A DNA stretch of 64,000 bases from Nemertoderma westbladi (lineage: Eukaryota; Animalia; Xenacoelomorpha): the NCBI GenBank assembly GCA_032718475.1, contig JAUCBJ010007869.1, positions 1 to 64,000 of the forward strand, read 5' to 3'. Every line of letters begins with the position of its first letter. Position 1 is the stretch's first letter. Below are positions 1 to 64,000 of this stretch, piece by piece. Made by a program: the position numbers and the translations under genes. The notes under the pieces are model-generated. The model saw only the letters and a list, made by a program, of their open reading frames with translations, was not told the origin of the DNA and searched no databases.

Positions 1-215
1 ACGCTAATGGTGAAAAAGACAAAAAAACCAGACAATTGTCCGTCATGTCCGTCAAAACGATAGAGATGCTAAAAGCTCTGAAGAATCTTATTTTTTTGGC
101 ATTACGCGTCCCCCCTCGAAAAATCAAGAAAATCGTACGGCTGGAAATAGGTCGAATGGGGGGGGAACACCGTTTTCGCAGTAACTACGCGTCCAGTATG
201 TAGACTGCGTCCTTT
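1..215. mobile_element. Possible end of a non-autonomous DNA transposon (Kolobok/T2-like), cut by the window edge
   Basis: Minus strand begins TAAAGGACGCAGTCTACATACTGGACGCG, an AAGG-type terminus with an internal GGACGC repeat. The other end is not in the window. Confidence 0.25.
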
Positions 216-299
216 AGAGGGGCGGCGAATTCACCTCACTCGACGCCGCCCTTACTGAATGTTTTTAAAAGATATTTCTTCCCACCTAGTTACCAATAC

Positions 300-2817
300 C
301 AATATTACCGGTCAGACAATCTAATTAATTGACTAACCGATATTATAATATAATTAATTGACTAACCGATATTATAATATAATTAATTGACTAACCAATA
401 TAATATAATTAATTGACTAACCAATATAATATAATTAATTGACTAACCAATATTATATAAATTAATTGACTAACCGATATTATATAATTAATTGACTAAC
501 CAATATTATATAATTAATTGACTAACCAATATTATATAATTAATTGACTAACCAATATAATATAATTAATTGACTAACCAATATTATATAAATTAATTGA
601 CTAACCGATATTATATAATTAATTGACTAACCAATATTATATAATTAATTGACTAACCAATATAATATAATTAATTGACTAACCAATATTATATAAATTA
701 ATTGACTAACCGATATTATATAATTAATTGACTAACCAATATTATATAATTAATTGATTAACCAATATTATATAAATTAATTGACTAACCAATATTATAT
801 GATTAATTGACTAACCAATATTATATAATTAATTGACTAACCAATATTCTATAAATTAATTGACTAACCAATATTATATAAATTAACTGACTAACCAATA
901 TTATATAATTAATTGACTAACCTATATTATATAAATTAATTGACTAACCGATATTATAATATAATTAATTGACTAACCAATATTATATAAATTAATTGAC
1001 TAACCGATATTATATAATTAATTGACTAACCAATATTATATAATTAATTGATTAACCAATATTATATAAATTAATTGACTAACCAATATTATTTAATTAA
1101 TTGACTAACCAATATTATATAATTAATTGACTAACCAATATTATATGATTAATTGACTAACCAATATTATATAATTAATTGACTAACCAATATTATATAA
1201 TTAATTGACTAACCAATATTATATAAATTAATTGACTAACCTATATTATATAAATTAATTGACTAACCAATATTATATAAATTAATTGACTAACCAATAT
1301 TATATAAATTAACTGACTAACCAATATTATATAATTAATTGACTAACCAATATTATATAAATTAACTGACTAACCAATATTATATAATTAATTGACTAAC
1401 CAATATTATATAATTAATTGACTAACCAATATTATATAAATTAATTGACTAACCTATATTATATAAATTAATTGACTAACCTATATTATATAAATTAATT
1501 GACTAACCAATATTATATAAATTAACTGACTAACCAATATTATATAATTAATTGACTAACCAATATTATATAAATTAATTGACTAACCAATAGTATATAA
1601 TTAATTGACTAACCAATATTATATAATTAATTGACTAACCAATATTCTATAAATTAATTGACTAACCAATATTATATAAATTAATTGACTAACCAATATT
1701 ATATAAATTAATTGACTAACCAATATTATATAATTAATTGACTAACCAATATTCTATAAATTAATTGACTAACCAATATTCTATAAATTAATTGACTAAC
1801 CAATATTATATAAATTAATTGAGTTAACCAATATTATATAATTAATTGACTAACCAATATTATATAAATTAATTGACTAACCAATATTATATAAATTAAT
1901 TGACTAACCAATATTATATAAATTAATTGACTAACCAATATTATATAATTAATTGACTAACCAATATTATATAAATTAATTGACTAATCAATATTATATA
2001 AATTAACTGACTAACCAATATTATATAATTAATTAACGAACCAATATTCTATAAATTAATTGACTAACCAATATTATATAATTAATTGACTAACCAATAT
2101 TATATAAATTAATTGACTAACCAATATTATATAAATTAACTGACTAACCAATATTATATAAATTAACTGACTAACCAATATTATATAAATTAATTGACTA
2201 ACCAATATTATATAATTAATTGACTAACCAATATTCTATAAATTAATTGACTAACCAATATTATATAATTAATTGACTAACCAATATTATATAATTAATT
2301 GACTAACCAATATTATATAAATTAATTGACTACCAATATTATATAAATTAATTGACTAACCAATATTATATAAATTAATTGACTAACCAATATTATATAA
2401 TTAATTGACTAACCAATATTATATAAATTAATTGACTAACCAATATTATATAATTAATTGACTAACCAATATTATATAAATTAATTGACTAACCAATATT
2501 ATATAATTAATTGACTAACCAATATTATATAATTAATTGACTAACCAATATTATATAATTAATTGACTAACCAATATTATATAAATTAATTGACTAACCA
2601 ATATTCTATAAATTAATTGACTAACCAATATTATATAATTAATTGACTAACCAATATTATATAATTAATTGACTAACCAATATTATATAATTAATTGACT
2701 AACCAATATTATATAAATTAATTGACTAACCAATATTATATAAATTAATTGACTAACCAATATTATATAATTAATTGACTAACCAATTTTATATAAATTA
2801 ATTGACTAACCAATATT
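300..2817 (-). repeat. ~28-30 bp AT-rich satellite (~85 copies) built from a filamin 5' splice site
   Basis: Minus-strand unit AATATTG|GTTAGTCAATTAATT(T)ATAT is the last 7 nt of exon 2811-2960 plus the intron start. The distal end (300-330) is a degenerate 31-nt copy of the exon end (2811-2840). Confidence 0.93.
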
Positions 2818-2960
2818 ACCGTTCGACAATCTAATTAATTTACAAGGTTCTTCTGTACCGCTTGGAGAAGCTATTGTGGATTCTAGAACACTAAGATCGG
2901 TCTCGTTTATCCGTAAGGCCACCTCGTTAGCGCTATTTATAGCGATCTGTCGTCTCCGAT
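2811..2960 (-). CDS. Filamin internal exon (Ig18-like), 150 nt, phase 1-1
   Basis: ttattttag|AT...ATTG|gttagt. Translates (D)RRRQIAINSANEVALRINETDLSVLESTIASPSGTEEPCKLIRLSNGNI(G), resembling FLNA ...[36 protein letters not shown] (recalled), and continues exon 54717-54890 in frame. Confidence 0.92.
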
Positions 2961-3017
2961 CTAAAATAATAATAATAATTATAATTATAAAACTGTATCA
3001 TGTACTGTAAAGATTGA

Positions 3018-6000
3018 TATACACTATTATACACTGCCATACTACACTGTTATACGACGTCATACACTATTATACACTGCCATACTACACTGTTATACGA
3101 CGTCATACACTATTATACACTGCCATACTACACTGTTATACGACGTCATACACTATTATATACTGCCATACTACACTGTTATACGACGTCATACACTATT
3201 ATACACTGCCATACTACACTGTTATACGACGTCATACACTATTATATACTGCCATACTACACTGTTATACGACGTCATACACTATTATACACTGCCATAC
3301 TACACTGTTATACGACGTCATACACTATTATACACTGCCATACTACACTGTCATACGACGTCATACACTATTATACACTGCCATACTACACTGTTATACG
3401 ACGTCATACACTATTATACACTGCCATACTACACTGTTATACGACGTCATACACTATTATACACTGCCATACTACACTGTCATACGACGTCATACACTAT
3501 TATACACTGCCATACTACACTGTTATACGACGTCATACACTATTATACACTGCCATACTACACTGTTATACGACGTCATACACTATTATACACTGCCATA
3601 CTACACTGTTATACGACGTCATACACTATTATACACTGCCATACTACACTGTTATACGACGTCATACACTATTATACACTGCCATACTACACTGTTATAC
3701 GACGTCATACACTATTATACACTGCCATACTACACTGTTATACGACGTCATACACTATTATACACTGCCATACTACACTGTTATACGACGTCATACATTA
3801 TTATACACTGCCATACTACACTGTTATACGACGTCATACACTATTATACACTGCCATACTACACTGTTATACGACGTCATACTGCCATACTACAATATAA
3901 TACGACGTCATACACTATTATACACTGCCATACTACACTGTTATACGACGTCATACACTATTATACACTGCCATACTACACTGTTATACGACGTCATACA
4001 CTATTATACACTGCCATACTACACGGTTATACGACGTCATACACTATTATACACTGCCATACTACACTGTTATACGACGTCATACACTATTATACACTGC
4101 CATACTACACTGTTATACGACGTCATACACTATTATACACTGCCATACTACACTGTTATACGACGTCATACACTATTATACACTGCCATACTACACTGTT
4201 ATACGACGTCATACACTATTATACACTGCCATACTACACTGTTATACGACGTCATACACTATTATACACTGCCATACTACACTGTTATACGACGTCATAC
4301 ACTATTATACACTGCCATACTACACTGTTATACGACGTCATGCACTGTTATACACTGCCTACTACACTGTTATACGACGTCATACACTATTATATACTGC
4401 CATACTACACTGTTATACGACGTCATACACTATTATACACTGCCATACTACACTGTTATACGACGTCATGCACTGTTATACACTGCCATACTACACTGTT
4501 ATACGACGTCATACACTATTATATACTGCCATACTACACTGTTATACGACGTCATGCACTGTTATACACTGCCATACTACACTGTTATACGACGTCATAC
4601 ACTATTACATACTGCCATACTACACTGTTATACGAAGTCATACACTATTATACACTGCCATACTACACTGTTATACGACGTCATAAACTATTATACACTG
4701 CCATACTACACTGTTATACGACGTCATGCACTGTTATACACTGCCATACTACACTGTTATACGACGTCATACACTATTATACACTGCCATACTACACTGT
4801 TATACGACGTCATGCACTGTTATACACTGCCATACTACACTGTTATACGACGTCATACACTATTACATACTGCCATACTACACTGTTATACGAAGTCATA
4901 CACTATTATACACTGCCATACTACACTGTTATACGACGTCATACACTATTATACACTGCCATACTACACTGTTATACGACGTCATACACTATTACACTGC
5001 CATACTACACTGTTATACGACGTCATACACTATTATACACTGCCATACTACACTGTTATACGACGTCATACACTATTACATACTGCCATACTACACTGTT
5101 ATACGAAGTCATACACTATTATACACTGCCATACTACACTGTTATACGACGTCATACACTATTATACACTGCCATACTACACTGTTATACGACGTCATAC
5201 ACTATTATACACTGCCATACTACACTGTTATACGACGTCATACACTATTATACACTGCCATACTACACTGTTATACGACGTCATACACTATTATACACTG
5301 CCATACTACACTGTTATACGACGTCATGCACTGTTATACACTGCCATACTACACTGTTATACGACGTCATACACTATTATACACTGCCATACTACACTGT
5401 TATACGACGTCATACACTATTATACACTGCCATACTACACGTTTATACGACGTCATACACTATTACACACTGCCATACTACACGGTTATACGACGTCATA
5501 CACTATTATACACTGCCATACTACACTGTTATACGACGTCATACACTATTATACACTGCCATACTACACTGTTATACGACGTCATACACTATTATACACT
5601 GCCATACTACACTGTTATACGACGTCATACACTATTATACACTGCCATACTACACTGTTATACGACGTCATACACTATTATACACTGCCATACTACACTG
5701 TTATACGACGTCATACACTATTATACACTGCCATACTACACTGTTATACGACGTCATACACTATTATACACTGCCATACTACACTGTTATACGACGTCAT
5801 ACACTATTATACACTGCCATACTACACTGTTATACGACGTCATACACTATTATACACTGCCATACTACACTGTTATACGACGTCATACACTATTATACAC
5901 TGCCATACTACACTGTTATACGACGTCATACACTATTATACACTGCCATACTACACTGTTATACGACGTCATACACTATTATACACTGCCATACTACACT

Positions 6001-7230
6001 GTTATACGACGTCATACACTATTATACACTGCCATACTACACTGTTATACGACGTCATACACTATTATACACTGCCATACTACACTGTTATACGACGTCA
6101 TACACTATTATACACTGCCATACTACACTGTTATACGACGTCATACACTATTATACACTGCCATACTACACTGTTATACGACGTCATACACTATTATACA
6201 CTGCCATACTACACTGTTTATACGACGTCATACACTATTATACACTGCCATACTACACTGTTATACGACGTCATACACTATTATACACTGCCATACTACA
6301 CTGTTATACGACGTCATACACTATTATACACTGCCATACTACACTGTTATACGACGTCATACACTATTATACACTGCCATACTACACTGTTATACGACGT
6401 CATACTGCCATACTACAATATGATACGACGTCATACACTATTATACACTGCCATACTACACTGTTATACGACGTCATACACTATTATACACTGCCATACT
6501 ACACTGTTATACGACGTCATACACTATTATACACTGCCATACTACACTGTTATACGACATCATACACTATTATACACTGCCATACTACACTGTTATACGA
6601 CGTCATACACTATTATACACTGCCATACTACACTGTCATACGACGTCATACACTATTATACACTGCCATACTACACTGTTATACGACATCATACACTATT
6701 ATACACTGCCATACTACACTGTTATACGACGTCATACACTATTATACACTGCCATACTACACTGTTATACGACGTCATACACTATTATACACTGCCATAC
6801 TACACTGTTATACGACGTCATACACTATTATACACTGCCATACTACACTGTTATACGACGTCATACACTATTATACACTGCCATACTACACTGTTATACG
6901 ACGTCATACACTATTATACACTGCCATACTACACTGTTATACGACGTCATACACTATTATACACTGCCATACTACACTGTTATACGACGTCATACACTAT
7001 TATACACTGCCATACTACACTGTTATACGACGTCATACACTATTATACACTGCCATACTACACTGTTATACGACGTCATACACTATTATACACTGCCATA
7101 CTACACTGTTATACGACGTCATACACTATTATACACTGCCATACTACACTGTTATACGACGTCATACACTATTATACACTGCCATACTACACTGTTATAC
7201 GACGTCATACACTATTATACACTGCCATAC
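3018..7230. repeat. 43-bp satellite (~98 copies)
   Basis: Unit ATACACTATTATACACTGCCATACTACACTGTTATACGACGTC, highly homogeneous. Starts ~55 bp from the filamin acceptor at 2961. Confidence 0.97.
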
Positions 7231-7244
7231 TCAAAAGAATATAG

Positions 7245-8323
7245 TACGTTAATTCATTTATTTCAACGCAACACTAATACAACATAAGTAATTTGGTTGG
7301 AGATACCGGTAAATTGTTAATTATACAGTAAACGTCACTAATATTGATTTCACCATTAATAACGACTATGCACAGTATGATACATGACATGTTCCACAGA
7401 TCTAGTAAACCACACAAACCACTGGTTTACGGGGCGGCGACAACGTACTACAATGGTGTTTATGTTCTACAACATGGATTAACAAGCCATATACTGTATA
7501 ACAATATATACCTACAGATATTAATAAACAGCACTGGAGAATAACTAGAGTGATAACCTGCAACAACAGCAACCGAGAAGCCAATTTGCGGGGGTTATTA
7601 CACAGTTCCATTTTTGATTACTGTTTATTGTTATGTAATACTATGCTATGTTTACATATTTGTTCATGTTCACATGTTTTGTTATCGTTTGTACATCGTA
7701 TCATATTTACCTCGTTTTTATCTTAATTATTATTACCTATGATAAATTTTGACCGAGATTTGAACGCATAGAATAAGAATAGTGCTAATTTCCTTGTGAT
7801 TGCCTGAGAATTATTTGATAGCAGAAGCTTGAATTTGTGGGGATTGGGCATTGGGTCGTTGATGGTACCAATTGTCGATGTACTTGGTACGGAGTCCTGA
7901 ATATTTGGGACAAACGAGTGCAAAGTGCAGTTCGTCTTCTATTTGGTTCAGGTTACATAGTTCGCAAATTCTTTCAGTTCGCGGAACCCTACGCCACCGC
8001 CCGGCCTCAATTTGCAAGTCGTGTGATGAACAACGGAATTTAGCTAGAATGTGTCGGAGTCGCGGTGAGTCCTTTAGGCTGTCCAGATACGGTTCGGTTT
8101 CAAAGCTCATTTTGCTATATAACTGTCCTTTAGGGGATCCGGCCAGAGCTGACCACCATCCTTGCACAAATTGGTCTTTGATAATTTTTTTTACTTTGAA
8201 CAAAAACTGGGGTTCTGAATTTATCGCTTGGTCTTGCCACACCCAGGATAAACCCAGACTGTTTATGAGGTCCCTTGTAAGTGACACCCAGTTAACCACT
8301 GAGTTGTCGTTCAGTACACGTTC
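7245..8323 (-). mobile_element. 3' part of a degraded LINE (RTEX-like ORF2 C-terminus plus 3' UTR)
   Basis: LAKFRCSSHDLQIEAGRW...ERICELCNLNQIEDELHFALVCPKY is a C-terminal zinc-finger region typical of these ORF2s. AATAAA on the minus strand near 7260. Confidence 0.85.
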
Positions 8324-8814
8324 GTGGGGCCTTCGCGCAGCACGAGGCCCAGTTATGATATACAAATTAAAACTGAGCGACTGTATCACAAAATCAGTAT
8401 TTGAGAAATTTACCCACACCACCAATCAATTAAAGAAAGGGGTACAGTACGTGTTCAGCCCTTTTAATCTGCACCCCCCCCCCCCCCCCCCCCCCCCCAC
8501 CCTTCCCACCCGCCAATACATAACCGCGACATCTACCACCCATTGAAGGGTATTATAAGCCTCGTTGTGCTCGTCCTGTTTTGTATTTAAATATAATTCC
8601 TAAACGCAGATAGAAATGATTATATATACAATATATTACTTAAATTGAATAATATAGATAGCCAAAAAAAGAAATTAATTATACGATTAAAATAAATTAT
8701 TGCATAAGAAGGGTTGTTGCGCGACAAAATTGTTGAGCAATTTAAAGCAATATAACAACTGAATAAGGGGTAACAAGGTGCCCTGAATCGAGTAACGGGA
8801 TGTGTTTTTTGTGT

Positions 8815-10972
8815 AAACACGAGGAAACGGTCGAAATTGGGGGTTTAAGTAAGCATGGGAAGCCAATTTTGAAAACTGGCTGTAATTGGCTGCTACATGT
8901 TTGACGTCACTACAAAGTGCTCTGATAATATATTATCTTGGTTTGTATGGACAGTGATTTTCAAACCATTCAAATAAATATTAAATCTCAATCATTTCAC
9001 ATGTGGCTTATTATATCTATTAAAAGTGGAGAATCTAGCGCGTCTTATGACCTACATTGACTAAATTAATGACGAGGAACGTTGATAAAATGCTGTTTCC
9101 AACAGTATTTCCAGCAGCAATACAGCATTTTATCAATCTTCATCATCGATCATCATCATGCATTTAATTAATTAATTGTTAATTAATCTTCACTTTCAAT
9201 TGATACAAGCTACGTGTCAAATGATTGATATTAAATGTGTATAAATGAATCTAAGAAAAGATCTAAAATCACCCTCCATTGAAAGCAATATAAGAAATTA
9301 TCAGAGCACTGCGTAGTGACGTCAAATCTGTGGGGCGAGCCACGAAGTTGGCGGAGCCTTAGCGAATTGACACTGTTAGGGGGTGGGTCAATTTATGCAA
9401 ATAGTTGTCGTCGTCGTCGTTGTCGTCGTCGTCGTCGTCGTCGTTGTCGTCGTTACGATTTTGACATGCTAATAACTTTGTCGGATTTAAAGCTGCCAAG
9501 TTGAAAATTTGTAGGTATCAATATGAGCAAAATTTGAGATTTTTGAGAGACTTTCAGACACCATCAGTGCAATGGTCTCCCGCTAGAGGGCCACATGTCT
9601 AAACATTAAATGCCCTCCCATTTCTTTGCTTTTAATCTGTTTAAGCTGAAACTTGGCAGATATGTATTAGACCATTAGCTGTGACTTTCAAAGGAGGCGA
9701 ATCCATCTGCAGTTCTCCAGTCTGCCGCTAGAGGGCCAAAGGTCTGAAAGTGAAATCGTTGTCGTCGTTACGATTTTGACATGCTAATAACTTTGTCGGA
9801 TTTAAAGCTGCCAAGTTGAAAATTTGTAGGTATCAATATGAGCAAAAGTTGAGATTTTTGAGAGACTTTCAGACACCATCAGTGCAATGGTCTCCCGCTA
9901 GAGGGCCACATGTCTAAACATTAAATGGCCACCCATTTCTTTGCTTTTAATCCGTTTAAGCTGAAACTTGGGAAGTATGTACTAGACCATTAGCTGTAAA
10001 TTTCAAAGGAGGCTAATCTGTCTGCAGTTCTCCAGTCTGCCGCTAGAGGGCGAAATGTCCCGAATGTGAAATTATTCTTCCATTTAGTTGTTTATGATCT
10101 GATTACGCTGAAACTTGTCATATATGTACTAGATGACATCCTGAGTCTTTGTGTGGATTGTAATCGGTCCGAAGTTTTCCAGTCTGCCGGTAGAGGGCCA
10201 CATGTCTAAACATTAAATGTCCTTCCCATTTTTTGCTTTTAATCCGTTTAAGATGAAACGTGGCAGATATGTACTAAACCATTAGCTATGACTTTCAAAT
10301 GAGGCGAATCCGTTTACAGTTCTCCAGTCTGCCGTTAGAAGGCAAAATGTCCCGAAAGTGAAATTAATCTCCCATTTAGTTATTTATGATCTGATCAAGC
10401 TGAAACTTGTCATATATGTACTAGAAGACATCCTAAGTCTTTGTGTGGACAGTAATCGGTCCGGAGTTTTCGAGTCTGCCGCTAGAGGGCGAAATGTAGG
10501 AAAGTGATAACCTTCGCGAATTCCTTGATCTTAATCTATTTAAGCTGAATTTTGGAATATACAGTACCGGTATGTACTAGACCACATGCCTCGTCTTTGT
10601 GAGGAAGGTGATCGATCCGTAGTTCTTTAATATGCCGCTAGAGGGCTAAATGTATGAAAGTGAAAACCTTCCAACATTTCGTTATTTATGATCCGTCAAT
10701 CGGAAACTTGGTAGATATGTAATAGACCATAGGCTGTGGCTTTGTAGGGAAACTAATCCTTCCTTCTTCAGTTACCCAGTCTCCCGCTAGAGGGTTAACG
10801 TTTTCCGGGAAAATCTTCTCATATGTTTTTATAATCCTTTCGAGTTGATACTTAGCATTAACTCATTTCACGTGCTGCGCGAAGGCCCCACTTCGTGTAG
10901 TTCTAATTACAGCCGATTTTCAAAATTGTATTTCCGGACTTAAACCCGCCATTTAGACTGTTACCTTGTGTT
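8815..10972. mobile_element. MITE-like element with ~115-bp imperfect inverted repeats; right arm interrupted
   Basis: 8815-8928 is the reverse complement of 9297-9328 joined to 10894-10972. Confidence 0.7.
9329..10891 (+). mobile_element. Non-autonomous Helentron/HINE-like element: 5' hairpin, (GTC)n microsatellite, ~145-170 bp core tandem repeats, 3' terminus
   Basis: GTGGGGC...GCCCCAC ends, GTC microsatellite at ~9405-9452 and repeated GAAACTTGG cores. This layout matches DINE-1/HINE-type elements; the family assignment is inference. Confidence 0.65.
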
Positions 10973-11221
10973 TTTAAGTACAATACTCTCGTAACGCATC
11001 AAAAGTAATCACTAACTTAATAACAATATACTTGAGTATTCCCCATTAATGATAGTTCCCCGGTCTGCCGCTAGGGGGCGAATTAACAGAAACGTAAAAA
11101 TAGCTGTAATTATAGAACCAACGATCAGATTCATCTGAAATTTAGTAGTAGTTACCTAAGAGCATTGCTTAATTAGAAATTCTACAGAGACTTTTACAGT
11201 TCCTGTCTGCCGCTAGTGGGG
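9580..11221 (+). promoter_or_regulatory. Array of ~11 co-oriented CTCF-like motifs
   Basis: CCGCTAGAGGGC or close variants at ~9580, 9725, 9895, 10040, 10187, 10332, 10479, 10635, 10784, 11068 and 11210. Several are preceded by TGCAGTTC/TACAGTTC at the spacing of the CTCF upstream motif. Confidence 0.6.
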
Positions 11222-11578
11222 AATTGTTAGAGCTCCAGTTCAACGTGCTTAGCACGGTTTAATAAACAATCAATTAATTATTTTATTCAATACAGTAATT
11301 ATAACAGTAAAATGCAATGTATTCTATTTTTTAGTGAAATCAAGAGATAGGAGGGGGGTGGGACTGGACGCAAATCCCATCTTGGCGAATTAATATCCCG
11401 CCTCAATATTAATTTCTCAATTTTGGGAAAGGAGCAGGTTACAGTGGCACGTTATTTTAACCAAAACAATAAAGTAAACACAATAGAACAGGTTACAGTT
11501 TTATTTTTGAGAGTAATCAGCTGTTGTTATTTGCGTCCAATTTCCCCTGGAGAGGGATGAATTTTTATTGCGTCCAGT

Positions 11579-11609
<31 letters not shown>

Positions 11610-13167
11610 TATCTTGAAATCAAATACCAAAAATATATTTATTATATGAACAATCTATTTGGAAATTGTAAGTTCGGCCTATCTCTTTACCATAAGCTCA
11701 GTATCTTTATCTGGTGTGTTTTTATTATTTTACCAATTATTTAATATGTTTGATAGAATTGAACAACACCGCCCAACACAACCAACTCTCTATCCGCCTC
11801 GAGCATCGAGAATACGAGAAACTCGATCGAAATACCTGCTTATCCCAGTAGTATCCGTCCGTAGTCACCGGACCGCTGCGGTTCTACTCCCGTAGAACAG
11901 TAGAATTCCCGCAGCTTCCGACCCAATTCGACAACGAATTCGCTTCACACTTTCGCGTCACAGAGAACGTAATCCAGTGCGATAACGTCTGCCCAACGTT
12001 CAACCATTTCCCCCAGGCGATCCCAGGATCCGGGCCGCCGCTAAACCCAGATCGCAATCCTCGTCGATTCGTCCAGTCGTCGACGTAAGTCAGTAAGTGG
12101 GACTCTTCCCACCGCACTCCAAGGTGGGTGACCGGAGTGAGGCATGATGAACTTGGCAGTGGCCCGCATTACGATCTGACCGACCGCCGTATTCCCAGTG
12201 TCTGAGTGTAGTAAATACCCAAATAGAATCGTACTGACAAACAAGCAATTCCGTAGTATTCCCCCGTTAATCACCTCTTGAAGCAACTCGGCTGCTCGGG
12301 TCCAGATACATCGGACTGTCGGGAGCGTTTCAGACAGTAATGGAGCGGCATTTGCGAATATTTCCAATGGTTTTATAATAAATAAGGGGATTCAACAGTT
12401 CAATGCTAAAACAAATGGATTATTCCTAACCCCACCCCAATACAGCAATATACCTAACAGTATATAGCTTAGGTACCACAGTCTGACAGTACCATAATCA
12501 GCACAGTCAGCCTACGCATGGGTGGTACCTACGGTGCGCACTACAACGGCAGTACAGCAATACGGTGTACCGTGCCAATGACTGAATGATTAGCGGTAAC
12601 TACTGAACTATCTAAACTATTATATTATTATTACCGGTACTAGGCTAATTAGGCCTAAACTATAATCACCGCAAGGGTTTCCGGGGCCATGTTTAGATTA
12701 CATGATATGGCATGTCTGCAGTGTATGGTACCGGCTGACCTGTATTGCAGTATTGAACTGATTGCAGAATTCTCGATTCAGGAATTGAGTACAGCCTGAC
12801 AGTACCGGTACAAATGGTACATGCAGATTGGCAGACAGCCCCTATGTTTTGCAAAATTTGTCAGAAAACCAGCTGATTTATCCTACAGTAATAATAATTT
12901 AACGCATGTTAATTTTGGATAAATAAATATATTATAACTACAATAACAGTTACACTGATGCTGCACGAAGGCCCCACGCAAATTCTACTTGGAAAATTTT
13001 CAAACTTTTGCCAAACAACATGTGTACCAAGTTTGGATAGATTTCATCAAGGATTGGCCGAGTTATTAACGTTTAAAATAAAATACTGAAAAAAAACGCG
13101 ACAGAACGACAGGTTGATTAATGGTACCACTACGCTAAGGCTCACTCACTTCGTGGCTCGCCCCACA

Positions 13168-16100
13168 TCCTCTGATAAAGAAGATTGTACGTTTGTTTTA
13201 GTAACCGGTAATCTGGCAACTTTATTATGCGCGTCCAAAATTTTACAATGTAAAATTTTCGACGCAAGGCTAAAGGTACCGCGCCACTTTCCCCGTATAC
13301 CGTAAAATTTGGTGAACTGCGCTTTATTCCTAAAACCCTTTTAATGAATCCCAAATGGACACGTTCTGCAGCCGGTGCCATGTGAAAGCCCCACACCTCT
13401 GATCCGTACATAAGTATAGGTAATATTAAACATTCGAATAGTCTGTATCGCAATTCGAATGTAACATTTCTTAAGCTTTCTGTAAGCTTTCTGCGCCTTT
13501 TCGGCAAGCACCTTTTGGGCAGTTGAGAATTTCCCTGTGGTGGTAAAATCGATTCCCAAGTAAGTATATTGGGACACCACCTCGACTACCTTTGATTTAT
13601 AGAACCATTTATTACTTAGGGTGCCCCCTTTTCTAAACACTATAATCTTTGTCTTTGCCAAATTTACCTCGAGAGGCCAGTAATCCGCAAACGAACTCAA
13701 TGTGTCCAAAGATGTCTGCAGTTTTGTTGCGCTATTTGCCATGAGAATGACGTCATCAGCGTATAATAGGAGGAACAACTGTAGATGACCTACATGTAGA
13801 CCCTCAAACCCAACAGCTGCCAATTCCGCCTCCAAGTCGTTCAAGAATAGAGAGAAGAGAAGGGGGGGATAAAGCATCCCCTTGCATTACCCCTACAAGT
13901 ATATCGAACTGATCGGAATAATTACTGTTCCACCTAACCCGAGCCTTAGCTGCGCTGGAAATGCTCTTTACGATTCCAAAGATTTTTCCTCCAAAGCCTA
14001 AACTACCAAGTTTTATCCAAAGGGCCTTGTGGTTAACGCCATCGAACGCACGACGAAAGTCAACGTAAGCGCAGTATAATTTATTCCCAGATTGTTTTGT
14101 GAAGTGGGAAATAAGACCATGGAGAATAAGAATGTGATCAGTCGCTCCGTAACCTGTTCTGAACCCACCTTGGGCTTCCGATCTAGCACCTGTGCAATCG
14201 GCCCACCATGTCAGTCTTGCGTTTATAATTCCTGTGAAAAGTTTACCAACACAACTCAAAGCGAAATCCCTCGGTAATTACTCGAATCTAGCCTGTCTCC
14301 CTTGTTCTTATATATCGGGTTAATTAGTGCGGTCGCCCATGCCTCCGGAAAATATTCTACATAAAACACTGCATTGAATAATACAGTCAAGGTGGGGGTT
14401 AACTGCTCTTCACCTTCCATTAAGAATTCATTAATTAGTAAGTCTATACATGCTGCCTTACCCCGCTTTAGTCTAAGGATAGCTAATTTGACTTCCTCTT
14501 CAGTGAATGGTTGGGATATATATGATTCTAGAATGGATTTACTTTCTTGTACATTGATATTAACTCTAGGTGGTATTCCCACATCTTCAAAGTTGTTTGT
14601 ATTGCTGCTACTTAAGTCACTGTAATATTTATAAAACTCTCCGACACTGGGTGATACCGTATTAGCGCTACCTTTACCACTGGCGTTTGCTAGTAGTTTC
14701 CAGAATTTTTTTGTTTCGGAAACCCTAGATTTTTCAAGTAGCTGTGATTGGTCCTTTTTGTAATTAATGCGTGCTTGCCTCAATGACTTTCGATACGTGT
14801 TGCGTGCAGAGGTCATTGCCCTATGAGAGTGCGCTTCCAGTTTGCCACGGCTGTTTGAAATAGACATCTGTTATTTCGACAGTCGTCATTGTACCACGGG
14901 TGAGATACTCTAGATGAATCATTTGTAGCGCTCAGTTTGTTAGCGGACGCAAAATATTTGTCAGCCACCCCTGATAAACTATCACATAATTTTTCTGCCG
15001 CACAGTCGATATCGTTTTTCTCTATTTTGCCGCAAGTAACTAAATCAATCACATCGTCTAACTTAGCCTGGAATTCAGGTGAGGCTAAGTCTTGTTTAAA
15101 TTTGGACGAATATTTTTCTTTCCAGAAGTACTTTTTGTTATTGTTTATAGTAGTCCCTTGAGTATCAGACTGGTTAGTTCTGGGTGAAGTTGGTAGCTGC
15201 GATATAGTGTTACCTGTCATAGTCATTTTCAAAACACAGTATTTGGTAAACTCATTTGGGTCGTTTACTGTGAAAGAGCTGCGCTTGATAATGTCCAAAC
15301 TACCAACCACATAGTCAATGGTGGATTTGCCGATCCCTTTTCCAGTTGAATAATATGTAAATTTTCCAACCCCTTTATCCTCACCTGCCCTTCCATTAAA
15401 TATACGCAAGCCGGTTGCCTTACATAGTTCTAGTAACCTTTTACCATAACAATATCCATATTGGATCTTAGTACACTACATTCCCCCAACATATCCGGTT
15501 GAATGTCGTCGTCAAAAGAGTAATCCGGGGGAAGTAGGTCGTCCAACATAGACCCGCTTACGTCATTTTCAATATAATCTGGTTCTGATGATGTTCTAGA
15601 ATTTAAGTCACAAAAATTATTACATCATTAGAACGTTGGTATGCACCCACACCCTCTTCGATCAGATCAAAAATAGCAATCGGATCGTTAGAGTACTGAG
15701 TGCTTCCTTGTGGTGGTATGTAGGCCGCGCACAAAATAATATCTTTGTCTAGGTCTAATTTTGTTTTATCAAGTTTAACCCATAACATGTCGTCATTTCC
15801 GAATTCTTGCAACAGAGAGACGGCGCCGTCGTAAATATCTTTGTAAAATAAAGTAACGCCTCCACTAAATCTATTTGTCCTAGGATGTTTCCTTTTTCTA
15901 GTGGTTGAAAGGGTGGAGTACCCGTATAGATTAATATCTAACTTACTTAAAGGGCTCAGCCATGTCTCGGTTGTGATAAAAAATTGTTTGATTATGTTGC
16001 AAAAATTTGGATCAGTAAGTTTCAGAGTTAACCCTTCAACATTTAACATGCCAAACACTATATTACTAAAACAGCTTACAGTAGGTTTGTAGTTGGGTTT

Positions 16101-16812
16101 GTCTTCATTCCGGTTTCGTTTACCTAACCTGCAGTCTGGTCTGGTGGGTTGGGTGTGGCGGTTGTCTAACCGAATTCCCTTGTTGAGTCATGGGGGTCTG
16201 TTCATAGTCCGTTGAGACCGGCTGGTGGTCGTCTGTTCCGTGTCTGGGTGTGTCTATTATTCTACGACGGCCCGATGGACCTATAGAATGAGACCTAGTA
16301 TTGTACTGAGAACTAGATGTTTGTAAACCTTTACCCTTGGTGTTTCCAATTTTCTTTACAACATTTTCTAGACTTGTTGTTCGTTGTTGTTTAGTTTTGG
16401 GTCTACCTCTTGGGTGACCGTTTGATTGGTTGGGGACGGGTGGATTCGCGAGGGGGGTTGGCGGCATTACTACCGGGATAGTCTCAGGCAACTTAGAAAT
16501 ATTAGCAATATTTTCATTTGCATTATTACTCTGACTCACGGCAGGCAAATATGCCTGGTTAGATAGGACGTTAGAGCCAACGCTATTCACGTTTATAACG
16601 GTTGCTAAGGGTTGTTGGTTACTGGAAATTCTGGAATCACCTATGTTAGCAATCCCCGCTTGAGTGGCAGATAAAATACTACCTGTATTATGATGATGGT
16701 CTACAGTAGAATGATTAAAATTAAAATGATGTTGCGCCGCCCCTTGAATATGAGGAACGCATACTGGGACTGTATATGGAATAGGAACAGAAAAGGGAAC
16801 CCCAACCATATC
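13168..16812 (-). pseudogene. 5' part of the degraded LINE: ORF1 remnant and frameshifted APE endonuclease/reverse transcriptase
   Basis: ORF fragments with LNVEG, TETW, NYRGISL, VDFRRAFD, VMQGD and LLYADD; multiple frameshifts; 5' truncated. Confidence 0.92.
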
Positions 16813-16817
16813 TGTAC

Positions 16818-16940
16818 TATACTACACAGTTATACGACGTCATACACTATTATACACTGCCATACTACACTGTTATACGACGTCATACACTATTATATAC
16901 TCAACACTGCCATACTACACGGTTATACGACGTCATACAT
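16818..16940. repeat. ~3 copies of the same 43-bp satellite as 3018-7230
   Basis: Same unit directly at the LINE 5' end, suggesting the LINE inserted into the array. Confidence 0.9.
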
Positions 16941-16949
16941 TATATGTTC

Positions 16950-17242
16950 CCCTATCTGTGCTGCACGCGTGGCTGTAACGTTCACCTATTTGTGCTGCAC
17001 ACGTGGCTGTGACATTCACCTATCTGTGCTGCACAAGTGGCTGTGACGTTCACCTATCTGTGCTGCACGCGTGGCTGTGGCGTTCACTATCTGTGCTGCA
17101 CACGTGGTTGTGGCGTTCACTATCTATGCAGCACACGTGGCTGTCACGTTCACCCATCTGTGCTGCACACATGGATGTAACGTTCACCTAACTGCTGCAC
17201 ACGTGGCTGTGACTACTATCTGTCCCGCACAAGTGGCTGTGC
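16950..17242. repeat. ~34-bp minisatellite (~9 degenerate copies)
   Basis: Unit CACCTATCTGTGCTGCACACGTGGCTGTGACGTT. Confidence 0.88.
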
Positions 17243-19122
17243 GTTGACCTATAAGGTTTGACTTACCTTGTGCATGTGGGTAAACATATACCGCAGTATC
17301 GGTACATTGCATCTTGCATGTATCTTGCGATACTTGGCGCAGGCACACAGAGAGGTCGTACAATGTGTTAAAATCCCCCCCCCCCCCCCCCCCACTCTCT
17401 AAGCTCTCGCTATTGGACAATAAATTCCCATAGAAAGAAGAAGAAAACTCAAATAGAAAACTTACTACATTGGCTATAATTGACAATAAAGGTTAAACGT
17501 TGAATATTCATTGGTAGATATTAGAATCTCACATTGAAATTGCAGCCCGTTTTTAAGGTATTAATTTACTCACCAAAACACCAAAAAACGCCTCAATAAA
17601 CCCAAATATTAATGAAATATTTCCCATAACGCATACCGAATCAACTAATAGGGAGATTGCGGTGTATAAGGGACAAACAAAGAGACACATACCAAAAAAT
17701 GATTAAACAAACACCGCATATAAACAATGCGCAAATTAAATTTTATATTAATTATAACATAGAAAAAATATCCGGCAAAGTGCCTAATGAAATATAATAA
17801 TAAATCATTTCACAAAATCATATAAGTTGAAACAGATTGGACATCGAGGCGGGTCAATCAATGTCGTTTCTTTTTCTTTTAATTGTCAATATTCCGATTA
17901 GAATGTATTTATTTAATTATTAGGTAAAACTACCACCGGTACTAAACGATCAGTTACTATAAGTGAATTGATATTTACCTTCACCTAAACAGCCGTCGCG
18001 TCGCACTCCTATAAACAGTACCAATCGACGATACTAATCTAACCCACAGGTCGTCAACACCAAACTGCAACGTCCAGGAATTGGACAAACAACCAAACTA
18101 ACAAACCGTAAAGAGTTCATTTATAATTAATTCAAGTTCCGGTATGGCGCCTTTATTAAACTGAAAGTAAGTAACTTTTATACCAGTACCGGTTTCCTAT
18201 ATAGTTAGTTAAGTTACAACTTAAAGACAAAGCGGTTATTGAATTAAGTTGCCCCACTGCGGGACAAAAATCGTGCAAATATAGAATATATCGATCTACA
18301 AGCACTTAAACTTTAAATCCAACGTGCAGAAATTATATATATAAATTAATTTGACACAGAATATTAGAACCAACATGCTTTTACAATCAGGTCTATGTAG
18401 TTCAAGAAATCCGTTCCATAAATTTTGCAATAATTAGTATTTTTTGCGCAAAGTGAGGTTTCATGAATAAATAATGAACTAAAAAAAACACCGGTTACCT
18501 ATAATATATTTAAACCAATATTTATTAACACCTTTCCATAAAACCAAAAACATCACCACCAAATACAAAAAATTTAACTTACTGTCAATGGAATATAATA
18601 TTAAACACCACAGAATAAATAACTGAATTAAATTTAGTCTAAAAATCATTTTAGCCATAAAATATATATATATATATCTTTAATTTCACATTTTGAACTC
18701 AATATATTATTAGACTTGGACCTTTTCGACACCAACAATAAGCTGATCAAGAAATATCAACACACCGAGGTAGTCTGATAATATCATGTGAACCTGCAAG
18801 CCTTTAAACATCGAACCTACAAAGCAACTTAAAGCACAAAAGCAGTCGACAATGGATATAAAAAATAAGTTTCAACAATTTAGTTTTCTCTTCTAGTCAA
18901 ACCAATTAATTTTTTGTGTAATAAATCTCGCAATACTTATAATTAATATCAGATAAGATAAGTTAGAACATTGGAAAGCAACAGATAATAACAACCAGTA
19001 TTTCATTTTAACACACCCAGTCAAAAATAATTATAGTAAATTTATTCAACTAAAGTGTTTGTCCTCAATTGGCACCTCCAATCCAGGGAGCACCAATGAA
19101 TTGGGCAACATTTAAAAGCTAA

Positions 19123-22100
19123 TTATCCTTCCTGCCCTTGACCAGAGGAATTTCTAATCCACTGCAAGAAAGGTTCTGCGGAGTTTAGTAAAGCCTCCTT
19201 GTCGGGTTTCTCTTTACAACTATTTTCCCACTCAAAGAAGGCATCTTCGGAGATAATGTCCAGGTCGTGGAGGTCATAGCAGAAGTCGGTGAGGATATTG
19301 GGGGGGTTGTTAACCCTCAGGATGAGACTCTCTAGGGCAAACATTGCCTCCAGTTCGCGTTCAGCTTTATTGTCCAAATACTTCTTGAGGACGGAAGACC
19401 GGAGTTTAAAGCGACTCTTTAGGAAGGAATATAGCCCTTCCGATTGTGTTATTGTGCTCTCGCACACAGCGGACATAAGGGGGCCGCAATACTTCACGAT
19501 GTTCCCAAGGGGAACATTCTCCGTAATAAAATCAAAAATAGCCTCATTGTCTACCGTGGGTTCCATGGTAACGAGTTTAAATAATTCCTCCCGGAAGTGT
19601 TCCGGTGAGACAGACAACGTGGGCGACTGAGGAAGGGCGCCCGATAGGGTGTAGTTCAACTGGTTACCGCAAACAAAATTCTCGATCTTCGTGTCGCCAA
19701 AATTGGCGTCGAAGAACTCGGACCATCTGAGAGCAGAGTTCTTCCAGAGTTCGGCGACCTTTATGGTACCGTGTTTAGTGCCGGCGACATGCAGGATTTT
19801 GGCAATAACGATATGGGCCTTACCCGGCTCGATTAAAGGCTTGCACACGGTGCTCAGTAGTGCCAAGTCAATCGGAGAGTCTTCGCAGACGACGGGGGAA
19901 ATTAATTCAGCGAGATAATCCCAAATCATAGGGACATCGAGGGATAACTCCTGGGCCGTTTCGGTTACGTAAACGCAACCCCTAATGTAGGAGCCGGGGT
20001 CTAGGAAGCCCTTCTTGAGCCACCGATACAGTAATAAACCCGTGTGTTCCCGGACCTGTTTCGATCTCTCCAAGGAGAATATAATACACTGACTGACGAT
20101 AAGGAAACCGCTCCGTTCTGACTTGTGGAACTCGGAGAAACATTCGGTGGCCTCCCGGAAGTCGAACTGGTGCAGATAATCCTCGAGATTGGCCGTCGTC
20201 TTCGAACGGATCTCATCGTCAGTGAATACGGGAGGCTTTACGTGTTCGGTCGGAGCTGGTCGCGGGTCGTGTGAGCGGGGCACCGCTCGGTCGACGCGGG
20301 GGAGCGGCGAGTGGTCCCGCGAGCCCATCGGGGAAGGCAAAGGGGATTGTCGGGGCGACGGGGACGCCTGTCGGGGGGAGCCGCCGGTCTCGAGGAGGCG
20401 CAGATTCCTCGCGGACGGAACGCTCGGCTGCGAGAACCGACGGCCGTAGTCGGGGCCGAGACGCGGGGTCCGCTGGTTGTAGTTGTCGTCGGCGGCAGCG
20501 GGGCGACTGAGTCGCGGGGGTTGGGGCTCGTCGGTGAAGCGGTTGCTGGGGCGCTCGGTCGAGGGCTCCGTCTTGGTAGCCGATAGACCCCGGGTCCACG
20601 TCTTACCCCGACCGCTACCCGGCCCCAACATAAACGACGACTTATCAACCTCGATCGGTTGCTTCATAGCGGAAGTTGAGCTGTGGAACTTCTGAATATC
20701 GAAGGTTTGTTTGGCCGACTTGCTGGAGTTATTAACTGTATTCCAGCCGTCCGATTGGCTAATCGGCTGAGGGGCAACGTTCTGTTTGTACGAACGATTC
20801 TTGTAATTATCTTGCCGCTTTCTCTCCTGGAGCTCCATAACCATGATCTTCTCCATCTTGGCCTCGTCCGCGATGTCCTTATGAACCTCATCGATGGTCT
20901 TGGGATTGTCGTCGGGTCGTCTCAACACCCAATTACTCTCCCGCAGGTCCACCGCGTCCTGCAACATGAACCGGATGCGCGATGACGTACTCCTCTGCCT
21001 TATAATCTCGCTAATCTTATTGAAGTACCCGTCCATAGCGGCCTTGGACTTGGGCGTATCGAGGTCCCGCCCTATAGTGGTGAGCAACCGACACAGACAC
21101 TCCAAGTGTTCCTCGTCGTCTGTACTCAGTAACTTCTTCACGCAGTTATGCATTATCTTCTCGGTCAACATCTGCAACTTAAATAATTCTCCGATGAACC
21201 GAATATTACCGAGGGATCTTCGCTTCTCCTTCCCGCGTTGCAATAACAACTTCTCCTCCTCGAACTTCCTCTCCGGCTCGGTCTTCGCTTCGGCGATCGC
21301 CTTGAAGAACTCCCCGTACAGGAGTTCCTCGTCCTTCTCGCGTTCGAATTCCGACTGACAGAGAGTCAGCAGGATCTTACGGAAGCTCTTCGTGCCCTGT
21401 TCGTCGAAGGAGACGCTGATCTCCTTCATGTGGAGACAGAGGTTGGCGTAGGCGACGCAGTAACTCGGTTCGTCCAACGCCTTGAGGAAGATGAGTCGGA
21501 CGCAGCCCTCGAACCGTTCCGCCGTGTCGATCTCCAGATCCTTGATCTGTTTGATAAGATTCTTAAAGTTCTGCGGCGTCAGTTTGTTGAGGATCCCCTT
21601 TATCTTGCCGAGAATCGCCTCGGTTTTCAGCTCCTCCTCGGTTTTGTTGGCCTCGAGGGTTTTATGTTTCGGTTTCCAGGCGTTCTCGGCGACCTGGAGC
21701 AGCTGGTTGTCCGGCGGGCGGTCCGGGACCGGTATGATCCGGCGGTCCGGCTTGGGGACGCCCCCTCGCGGGCCCCCCGGGTAGCCCCCCCGGCCCCCCG
21801 CGCGACGGCCCGCGAAGTCCCCCCCGCGGGATCGGGACTGCGGGGGACCCGACGGAACGAAGTTGGGCAGGAAGAAGTCGTGGCGGGCGCCCGGGCGATG
21901 GGGCGTCAGTACGGGCGCCATGAACCCCGGGGAGGGCCCCGACTGGAAGCTCTGCGGCTGCGCCGTGTCCAGGATGATCTCGCAGATGGCCGGTAGGTCC
22001 CTCGGCTTGTCCTTGATGCTCGCGAACTGCAGCAGGAACTCCCTGTCGTAGGCCTTCTTCCCCTCCCGGTTTATCGGACTCCATTGATCCTCTTTGTAGT

Positions 22101-23811
22101 TGTACCGCGGGATCGGCTCGGGGGGAGAGTCGCTGTCCGACTCGGACGAGTCGCCGTCGGTACGAACCGGAGTCGCGTCCGTGGCAACCGGAGTCGCGTC
22201 CGTGGCAACCAGAGGGGCGTCCGTAGCAACCGGAGTCGCGTCCATAGCAACGGGAGTCGCGTCCATAGTAACGGGAGTCGGGTCCATAGCAACGGGAGTC
22301 GGGTCCATAGCAACGGGGTCGGCGTCCATAGCAACGGGGTCGGCTTCCATAGCAACGGGAGTCGCGTCCATAGCAACGGGAGTCGAGTCCATAGCAACGG
22401 GAGTCGCTTCTTTAGCAACGGAAGTCGCGTCCATAGCAACAGGACTCGCGTCCGGAGCAACAGGGTCCGCGTCCGTAGCGACCGGTGTATCATCAGTATC
22501 TCTAACGGACTCGGTAACAGCCGGACCGACAACGACCTCCGACTCTTCGACGGATTGGCTCCCGACTGCCGCCTGGGACGGGATATCCAAAGTCTCGTCT
22601 CCCTTTGGATCCCCAAGGACCGCATCCTGGACAGCCTCGTCGCTGACCGATTCCTCGTCCACTCCGTTAACCTGAACGGGAGAGACGGCGGTCGGAGTAG
22701 ATAGTTCTACTGTGGGGGATTCTACTTCTACAGTGGGGCGTAGAATAGCCGCGGGTTCACTGGGTGACGTTTCCTGTGGAGTACTCACCGGCGGTGGAGT
22801 CACCGTTGGACTCACCCCGGGTGCACTCACCGCCGGTGCAACCACCACCACCGGCGGCGGACTAGGCACCGTTTTCCCCTCATTCCTCCCCAACCCGTTC
22901 TCCACACTTTCCTTTCCACCGAAACATATCTCGGTGGTGATGTCCTTCCCGTCGCGGGTCGGATCCCGGATCCGGATGACGGACTTCTCCTTGCGGGGCG
23001 CCGCGGTCCACTGGGACTGCGCCGCCGCCGCGGGGGGCTGGTGGGCCGCCGCAGTGTAGGTCTGTAGCGGGGCGGGGGGCCCCGGGGGCGCCTCCACCGA
23101 GTGGGCCACCGCCCCGGGGACGAACTCCTGGTAGGGGACCGGGGGGGCAGTTGGGGGTGGCGGGGGGGTGGAGTAGCCCCCCGTCGGGTAGCCGCCGTGG
23201 GACGTCTGGGGGGGCAGATGGTACGGCTGCTGGGGCGGTGGCGGGTGGAACTGGCCCATGGTCGTAGGGTGCGGCTGGGCGGGGTGCGAGTACTGCTGCT
23301 CCATGGGCTGGCTGCTCGAGGGGGCGCTGATCTGTTGGTGCGAGCCGAGGTGGTTGGTCTGCCAGGACAGCGGCTGCGGGGCGCTGGTCGCCATGGAGGC
23401 GTAGAGGCCCGGCGTCCCGGGGAGCTGGACTTGACTGCGCTGGAACACGGGGCCTCTAGGGGGTCCCGGGACCAACCCGGGCACCGTGGGGCGCTGTCCC
23501 TGCGTAAACAGCACCGGGACGTGCATCTGACCGGGTTGGGGGTGCTGGTAGAACATCTGGTTGTTGTTTAACATGTGGGAGTTCATTGAATCCTCAGAGA
23601 TCTGCATTCCCTCTGGGATCTGGGACGGCCGATGTAGCATGTGTTGTTGGGGGTAGTAGAAGGGGGAAATATCTGGTTGGGGGTAGCCCTGGGGTCCCGG
23701 GATGTAATGCGTCATGGGTTGACGGGGCATGTGGAAGCGGTTGGGGCCGCCGGGCTGGTGGTGGGGAATATTCTGCATCCTAGGTGAGTGACTCGTCATC
23801 CTATTTTCCAT
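19123..23811 (-). CDS. EIF4G: Eukaryotic translation initiation factor 4 gamma (eIF4G1/3-type), 1562 aa, single exon
   Basis: PABP-binding motif KSVIRIRDPTRDGKDIT, eIF4E-binding motif YDREFLL (YxxxxL-phi), RGG tract, MIF4G (GILNKLTPQNF...LGNIRFIGELFK...SRIRFMLQD), MA3 and C-terminal W2 (DIISEDAFFEW). Uninterrupted ATG-to-TAA ORF. Confidence 0.96.
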   Translation of the reverse strand: MENRMTSHSPRMQNIPHHQPGGPNRFHMPRQPMTHYIPGPQGYPQPDISPFYYPQQHMLHRPSQIPEGMQISEDSMNSHMLNNNQMFYQHPQPGQMHVPVLFTQGQRPTVPGLVPGPPRGPVFQRSQVQLPGTPGLYASMATSAPQPLSWQTNHLGSHQQISAPSSSQPMEQQYSHPAQPHPTTMGQFHPPPPQQPYHLPPQTSHGGYPTGGYSTPPPPPTAPPVPYQEFVPGAVAHSVEAPPGPPAPLQTYTAAAHQPPAAAAQSQWTAAPRKEKSVIRIRDPTRDGKDITTEICFGGKESVENGLGRNEGKTVPSPPPVVVVAPAVSAPGVSPTVTPPPVSTPQETSPSEPAAILRPTVEVESPTVELSTPTAVSPVQVNGVDEESVSDEAVQDAVLGDPKGDETLDIPSQAAVGSQSVEESEVVVGPAVTESVRDTDDTPVATDADPVAPDASPVAMDATSVAKEATPVAMDSTPVAMDATPVAMEADPVAMDADPVAMDPTPVAMDPTPVTMDATPVAMDATPVATDAPLVATDATPVATDATPVRTDGDSSESDSDSPPEPIPRYNYKEDQWSPINREGKKAYDREFLLQFASIKDKPRDLPAICEIILDTAQPQSFQSGPSPGFMAPVLTPHRPGARHDFFLPNFVPSGPPQSRSRGGDFAGRRAGGRGGYPGGPRGGVPKPDRRIIPVPDRPPDNQLLQVAENAWKPKHKTLEANKTEEELKTEAILGKIKGILNKLTPQNFKNLIKQIKDLEIDTAERFEGCVRLIFLKALDEPSYCVAYANLCLHMKEISVSFDEQGTKSFRKILLTLCQSEFEREKDEELLYGEFFKAIAEAKTEPERKFEEEKLLLQRGKEKRRSLGNIRFIGELFKLQMLTEKIMHNCVKKLLSTDDEEHLECLCRLLTTIGRDLDTPKSKAAMDGYFNKISEIIRQRSTSSRIRFMLQDAVDLRESNWVLRRPDDNPKTIDEVHKDIADEAKMEKIMVMELQERKRQDNYKNRSYKQNVAPQPISQSDGWNTVNNSSKSAKQTFDIQKFHSSTSAMKQPIEVDKSSFMLGPGSGRGKTWTRGLSATKTEPSTERPSNRFTDEPQPPRLSRPAAADDNYNQRTPRLGPDYGRRFSQPSVPSARNLRLLETGGSPRQASPSPRQSPLPSPMGSRDHSPLPRVDRAVPRSHDPRPAPTEHVKPPVFTDDEIRSKTTANLEDYLHQFDFREATECFSEFHKSERSGFLIVSQCIIFSLERSKQVREHTGLLLYRWLKKGFLDPGSYIRGCVYVTETAQELSLDVPMIWDYLAELISPVVCEDSPIDLALLSTVCKPLIEPGKAHIVIAKILHVAGTKHGTIKVAELWKNSALRWSEFFDANFGDTKIENFVCGNQLNYTLSGALPQSPTLSVSPEHFREELFKLVTMEPTVDNEAIFDFITENVPLGNIVKYCGPLMSAVCESTITQSEGLYSFLKSRFKLRSSVLKKYLDNKAERELEAMFALESLILRVNNPPNILTDFCYDLHDLDIISEDAFFEWENSCKEKPDKEALLNSAEPFLQWIRNSSGQGQEG
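22165..22485 (-). repeat. 21-bp coding tandem repeat within eIF4G (PVAMDAT, ~15 copies)
   Basis: Visible in DNA and protein just upstream of the eIF4E-binding motif. Confidence 0.9.
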
Positions 23812-25418
23812 TTCAAATATTCAGCACAGAAATATCGACATACATAAACATTACACTCATATTGGCGGAACTATTTCATCAATACTCAAGTTTAACTCAG
23901 TATATATTCAGATATGGAGTGTCGATAATAATATTTGTTCTCTATTTAAAAAAACAACAAATGTCAGAATGTAGATTTATTATACGGAACTGAAGATAAT
24001 ACTGCAATTAATAGTAATACTTACAACTCAACTAGAATGTAAATTGAATAGGTAGGCCTAAACATATATACAGAGCTAAATTACCGATCTCAGACAAATA
24101 ATAATACAATAATAGATACGTTTTCAGTAGTAATAGTAGCTGATTTGGTTTTAATATTTACGTCAAATACACCATGACCCGTAATATAGTGTCATTTTCT
24201 GATGACACTGGTGGTAATCTTTATCATATTGCTTGAGCTTTGAAACGCAACTAGTTCAACTCACCGTCGATGTTACCATGAATCCGGAATTTTCGATGTT
24301 GCGGTTTTAAAATTTTTTTATAAGCGATTTAAAAAGAGTGTATTTTGCTAAATGAGATCCCTTCGTATCGCGTATCACCGCGTACACCATGTCCTGGAAT
24401 ATAGTGTCGTTATTCATGTACCTGCCACCAAATTTTTCTACAAATTGAAATGAGACTGCATGAAATTTGAAACATAGTTAGTTTCATCTCCCTCTTCCTT
24501 AGTGGTTGAGCCAGAATTTGTATTTTTGCCTTTATTCTTTAGCTACAAGCATTTAAAAAAAGTGTCTCCTTCGATATTGTACAACTTACACCGCAGTTAT
24601 TCTTCGAACTTTTAGTGATTTGCTGGTACTATTGGAAAGCTGACCGTGCAAGGATTCCAAATAGGTATGTACAAATATTTGAATTTGGTTTGGAAATAGC
24701 TGAAATATAGTTTCACTTTCGCAGACACATTTTAGTATATTTTTTATTTCAATTTATATATATATCTCGTATTGCCTTGTCTGAGTTCAAATTATTTATG
24801 AATTTCTAAGACGTACCGTACCGTACCGGTATCTTTTATTTGGTATTTTTTAAAACAAATAAATTTATTGATTTTATAGGCTGATAGGTGTAGAGGTAGG
24901 TTTATTTATATAGGCCCCTATTTGATAATTGAATTGAAATTGAATTTAATGACATACCGGTATATAACAACAATTATCAGTAAAATGGTATGACTGCAAA
25001 TTTTAAAAAAAGAGGCACCCAGCCATGTTGTATCACCACTGGGGGTACATAATTAAAAATAACATTGTAATATGAATATTGATATAGACAATAGACATAT
25101 AAAGTTGTAGTGAATATAAGTAAGTAGGCCTACTAGAAGTAATATAACTACTGAACTAAGTGTGTCTAAAAAAGCGTTTATGTGATTAAAATCTAAATTT
25201 AAAACTGAAAGGAAAAAGTCGAATTATGTTGATTTGTTTAAAATTAAATATAGATAAAAGTTAATGATATGTAGAAATAGGCGCAAGTCGGGGGGGTAAA
25301 CATTGTCTTTCACCACTATCACTTACAAACAGGCAGGTCCTCATTGTAATTGATTCCCTGAAAGCATCAAGATAAGTTGTTCGCACTGCTGACTCAGGTA
25401 AGTTGTCATTTCAACTGG

Positions 25419-25465
<47 letters not shown>

Positions 25466-25985
25466 TTATTTATACATTATGTAAAAACAATAACAAATAC
25501 ACCAAACAATGTACCGGTATAAAGGAATTGTCCAACAATAACATATAGGATTACCCCTAAATCTTTGCAGCTTATTTCCAAGGGGGTCCTTTATGTTACT
25601 TGGTTACAAATACAATATTACACTACGCTAACCTAAAACCAATATAAAACGTAATTACACTATGTACATGTACAACTTTACCACGAGCGTGACAATGCCC
25701 GACTCAACGATAAAGATGTAATGTACAGAACAATTTATTATAAAACGTATTTACAGTAGGCCTATAAATAGTAAATAAATTAATAAACTAATAACTTACT
25801 GTAGGACTATTGTACCTATTTTTACATTGCACACGGAGGTGAGATTTAACTGCAGATTTAAAAGAATGTTGATTATTTAGGTTTTTAATTTCATTAGGCA
25901 GAGCGTTCCAATTTTTAATGCCGTTAAAAAAGAAAGTATCAGATTCAAAGGATTTACAATTCGGGAGGTAGAAGTTTGAAGCACT
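25419..25985 (-). mobile_element. 5'-truncated LINE 3' end (CR1/L2 group) with (TATC)n tail
   Basis: TFFFNGIKNWNALPNEIK...SFKSAVK C-terminus, then a 3' UTR, AATAAA and a (TATC)n microsatellite at 25419-25465. Confidence 0.8.
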
Positions 25986-25986
25986 A

Positions 25987-26739
25987 GCTCCGGCCTCCGG
26001 CTCCGGCCATTTTGGCACCTCCGGCTCCTGCTCCGGCTCCGGTAAAAATATTGCCGGAGTTAATTTTTTACTAAAGTATTATATTTCGTGCATATTCTAA
26101 TCTGAACAATTATTTAACACTATAAGTACTGTAGTACAGCTTCAATATCAAGTATAATCTGATAATACTGCAGTATTTACTTAAAGTCAATGACTGACTG
26201 ACTGTACTGCAGTACTGGTACTGGCCAGCTGGCTGACTAGCAGACTGTTACAGATAGGCCCTACTTTAAAAAATTGTAAATGCTATGATTGTACACTGTC
26301 AGACTGTACCACTGCAGCCATTTACTGCTGTCATGCCAGCATACTGTACTGCAGTACTGGTACACGTACGGTAGGCTACCTACAGTACACACCTCTACCA
26401 CAGTCAGACAGTTAGCGAGTTAGGTACTGTACGTAATTTCTAGCCGTCAGCGTCAGGCCGTCGCCGTCAGCATTAGGCCGTCAGCGTCAGGCCGTCTGTC
26501 CGTGATAAATTAATTACTTATATTTTAAATTGAAAATTCGTAAATCTATAAATTATGAAATTAATTAGACCTACAGTATGATTGATTATGAGCGATTGGC
26601 GAATGATAACCATACTTTATTTTTTTTTAAATAAATAATTAAATTTTTAAAATTTTTGAAAAACTCCGGCTCCGGCCAAATTGTCCAACTCCGGCTCCTG
26701 CTCCGGCTCCGGCCAAATCCCAACTCCGATCGAGCCCTA
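25987..26739 (-). mobile_element. Non-autonomous hAT-like fragment with GGAGCC subterminal repeats
   Basis: Minus-strand terminus TAGGGCTCGATCGGAG followed by CCGGAGCCGGAGC clusters (26664-26713 and 25987-26043). Confidence 0.5.
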
Positions 26740-26869
26740 CGGCAGACCGGCAAAAGGTACCTGTGAGTCGGTAGCGGTAGGCGAATATATTCCCCATATC
26801 GGTAATGACCTGAATCCGTACCAGTGGGGGCAATTTTTTTGTCGATTTTCCCTATGCCACTTATGCTTT

Positions 26870-27480
26870 TAATTACCATTGTGGCTATTTATCTATGCCT
26901 GTGGCGAAAGACTTATACTTTTATTTACCATTCTGGCTATTTATCTATGCCTGTGGCGAAAGACTTATACTTTTATTTACCATTCTGGCTATTTATCTAT
27001 GCCTGTGGAGAAAAACTTATACGTTTAAGTTTAATTACCATTCTGCTATTTATCTATGCCTGCCTGCCTGCGGGAAAGGAGCAAGTTACAGAGACGGGAT
27101 TTTCTAACCAAAACAATAAACGATAGCATTACCAATTGAGAGAAAGGAGCAGGTTACAGAGGCGGGATTTCCTAACCAAAACAATAAACGATCACTTAAT
27201 TAATTGAGGGAAAGGGGCAGGTTACAGAGGTGGGATTTCTAACCAAAACAATAAACAGTCACTTTACAAAATGAAGGAAAGGAGCAGGTTACAGAGGCGG
27301 GCCTTTTCTAACCAAAACAATAAACAGTCACTTTACAAAATGAAGGAAAGGAGCAGGTTACAGAGGCGGGCCTTTCTGCCTTTTCTAACCAAAACAATAA
27401 ACGGTCACTTTACCAAATCAGGCAAAGGAGCAGGTTACAGATTTTCTAACTACTGAACTACGCGGGATTTTCTAACCAAA
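26870..27480. repeat. Two adjacent minisatellites (~53-bp and ~61-bp units)
   Basis: Units contain TTACCATTCTGGCTATTTATCTATGCCTGTGG and GGAGCAGGTTACAG...AACCAAAACAATAAA. The second motif also occurs at ~11430 and ~44680. Confidence 0.8.
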
Positions 27481-28534
27481 AGCCGGTAGGCCTACCAGTC
27501 TGCCAGTACCGTATTTAAATGGTAGGCTACACCAGTACACAGTAGGCATACAGCAGTACCGGTGCCGGTACCGGTACGGAATGCTGTACAGCTACAGCAG
27601 TAATTACAGTAGACATACCCTCCATATCCATTGCACAATGTACTGGACATATGATTTAGGCCTATGTGTTGTGTGTAGTCCACCTCAGGCAGTCAGGACT
27701 GCACAGGAGAAGTGCGTACTTCATGAAAAATATACATTGGGACAATATTTTTTCTCACGTGCTGCACGAAGGGAAAAACTATCTCTCATGACAAATTTTT
27801 TTAACATCATTAAGTACCTATGCTGGACTGTCTGTATATCGAATTTCAGTTATATTTAATGAAAATTGAGTAAATGTCGCTCATTTTAAAATTAGATTTT
27901 TTACAAAAAATATAAGAACTCTTGAGTTTGTAACGTGCTGCGCGAAGCGGTATTAGCAATAAATTGAAATTTTTGTTTTCCAAGTTGGTCACTATAGGTT
28001 GAACAAAGCCTGTTAAAATTTTAGGAGCGTTCTGATAAAAAATGTTGACAGGGGAGAGGAGATTATCACTGGTACGGATTCAGGATAGAGCCCCCATATC
28101 CAGTCTATAGGACGGGTGCTTAGATCGTGCGTTTCCACCAGTTAACATTCTTCGATTTTGAATAAAACAAGTGATGTGGTTGGAGAAACCTGCTAGGCAG
28201 CTAGGGGCTGCTACTAATCAGCAACCAATCACGGAGTTTAACACAGAGTCAATGAGAATGGAATATTGCTAACTTAAAAAAGTTCAGGTTACCATTATTC
28301 CAAAGTAATCAGATAGGATAGGCTTATTACAGTAATTAAGCTGCTAGTGTTAGTCAGTTAGTAATCGAGTAAGCCATATAATATTAGCCTATAGTACAAT
28401 ACCAGGCATGATAAATAATATCGATAATATCGATTGAGTTCATTGATAATATCAATGAACTCAACCAGCAGTCACTGACTCACTATGAGTGAGAAGATTG
28501 ACAGTTTTGACATATAACCTGTCTTTGGACAGTT

Positions 28535-30180
28535 GAATGGGTTTTACAAACTGGATTCTTGCAAATATCACAGTATATTATCAAATATCAAATTTAGGAC
28601 TGAGTTACGGGAATCCTCATATCCAACCTTATCTAGAAGGAGAAATCCGTTTAGAGCAGCGATGTCAATCATGTTCATAAATATGACAACAGGCCAACGA
28701 TTGGTCTTTCGTTTGCACGTGAAGTGGCTAATCCTCTCATCCACAATGTCGATGCCATACTTAGTCATATTGTAATCTTAAACAACCTTAGGTGCCTTCT
28801 TACCATTATCATCAACGTCAAATCTATTATGGCTGCTACTTAGCAAATTTACTATCTTGTTTTTTGGGCTTTGTTTGAGCACAAGAGTACGTTGAACTCG
28901 TTGTTGTAGGCGAACATGCTAGAATTTAATTCACGACCTTTCAACTTATTGGGCTCAGCAGGTATCTCACATCGGTTTGCCTTCATAGTTCCAAGAAGCG
29001 TCATGTCTACCTTCTTCAGACGCTGTGCGAGCTCAAGCGAGGTGAAATAATTTGTCTGTCAGTCTGTTGTGATGTTTCTGCCAGTGCCATGGTAGGGGAT
29101 AGTTAATAACATCACAACGTCAGTGGCTAAGCCCACATGGACTGAGTCTCCCTCCTTACCCCCATAAATGAATCCTCGCAATGCAAATCCGGAAGAAGCT
29201 TCACATAACCAGAAGATCTTAGTGCCGAATTTCTTTGGTTTTTGTGGCATATAAGCCCTCCCTGGAACTCGACCTCTAAATCCAAGTAATTGCTCATCAA
29301 CAGTAAGATGAGCTTCTGGGATGATATGTTTTTTCAGTTGTTCTTAGAGCATTTCCCAAACCTCTCTAATGGCCGCAAATTTATCGTTATCTGCCAATTT
29401 CCTCTGATCTCGGGTTGATTTGTCATCGAAACGGTGGCACTCCAGTAACAGGTAGAATCGGCTTATAGCCATGGCTGCCTTAAAAAACGGTGGGCCATGA
29501 ATTGGGTGCCACAAATCTGTAACTGTTTGGTGACAATCCAATGTTTGGTGACAATGTATTTGGATACACCCGCCATGATCAGTATTCCTATACCAGCATT
29601 CATTTCACCAAATGAAAATTGTCCAAACTTGCGAGACTTTACCCTGGCTAGTATCTTTCCCTTTTTATTTGTCTGACGAAGAACAATGTATAAAATTTTC
29701 CTTGTCAAGAATTGCATGAAACCATCAATTTCCGATTTCGCTTTGTTCAAAACAGTTGCTGAAAATCGAATGACATCTGCTTGTTGCCGTCGAACTGGAG
29801 CAGGCTCTATATCTGAATAAACTGTTCCATCTTTTGATCGATATGTGGCATCATCAACAGCCATTATGGTTTCTTCATCAGAGGAATCTGATCCATATCC
29901 CGTGGTGTAGGCTGTCAGTAGGTTGTCACTTCCATCCGAATCCCCCGATTCCTCAGTAAGTTCATAGTCACTGTCACTCAAAACAGTCACAGAATCATCA
30001 TCAATGCTATTTGGGCCACCCTCACCAAGAGCTTCACAATCTCCATCATAATTGTCCTCTTCGTCTTCAAACATATCTAGATCTTCCTGATGCAAATTTC
30101 TCAGCTGTTGAGGCTGTTGTGACATTGATGATACCTGATACTCTATTTTATAACGGATTTGTTTCCAAATATAAATCACC
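28535..30180 (-). pseudogene. piggyBac-family transposase pseudogene
   Basis: Acidic N-terminus, DKFAAIREVW, TVDEQL, YMPQKPKKFGTKIFWLCEA, GRNITTD..NYFTS and RKTNRWP motifs; frameshifts and stops. Confidence 0.9.
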
Positions 30181-31346
30181 TTAGTGTGACTCGATATAGT
30201 TACGCTCCTGTAGAGTAATTCAATTGGCTACTCAACACAGCTCAGACGGTCAGACACCAGCAATATAGAGCTGCCCAGCTATCAGCCATCCCACTATATA
30301 TGGTAAAGTTTAGTGTAAAACGCACTCTTTATAGCATTAATTTGTGTTGTCTCTAGCCTTTTGCCCCAGCCAGCCAGCTAGTCTAGAGTAGGCCTACATG
30401 AAATATAATCAGTGAACAGATTTAGAGGAAAATTTAACTAGATTCATAAGGAATATTCATGACTACATTTGTAGTCTAAGTAGGCCTATGCAATAGAGGT
30501 AAAACCACGTTTTTTTCAGCGCTTCCTATTTAAATATTGTGTAAGGAATGGATTAAATGAAAGTTTGATATATATTGAACAGCAAGATGGCGTTTCTAGA
30601 TGTTGATGGTGTTTCGTATTTTGGACAACCTTCACCTATCAACATTTTCAACGGAAAGGTACAGAGGTACGGTGACTACAATCAGACAATTGTAGTCCTA
30701 ATATGCAAATTAGTGTTACACGTTTCAACGGATTGTTTCAGTATCTCACTCTCACATACGGTACTACGCAAAGGTCTTTTAAACGTTTCAATAGATTGAT
30801 TCAGTACCGAATGTGCTGCATAATGTGTTCTGAACATGTTCAAATTACCGGTACAACAGATTATTCAGTGTCATGCGCGAATCGGCGAATGCATTACATT
30901 AGGGCCTACAGCATTACCATTGTCATCCAGGTTTCATTTTCTTCATATTTTTTATTAAGTGGATTGACGAGTTAGTTGGGGGTGCTGGTCACCTCGCCGC
31001 ACTGCCACTTCGCCGCAGGTCACCTCGCCGCAGATAATGTGCGGCGAGGTGTCTTTGCGGCGAGGTGTCTCACTGTGAATGCCACTTCGCCGCAAATTAT
31101 CGGACACTTCGCCGCAAGTCAATATTAATCATTTATTTCTATATTTACACAGGGAAGCCTAGTTATGACAGTATGGCATTGGACAATATGTATTATGATA
31201 TAAAGGCATTTAATTTATCCAACGGATAAGTAAAATAAGTAGTTTATAAAATTAATACAGTAATAGGAAGCACATTATAGTAAAAGTAAATAAAATAGAT
31301 ATAAAATAGGGGGTTATTATTTAAATAAAATCGGGTATTGTAATAT

Positions 31347-34178
31347 TTATATTTGCTGAAGGTGGAATGCGAGGCTGAGGGTTGTGGGGCGAGCCACGTT
31401 GGTCAGCCCATTGCAGCCCATCGCATGGGCGGCAGTGGACGCCTGACCGCTGCATAGGCGGCAAATACATGCAGGGGTGGGCCGCCAGCATCTTGTTGAG
31501 CTGCAGAGTTTGTGATGGAAGCCGTTGGAAAGGAACTGCGCTCCCACCCTCCGCCGCTGGCCCGATAAATATTTGAGGTTGATACTGGAGTTGTCTCCAT
31601 TGTCAACCGCCTCAAGTATATTGGTTGTTGACGCGAATTTACTTAGACCGCACCAAAGTTTATAGTAGAATCCGCGGACTTTGATGACGTGGGGGAGCTG
31701 CAAAAGCTGCGCTCTGGAGAAATCGTGGAAAATCGAGCAACCGTATGTGGTGGCCGGAAAGACCACAAGGACCCAGAGTTTGTGAGCGGTTGCTATGGAA
31801 ACGGAACTCATATTGACTGTTGATGCTAACCGGATACAGGAGGCAATGCCCCGCTTGTGTAAATGAGTGTAATGACCAGCTGGCGAATTTTTCGTAGTCA
31901 GTACGACGCCAAGGTAATTGAACTTGTTCACAAATTCCAATTGCTGACCTTTATATATAAGTATGTCATTAGCTGATAGACTCCCACCCCGGCGAAATTT
32001 AATAACTTTTGTTTTTGCCAAATTGACTGTAAGGCCGTTTAAGTCGCAGTACTTTTCTAGGTTATTTAGGGCGAGTTGAACACTTTCTATAGATTCGCCG
32101 TAAATTGCTACATCGTCGGCGTATAAAATTATAAATACACCGATTCCGGCTATTACGGAGGGCAAATCGGCAATAAACAGGCTGAAAAGTAATGGAGACA
32201 GTTTGTCTCCCTGGATAACGCCGACCATTTGGCATATCGGGTCTGTAACGAACAGTCCAATGCAGATTCGAATGTAGTTAGTTGCTATCAGAGCCCATAG
32301 AGCGCAGATAAATGTTCGACTAACTCCAATGTCGGACAACTTTGTGCAAAGTCGCTCACGGTTTACGGTGTCGAAGGCCTTTGAAAAGTCTATAAAAACG
32401 CAGTATATATGACCACCAGGTGACGATAAAGCCGCGTCGATGTATAAGTATATGTGTTTTATAGCCATTAACGTTGACCTGCCAACACGGAAGCCGAATT
32501 GGGAATCAGGTAGTTTATTATTGAGTTCTGACCACGTGTATAACCGCTTAAATAGAATGGCGGTATATGTCTTTAGTAGACATGATAATAACGCTATTCC
32601 TCTGTATGAATCTGCTGATGCTTTTGATCCTTTGCCCTTGTATAGAGGTATAACATATGAGATTAGCCATGCAGTGGGGCAGGTTGCATAGGTGAAACAA
32701 ATGGTAAATATGTTTAAAATAAACGGGAGAAGAATGCCGATACCTGATTTCAGCGCTTCGCTAGTGATCCCGTCGGGGCCGGCAGCCTTTCGTGTTTTCT
32801 GGTTGTTTACAGCATCGGTGACCTCCGCCGCTGTGATGAGATCATCTAGAGAGGGATCTGGGTTGTCGGATAGTTGAGGCAGCTGGGGGGCTATATTGCG
32901 GGTGAACAAATTCGAGAAATGTGTAGACCAATTCTCCACTGGCACCTGCTGCGCAGCCATATTTTTCTTTGGGTTGACTATTTTCCAAAAGTCTTTTTGG
33001 TTTTCCTCACAACGGTGGATGAGTTTCAGTTCCTGTTGGGTCGAATGGAATATCTTTTTAGTTTTTAACAACGTTTTGTATTCCCGTTGTAACCGACTGT
33101 ATGCTGTGTAATCATCTGTATTGCGATTGTAGTTGTCTAAACGTTTCCGAGATTGTTTTAGATGCTGCTGTAATTGATAACATTCGTTATCGAACCAGGG
33201 TTTGGATTTTCGTATTGAACGCTTTTTACAGGAATTCTTTATTGCCTCAGTGATAAATTTACAGGATTCATCCACTCCTGAGTTCATTATATCCTGGTAG
33301 TTGTTGCCTGTATTTAGTAGACTTGACAGCTTGACAACATCTATTTGACGAGCAGGTGGTGCCTTCTCCTGTAGCATGCTACGAAATTTCCAGTTTAATT
33401 CGATGTGCATTCTTTGGTGTTTAGAGTTAATTGTAGGCAGAACCTTCACTTCTGTAGCATCCTTAAGGGATGGGCTAATAAAAGCCAAGTCGATGACACT
33501 TGAGCCGTTCCAACAAATATAGGTGGGAATATCAGGGTCATTGAGACAAAAAAGGTTTGCACCAAGGAGACTGTCACATAGTAGATCCCCTCGGGTGCTG
33601 TCTCCATCTAGTCGGCAATTAAAGTCACCCACTAGAATAATAGGGTGATTATCCTTGTCACGGATCGCGCGCATAATATAAATTAACTCCAATAGTATAT
33701 CGCCGACATCGGTACTTGGTTTGTAATATCCCAATAAAATGTGAAAATCCGAAAACGTTATGGCGATGGCCGAATCAGACTTGTATGCACATGAGTTAGT
33801 TAATGTTAAACCCATTTTAATGGCAATGGATAATCCACCAATAGGTCTACCGCGATCCTGGCGTTGACATGGGACATTGTGGCATGAATAACCAGAAATG
33901 TCTAGGTCGTCGGATAAAGTCTCTGTTAGGAGCAGAATATCCGTAGCTGTAAATGTGTCGTCCATGGTGCAGTCAATAGTAGATTCTGCACCTTCAACAT
34001 TCCACGCTATGAGCGACAGAGAGTTTGGAGATGCCTGCTGTGTGGATGGAAGTAGGTTAAATGGAAGCACGGCTAGAAGAAGTTGTGCATCAAAGATGTG
34101 GAAATGCGAACACTTAGTTTTATGCCTGGAAAGGCTTAGTGCATATCTGTATACTTTATTGCAGCCCTGACAGAACAT
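31347..34178 (-). CDS. Intact LINE ORF2 (APE endonuclease + reverse transcriptase, RTEX-like), 943 aa
   Basis: WNVEG, LTET, GDFN, KAAGPDG, YRGIAL, DFSKAFD, QGDKLSP and YADD motifs; N-terminal CxxC..H..C; C-terminal HHxxC...CxCxxC...HxxxC. Confidence 0.93.
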   Translation of the reverse strand: MFCQGCNKVYRYALSLSRHKTKCSHFHIFDAQLLLAVLPFNLLPSTQQASPNSLSLIAWNVEGAESTIDCTMDDTFTATDILLLTETLSDDLDISGYSCHNVPCQRQDRGRPIGGLSIAIKMGLTLTNSCAYKSDSAIAITFSDFHILLGYYKPSTDVGDILLELIYIMRAIRDKDNHPIILVGDFNCRLDGDSTRGDLLCDSLLGANLFCLNDPDIPTYICWNGSSVIDLAFISPSLKDATEVKVLPTINSKHQRMHIELNWKFRSMLQEKAPPARQIDVVKLSSLLNTGNNYQDIMNSGVDESCKFITEAIKNSCKKRSIRKSKPWFDNECYQLQQHLKQSRKRLDNYNRNTDDYTAYSRLQREYKTLLKTKKIFHSTQQELKLIHRCEENQKDFWKIVNPKKNMAAQQVPVENWSTHFSNLFTRNIAPQLPQLSDNPDPSLDDLITAAEVTDAVNNQKTRKAAGPDGITSEALKSGIGILLPFILNIFTICFTYATCPTAWLISYVIPLYKGKGSKASADSYRGIALLSCLLKTYTAILFKRLYTWSELNNKLPDSQFGFRVGRSTLMAIKHIYLYIDAALSSPGGHIYCVFIDFSKAFDTVNRERLCTKLSDIGVSRTFICALWALIATNYIRICIGLFVTDPICQMVGVIQGDKLSPLLFSLFIADLPSVIAGIGVFIILYADDVAIYGESIESVQLALNNLEKYCDLNGLTVNLAKTKVIKFRRGGSLSANDILIYKGQQLEFVNKFNYLGVVLTTKNSPAGHYTHLHKRGIASCIRLASTVNMSSVSIATAHKLWVLVVFPATTYGCSIFHDFSRAQLLQLPHVIKVRGFYYKLWCGLSKFASTTNILEAVDNGDNSSINLKYLSGQRRRVGAQFLSNGFHHKLCSSTRCWRPTPACICRLCSGQASTAAHAMGCNGLTNVARPTTLSLAFHLQQI

Positions 34179-34194
34179 ATGGTTGACAGCAGCT

Positions 34195-34742
34195 ACCGGA
34201 GTGGTCGTAGCGGCGGCCCCCGGGTTCGGGAGAGTCGTAGCAGCGGCCCCCGGGTTCGGGGGAGTCGTAGCGGCGGCCCCCGGGTTCGGGAGAGTCGTAG
34301 CGGCGGCCCCCGGGTTCGGGAGAGTCGTAGCGGCGGCCCCCGGATTCGGGAGAGTCGTAGCGGCGGCCCCCGGGTTCGGGGGAGTCGTAACGGCGGCCCC
34401 CGGGTTCGGGGGAGTCGTAACAGCGGCCCCCGGGTTCGAGAGAGTCGTAGCGGCGGCACCCGGGTTCGGGAGAGTCGTAGCGGCGGCCCCCAGGTTCGGG
34501 AGAGTCGTAGCGGCGGCCCCCAGGTTCGGGAGAGTCGTAGCGGTGTCCCCCAGGGTCGCAAGAGTCGTAGCGGCGGCCCCCCGGATCTGGAGTGACGTAG
34601 CGGCGGCCCCCGGGTTCGGGAGAGTCGTAGCGGCGGCCCCCGGGTTCGGGAGAGTCGTAGCGGCGGCTCCCGGGTTCGGGAAAGTCGTAGCGGCGGCCCC
34701 CGGGTTCGGAGTAGTCGTGGCGGCGGCCCCCGGGTTCGGAGG
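34195..34742. repeat. 30-bp GC-rich minisatellite (~18 copies) between LINE ORF1 and ORF2
   Basis: Unit GAGAGTCGTAGCGGCGGCCCCCGGGTTCGG. Confidence 0.95.
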
Positions 34743-34781
34743 AACATGAGTTTTGCTACGGAGGGGAATGCTAGATGATTG

Positions 34782-35720
34782 TCAGAACCGCTGGTCCGGA
34801 CGGGCGTTTCGGCGCTCTTCTTGAGTTATTTTAGGTAGTCGTTTGAGATTATCTCGCTCGCATTGATTAAGATGGTGTCTTTTTATCGTGGCTCCCCCAG
34901 GCCAACACATTGGGTGGTAGACTTCTTCCGAGGATTTTTCATTGGGGCAAACAATATGGAAATTATTAAAAGCTGGCGCTTCAGTCGCAACGTTCTCGGT
35001 TGGAGGTTGCTCCAGCTGGAAGACATGATCAACATCGATGTTCTTCTCTTGTAGGTGAGCTTTAATCATCTCTGTTGTTGTTGTTGGGCTAAGACGCCCA
35101 ACTCTGATGTGGAAACGCGGAGCGGCTCTCGCGACTGCCTGTAAGCCGGCGCTGGTTCCGGAACTGGCTCCAGTAGCTATAACCACGGTCCGGGCAGACG
35201 ACCTTCGTTTCCATGAGGGGTTATGCGTATTGGCTGCTGCCACGCGTGAGGGGGGCTCAGGGTGCTGGCCGCGGTTTTCGTCTGGAGGGTTATTGTTGGA
35301 GCTACCGGCAGCGGCTATGGGTCGTCCCTTATTCCGCCGGCATCGCCCACCGGCTGTCCACCCATCGGCATCCCGGGAGGCTGTAGCTGCGTATGTCGAT
35401 CCTACGGGACTAGGTGTAGTCGTAGGGGCTCGACCTCCCTGCGACGGTGGCTGCCGCTGTGTTTGTTCTCTTTGCGAAGTAATTTGAGCACTTTGCAGGT
35501 TTTTACATAGGATGATATCCTGTTTGGCTTGGACTGTTTCTTGTCTCGAATCTGCGAGACGACCCAATGACATCGTAAACAGCGAACCCATTTTAGTGAG
35601 GGAGTCAACAATGCATTTCTCTTCATCGATGCTCATACTCTTCTTCTGTTTTATTGCTCGGACTAAGGAGATAACCTCGTCCTGTAGATTTATGAATGCG
35701 TCAGCACTTTGTTCCATTAT
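34782..35720 (-). CDS. LINE ORF1 (coiled coil plus C-terminal RRM-like domain), ~311 aa
   Basis: Lies upstream of ORF2; [11 protein letters not shown]...FHIVC...[10 protein letters not shown] resembles LINE ORF1 C-termini. Confidence 0.75.
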
Positions 35721-37788
35721 GAAATAAAATCACAAGATAAATTTATTTTATATTAATGAAAACAAGAGTTACAAGGTTGTAGGAGAGAAATAGCTAGTAA
35801 TTAAAACAAAATTAAACCTTGAAATTTACTCTGAAAATTTAGTCACGAATTTAAATTTAAATTTAGTAAACTTCTCTATTAATATTGTATAAATAATTAA
35901 TATTCTAGAAATATACAATATACAATATTACATATTATAATACAATATGTATTATAAGAAGAAATAAAATAATACGGTCAGACGGTAAGTTCTACGGTTG
36001 TTCTATTATAATTACTGTATTATTATAGATACAGTAAGAGTACCGGTATTTGAGTAACGTATTAAAAATGCCTCGAGAATAGTGAAAAAAGTTATACTTT
36101 TTTCCCATGTAATAAATAATTATTTGTTGGAATTTCTAAAATTTGTCCTGGCGATTTGGTAGTGCGATATTAATTCCACACAAATAAATAAAATAGGTAT
36201 TGTAAGAAATTAAAAAAAAATTATAATATTTAATGCAATATTATTGATTATTATTAATGTCATTAATTTGAAATGTAATTCGACCATAATTTTGCTCTTA
36301 CAAAAAAAGTGACAAATATCAGTATATCGATCCACTAAGAACATTACATTTGTAATTAAGATTTAACATAAACATACAGTAGAGTAGGCCTATTACTGTA
36401 TTAACCTTATTACATTATTTTGCCTTACTTCCGTTTCCGTACTTAGTACATTGTACATGTACGTAAATAGTTATTGTTACAGTACATTATGCCAACTTAA
36501 CAGTGTTCTGGTGAATTACTCGTAACGCTGCAAAGTACCGTAATCAATGACATGGAAACAACTTCAATGACCGTATTCTGATCTGACCTCTATGTCAGTA
36601 TACTCATTATATGTCATTCATAGTCCTCTATGAATCTTTCTGACTGTATTTTACTATAATCTAATACGTAACTCAAATACTCTCACTGTATATCTATAAT
36701 AATACAGTAATTATAATAAAACAACAAACCTCCCCGTATTATTTTATTTAAATAAATGATTAATATTGACTTGCGGCGAGGTGTCCGATAATTTGCGGCG
36801 AAATGGCATTTATAGTGAGACACCTCGCCGCAAGACACCTCGCCGCACATTATCTGCGGCGAGATGACTTGCGGCGAAGTGGCAGTGCGGCGAGGTGACC
36901 AGCACCCGTTAGTTGGCAGTGCAGACTTCACTTCACATTCTGATAATATTTATTGACATTCTAGTTTTCGAAATATACTGTAGTTTTATATAGAAGAGTA
37001 GAATACCGGTATACAGTACACAGTCTGACAGTACAGCAGTCGGCAGTAGTAAATGACAGTTATGTACATTGACATCAACTGATCCGATCAACAGCATATC
37101 CCGATCGGGATATATTACCTTACTGCCTTAGGCTATACCGGTAAGGGTAAATCCCGATCGGGATATATTTATATATCCCGATCGGGATAGGGAACCCTAC
37201 TTTCTGTGTTAAACAGGATTAACGTGATTGGTTGCTGCTTAGTACTGAAGTCTGGTAGTAGCAGCTTTCTCCAACAACATTACTTGTTTTATACAAAATG
37301 GAATAAATGTTAACTGGAAAAGCCACGATCTAAGCACCAGTGCAGTGTCCAGTCTATAGGGCATAGGCCTACCGCAATACCGGCAGACCGGTACTTGTAC
37401 AGCTGTACGCTATAGGCCTACAGCCTGACGCTGACAGTACAGTGACAGCTGAAAACTGCTACTGGAATATACACTGACTGACTGATTACTGGATTACATG
37501 ACTGCCTGATCCTACCTGCTGACCTGCCTACAGTTCTATGTATGATGTACCTATGTGCGTACAGCTGTACAGTCCAACATACAGACATACACATCTACAT
37601 GCACCAACGCAACGGTACCGGTAGCGGTAGGCATAGGCAGATAGGCCTAATGCATGTAATGCAAATAATTCCTGACTGCTTGATTACAGCTAAATACTGA
37701 AATAAAGGTTGTTACCGTACTGGCAGACTGGTGTTGAGCACGGCGGTAATGTCTGAATGTAGGGACTGTCTAAAACCCGGGCTCTGCC

Positions 37789-39333
37789 CAAGGCGTACAA
37801 TACTATATACAATACAAGGCCATGCCATCGAGATAACTGGGGGCGGTGACTGGGGGCAAGATTTTTTTTACAACAATTTTATATTTTGATATGGGGAGAG
37901 TTCTATAAATTTTCATTTGCTGCAATTTGGTGGGTCCGAAGAATCTGTACAAAAAAATACAAGATAGTACAATATAGTACAAAAGAATACAAAAGAGTAC
38001 AATAAAGTGCAAAAATAGTACAAAAGAGTGCAAAAATAGTACAAAAGAGTATAAACGAGTGAGAAACGCTTGCAAAACATGTATCCAAGTATAGTTCAAA
38101 TCGTGTAGAGGGGCGCACATGATGTGCAAAATAAAACAAAGCATTGTTTGATTGTGGGGCGAGCCACGCATTGAGAGAGGGGCTGATCTAGCTGTCTAGC
38201 AGTCAGAGAGTATGACAATACAATCGTAGGCCTATGAGTTTTAATGCAGCTTTTTGTGTTCGAAAAACACAAAAAACGGTTCCAATTGCTCGAAAAATTG
38301 CAGAGGGAGATCTCACAGTCTCAATAAAGTTGCAGATAGACAGATAAAGGCATACTTATATAGCCTAAATAAAGTAGCATACAGTCTATCGAACCTTCAG
38401 TATATGACCTAAATTTTGAGTCTCAGCCTCAGGTATAGGAGTTTATATCTACCCACTGCATGTATGTATTGCATTATATTGTATTATCCGAACAGTAGCC
38501 TATTTCTACTTGTATGCAAGTCAAAATCTACATTGAATCAAAGTTCTGTCAATCATTTCATACTTGACCACAGAACCAACTGACCAAGGCCGCTAGTATT
38601 GACACTGTCAAGACTGTAGCGGCGCATATTTTGGTGCCGTTGCATTCGCTTGCAATTAGTTATATTTCTGAATACAAGTGTAGTGTAGTGCTGTAATGTA
38701 TACTATACTGGTATACACTTTTTGTATGCGTTTCTCACTCGTTTGTACTCTTTTGTACTATTTTTGCACTCTTTTGTACTATTTTTGCACTTTATTGTAC
38801 TCTTTTGTACTATATTGTACTATTTTGTATTTTTTTGTACTTTTTTGTACAGATTCGTCGGACCGCAATTTGGTCAATGGGCGTAATTGAAGCATCCTCA
38901 TTAAGTAAGATACAAAATTTTATGGTAGCTAGTGTTTTAGGTAGGTTTAGCTACTAATTTCGACACTGGTTCCGACATCCTACTTCCCTCTATAAATATT
39001 TTGTAGTAGCTAGTTCTTGTTACTATTTGTATAGAAAATGTTCCAGAAGATGTTAGCTATTCATTTTTTTAAAAAATTATGTTCTAGAATAAACATTTTT
39101 TGTTCTAGAACAAAAAATATTTGTTCTAGAACATAAAATTTCGTATCTTACATAATGAGGATGCTTCAATTACGTCCATTGACCAAATTGCAGCAAATTA
39201 AAATTTATAGAACTCTCCCCATATCAAAATATAAAATTGTTGTAAAAAAAATCTTGCCCCCAGTCACCGCCCCCAGTTAACTCGATGGATATAGTATGAC
39301 TCGATGGACTTGTATATACTGTAGTACGCCTTG
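37789..39333. mobile_element. Non-autonomous TIR element with 8-bp TSD (P- or hAT-like; CAAGG termini)
   Basis: CAAGGCGTAC...GTACGCCTTG termini, long internal inverted repeats and TSD GCTCTGCC (37781-37788, 39334-39341). Confidence 0.85.
37932..38865. mobile_element. Nested MULE-type MITE with TACAAAA-rich TIRs
   Basis: GGTCCGA...TCGGACC ends and 9-bp TSD CAATTTGGT (37923-37931, 38866-38874). Confidence 0.82.
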
Positions 39334-39899
39334 GCTCTGCCGCGCCGGTCCTGATCTCGGTCCACCGAACTATTTTATTGCATAGGTCTACCTACTTGGT
39401 GTGTTAATAATAATTAATTCGCTCTATACCGTGAGTAAAAACCTCTTTGGAGTGCGCGTGCTAAAAGGCCAACTAGGGAGTGCATAATATGTTATGTTAT
39501 GTTATTAATGACGCCAGAGTGACAATAAGTTCATGATTGCACCTTTAAATTTAGAGATACTGCATACACACATATCTGGGAAAAGTACGCTAATCAGCGT
39601 ATATGGAGATAAAAATATCTATCACATTGTAATAATTAAAAATATACGAATAGTATTTAGGCCTACAGTATTTATAAAGTGAATGTAAAATGGCAAGTTT
39701 ACAGTACGAACATAATAAAATCAATTGTAATGAAAAGTTATATTTGGGGTAGTGTTCTCAAAAATAATTATTGGCTACCAATACGGACTATACAGACTAA
39801 CAAGGAACATAAATAAAATATACAGGGGGTATTAATATTAAATTAAATAAAAAATGGAAATATTATATTTTGAGTCCTACAGTTCGATCGTAAATAACA

Positions 39900-42800
39900 G
39901 TGCCAAGGAGGATCCCCGTGTTGAGTTCTGGTGAAGTTCAGTTCGAAATTGAAAGAAATTACTCCGTTCGGTATTGTCAATCCCATGAATAAACGTGGAT
40001 GTTGTTATAAGGTCTGCTCCTACACGTCGATATATTAATGTTGGTCATTTGAGTGCCCTAAGTCGGTTTTCATATGTCAGGTCAGTCAGAGGAGGGACAA
40101 GGCGAGTGGCACGGTGTTGCACTTGTTCAAGGGTGTCAATATCACGCTGCAGGTACGGCGACCAGACTACTGTACCATATTCGAGGAGAGGCCGTACAAG
40201 GGATTTGTACAACAGGGTGAACATTGGAGCTTCTAAAAAGGTAAAAGTTCTACGTATTAGATGGACGACTCGCATGGCGCGGGCTGCTGTCTGTGAGCAG
40301 TGAGTTGTGAAGGACATGTCTGATGTGAATGTTATACCCAAATCACGTTCCTCGGTTACTGTTGTTGAAAGTGACTGTCCGTTCATTGTATAAGTAACTT
40401 TGAGATTTCTAGAACCTAGATGCATCGCCTTGCACTTCGAATCATTGAACTGCAATTTCCAGCGGTTACACTATTCAACTAGTCTATCAAGATCAGTCTG
40501 TAAGGCCTGTATGTCAGTTGCGTCATGTATGTCCCTGTAGAGTTTAGTATCATCAACGAAAATCTTGCACAGGGATGAAACAATGGAAGGCACATCATTG
40601 ACGAAAGCAAGAAAGAGTAGGTCTAGGTATATAATATCTGCACCCTGGACATCAGGATCGTCATTGTAATCAGATAGGTCTTCAAACACTTCCAGAAGCT
40701 GTGTTACTGTAGATCTGTGGGAACGTGCACCATGTTGAGCATCTGAAAAGAGTTGGTGATCCTCGAAGTGACTCACTAGAGCATTCCGGATGAATTTCTC
40801 ACACACTTTCGCTAATATACATGTTAGGGAAACAGGACGATAATTATCTGGCATACGTTTTGGTTGTCTCTTCAAGATCGGGGACACTATTGCTTCTCGC
40901 CAATCTGAAGGAATAACACCAGAGTCAAACGACAGTTGAAAAATTGACATACAAGGAGCAGCAATAACATTAGCCAGTTCCTTCAATATCCTACCATGTA
41001 GACCATCTGGGCCAGGGGCTTTGTTTATGTTTAGGTTTTCCAGCTCATACTGATCCTGTTCAAGAGAAAAATCTACATTTACAATGGGTTCAATCAGTGT
41101 GGTAGGTGGAATGTATGTGTGCAAGGACGAAACAGAATGCAGTTGGTCAGATGAGTCAGGCCTGGTAAAAACGGACGCATATGTCTTACTAAGTAATTCT
41201 GACATTCCATATGATGACGTAATGATTTCGTTGTTGTTGGTACGTAGGGGAACAATAGTTGATTTGGTTTTCCTCTTGGAGTTTACATACGACCAGAAAG
41301 CTTTAGGGTTAGTTTTACATTTCTCGGCAACATTCCTTTCAAAATTAGTTTTTGCATTACGAACGTGGCGTCCCGTAGACTGTCTAGATAATACATATCG
41401 CTGGAAATTACAATCGGTGCGGTGTTGTTGCCAGCGTTGGAAAAGCAGTTGTTTTCTGCGTATACAATGTATAGTCGCATTGGTCATCCAAGGTTCATCC
41501 TATCCATTAACTGTAGATCTACGGGGGACGAATTGTTCAGTACCCTTAAGCAATTCAGTCTTGAGTTCAGTCCATGCCTGGTCAGTGTCCTTGCCTTCCA
41601 GACGGAAATCACAGTCAATGTCACGGAGGGATGTTCGCCACTTGTCGTAATCACCCTTGTCATATCTCAAGTACGTCCGAGTAGGTTCACTAATATCCCA
41701 GTGTACATTCAAGACGACATGCGCCACACTATGGTCAGACTTCCCAAGAGGACAGAGTACACGTACATCATAAATTGAATCAATGGATTTAGTAAAAAAT
41801 AAGTCTAATCTAGAACTCAAAATATGGTTTCTATCCAGTCTTGTGTTTTCAAAAACGTGTTTAGAAAGATTATTATTATCAAGAACAAATTCGAGAAAAT
41901 TACGCTCAAATTTCCTTGCCTTAGGTAATGTACACAAATTTTCCCAATCTATATGAGGGAAATTAAAATCACAGGTAAACAAAATTTCACAACCACAATT
42001 AACAAGTAACTTGTCAATTAAAACATGCAAAGCTGTGTCATTAGCATGCGAAGATGCTGTAGAGCGGTAAATACAGAAAACTGTAAAATTACGACAATTA
42101 TTCTGATTTATACGTAAACAGATAAAACCGTCAAAACAGATATTGCCTGGGTTAACTATTTCAACTGAAAACATATTAGACTGTCGTATATAAAGTGCAG
42201 CACCACCACCATTGGTATCTCTATAATTCAATATAAAAAAGGCTTCATTAGGAATTGTACTATCTAACCAGGTTTCAGTCACTGCAATTATATCAGGTTT
42301 TATTAATGCAACCTTGACGCGCAACTCATTAAGTTTGTTTCTAATACACTGGGCATTTATGTTTACAACAGTAAAGTTACCAGTAGGCGGCCTACTTACT
42401 ACCTTGACAATCACGCGATTGATGACGTAGTCAACCTTACTGTGGAGACTGTGAACCAACCGGATCGACACAAAACTCACTAACTCCATGACCAGATTCC
42501 TGGATATTGGTCGTCGCATTTCTCATTCCTAGGTTTTGGGGACTAGAAAGAGAAACTTCATCAGCAGTGGAGACACTACTAACATTATGTAGATAGTTCG
42601 CGGTGGCTATCGATAGATCGGATACAGAAACCGTAGCACTCACTCCTTGGCTCTGCACCTTTCTACGTTCGGAAAAGGGAGGGAGTGGAGAGGACGATTC
42701 CACAGCAGACAGCGTCGCCTCGGTGGAACGACCAATGCGCCGTTGGTAGCGTTCGCGAGCATTCTTGCGTTGTTCATATGTTCTATCCGCTGTGATGCGA

Positions 42801-43200
42801 ACTTCACCAATATCATTAATGCTGCTGAGTCTATCGCTAGAAAGACGAACACGACCATTAACTGCTTACCAAGCAGTGCATGGCACTGCTCAGCGGAACC
42901 CATTGTGACGATTAACTTGTTCATATAACCCACCTGACGGCCACCTTCAAATCGGCGTAACCGATGAAACCTTAAGATATTGCACTCTGGAGCATTAGCT
43001 GAGATCACTGACTTTACAATATCTTCATCATATCGTATTCGTTCCTTAGTGTTGTTCGACGGACAAGGGGGAATATAATGGATCACAATGTTTGCCTGTT
43101 TCGCGTTCTGTTGTTCAAGTCCCGAAACCCGTCGGTGTATCACATTAGGGGTTATACGTTGGGTTTGAGATCCGCGTTTTCGTCTGGTCCCCGCAGTAAT
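39900..43200 (-). pseudogene. Degraded CR1-clade LINE (ORF1 remnant, APE, RT with internal deletion)
   Basis: NAQCIRNK, ETW, DFN, SDH, KAPGPDG, NYRPVSLT, FVDD, FNDSKC and RPLLEY motifs. IYLD is joined directly to LLFLAFVND, so the RT core between them is deleted; stops present. Confidence 0.9.
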
Positions 43201-43268
43201 CCAGTCACTGCCTGGGACATGTGCGACTTGGGGCTCATCAGAGACATTTGATATATATATAATATATA

Positions 43269-44292
43269 TATAACTCAGGAAATATGTAATTACTTCTCGT
43301 GCTATGATTGGCTGTTATAGGGCGTATATATATTCCTAATACGACAGTAAATGTTCGCGCAAATGATTGGCTGATATCAGGAGAGTTTTAACTCTATATT
43401 GTTGTATTTATTCCGCGCGCTGTGATTGGTTGTTATGGGGTGCGATTTTATTCAATGTGGGAAGGTTTTTTTTCTTGTCTAGAATTATGGAATTTTTGCG
43501 CGCGCAGAAACCTGCCATAGTTTTATCGCGCGTAAATTATTAATTTATTAATTTTATTGCGTTTATTAATTTCGAATTCTGGAACATATAAAATATGTGG
43601 GAAATTCAAGTTATATGAATTTCCTATAGGCCTAATAGTTTGACAGGAGAAACTGTCAGCGGTTTATAGGCTTACAGAAAGTAGGAGGCCATGAGCCTAC
43701 CAGTAATGTATTGGGAGACATGAAAGTAAAGTCCATTGTTAGCAATAGAGAATTCTTCCATGAATGAATTCTTCCAAACTATTATAGGGAATTCATATAA
43801 TTTGAATTTCACACTTATTTAATATGTTCCAGAATTCGAAATTAATTAAGGACCTCACAGCGCGCGTGAAAAAACTTTTTTGGGAGGTTTTTGCGCGTGC
43901 TAAAACTAAAGTAGGTTTTTGTGCGTGCAAAAACTGTGTTAAGATGTTTTTGCGCGCGCAAAAACTCAGTTGGGATGTTTTTGCACGACTGGGAGGTTTT
44001 AGCGCGCGCTAAAACTAAGATATTTTTTACGCGCGATAAAACTATGGTAGGTTTTTGCGCGCGCAAAAACTCCATAATTCTAGACAAGAAGAAAAACCAT
44101 CCCAAAATTGAATAAAATGGCACCCCATAACAACCAATCACAGCGCGCGGAATAAATACAAATGCTCCTGATATCAGCCAATAATTCACAAAAGAACATT
44201 TACTGTCATATTAGGAATATATATTATATACGGATACGCTCTTTAACAGCCAATCATAGCACGAGAATTAATTACATATTTCCTGAGTTATT
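43269..44292. mobile_element. MITE with ~260-bp inverted arms and GCGCGC repeats, with a second MITE nested at ~43565-43848
   Basis: TAACTCAGGAAATATGTAATT...AATTACATATTTCCTGAGTTA outer arms; inner ATTAATTTCGAATTCTGGAACATAT inverted pair. Confidence 0.8.
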
Positions 44293-45135
44293 ATACACCC
44301 CCTAGTTAGAGTTTTAGCGCGCGATAAAATGCGATTATTACATTATTGTGAGCGCAAAAACTCCAAAGAGGATTTTACACACGGGATATAGCAGGCGAAT
44401 AAATTATCACGAATATTAACACACCAAATATTCCATATTATCTTGCAGTTTATCACTCAATAACTGATAAAGTCCGTTGCTACAGTATCAAAGCATTTAC
44501 AAATCAGGGGCGGGGGTCAATAAGCTGCTGTTGATATTAACGGAGACATTACAAACCTATGTAAATTGCTACAATATGCTAATGCGAGCTAGAATCAATA
44601 ACTTAGTAAGCTTGAAACACGGGTGACTATTACAAAACAAAACCCAAAGAAAACAAAGAGTTAAAAGTCGCGTTTGAGGAGCAGGTTATTAAAGGAGCAG
44701 GTAACAGAGGCGTGTTGGGGAAACCAAAACAGTAAACGAAAGTTAACACATGTTGCAAGATTATGCAGGTCTTTATAATTGAGTCTTTGGTCTTTGTTTT
44801 GTTGTCACCCCTTGAAACACCGGCTTGAATAAGATGATTAATGTTTGCGCTTCTATTAATATAATATTTTCGTCACTGATTAATATTTGAGGCCCCCCAA
44901 TATTTGGGACTTGTTTCCCTCAATATGTTTCTGTATTGCATTGGGGCGCAGCCCCCCCCCCCCCCCCCCCCCCCCACCACCACCATAAGAAACAAAAAAG
45001 GTTAACTGTATATTTATAATTATTTATATTTGATAAAAGTGTTAAACATCGCTGAAATATGAAAGAAAGCCTCATCCACCTACAGTATATCTAAATACTG
45101 TAATGTTGATTATATCTGTAAGAGGTTACATAAAG

Positions 45136-47349
45136 TTATGAATATCCTTCACTACATTCTCTATAGTTCATTGCCGCGATCCCGATTACAGTTGCCAGAA
45201 TTGCCGCAAGAAGACAATAATCCATAAAAGTACCCTTCCCGAAGTCAATATTTATTGTCGTCACTTTCTCCGCTGTCACGTTATCACAATTGTTCTGGTT
45301 TATCAGTGTTGCTGTAAGTTTCTTTGGCAAAAAGCCAAACTTATTTTGGTTTATCGGTGTTGCTGTGACATTCTTTAGTAAATTATCAACCTTATTTTGG
45401 CTTACCGGTGTTGTTGTAAATTTCTTTGGTATATTCTCAACCTTATTTTGGCTTATAGGTGTTGCTGTGACTTTCTTTGGTAAATTCTCAACCTTATTTT
45501 GGCTTATAGGTGTTGCTGTGACTTTCTTTGGTAAATTCTCAACCTTATTTTGGCTTACCGGTGTTGTTGTAACTTTCTTTGGTATATTCTCAACCATATT
45601 TTGGCTTATAGGTGTTGCTGTGACTTTCTTTGGTATATTCTCAACCTTATTTTGGTTTATCGGTGTTGCTGTGATTTTCTTAGGAAAATTTTCAACCTTA
45701 TTTTGGCTTATAGGTGTTGCTGTGACTTTCTTTGGTAAATTGTCAAACTTATTTTGGTTTATCGGTGTTGCTGTGGTTTTCTTACGTAAATTCTCAAACT
45801 TATTTTGGCTTATAGGTGTTGCTGTGACTTTCTTTGGTAAATTCTCAACCTTATTTTGGCTTATAGGTGTTGTTGTGACTTTCTTTGGTAAATTATCAAA
45901 CTTATTTTGGTTTATCGGTGTTGCTGTGGTTTTCTTTGGTATATTCTCAACCTTATTTTGGCTTATTGATGTTGCTGCGAATTTCTTTGGTAAATTCTCA
46001 ACCTTATTTTGGCTTATAGGTGTTGCTGTGGTTTTCTTTGGAAAATCCTCAAACTTATTTTGGTTTATCGGTGTTGCTGTGGTTTTCTTAGGTAAATTTT
46101 TAACCTTATTTTGGCTTATAGGTGTTGCTGTGATTTTCTTTGGTATATTCTCAACCTTATCTTGGCTTATAGGTGTTGCTGTGGCTTTCTTCTGAAAATT
46201 CTCTACCTTATTTTGGCTTACCGGTGTTGTTGTGACTTTCTTAGGTAAATTCTCAACCTTATGTTGGCTTATAGGTGTTGTTGTAACTTTCTTTGGTAAA
46301 TTCTCAAACTGGTTTTGGTTTTTCTGAGTCGTTGGAGGTTCTCTCGCTAGATTACCAGATTTCGTTTCGTTAATTGATGTATCAGTTAATACCCCAGTCG
46401 GCTTTCCCTTTGTCATCTCTGGGGCGGCTCCAATTTTCTCTAAACCCCTATTTAGTAGTGAAATTTCCGTATGACTTTCTCCACTTCCGTTAATTGATTT
46501 TGATTTCTTATCCGGATAATTTTGATTCGATAACTGTCTGGGTAACTGTCCCAACTGTCTGGAACTGTCTGTAACTGTCTGGGCCGTTTTGGGTCCATAA
46601 ATTTCCAGCCATCTTTTATTATTTATACGATAACCGGCGATTCTGAGGTTTTCATCACTATCGAGTCCTTGTGCAGTGGCCATGATATGTTTATCTGATG
46701 GACTGTCTTTTCGAGGAGATATAATTTTTGGAAAGGGACGATTATCTGAAATTCTAGAACTGTCATTCTGGTACTCCAATACAACTCCAGTGCCTGCGAT
46801 ATCGGTTGAAATCCCATTGTTTTTTGTACGAGAATCTTCTGTTGTTTTAGGAACAGGAGTTTTATCGGGAGGTTTAGTAATACTTCCTCGGAACTCAACT
46901 CTGACAAGTTTTCCCCTCTCATCTCCCATCTCTGTTGTTACCCAATAGTTTTCCTTTGACGACTTATTATTTTCGTTATCATCAACCATTTTTGCGGCTT
47001 TGGGCTTTGTGACTTTGGGCTTTTCTTTCTCAATGAAAGGTACCGGTATTTGGTTTTCTTTGTTTGCGGTTGCTATGGATTTTTCTACTTTTCTATGAGA
47101 GATTGGGGGAATGTTTTTGACATTATCTCCAAATTGTTCCTTCATCTTCAAACCAATTTTGTCTCCCACTGGAAGTGACGTTAATGTCTTTTTACTTTTA
47201 CTGCTTGTTTCTTTAGATGGTGGAACATTTTTGCTGTAGTTTTGGACGATGTCCCATGTTGGTATCTCTGTTCTCAGCCTATGGGAACTCAGAACGGCTG
47301 GCTGACGTAGACATTTTCTCATACAAGGAAGAACTCGTAAGGAATACAT
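45136..47349 (-). CDS. Uncharacterised 737-aa intronless protein: basic presequence-like N-terminus, ~20 x 17-aa repeats, C-terminal transmembrane helix
   Basis: ATG ORF; paralog of 50285-51088; 51-bp repeat (KVENLPKKVTATPISQN) at ~45290-46320; TM segment YCLLAAILATVIGIAAM. Confidence 0.72.
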   Translation of the reverse strand: MYSLRVLPCMRKCLRQPAVLSSHRLRTEIPTWDIVQNYSKNVPPSKETSSKSKKTLTSLPVGDKIGLKMKEQFGDNVKNIPPISHRKVEKSIATANKENQIPVPFIEKEKPKVTKPKAAKMVDDNENNKSSKENYWVTTEMGDERGKLVRVEFRGSITKPPDKTPVPKTTEDSRTKNNGISTDIAGTGVVLEYQNDSSRISDNRPFPKIISPRKDSPSDKHIMATAQGLDSDENLRIAGYRINNKRWLEIYGPKTAQTVTDSSRQLGQLPRQLSNQNYPDKKSKSINGSGESHTEISLLNRGLEKIGAAPEMTKGKPTGVLTDTSINETKSGNLAREPPTTQKNQNQFENLPKKVTTTPISQHKVENLPKKVTTTPVSQNKVENFQKKATATPISQDKVENIPKKITATPISQNKVKNLPKKTTATPINQNKFEDFPKKTTATPISQNKVENLPKKFAATSISQNKVENIPKKTTATPINQNKFDNLPKKVTTTPISQNKVENLPKKVTATPISQNKFENLRKKTTATPINQNKFDNLPKKVTATPISQNKVENFPKKITATPINQNKVENIPKKVTATPISQNMVENIPKKVTTTPVSQNKVENLPKKVTATPISQNKVENLPKKVTATPISQNKVENIPKKFTTTPVSQNKVDNLLKNVTATPINQNKFGFLPKKLTATLINQNNCDNVTAEKVTTINIDFGKGTFMDYCLLAAILATVIGIAAMNYRECSEGYS

Positions 47350-47831
47350 TATGTCTTCTAGGGAATTGGTTGGGAATTATGGCGAGGGTGTTGGTGATTG
47401 CTTGTGACAGCCTTTATTATTGTACAGTATAATGTTTAAATATAGTCATTCTTGGTGGGTTTGTTTGATGGTCGGTTGTTTGTTTGTTAGCTACAGTTCA
47501 GCATTCCTAACTAATTATAATTACATACCTAAACTAAAGTACTTACATTTAACGTTCTGAAAAATATGTTCTAGAATATTACAGTTCCTATTGACATCAG
47601 CGACAAATTTATAATATATTAAACGCAGTTTATATTACTTTAATAGCGGTAAAACAAGCTACATTCAAAAAAATAAAACCGCGTAAAGTACCCTATGTCT
47701 CAGGCCCTATGATCGTTCTATACAGATACAGTATATAAATCTGTTAAAATAAAATGACAGTATATCGACAAAACATAATATATCAATACATTAATGAATG
47801 GGAGAATCTTTTAGGCTCGTTAAGCCAAGGA

Positions 47832-49145
47832 ATGCCTGTTCACCACCATGGGTGATCTTCCACAGTAAACCGTTCCCCTCCATTTCCTAAAGGAATGCCT
47901 GTTCACCACCATGGGTGATCTTCCACAGTAAACCCTTCCACTCTGTTTCCTAAAGGAATGCCTGTTCACCACCATGGGTGATCTTCCACAGTAAACCCTT
48001 CCACTCTGTTTCCTAAAGGAATGTCTGTTCACCACCATGGGTGATCTTCCACAGTAAACCCTACCACTCTGTTTCCCTAAAGGAATGCCTGTTCACCACC
48101 ATCGGTGATCTTCCACAGTAAACCCTTCCACTCTGTTTCCTAAAGGACTGCCCGTTCACCATCACCATCGGTGATCTTCCACAGTAAACCCTTCCACTCT
48201 GTTTCCTAAAGGAATGCCTGTTCACCACCATGGGTGATCTTCCACAGTAAACCTTTGCACTCTGTTTCTTAAATGAGTGCCTGTTCACCGCCATTGGTGA
48301 TCTTCCACAGTAAACCCTTCCACTCTGTTTCCTAAAGTAAAGCCTGTCCACCACCATGGTCGATCTTCCACAGTAAACCCTACCACTCTGTTTCCTAAAG
48401 TAAAGCCTGTCCACCACCATGGTCGATCTTCCACAGTAAACCCTTCCACTCTGTTTCCTAAAGTAAAGCCTGTCCACCACCATGGTCGATCTTCCACAGT
48501 AAACCCTACCACTCTGTTTCCTAAAGGAATGCCTGTTCACCACCATGGGTGATCTTCCACAGTAAACCCTTCCACTCTGTTTCCTAAAGTAAAGCCTGTC
48601 CACCACCATGGTCGATCTTCCACAGTAAACCCTTCCACTCTGTTTCCTAAAGTAAAGCCTGTCCACCACTATGGTCGATCTTCCACAGTAAACCCTACCA
48701 CTCTGTTTCCTAAAGGAATGTCTGTTCACCACCATGGTTGATCTTCCACAGTAAACCCTTCCACTCTGTTTCCTAAAGTAAAGCCTGTCCACAACCATGG
48801 TCGATCTTCCACAGTAAACCCTTCCACTCTGTTTCCTAAAGTAAAGCCTGTCCACCACCATGGGTGATCTTCCACAGTAAACCCTTCTACTCTGTTTCCT
48901 ATAGGAATGCCTGTTCACCACCATGGGTGATCTTTCACAGCAAACACTTCCACTCTGTTTCCTAAAGGATTGCCTGTTCACCACCATGGGTGATCTTCCA
49001 CAGTAAACCATTCTACTCTGTTTCCTAAATGAGTGCCTGTTCACCGCCATTGGTGATCTTCCACAGTAAACCATTCCTCTCTGTTTCCAAAAGGAATTCC
49101 TGTTCACCACCATGGGTGATCTTCCACAGTAAACCCTTCCACTCT
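47832..49145. repeat. 63-bp minisatellite (~21 copies)
   Basis: Unit GTGATCTTCCACAGTAAACCCTTCCACTCTGTTTCCTAAAGGAATGCCTGTTCACCACCATGG. Confidence 0.95.
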
Positions 49146-49452
49146 ATAATATCAATCCAATATATATTCCAATATGTATTAATTAATTTAATATAATTAA
49201 TTCAATATATTAATATATCAATAAAACATTAAGGTAATTAATTGGTGTTTGCAACTGGTAACAATTGGTATTTTACTTAAATTTTGGGATATTTATTTTA
49301 AATTATTTTCATTGTTCAGTTGTCACAACATGTTTTCATGCATTCATTCATTCAATCATTCAGCCGGTGGCGCTATTTTGTCTACAGGAATATATATATA
49401 TATAGTGTCTAGTAATAGGATTTCCTTAGAAGATGAACCGTATAATATATTT

Positions 49453-49644
49453 TTAAATGATGTGTTGTTCATCACCCACCAACCGAGGTATGAAAAGATC
49501 GAGATTCCTTCACCAACTATATAATAATAACTAATAACTGATATTTCGACAAATTACATGCCTTTATCAAAGTTATATAGTTGGTGAAGGAATCTCGATC
49601 TTTTCATACCTCGGTTGGTGGGTGATGAACAACACATCATTTAA
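49453..49644. repeat. Perfect 72-bp inverted repeat with 48-bp spacer (probable Penelope-like pLTR remnant)
   Basis: 49453-49524 is the exact reverse complement of 49573-49644. Confidence 0.9.
49527..49576 (-). ncRNA. Minimal type I hammerhead ribozyme, U3-A8 core variant
   Basis: Stem I AUAACU/AGUUAU, core UUGAUAA(A), stem II GGCA/UGUC, GAA, short stem III AUA/UAU, then the cleavage nucleotide U. Folded by hand. Confidence 0.6.
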
Positions 49645-50284
49645 TAATATATAATATATATGTATATAATGCAGCTGCAACACAGCATGCCGATAGTAGT
49701 AGTAGTATTAAGTACGAATTATGATTTCTGATATCCCTTTATTATTTTGGATGAGTTATTTTTTCAAGTACTTTCTTTACATTACATTAGTACTTTACCT
49801 TATGATGCGATGCGTATATTTTACTTTATATTACAGTGAGTACACTAACACAGTAGACTGGACATAGCCAAATAAAACAAGGAATTGGATTTAAAACCCA
49901 AGTGAACGTAAAGTAGATACAATATGAAGTGAACTCTTAGGTCCCCTCTCACACGGAGCAACAAGCTGCACCGTGTGGGGGTGTGGGGGGGGGGGGGGGG
50001 GCATAGGCCTACACTCAAAAATATATAAATAATTTACATTAGGATCAATAGGAACTATAATATTCTAGAACATATTTTTCAGAACGTTCAATGTAAGTAC
50101 TTTAGTTTAGGTATGTAATTATAATTAGTTAGGAATGCTGAACTGTAGCTAACAAACAAACAACCGACCATCAAACAAACCCACCAAGAATGACTATATT
50201 TAAACATTATGCAATAATAAAGGCTGTCACAAGCAATCACCAACACCCTCGCCATAATTCCCAACCAATTCCCTAGAAGACATA

Positions 50285-51088
50285 ATGTATTCCTTACGAG
50301 TTCTTCCTTGTATGAGAAAATGTCTACGTCAGCCAGCCGTTCTGAGTTCCCATAAGCTGAGAACAGAGATACCAACATGGGACATCGTCCAAAACTACAG
50401 CAAAAATGTTCCACCATCTAAAGAAACAAGCAGTAAAAGTAAAAAGTTAGAAGATAATTGCAAAAATGTCCAGGAAAAAGAACAAAAATCTATGACGACC
50501 GCAAACAAAGAAAACCAAACGAGTAACATTCTGAAACGCAGTCGCCAAGCCGACGCTGAAGATACCGAAAATAATAAATCGTTAGGAGAAAATTTCTGGG
50601 TCATTACAGAGATGGGAGATGAGACGGGAAAACTTGTTAGAGTCGAGTTCAGGGAAAATATTACTAAACCACCCGATAAAACTCATGTTCCTAAAACAAC
50701 AGATCCTTCTTCTGTTCCTAAACCAACAACAGATGCTCCTCATGTTCCTAAAACAACAACAGCTCCTACTACAAATAAACAATTCATCACAACGGAAATG
50801 GCAGAGTTTCGTAAGGATTCCAGCGACATTATGTCAGATAAGCATATCATGGCCATTGCACGCGAACTTGATAGCAAAGATATACTCAGAATCAAAGACA
50901 ACGTCTCAGAAAAACATACAGATTCGTCGATAAAGAAGTCTGATAACCCAAAGATGGGACCCAAGGCACTAATTAAGAACATAAATAAAGGTAGTTTTAA
51001 AGATTACTGTCTCCTTGCGGTAATTCTGGCAACTGTAATCGGAATCGCGGCAATGAACTATAGAGAATATAGCGAAGAACATTCATAA
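50285..51088 (+). CDS. Uncharacterised 267-aa intronless paralog of 45136-47349
   Basis: First ~54 aa are nearly identical; shared EMGDE.GKLVRVEFR..ITKPPDKT, SDKHIMA and C-terminal DYCLLA.ILATVIGIAAMNYRE blocks. Confidence 0.72.
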   Translation: MYSLRVLPCMRKCLRQPAVLSSHKLRTEIPTWDIVQNYSKNVPPSKETSSKSKKLEDNCKNVQEKEQKSMTTANKENQTSNILKRSRQADAEDTENNKSLGENFWVITEMGDETGKLVRVEFRENITKPPDKTHVPKTTDPSSVPKPTTDAPHVPKTTTAPTTNKQFITTEMAEFRKDSSDIMSDKHIMAIARELDSKDILRIKDNVSEKHTDSSIKKSDNPKMGPKALIKNINKGSFKDYCLLAVILATVIGIAAMNYREYSEEHS

Positions 51089-51492
51089 CATCATCAAACA
51101 AACCTTTTACAGATAATCCAACTCAGTATTATTTTACTATAGTTATAAAACATGGTGTTGGTTCAAAATGTCGGTATTCAAACTCGAGTACATCATTATA
51201 TAATATATACTATATACTGTAATAACATTAACTATATATTATACTGTAATATAATGGTATCATTGGTTACGGCTGCGAGTTAGGAAAGGCCAACATACTG
51301 TAACTCGTTATTGTGGTGATCAGAGGTAGGTCAAAATTCAAAAAACAGAATAATGAACAAATCAAATGCATAATATAACGTCATCTAGCCTAACTGTCTA
51401 GGGAAGTTTACAAGAAACAACATAAAATTTCACCAGAATAATCCTGACCGCTGATTGGAGGACGACAAAGAGGGATAGATAGGTAGGACATT

Positions 51493-52095
51493 ACCGGTAA
51501 GTCAGTACGATATAGTCAGTACCTGTAAGTCAGTACGATATAGTCAGTACCGGTAAGTCAGTACGATATAGTCAGTACCTGTAAGTCAGTACGATATAGT
51601 CAGTACCGGTAAGTCAGTACGATATAGTCAGTACCGGTAAGTCAGTACGATATAGTCAGTACCGGTAAGTCAGTACGATATAGTCAGTACCGGTAAGTCA
51701 GTATGATATAGTCAGTACCGGTAAGTCAGTACGATATAGTCAGTACCGGTAAGTCAGTACGATATAGTCAGTACCGGTAAGTCAGTACGATATAGTCAGT
51801 ACCGGTAAGTCAGTACGATATAGTCAGTACCGGTAAGTCAGTACGATATAGTCAGTACCGGTAAGTCAGTACGATATAGTCAGTACGATATAGTCAGTAC
51901 CGGTAAGTCAGTACGATATAGTCAGTACCGAGTTTAGTCAAGCAGTGTGTTCTGGCTGTCTGGTGTTGTACTGGTATGTTTATTTTTTGATTTGATTTTG
52001 ATTTTTGATTAAGTCAGTACGATATAGTCAGTACCGGTAAGTCAGTACGATATAGTCAGTACCGGTAAGTAAGTACGATATAGTCAGTACCGAGT
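51493..52095. repeat. 28-bp minisatellite (~18 copies)
   Basis: Unit TACCGGTAAGTCAGTACGATATAGTCAG, with a ~165-bp duplicated block at the right end. Confidence 0.93.
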
Positions 52096-52314
52096 TTAGT
52101 CAAGTAGTGTGTTCTGGCTGTCTGGTCTTGTACTGGTATGTTTATTTTTTTATTTGATTTGTTTTGATTCTATCTGTTATGAACTAACAAACTAATTGTT
52201 TTAATCAATTAGTTTTCCAGGTAAGTGAAACCAGGAAAACCAAAGTCAGAATGTGGTAGATTGCCCGGAACAAAGGTTCGACCATATCCAGTATCCAGGA
52301 TTTCACATTATGTG

Positions 52315-52752
52315 ATAGTTCTTATACTAAGCATGTCGCACTGGTGACTGCACAGCACACTGATATAAATTTAGTTCTTATACTAAGCATGTCGCACTGG
52401 TGACTGCACAGCACACTGATATAAATTAGTTCTTATACTAAGCATGTCGCACTGGTGACTGCACAGCACACTGATATAAATTAGTTCTTATACTAAGCAT
52501 TTCGCACTGGTGACTGCACAGCACACTGATATAAATTAGTTCTTATACTAAGCATTTCGCACTGGTGACTGCACAGCACACTGATATAAATTAGTTCTTA
52601 TACTAAGCATGTCGCACTGGCGACTGCACGTACAGCACACTGATATAAATTAGTTATTATACTAAGCATGTCGCACTGGTGACTGCACAGCACACTGATA
52701 TATATTAGTTCTTATACTAAGCATGTCGCACTGGTGACTGCACAGCACACTG
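52315..52752. repeat. ~55-bp minisatellite (8 copies)
   Basis: Unit TAGTTCTTATACTAAGCATGTCGCACTGGTGACTGCACAGCACACTGATATAAAT. Confidence 0.93.
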
Positions 52753-52956
52753 TTGGTGCCTGAGGTTGGGAAGGGGTGCAACCAGGTTGTATCATAGTAA
52801 CATAAAGTATTCTAGAAACTAATATTATTAATAATCGATATAAATAGATAATGTAGGAATGTAGGTATATAATTATTTGTTGTAGACTTAAAGTACCGAT
52901 AAATATTGATACACAATAATACAAAATATGGGCATACAGATAAATGCGATATTGCA

Positions 52957-53795
52957 GAAGTTTGGGAACCAGTACAGCTACAGCACAAACTCAATAGTAC
53001 GAAAGTTAGGGAACCAGTACAGCACAAACTCAATAGTACGAAAGTTAGGGAACCAGTACAGCACAAACTCAATAATACGAAAGTTTGGGAACCAGTACAG
53101 CACAAACTCAATAGTACGAAAGTTTGGGAACCAGTACAGCACAAACTCAATAGTAAGAAAGTTTGGGAACCAGTACAGCTACAGCACAAACTCAATAGTA
53201 AGAAAGTTTGGGAACCAGTACAGCTACAGCACAAACTCAATAGTACGAAAGTTTGGGAACCAGTACAGCACAAACTCAATAGTACGAAAGTTAGGGAACC
53301 AGTACAGCACAAACTCAATAATACGAAAGTTTGGGAACCAGTACAGCACAAACTCAATAGTACGAAAGTTTGGGAACCAGTACAGCACAAACTCAATAGT
53401 AAGAAAGTTTGGGAACCAGTACAGCTACAGCACAAACTCAATAGTACGAAAGTTTGGGAACCAGTACAGCACAAACTCAATAGTACGAAAGTTTGGGAAC
53501 CAGTACAGCACAAACTCAATAGTAAGAAAGTTTGGGAACCAGTACAGCACAAACTCAATAGTAAGAAAGTTTGGGAACCAGTACAGCTACAGCACAAACT
53601 CAATAGTACGAAAGTTTGGGAACCAGTACAGCACAAACTCAATAGTACGAAAGTTTGGGAACCAGTACAGCACAAACTCAATAATACGAAAGTTTGGGAA
53701 CCAGTACAGCTACAGCACAAACTCAATAGTACGAAAGTTTGGGAACCAGTACAGCACAAACTCAATAGTACGGAAGTTTGGGAACCAGTACAGCA
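52957..53795. repeat. 39/45-bp minisatellite (~21 copies)
   Basis: Unit AAGTTTGGGAACCAGTACAG(CTACAG)CACAAACTCAATAGTACGA. Confidence 0.93.
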
Positions 53796-54384
53796 CTAGT
53801 AAAACGTCAGATACAATAACAACAGATAGGGTTTACAAAAATGGAAGAAGGGAAATGTATGAGAGTGTAAAAGCAAGAATCTCTGATATTATAACAAGAA
53901 GGAGAGTTTTGGCAAGGGAAACATCAGTTGGTGGAGAGCTGTACGATGGTAGACCGTTCGCTACGACTGAGGAAGCGGTGTTAGAACCAGCGCAACGTTT
54001 ATTGGAGGCCAGAAAGGGATACGAGTTAACAGTAATCTTGGGATTTATAGTTGCTGCAATTATAGCAGCTGCAGTGATGCGGTGGAGGTGGGGCAAAGGC
54101 GAAGCGGGAATACGAGTTACTGAACATGAGAACAAAATCCGAGACAGGAAACGGAGGGGCAGGAATAGGGAGACGGACAGATGGAGGACCGGGTCTATAG
54201 GAACTGATCCCAAATAGATACCACTACAGTCCGCTATTCGGTATTCAATTGCACGCAATTTACAATAATTATTATATTAAATTATTATGGTACTAAAACA
54301 TATTTGTTAGAGAAAGGCAAATTTACGCTTTTCTAATCTTAGGATTTTTATTATTTATTACAAGTTAGACAAAGAACCCTGGTT

Positions 54385-54756
54385 GTGTTTCACAAATAAT
54401 ACCAAACTCACCCATAATTTTAGCTGTAAACGGACTTCCTGGGATGTGTTTCATCAATAATACCAAACTCACCCATAATATTAGCTGTAAACGGACTCCC
54501 TGGGACATGTTTCGTCAATAATACAAAACTCACCAGTAATTTTAGCTGTAAACGGACTCCCTGGGACATGTTTCGTCAATAATACAAAACTCACCAGTAA
54601 TTTTAGCTGTAAACGGACTCCCTGGGATGAGTTTCGTCAATAATACAAAACTCACCAGTAATTTTAGCTGTAAACGGACTCACTGGGATGTGTTTCGTCA
54701 ATAATACAAAACTCACCAGTAATTTTAGCCGTAAACGGACTCCCTGGGATGTGTTT
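54385..54756 (-). repeat. 61-bp tandem repeat (6 copies) spanning a filamin 5' splice site
   Basis: Each unit has ~38 nt of the exon end (...GGGAGTCCGTTTACAGCTAAAATTACTG) plus GTGAGTTTTGTATTATTGAC. Divergence rises with distance from the exon. Confidence 0.93.
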
Positions 54757-54890
54757 CTCGGCGAATTTCACTGTAATTTTGTACTCGCCGGGTAAGGTAG
54801 GGGTGTAGGTGACCGAACATGTGCCGTTCTTGTTGTCTAGACAACGTAGCTCCGCCTTTGATGGACCTTCTATAGCCAATGAAAGACCAC
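54717..54890 (-). CDS. Filamin internal exon (Ig17-like, second half), 174 nt, phase 1-1
   Basis: cag|GT...ACTG|gtgagt; translates [58 protein letters not shown], a canonical filamin repeat. Confidence 0.96.
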
Positions 54891-55617
54891 CTGTGATGAA
54901 TAACCATGACGACTATAAGTGCGATCTGGGAACCTGTCTCTACAGGTCAGGTCAGGTATTCTAGGTCATTGATCAAGAAAACTTGCCACCTCCATGCAGC
55001 ATAAAGGAGGTGCCACCTGTAGCTGCATAGACCCTCTTACTAGGGCAAATCTGGTCCTGTAACTAGGACCCCCTTCGTTCTGGGATAAGGACGCCCTTGG
55101 TCCTGGATTAAGGACCCATATACTTAGCTGCAGGGGTATATGGCCTGGCCAGGCAGATGGTGATCTACCAATGGCTGGTCAGGAGTAGAGTGTTCCATGT
55201 CCACTCTGAGAGCACTTCACTGCGACCTGCACCTGGCAGCAGGGGTACAGGGCATGGCCCAGCAGATGACCTGCACAGCCAATGGTGGGTCATGTGCGCC
55301 AGAGTAGATATGGGTGATGGGCCTCATATCTGACTCCACTGCGACACCCACCATGTGGAATGGCAAACCAGGGTGTGGTATTTGTCCCGAGAGCTGACTC
55401 GTCAAAAAAGCACCCCCCAACCACCACTATGGATTACAATAGTAATGCGGAGGTCCAGCCACTAGAGGCCAGTGGAATGAATGGACACAATCGGCCTCAC
55501 AGGCGTAAACCTCAGTTATTAAAACCTCAGTAAAATGGTTATTCGGGCTACAGTAATACCCGCTTCTCTGCAAAGACCCTAACATAAAACTACCGTAACT
55601 AGGTAAACGACACTAAC

Positions 55618-55769
55618 CAGCTCCAGCTTCCTTCGTAACTATAGTAAACTCTGCAGGAACACCCGCCTGTCCTGTAGTTAGCCCAGGTCCATGGGCAGTA
55701 ATGGAGCCGGCCTGCAGGGAGTCCACCCAGAAATGGAACGGGGAATCCTGCACGCTCACACCGTTATAT
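55618..55769 (-). CDS. Filamin internal exon (Ig16 end/Ig17 start), 152 nt
   Basis: tttacag|A...GCTG|gttagt; translates YNGVSVQDSPFHFWVDSLQAGSITAHGPGLTTGQAGVPAEFTIVTKEAGA and joins the next exon in frame. Confidence 0.94.
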
Positions 55770-58700
55770 CTGTAAAGGTAAATAGTGGGTGGGGATTCCT
55801 TTAATACTAGTTATACAAACTGGAATCCTGCACGCTCACACCGTTATATCTGTAAAGGTAAATAGTGGGTGGAGATTCCTTTAATACTAGTTATACAAAC
55901 TGGAATCCTGCACGCTCACACCGTTATATCTGTAAAGGTAAATAGTGGGTGGAGATTCCTTTAATACTAGTTATACAAACTGGAATCCTGCACGCTCACA
56001 CCGTTATATCTGTAAAGGTAAATAGTGGGTGGAGATTCCTTTAATACTAGTTATACAAACTGGAATCCTGCACGCTCACACCGTTATATCTGTAAAGGTA
56101 AATAGTGGGTGGAGATTCCTTTAATACTAGTTATACAAACTGGAATCCTGCACGCTCACACCGTTATATCTGTAAAGGTAAATAGTGGGTGGAGATTCCT
56201 TTAATACTAGTTATACAAACTGGAATCCTGCACGCTCACAGCGTTATATCTGTAAAGGTAAATAGTGGGTGGAGATTCCTTTAATACTAGTTATACAAAC
56301 TGGAATCCTGCACGCTCACACCGTTATATCTGTAAAGGATAATAGTGGGTGGAGATTCCTTTAATACTAGTTATACAAACTGGAATCCTGCACGCTCACA
56401 CCGTTATATCTGTAAAGGTAAATAGTGGGTGGAGATTCCTTTAATACTAGTTATACAAACTGGAATCCTGCACGCTCACAGCGTTATATCTGTAAAGGTA
56501 AATAGTGGGTGGAGATTCCTTTAATACTAGTTATACAAACTGGAATCCTGCACGCTCACACCGTTATATCTGTAAAGGATAATAGTGGGTGGAGATTCCT
56601 TTAATACTAGTTATACAAACTGGAATCCTGCACGCTCACACCGTTATATCTGTAAAGGATAATAGTGGGTGGAGATTCCTTTAATACTAGTTATACAAAC
56701 TGGAATCCTGCACGCTCACACCGTTATATCTGTAAAGGTAAATAGTGGGTGGAGATTCCTTTAATACTAGTTATACAAACTGGAATCCTGCACGCTCACA
56801 GCGTTATATCTGTAAAGGTAAATAGTGGGTGGAGATTCCTTTAATACTAGTTATACAAACTGGAATCCTGCACGCTCACAGCGTTATATCTGTAAAGGTA
56901 AATAGTGGGTGGAGATTCCTTTAATACTAGTTATACAAACTGGAATCCTGCACGCTCACAGCGTTATATCTGTAAAGGTAAATAGTGGGTGGAGATTCCT
57001 TTAATACTAGTTATACAAACTGGAATCCTGCACGCTCACTCCGTAATATCTGTAAAGGTAAATAGTGGGTGGAGATTCCTTTAATACTAGTTATACAAAC
57101 TGGAATCCTGCACGCTCACAGCGTTATATCTGTAAAGGTAAATAGTGGGTGGAGATTCCTTTAATACTAGTTATACAAACTGGAATCCTGCACGCTCACA
57201 GCGTTATATCTGTAAAGGTAAATAGTGGGTGGAGATTCCTTTAATACTAGTTATACAAACTGGAATCCTGCACGCTCACTCCGTAATATCTGTAAAGGTA
57301 AATAGTGGTTGGAGATTCCTTTAATACTAGTTATACAAACTGGAATCCTGCACGCTCACACCGTTATATCTGTAAAGGTAAATAGTGGGTGGAGATTCCT
57401 TTAATACTAGTTATACAAACTGGAATCCTGCACGCTCACACCGTTATATCTGTAAAGGATAATAGTGGGTGGAGATTCCTTTAATACTAGTTATACAAAC
57501 TGGAATCCTGCACGCTCACAGCGTAATATCTGTAAAGGTAAATAGTGGGTGGAGATTCCTTTAATACTAGTTATACAAACTGGAATCCTGCACGCTCACA
57601 GCGTTATATCTGTAAAGGTAAATAGTGGGTGGAGATTCCTTTAATACTAGTTATACAAACTGGAATCCTGCACGCTCACAGCGTTATATCTGTAAAGGTA
57701 AATAGTGGGTGGAGATTCCTTTAATACTAGTTATACAAACTGGAATCCTGCACGCTCACAGCGTTATATCTGTAAAGGTAAATAGTGGGTGGAGATTCCT
57801 TTAATACTAGTTATACAAACTGGAATCCTGCACGCTCACTCCGTAATATCTGTAAAGGTAAATAGTGGGTGGAGATTCCTTTAATACTAGTTATACAAAC
57901 TGGAATCCTGCACGCTCACAGCGTTATATCTGTAAAGGTAAATAGTGGGTGGAGATTCCTTTAATACTAGTTATACAAACTGGAATCCTGCACGCTCACA
58001 GCGTTATATCTGTAAAGGTAAATAGTGGGTGGAGATTCCTTTAATACTAGTTATACAAACTGGAATCCTGCACGCTCACACCGTTATATCTGTAAAGGAT
58101 AATAGTGGGTGGAGATTCCTTTAATACTAGTTATACAAACTGGAATCCTGCACGCTCACACCGTTATATCTGTAAAGGTAAATAGTGGTTGGAGATTCCT
58201 TTAATACTAGTTATACAAACTGGAATCCTGCACGCTCACACCGTTATATCTGTAAAGGATAATAGTGGGTGGAGATTCCTTTAATACTAGTTATACAAAC
58301 TGGAATCCTGCACGCTCACACCGTTATATCTGTAAAGGATAATAGTGGGTGGAGATTCCTTTAATACTAGTTATACAAACTGGAATCCTGCACGCTCACA
58401 CCGTTATATCTGTAAAGGTAAATAGTGGGTGGAGATTCCTTTAATACTAGTTATACAAACTGGAATCCTGCACGCTCACAGCGTTATATCTGTAAAGGTA
58501 AATAGTGGGTGGAGATTCCTTTAATACTAGTTATACAAACTGGAATCCTGCACGCTCACAGCGTTATATCTGTAAAGGTAAATAGTGGGTGGAGATTCCT
58601 TTAATACTAGTTATACAAACTGGAATCCTGCACGCTCACAGCGTTATATCTGTAAAGGTAAATAGTGGGTGGAGATTCCTTTAATACTAGTTATACAAAC

Positions 58701-61700
58701 TGGAATCCTGCACGCTCACTCCGTAATATCTGTAAAGGTAAATAGTGGGTGGAGATTCCTTTAATACTAGTTATACAAACTGGAATCCTGCACGCTCACA
58801 GCGTTATATCTGTAAAGGTAAATAGTGGGTGGAGATTCCTTTAATACTAGTTATACAAACTGGAATCCTGCACGCTCACAGCGTTATATCTGTAAAGGTA
58901 AATAGTGGGTGGAGATTCCTTTAATACTAGTTATACAAACTGGAATCCTGCACGCTCACTCCGTAATATCTGTAAAGGTAAATAGTGGTTGGAGATTCCT
59001 TTAATACTAGTTATACAAACTGGAATCCTGCACGCTCACACCGTTATATCTGTAAAGGTAAATAGTGGGTGGAGATTCCTTTAATACTAGTTATACAAAC
59101 TGGAATCCTGCACGCTCACACCGTTATATCTGTAAAGGATAATAGTGGGTGGAGATTCCTTTAATACTAGTTATACAAACTGGAATCCTGCACGCTCACA
59201 GCGTAATATCTGTAAAGGTAAATAGTGGGTGGAGATTCCTTTAATACTAGTTATACAAACTGGAATCCTGCACGCTCACTCCGTAATATCTGTAAAGGTA
59301 AATAGTGGTTGGAGATTCCTTTAATACTAGTTATACAAACTGGAATCCTGCACGCTCACACCGTTATATCTGTAAAGGATAATAGTGGGTGGAGATTCCT
59401 TTAATACTAGTTATACAAACTGGAATCCTGCACGCTCACTCCGTAATATCTGTAAAGGTAAATAGTGGGTGGAGATTCCTTTAATACTAGTTATACAAAC
59501 TGGAATCCTGCACGCTCACAGCGTTATATCTGTAAAGGTAAATAGTGGGTGGAGATTCCTTTAATACTAGTTATACAAACTGGAATCCTGCACGCTCACA
59601 CCGTTATATCTGTAAAGGTAAATAGTGGGTGGAGATTCCTTTAATACTAGTTATACAAACTGGAATCCTGCACGCTCACACCGTTATATCTGTAAAGGTA
59701 AATAGTGGGTGGAGATTCCTTTAATACTAGTTATACAAACTGGAATCCTGCACGCTCACACCGTTATATCTGTAAAGGATAATAGTGGGTGGAGATTCCT
59801 TTAATACTAGTTATACAAACTGGAATCCTGCACGCTCACTCCGTAATATCTGTAAAGGTAAATAGTGGGTGGAGATTCCTTTAATACTAGTTATACAAAC
59901 TGGAATCCTGCACGCTCACAGCGTTATATCTGTAAAGGTAAATAGTGGGTGGAGATTCCTTTAATACTAGTTATACAAACTGGAATCCTGCACGCTCACA
60001 CCGTTATATCTGTAAAGGTAAATAGTGGGTGGAGATTCCTTTAATACTAGTTATACAAACTGGAATCCTGCACGCTCACAGCGTTATATCTGTAAAGGTA
60101 AATAGTGGGTGGAGATTCCTTTAATACTAGTTATACAAACTGGAATCCTGCACGCTCACAGCGTTATATCTGTAAAGGTAAATAGTGGGTGGAGATTCCT
60201 TTAATACTAGTTATACAAACTGGAATCCTGCACGCTCACACCGTTATATCTGTAAAGGATAATAGTGGGTGGAGATTCCTTTAATACTAGTTATACAAAC
60301 TGGAATCCTGCACGCTCACAGCGTTATATCTGTAAAGGTAAATAGTGGGTGGAGATTCCTTTAATACTAGTTATACAAACTGGAATCCTGCACGCTCACA
60401 GCGTTATATCTGTAAAGGTAAATAGTGGGTGGAGATTCCTTTAATACTAGTTATACAAACTGGAATCCTGCACGCTCACAGCGTTATATCTGTAAAGGTA
60501 AATAGTGGGTGGAGATTCCTTTAATACTAGTTATACAAACTGGAATCCTGCACGCTCACAGCGTTATATCTGTAAAGGTAAATAGTGGGTGGAGATTCCT
60601 TTAATACTAGTTATACAAACTGGAATCCTGCACGCTCACAGCGTTATATCTGTAAAGGTAAATAGTGGGTGGAGATTCCTTTAATACTAGTTATACAAAC
60701 TGGAATCCTGCACGCTCACACCGTTATATCTGTAAAGGATAATAGTGGGTGGAGATTCCTTTAATACTAGTTATACAAACTGGAATCCTGCACGCTCACA
60801 GCGTTATATCTGTAAAGGTAAATAGTGGGTGGAGATTCCTTTAATACTAGTTATACAAACTGGAATCCTGCACGCTCACACCGTTATATCTGTAAAGGAT
60901 AATAGTGGGTGGAGATTCCTTTAATACTAGTTATACAAACTGGAATCCTGCACGCTCACAGCGTTATATCTGTAAAGGTAAATAGTGGGTGGAGATTCCT
61001 TTAATACTAGTTATACAAACTGGAATCCTGCACGCTCACAGCGTTATATCTGTAAAGGTAAATAGTGGGTGGAGATTCCTTTAATACTAGTTATACAAAC
61101 TGGAATCCTGCACGCTCACACCGTTATATCTGTAAAGGTAAATAGTGGGTGGAGATTCCTTTAATACTAGTTATACAAACTGGAATCCTGCACGCTCACA
61201 CCGTTATATCTGTAAAGGTAATAGTGGGTGGAGATTCCTTTAATACTAGTTATACAAACTGGAATCCTGCACGCTCACAGCGTTATATCTGTAAAGGTAA
61301 ATAGTGGGTGGAGATTCCTTTAATACTAGTTATACAAACTGGAATCCTGCACGCTCACAGCGTTATATCTGTAAAGGTAAATAGTGGGTGGAGATTCCTT
61401 TAATACTAGTTATACAAACTGGAATCCTGCACGCTCACACCGTTATATCTGTAAAGGTAAATAGTGGGTGGAGATTCCTTTAATACTAGTTATACAAACT
61501 GGAATCCTGCACGCTCACAGCGTTATATCTGTAAAGGTAAATAGTGGGTGGAGATTCCTTTAATACTAGTTATACAAACTGGAATCCTGCACGCTCACAG
61601 CGTTATATCTGTAAAGGTAAATAGTGGGTGGAGATTCCTTTAATACTAGTTATACAAACTGGAATCCTGCACGCTCACAGCGTTATATCTGTAAAGGTAA

Positions 61701-64000
61701 TAGTGGGTGGAGATTCCTTTAATACTAGTTATACAAACTGGAATCCTGCACGCTCACAGCGTTATATCTGTAAAGGTAAATAGTGGGTGGAGATTCCTTT
61801 AATACTAGTTATACAAACTGGAATCCTGCACGCTCACAGCGTTATATCTGTAAAGGTAAATAGTGGGTGGAGATTCCTTTAATACTAGTTATACAAACTG
61901 GAATCCTGCACGCTCACAGCGTTATATCTGTAAAGGTAAATAGTGGGTGGAGATTCCTTTAATACTAGTTATACAAACTGGAATCCTGCACGCTCACACC
62001 GTTATATCTGTAAAGGTAAATAGTGGGTGGAGATTCCTTTAATACTAGTTATACAAACTGGAATCCTGCACGCTCACACCGTTATATCTGTAAAGGTAAA
62101 TAGTGGGTGGAGATTCCTTTAATACTAGTTATACAAACTGGAATCCTGCACGCTCACAGCGTTATATCTGTAAAGGTAAATAGTGGGTGGAGATTCCTTT
62201 AATACTAGTTATACAAACTGGAATCCTGCACGCTCACACCGTTATATCTGTAAAGGTAAATAGTGGGTGGAGATTCCTTTAATACTAGTTATACAAACTG
62301 GAATCCTGCACGCTCACACCGTTATATCTGTAAAGGTAAATAGTGGGTGGAGATTCCTTTAATACTAGTTATACAAACTGGAATCCTGCACGCTCACACC
62401 GTTATATCTGTAAAGGTAAATAGTGGGTGGAGATTCCTTTAATACTAGTTATACAAACTGGAATCCTGCACGCTCACAGCGTTATATCTGTAAAGGTAAA
62501 TAGTGGGTGGAGATTCCTTTAATACTAGTTATACAAACTGGAATCCTGCACGCTCACACCGTTATATCTGTAAAGGTATAATAGTGGGTGGAGATTCCTT
62601 TAATACTAGTTATACAAACTGGAATCCTGCACGCTCACACCGTTATATCTGTAAAGGTAAATAGTGGGTGGAGATTCCTTTAATACTAGTTATACAAACT
62701 GGAATCCTGCACGCTCACACCGTTATATCTGTAAAGGTAAATAGTGGGTGGAGATTCCTTTAATACTAGTTATACAAACTGGAATCCTGCACGCTCACAC
62801 CGTTATATCTGTAAAGGTAAATAGTGGGTGGAGATTCCTTTAATACTAGTTATACAAACTGGAATCCTGCACGCTCACACCGTTATATCTGTAAAGGTAA
62901 ATAGTGGGTGGAGATTCCTTTAATACTAGTTATACAAACTGGAATCCTGCACGCTCACACCGTTATATCTGTAAAGGTAAATAGTGGGTGGAGATTCCTT
63001 TAATACTAGTTATACAAACTGGAATCCTGCACGCTCACACCGTTATATCTGTAAAGGTAAATAGTGGGTGGAGATTCCTTTAATACTAGTTATACAAACT
63101 GGAATCCTGCACGCTCACACCGTTATATCTGTAAAGGATAATAGTGGGTGGAGATTCCTTTAATACTAGTTATACAAACTGGAATCCTGCACGCTCACAG
63201 CCGTTATATCTGTAAAGGTAAATAGTGGGTGGAGATTCCTTTAATACTAGTTATACAAACTGGAATCCTGCACGCTCACAGCGTTATATCTGTAAAGGTA
63301 TAATAGTGGGTGGAGATTCCTTTAATACTAGTTATACAAACTGGAATCCTGCACGCTCACAGCGTTATATCTGTAAAGGTAAATAGTGGGTGGAGATTCC
63401 TTTAATACTAGTTATACAAACTGGAATCCTGCACGCTCACAGCGTTATATCTGTAAAGGTAAATAGTGGGTGGAGATTCCTTTAATACTAGTTATACAAA
63501 CTGGAATCCTGCACGCTCACAGCGTTATATCTGTAAAGGTAAATAGTGGGTGGAGATTCCTTTAATACTAGTTATACAAACTGGAATCCTGCACGCTCAC
63601 AGCGTTATATCTGTAAAGGTAAATAGTGGGTGGAGATTCCTTTAATACTAGTTATACAAACTGGAATCCTGCACGCTCACAGCGTTATATCTGTAAAGGT
63701 AAATAGTGGGTGGAGATTCCTTTAATACTAGTTATACAAACTGGAATCCTGCACGCTCACAGCGTTATATCTGTAAAGGTAAATAGTGGGTGGAGATTCC
63801 TTTAATACTAGTTATACAAACTGGAATCCTGCACGCTCACAGCGTTATATCTGTAAAGGTAAATAGTGGGTGGAGATTCCTTTAATACTAGTTATACAAA
63901 CTGGAATCCTGCACGCTCACAGCGTTATATCTGTAAAGGTAAATAGTGGGTGGAGATTCCTTTAATACTAGTTATACAAACTGGAATCCTGCACGCTCAC
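55742..64000 (-). repeat. 80-bp satellite (>=103 copies, runs off the window) built from a filamin 3' splice site
   Basis: Minus-strand unit GTTTGTATAACTAGTATTAAAGGAATCTCCACCCACTATTTACCTTTACAG|ATATAACGGTGTGAGCGTGCAGGATTCCA; its first 28 post-AG nt are the start of exon 55618-55769. Confidence 0.97.

What the first reader, a model, noticed from the sequence alone, without database searches (positions are those of the whole stretch)
55742..64000. Splice-junction satellite: >100 near-identical decoy 3' splice sites upstream of a filamin exon
Seen: every 80-bp unit contains the full pyrimidine tract plus CAG and the first 28 nt of the exon, and only the last unit continues into the real exon. Each unit also reads as a 29-nt pseudo-exon followed by a 51-nt GTTTGT...CAG segment; including one pseudo-exon shifts the frame into a stop (AAT ATA ACG GTG TGA). 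Inference: the spliceosome must skip >8 kb of identical acceptors, presumably by exon definition, or remove the array stepwise, so copy number could tune productive splicing or NMD. With the two donor arrays, 3 of the 6 splice sites visible here are amplified, which suggests a process that targets splice junctions rather than chance. This is the best candidate for an undescribed system in the window.
Basis: partly seen in the sequence, partly recalled or inferred. Interest (0 to 1): 0.85.

Follow-up and report, generated by a model that had tools for sequence, protein, structure and literature searches.

The report
Giant splice-acceptor "mirage" minisatellite in filamin
In an animal's filamin gene the 80 bases spanning one intron-exon border are copied head-to-tail at least 103 times, a very large case of a repeat type already described in lancelets and humans, and the extra splice signals are likely ignored by the cell.

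Summary
An 80-bp array (55742 to beyond 64000, at least 103 units, 1.8% mean divergence) copies 52 nt of intron end plus the first 28 nt of an intact filamin exon. Two of the five other visible splice sites carry donor arrays. Short-read contigs from two samples in two studies hold the unit at about 60-210 times single-copy depth, so it is not an assembly artefact.

It is not an undescribed system. Junction-spanning minisatellites are the lancelet "mirages" and the human F7 and ABCA7 VNTRs, and this scan has noted them in other genomes. What stands out is the size on the acceptor side: 102 decoys against 3-6 units in lancelet globin.

Stepwise removal has no sequence support (no AG|GT), and the pseudo-exon donor is ordinary. 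Every decoy use gives a premature stop. Most likely exon definition picks the last copy, and the array drifts by unequal exchange. The 3-of-6 excess is nominally significant here (P 0.0003-0.02) but was selected after the fact. No genome or RNA was available to test enrichment or splice-site use.

The parts
55742..64000 (-). 80-bp acceptor-spanning minisatellite, at least 103 units (52 nt intron + first 28 nt of exon A); continues past the window end
   Evidence: high-depth unit contigs in runs X1, X2, X3
55742..55821 (-). Terminal unit carrying the authentic CAG acceptor (AG at 55771-55770); the only unit of its variant
55618..55769 (-). Filamin exon A, 152 nt, open frame, donor CTG|GTTAGT
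   Evidence: Pfam PF00630 E 3e-6
54717..54890 (-). Filamin exon B, 174 nt, open frame
   Evidence: Pfam PF00630 E 7e-17; PDB filamin hits
54377..54757 (-). 61-bp donor-spanning array, 6.3 units (last 41 nt of exon B + 20 nt of intron); five in-register decoy donors, each leading to a stop
2811..2960 (-). Filamin exon C, 150 nt, open frame, after a 51.8-kb intron
   Evidence: tblastn; order A, B, C kept in homologues; no Pfam match on its own
322..2818 (-). 26-27-bp donor-spanning array, about 94 units, 88 GTTAGT copies; read-through stops at once
298..330 (-). Degenerate second copy of the last 30 nt of exon C plus GT at the far end of the 27-bp array; likely the relic of the first, longer duplication
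3019..7231 (.). 43-bp array of about 99 units that stops 59 bp short of the exon C acceptor and does not contain it; shows that 100-copy arrays also form off junctions here

Best explanation
This is a minisatellite whose 80-bp unit spans the intron-exon border of an intact filamin exon, likely born as an ordinary short tandem duplication and expanded by unequal exchange, with the spliceosome likely using only the last copy and rare errors predicted to be removed by nonsense-mediated decay. Shown: the unit content; any duplication across an acceptor leaves the last copy joined to a whole exon; block duplication inside the array; every decoy route ends in a stop. Inferred: the donor of exon A defines the nearest acceptor (152-nt exon). 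The next decoys would give exons of 232, 312, 392 nt and so on, so only the first one or two can compete. The other 100 have no usable donor partner, and their number should matter little for site choice.
For: Same architecture as amphioxus mirages, where Adh3 data and globin RT-PCR suggest normal splicing and edge units escape homogenisation (PMC3087553); the edge unit here is likewise unique. A 13-unit block recurs 21 units apart (56542 and 58222), longer than in any of 300 shuffles (max 10). The genome makes such arrays freely: 34 merged arrays cover 37% of the window, and a 99-unit array lies off any junction. The gene looks alive: three open exons, GT-AG ends, compatible phases, and the A-B join exact in 114 of 146 homologues with all three hits; the one exon difference listed in X3 is synonymous. 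Decoy read-through stops after 12-13 codons in 102 of 102; the pseudo-donor is ordinary; no YAG|GT. No special RNA fold (z 0.15) or DNA hairpin.
Against: No RNA evidence was available, so use of the last acceptor is assumed. Published acceptor-side cases have only 3-6 units. In duplicated globin splice sites one study found use of the copy proximal to the partner site, which on my reading would favour an upstream decoy, and another study found the opposite (as discussed in PMC1557585). Human 6-16 and CBS arrays do leak to the nearest pseudo-sites. Pure chance placement predicts 0.13 junction arrays and 3 are seen (P 0.0003; 0.005 without the focal array). The B-C join is 3-4 residues shorter than in most homologues. 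The exon-size limits behind the exon-definition argument are recalled; one search found no paper with my terms.
Confidence: 0.72

Rival explanations
1. Arrays are born or kept preferentially at exon edges by a real process, for example recombination or repair that starts in the conserved exon and slips where homology ends, or protection from deletion on the exon side. This concerns origin and is compatible with harmless splicing.
For: 3 of 6 sites: P 0.0002-0.004 by terminal-unit binomial and 0.0003 by Poisson-binomial; 2 of 5 without the focal array, P 0.005. Several amphioxus loci show it, and PMC3087553 calls the mechanism unclear. Both donor arrays end in a partial or degenerate copy of the exon sequence.
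Against: Six sites in a window picked because it looked striking. If only 10 kb of the window is old enough to count, P rises to 0.017, and to 0.067 without the focal array. An earlier, unchecked scan note reports no excess over chance in a wider sample of an annelid genome (e1-9992352). No genome is held here.
Confidence: 0.4
2. Array length acts as a dial on filamin output, by raising skipping of exon A (152 nt, frame-shifting) or use of the nearest decoys, both leading to decay.
For: ABCA7: a donor-containing VNTR with alleles of 837 and 9711 bp in one individual; longer alleles raise exon 19 skipping and lower expression (PMC5954066). Depth ratios differ between the two samples (60-118 vs about 200), which hints at length variation.
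Against: In ABCA7, decoy use and NMD did not change with length. Only the nearest one or two decoys can pair with the real donor at ordinary exon sizes (size limit recalled). No sign of selection on the units: 7 variable columns, none informative. Depth is a rough measure.
Confidence: 0.13
3. The array is removed stepwise, through recursive splicing or 51-nt mini-introns.
For: Each unit can be read as GT...AG of 51 nt.
Against: No AG|GT in the unit and no YAGGT in the whole array on the sense strand. Removing the 51-nt pieces would leave 29-nt pseudo-exons in the message, which hit a stop. The donor is ordinary.
Confidence: 0.03
4. The array is an assembly artefact, or sits in a dead filamin copy.
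For: Five single indel units lie in the outer part and may be read errors. No listed X3 contig bridges array and exon A.
Against: The unit is at about 60-210 times single-copy depth in three runs of two samples. The X1 exon contig ends 30 bases into the repeat, where a 31-mer graph must branch. Structured variant order. Exons are intact.
Confidence: 0.05

Closest known systems
Amphioxus 'mirage' minisatellites (Adh3, globins BflGb6 and BflGb9, troponin C, PGBD5); PMC3087553 and PMC3902484, passages read
   Same: Tandem copies of an exon-intron boundary. BflGb6 copies the 3' end of an intron plus the 5' part of the exon, exactly as here. Both acceptor and donor sides occur; concerted evolution with edge units left out; length differs between haplotypes.
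   Different: BflGb6 has 3-6 units of 150-160 bp at 81-100% identity; here at least 103 units at 98%. The host is not a lancelet: the three exons match Branchiostoma filamin at only 95 of 156 residues, no better than other phyla. Splicing was checked by RT-PCR there and not here.
Human ABCA7 intron-18 25-bp VNTR; PMC5954066, passages read
   Same: Splice site repeated in every unit; array up to about 10 kb; use of a decoy gives a frameshift and NMD substrate.
   Different: Donor side, not acceptor side; effects on splicing were measured there.
Human F7 IVS7 37-bp VNTR, with 6-16, CBS IVS13, lamin B2 and PDGF as listed in its Introduction; PMC1557585, abstract, Introduction and Discussion read
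   Same: First unit spans the exon-intron border; identical pseudo-sites stay silent or leak only to the nearest ones. A direct match for the two donor arrays in this window.
   Different: All donor-side and at most about 25 copies; the scanning rule found there (most upstream site wins) does not explain an acceptor array, where the last site must win.
Recursive and dual-specific AG|GT splice sites, e.g. polyubiquitin UBC; PMC10809524, passages read
   Same: Splice signals repeated in a tandem array.
   Different: Those need AG|GT; this unit has CAG|AT, so it cannot act as a ratchet point.

Membership tests
Mirage-type (junction-spanning) minisatellite | Head-to-tail unit that spans an exon-intron boundary | tested here: met
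   52 nt intron + 28 nt exon per unit
Mirage-type (junction-spanning) minisatellite | Terminal unit holds the authentic site and the exon stays intact | tested here: met
   Open 152-nt exon with Filamin match, joined exactly to exon B in 114 of 146 homologues
Mirage-type (junction-spanning) minisatellite | Units keep AG or GT signals | tested here: met
   CTTTACAG in 103 of 103 units
Mirage-type (junction-spanning) minisatellite | Concerted evolution with the edge unit excluded | tested here: met
   1.8% divergence, a repeated 13-unit block, unique terminal variant
Mirage-type (junction-spanning) minisatellite | Length differs between haplotypes or individuals | tested here: inconclusive
   Depth ratios 60-118 (sample S1) vs 194-211 (sample S2), but contig depth is rough
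Mirage-type (junction-spanning) minisatellite | Normal splicing is undisturbed | not testable with these tools
   No run on record as RNA was listed
Recursive or dual-specific splice array | AG|GT motif in the unit on the sense strand | tested here: not met
   0 YAGGT in 55770-64000, minus strand
Splicing-modulating VNTR (ABCA7 type) | Array length correlates with exon skipping or expression | not testable with these tools
   Needs paired genotype and RNA
Transposon-borne or dispersed satellite | Unit found at other places or inside a mobile element | tested here: inconclusive
   No other copy of the 80-bp or 61-bp unit in the window and the unit holds filamin exon sequence; rest of the genome not held

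The most novel reading that the evidence does not exclude
In this animal a process acting at exon edges amplifies splice junctions genome-wide into arrays of 100 or more copies, and the 8-16 kb acceptor array is a length-variable dial on exon A skipping and filamin dose; it would be a natural test of how the last of 100 identical acceptors is chosen during transcription.
Probability: 0.12. Interest if true: 0.65.

Novelty: new member of a known kind. Interest (0 to 1): 0.3.

Why it matters
As a kind it is known. Its value is as an extreme natural test: at least 102 near-identical acceptors are transcribed over 8 kb before the real one, about 17 times the largest acceptor-side copy number in the passages I read (6 units, BflGb6). 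If RNA shows clean use of the last site, that is strong in-vivo support for exon definition over first-come scanning at 3' splice sites. If a genome-wide count confirms the junction excess, it would bear on how mirages arise, which PMC3087553 calls unclear.

Tried and rejected
Whole genome: none held, so no genome-wide test. RNA: no RNA holder listed; X6, a guessed RNA run of another organism, laid only on the intron transposon; X4 likewise; X5 laid nothing. None of these blanks says anything about expression. X3 has no listed contig over exon A, which proves nothing. RNA structure masking the decoys: z 0.15, and the same local hairpin forms round real and decoy sites. DNA hairpin as a trigger: z between -1.3 and +0.5 for the three junction arrays, within the range of 11 other arrays. 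Missing microexon in the B-C intron: 7 weak candidates of 9-15 nt, none resembling the homologous linker; 4 of 65 homologous junctions caught by my pattern also lack the glycine. Placing the host: exon C search gave 0 hits among 20 candidates; exon A best hits reach about 65%; eIF4G 32-49% to the 120 listed proteins; 80-96 of 156 identities across 15 named animals. So it is an animal with no close named relative among the hits, lineage unresolved; no tree was built. One search was translated in the wrong frame, and one search put the exon C end at 2810 (corrected to 2811). Papers: Canestro 2002 not held, known only as cited. Searches for a genome-wide study of arrays at junctions listed none on the point; I saw only the listings, and PMC2812944 was not opened. 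Searches on duplicated acceptors and exon-size limits gave nothing I used. No supplements were read; those of PMC3087553 hold the unit alignments. Scan notes for this genome or this sequence: none.

Full report
Observation. TRF reports an 80-bp array of 103.2 copies at 98% from 55742 to the window end. The 103 full units form 13 variants, with 7 variable columns and 1.8% mean pairwise difference among the 98 units of 80 nt. On the minus strand each unit is 52 nt of intron ending in CTTTACAG, present in 103 of 103, plus the first 28 nt of an exon. Only the last unit continues into exon A (55769-55618, 152 nt, Pfam Filamin). Exon B (54890-54717) and exon C (2960-2811) follow. All three are open, have GT-AG ends and compatible phases. 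Of 387 proteins in the box, 146 hit all three exons; in 114 of these the A-B join is exact. The B-C join is 3-4 residues shorter than in 101 of the 146, and no convincing microexon fills the gap. The one exon difference listed for run X3 is synonymous. Exon B's donor sits in a 61-bp array (6.3 units) and exon C's donor in a 26-27-bp array (94 units), so 3 of 6 sites lie in arrays.

Is it real? Contigs of public short-read runs hold the unit at depth 1701 (X1), 2233 (X2) and 4990 (X3), against 19-29 for single-copy flanks. The ratios are 60-90, 118 and 194-211. X1 and X2 are one sample and may be the assembly's source; X3 is another sample and study. The X1 exon contig ends 30 bases into the repeat, where a 31-mer graph must branch. 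Contig depth is rough, but an array of the order of 100 copies exists outside this assembly.

How it grew. A 13-unit block recurs at 56542 and 58222, longer than in any of 300 shuffles of the unit order (max 10). The terminal unit has a private base that all 102 decoys lack. This is the pattern of unequal exchange with edge units left out, as described for amphioxus BflGb6 (PMC3087553, passages). The 27-bp donor array ends in a degenerate second copy of exon C's last 30 nt, which suggests a longer first duplication and later expansion of a shortened unit (inference). The genome makes arrays freely: 34 merged arrays cover 37% of the window, and a 99-unit 43-bp array stops 59 bp short of the exon C acceptor. 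No hairpin signal marks the junction arrays.

Splicing. Reading through from any decoy acceptor stops after 12-13 codons (102 of 102), one included pseudo-exon stops after 13 codons, and the in-register decoy donors of both donor arrays also lead to stops. The pseudo-donor CCA|GTTTGT matches 5 of 9 positions of a recalled donor consensus, as do 23% of 2844 GT sites outside the four masked arrays; the real donors match 6-7. There is no YAG|GT in the array, so recursive removal through AG|GT (PMC10809524, passages) has no substrate. Pairing the real donor with successive acceptors gives exons of 152, 232, 312 and 392 nt. From recalled exon-size limits, only the first one or two decoys can compete, so copy number should saturate. 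This step is inferred: no RNA run was listed. Against it, duplicated-site experiments on globin gave conflicting results (PMC1557585, Discussion), and some human donor arrays leak to the nearest pseudo-sites (Introduction).

Junction excess. The chance expectation is 0.13 junction arrays among 21; P(3 or more) is 0.0003, and P(2 or more) without the focal array is 0.005. If only 10 kb of the window is old enough to count, these become 0.017 and 0.067 (a binomial version gives 0.0002-0.004). The window was chosen after the fact and no genome is held. One unchecked scan note found no excess in a wider sample of another genome. The question stays open.

What is known. Tandem duplications of exon-intron boundaries were named mirages in amphioxus Adh3 (Canestro 2002, not held, seen only as cited). 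They occur in globins on both sides, with Adh3 data and RT-PCR suggesting normal splicing, and in troponin C and PGBD5 (PMC3902484, passages). Human donor-side cases include F7, 6-16, CBS, lamin B2 and PDGF and ABCA7, where an allele of 9711 bp is reported. There, length did not change decoy use or NMD but did raise skipping of the next exon and lower expression (PMC5954066, passages). I had this reading before consulting earlier scan notes; those notes report similar arrays in annelid, sea urchin and elephant shark genes, unchecked by me. The host is not a lancelet by protein identity (95 of 156 residues) and could not be placed. Four searches for a genome-wide study of such arrays listed none on the point.

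Verdict. A real and unusually large new member of a known kind; interest 0.3. The remaining interest is its size on the acceptor side and the untested junction excess.

Noticed in passing
window 19123-23811 (-): Uninterrupted 1562-aa eIF4G reading frame with eIF4E-binding, MIF4G, MA3 and W2 domains, nested in the 52-kb filamin intron on the same strand; GC3 0.72 against 0.35-0.50 for the filamin exons; 32-49% identity to listed animal eIF4Gs; holds a 21-bp coding repeat (22165-22485). Likely an intact retrocopy.
   Followed up: partly
window 26859-27062 (-): 52-bp array about 3 kb upstream of the eIF4G frame whose unit reads as acceptor, 22-nt segment ending in ATG, and a GTAAAT donor; could be a duplicated small upstream exon or chance.
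   Followed up: no
window 54941-55506: Very high-copy element inside the 726-nt intron between exons A and B (summed contig depth about 500,000 against about 25), also present in organism B.
   Followed up: no
window 45136-47376 (-), 50258-51088 (-), 52910-54217 (+): Related repeat-rich open frames ending in a hydrophobic stretch; the first has a 51-bp (17-aa) coding repeat of about 20 units and no convincing Pfam match. Probably parts of an unknown mobile element.
   Followed up: partly
window 31347-35729 (-), 40045-42522 (-), 13142-16187 (-), 29463-30227 (-): LINE-type endonuclease/reverse transcriptase elements, the first with a 1144-aa open frame, and a weak DDE transposase fragment.
   Followed up: partly
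window 16819-16945 and 3019-7231: The 43-bp satellite unit occurs again about 9.6 kb away, with LINE fragments between; perhaps one array split by insertions.
   Followed up: no
window 54714: One X3 contig differs at position +3 of the authentic exon B donor, which would make the real donor differ from its decoys in that sample.
   Followed up: no
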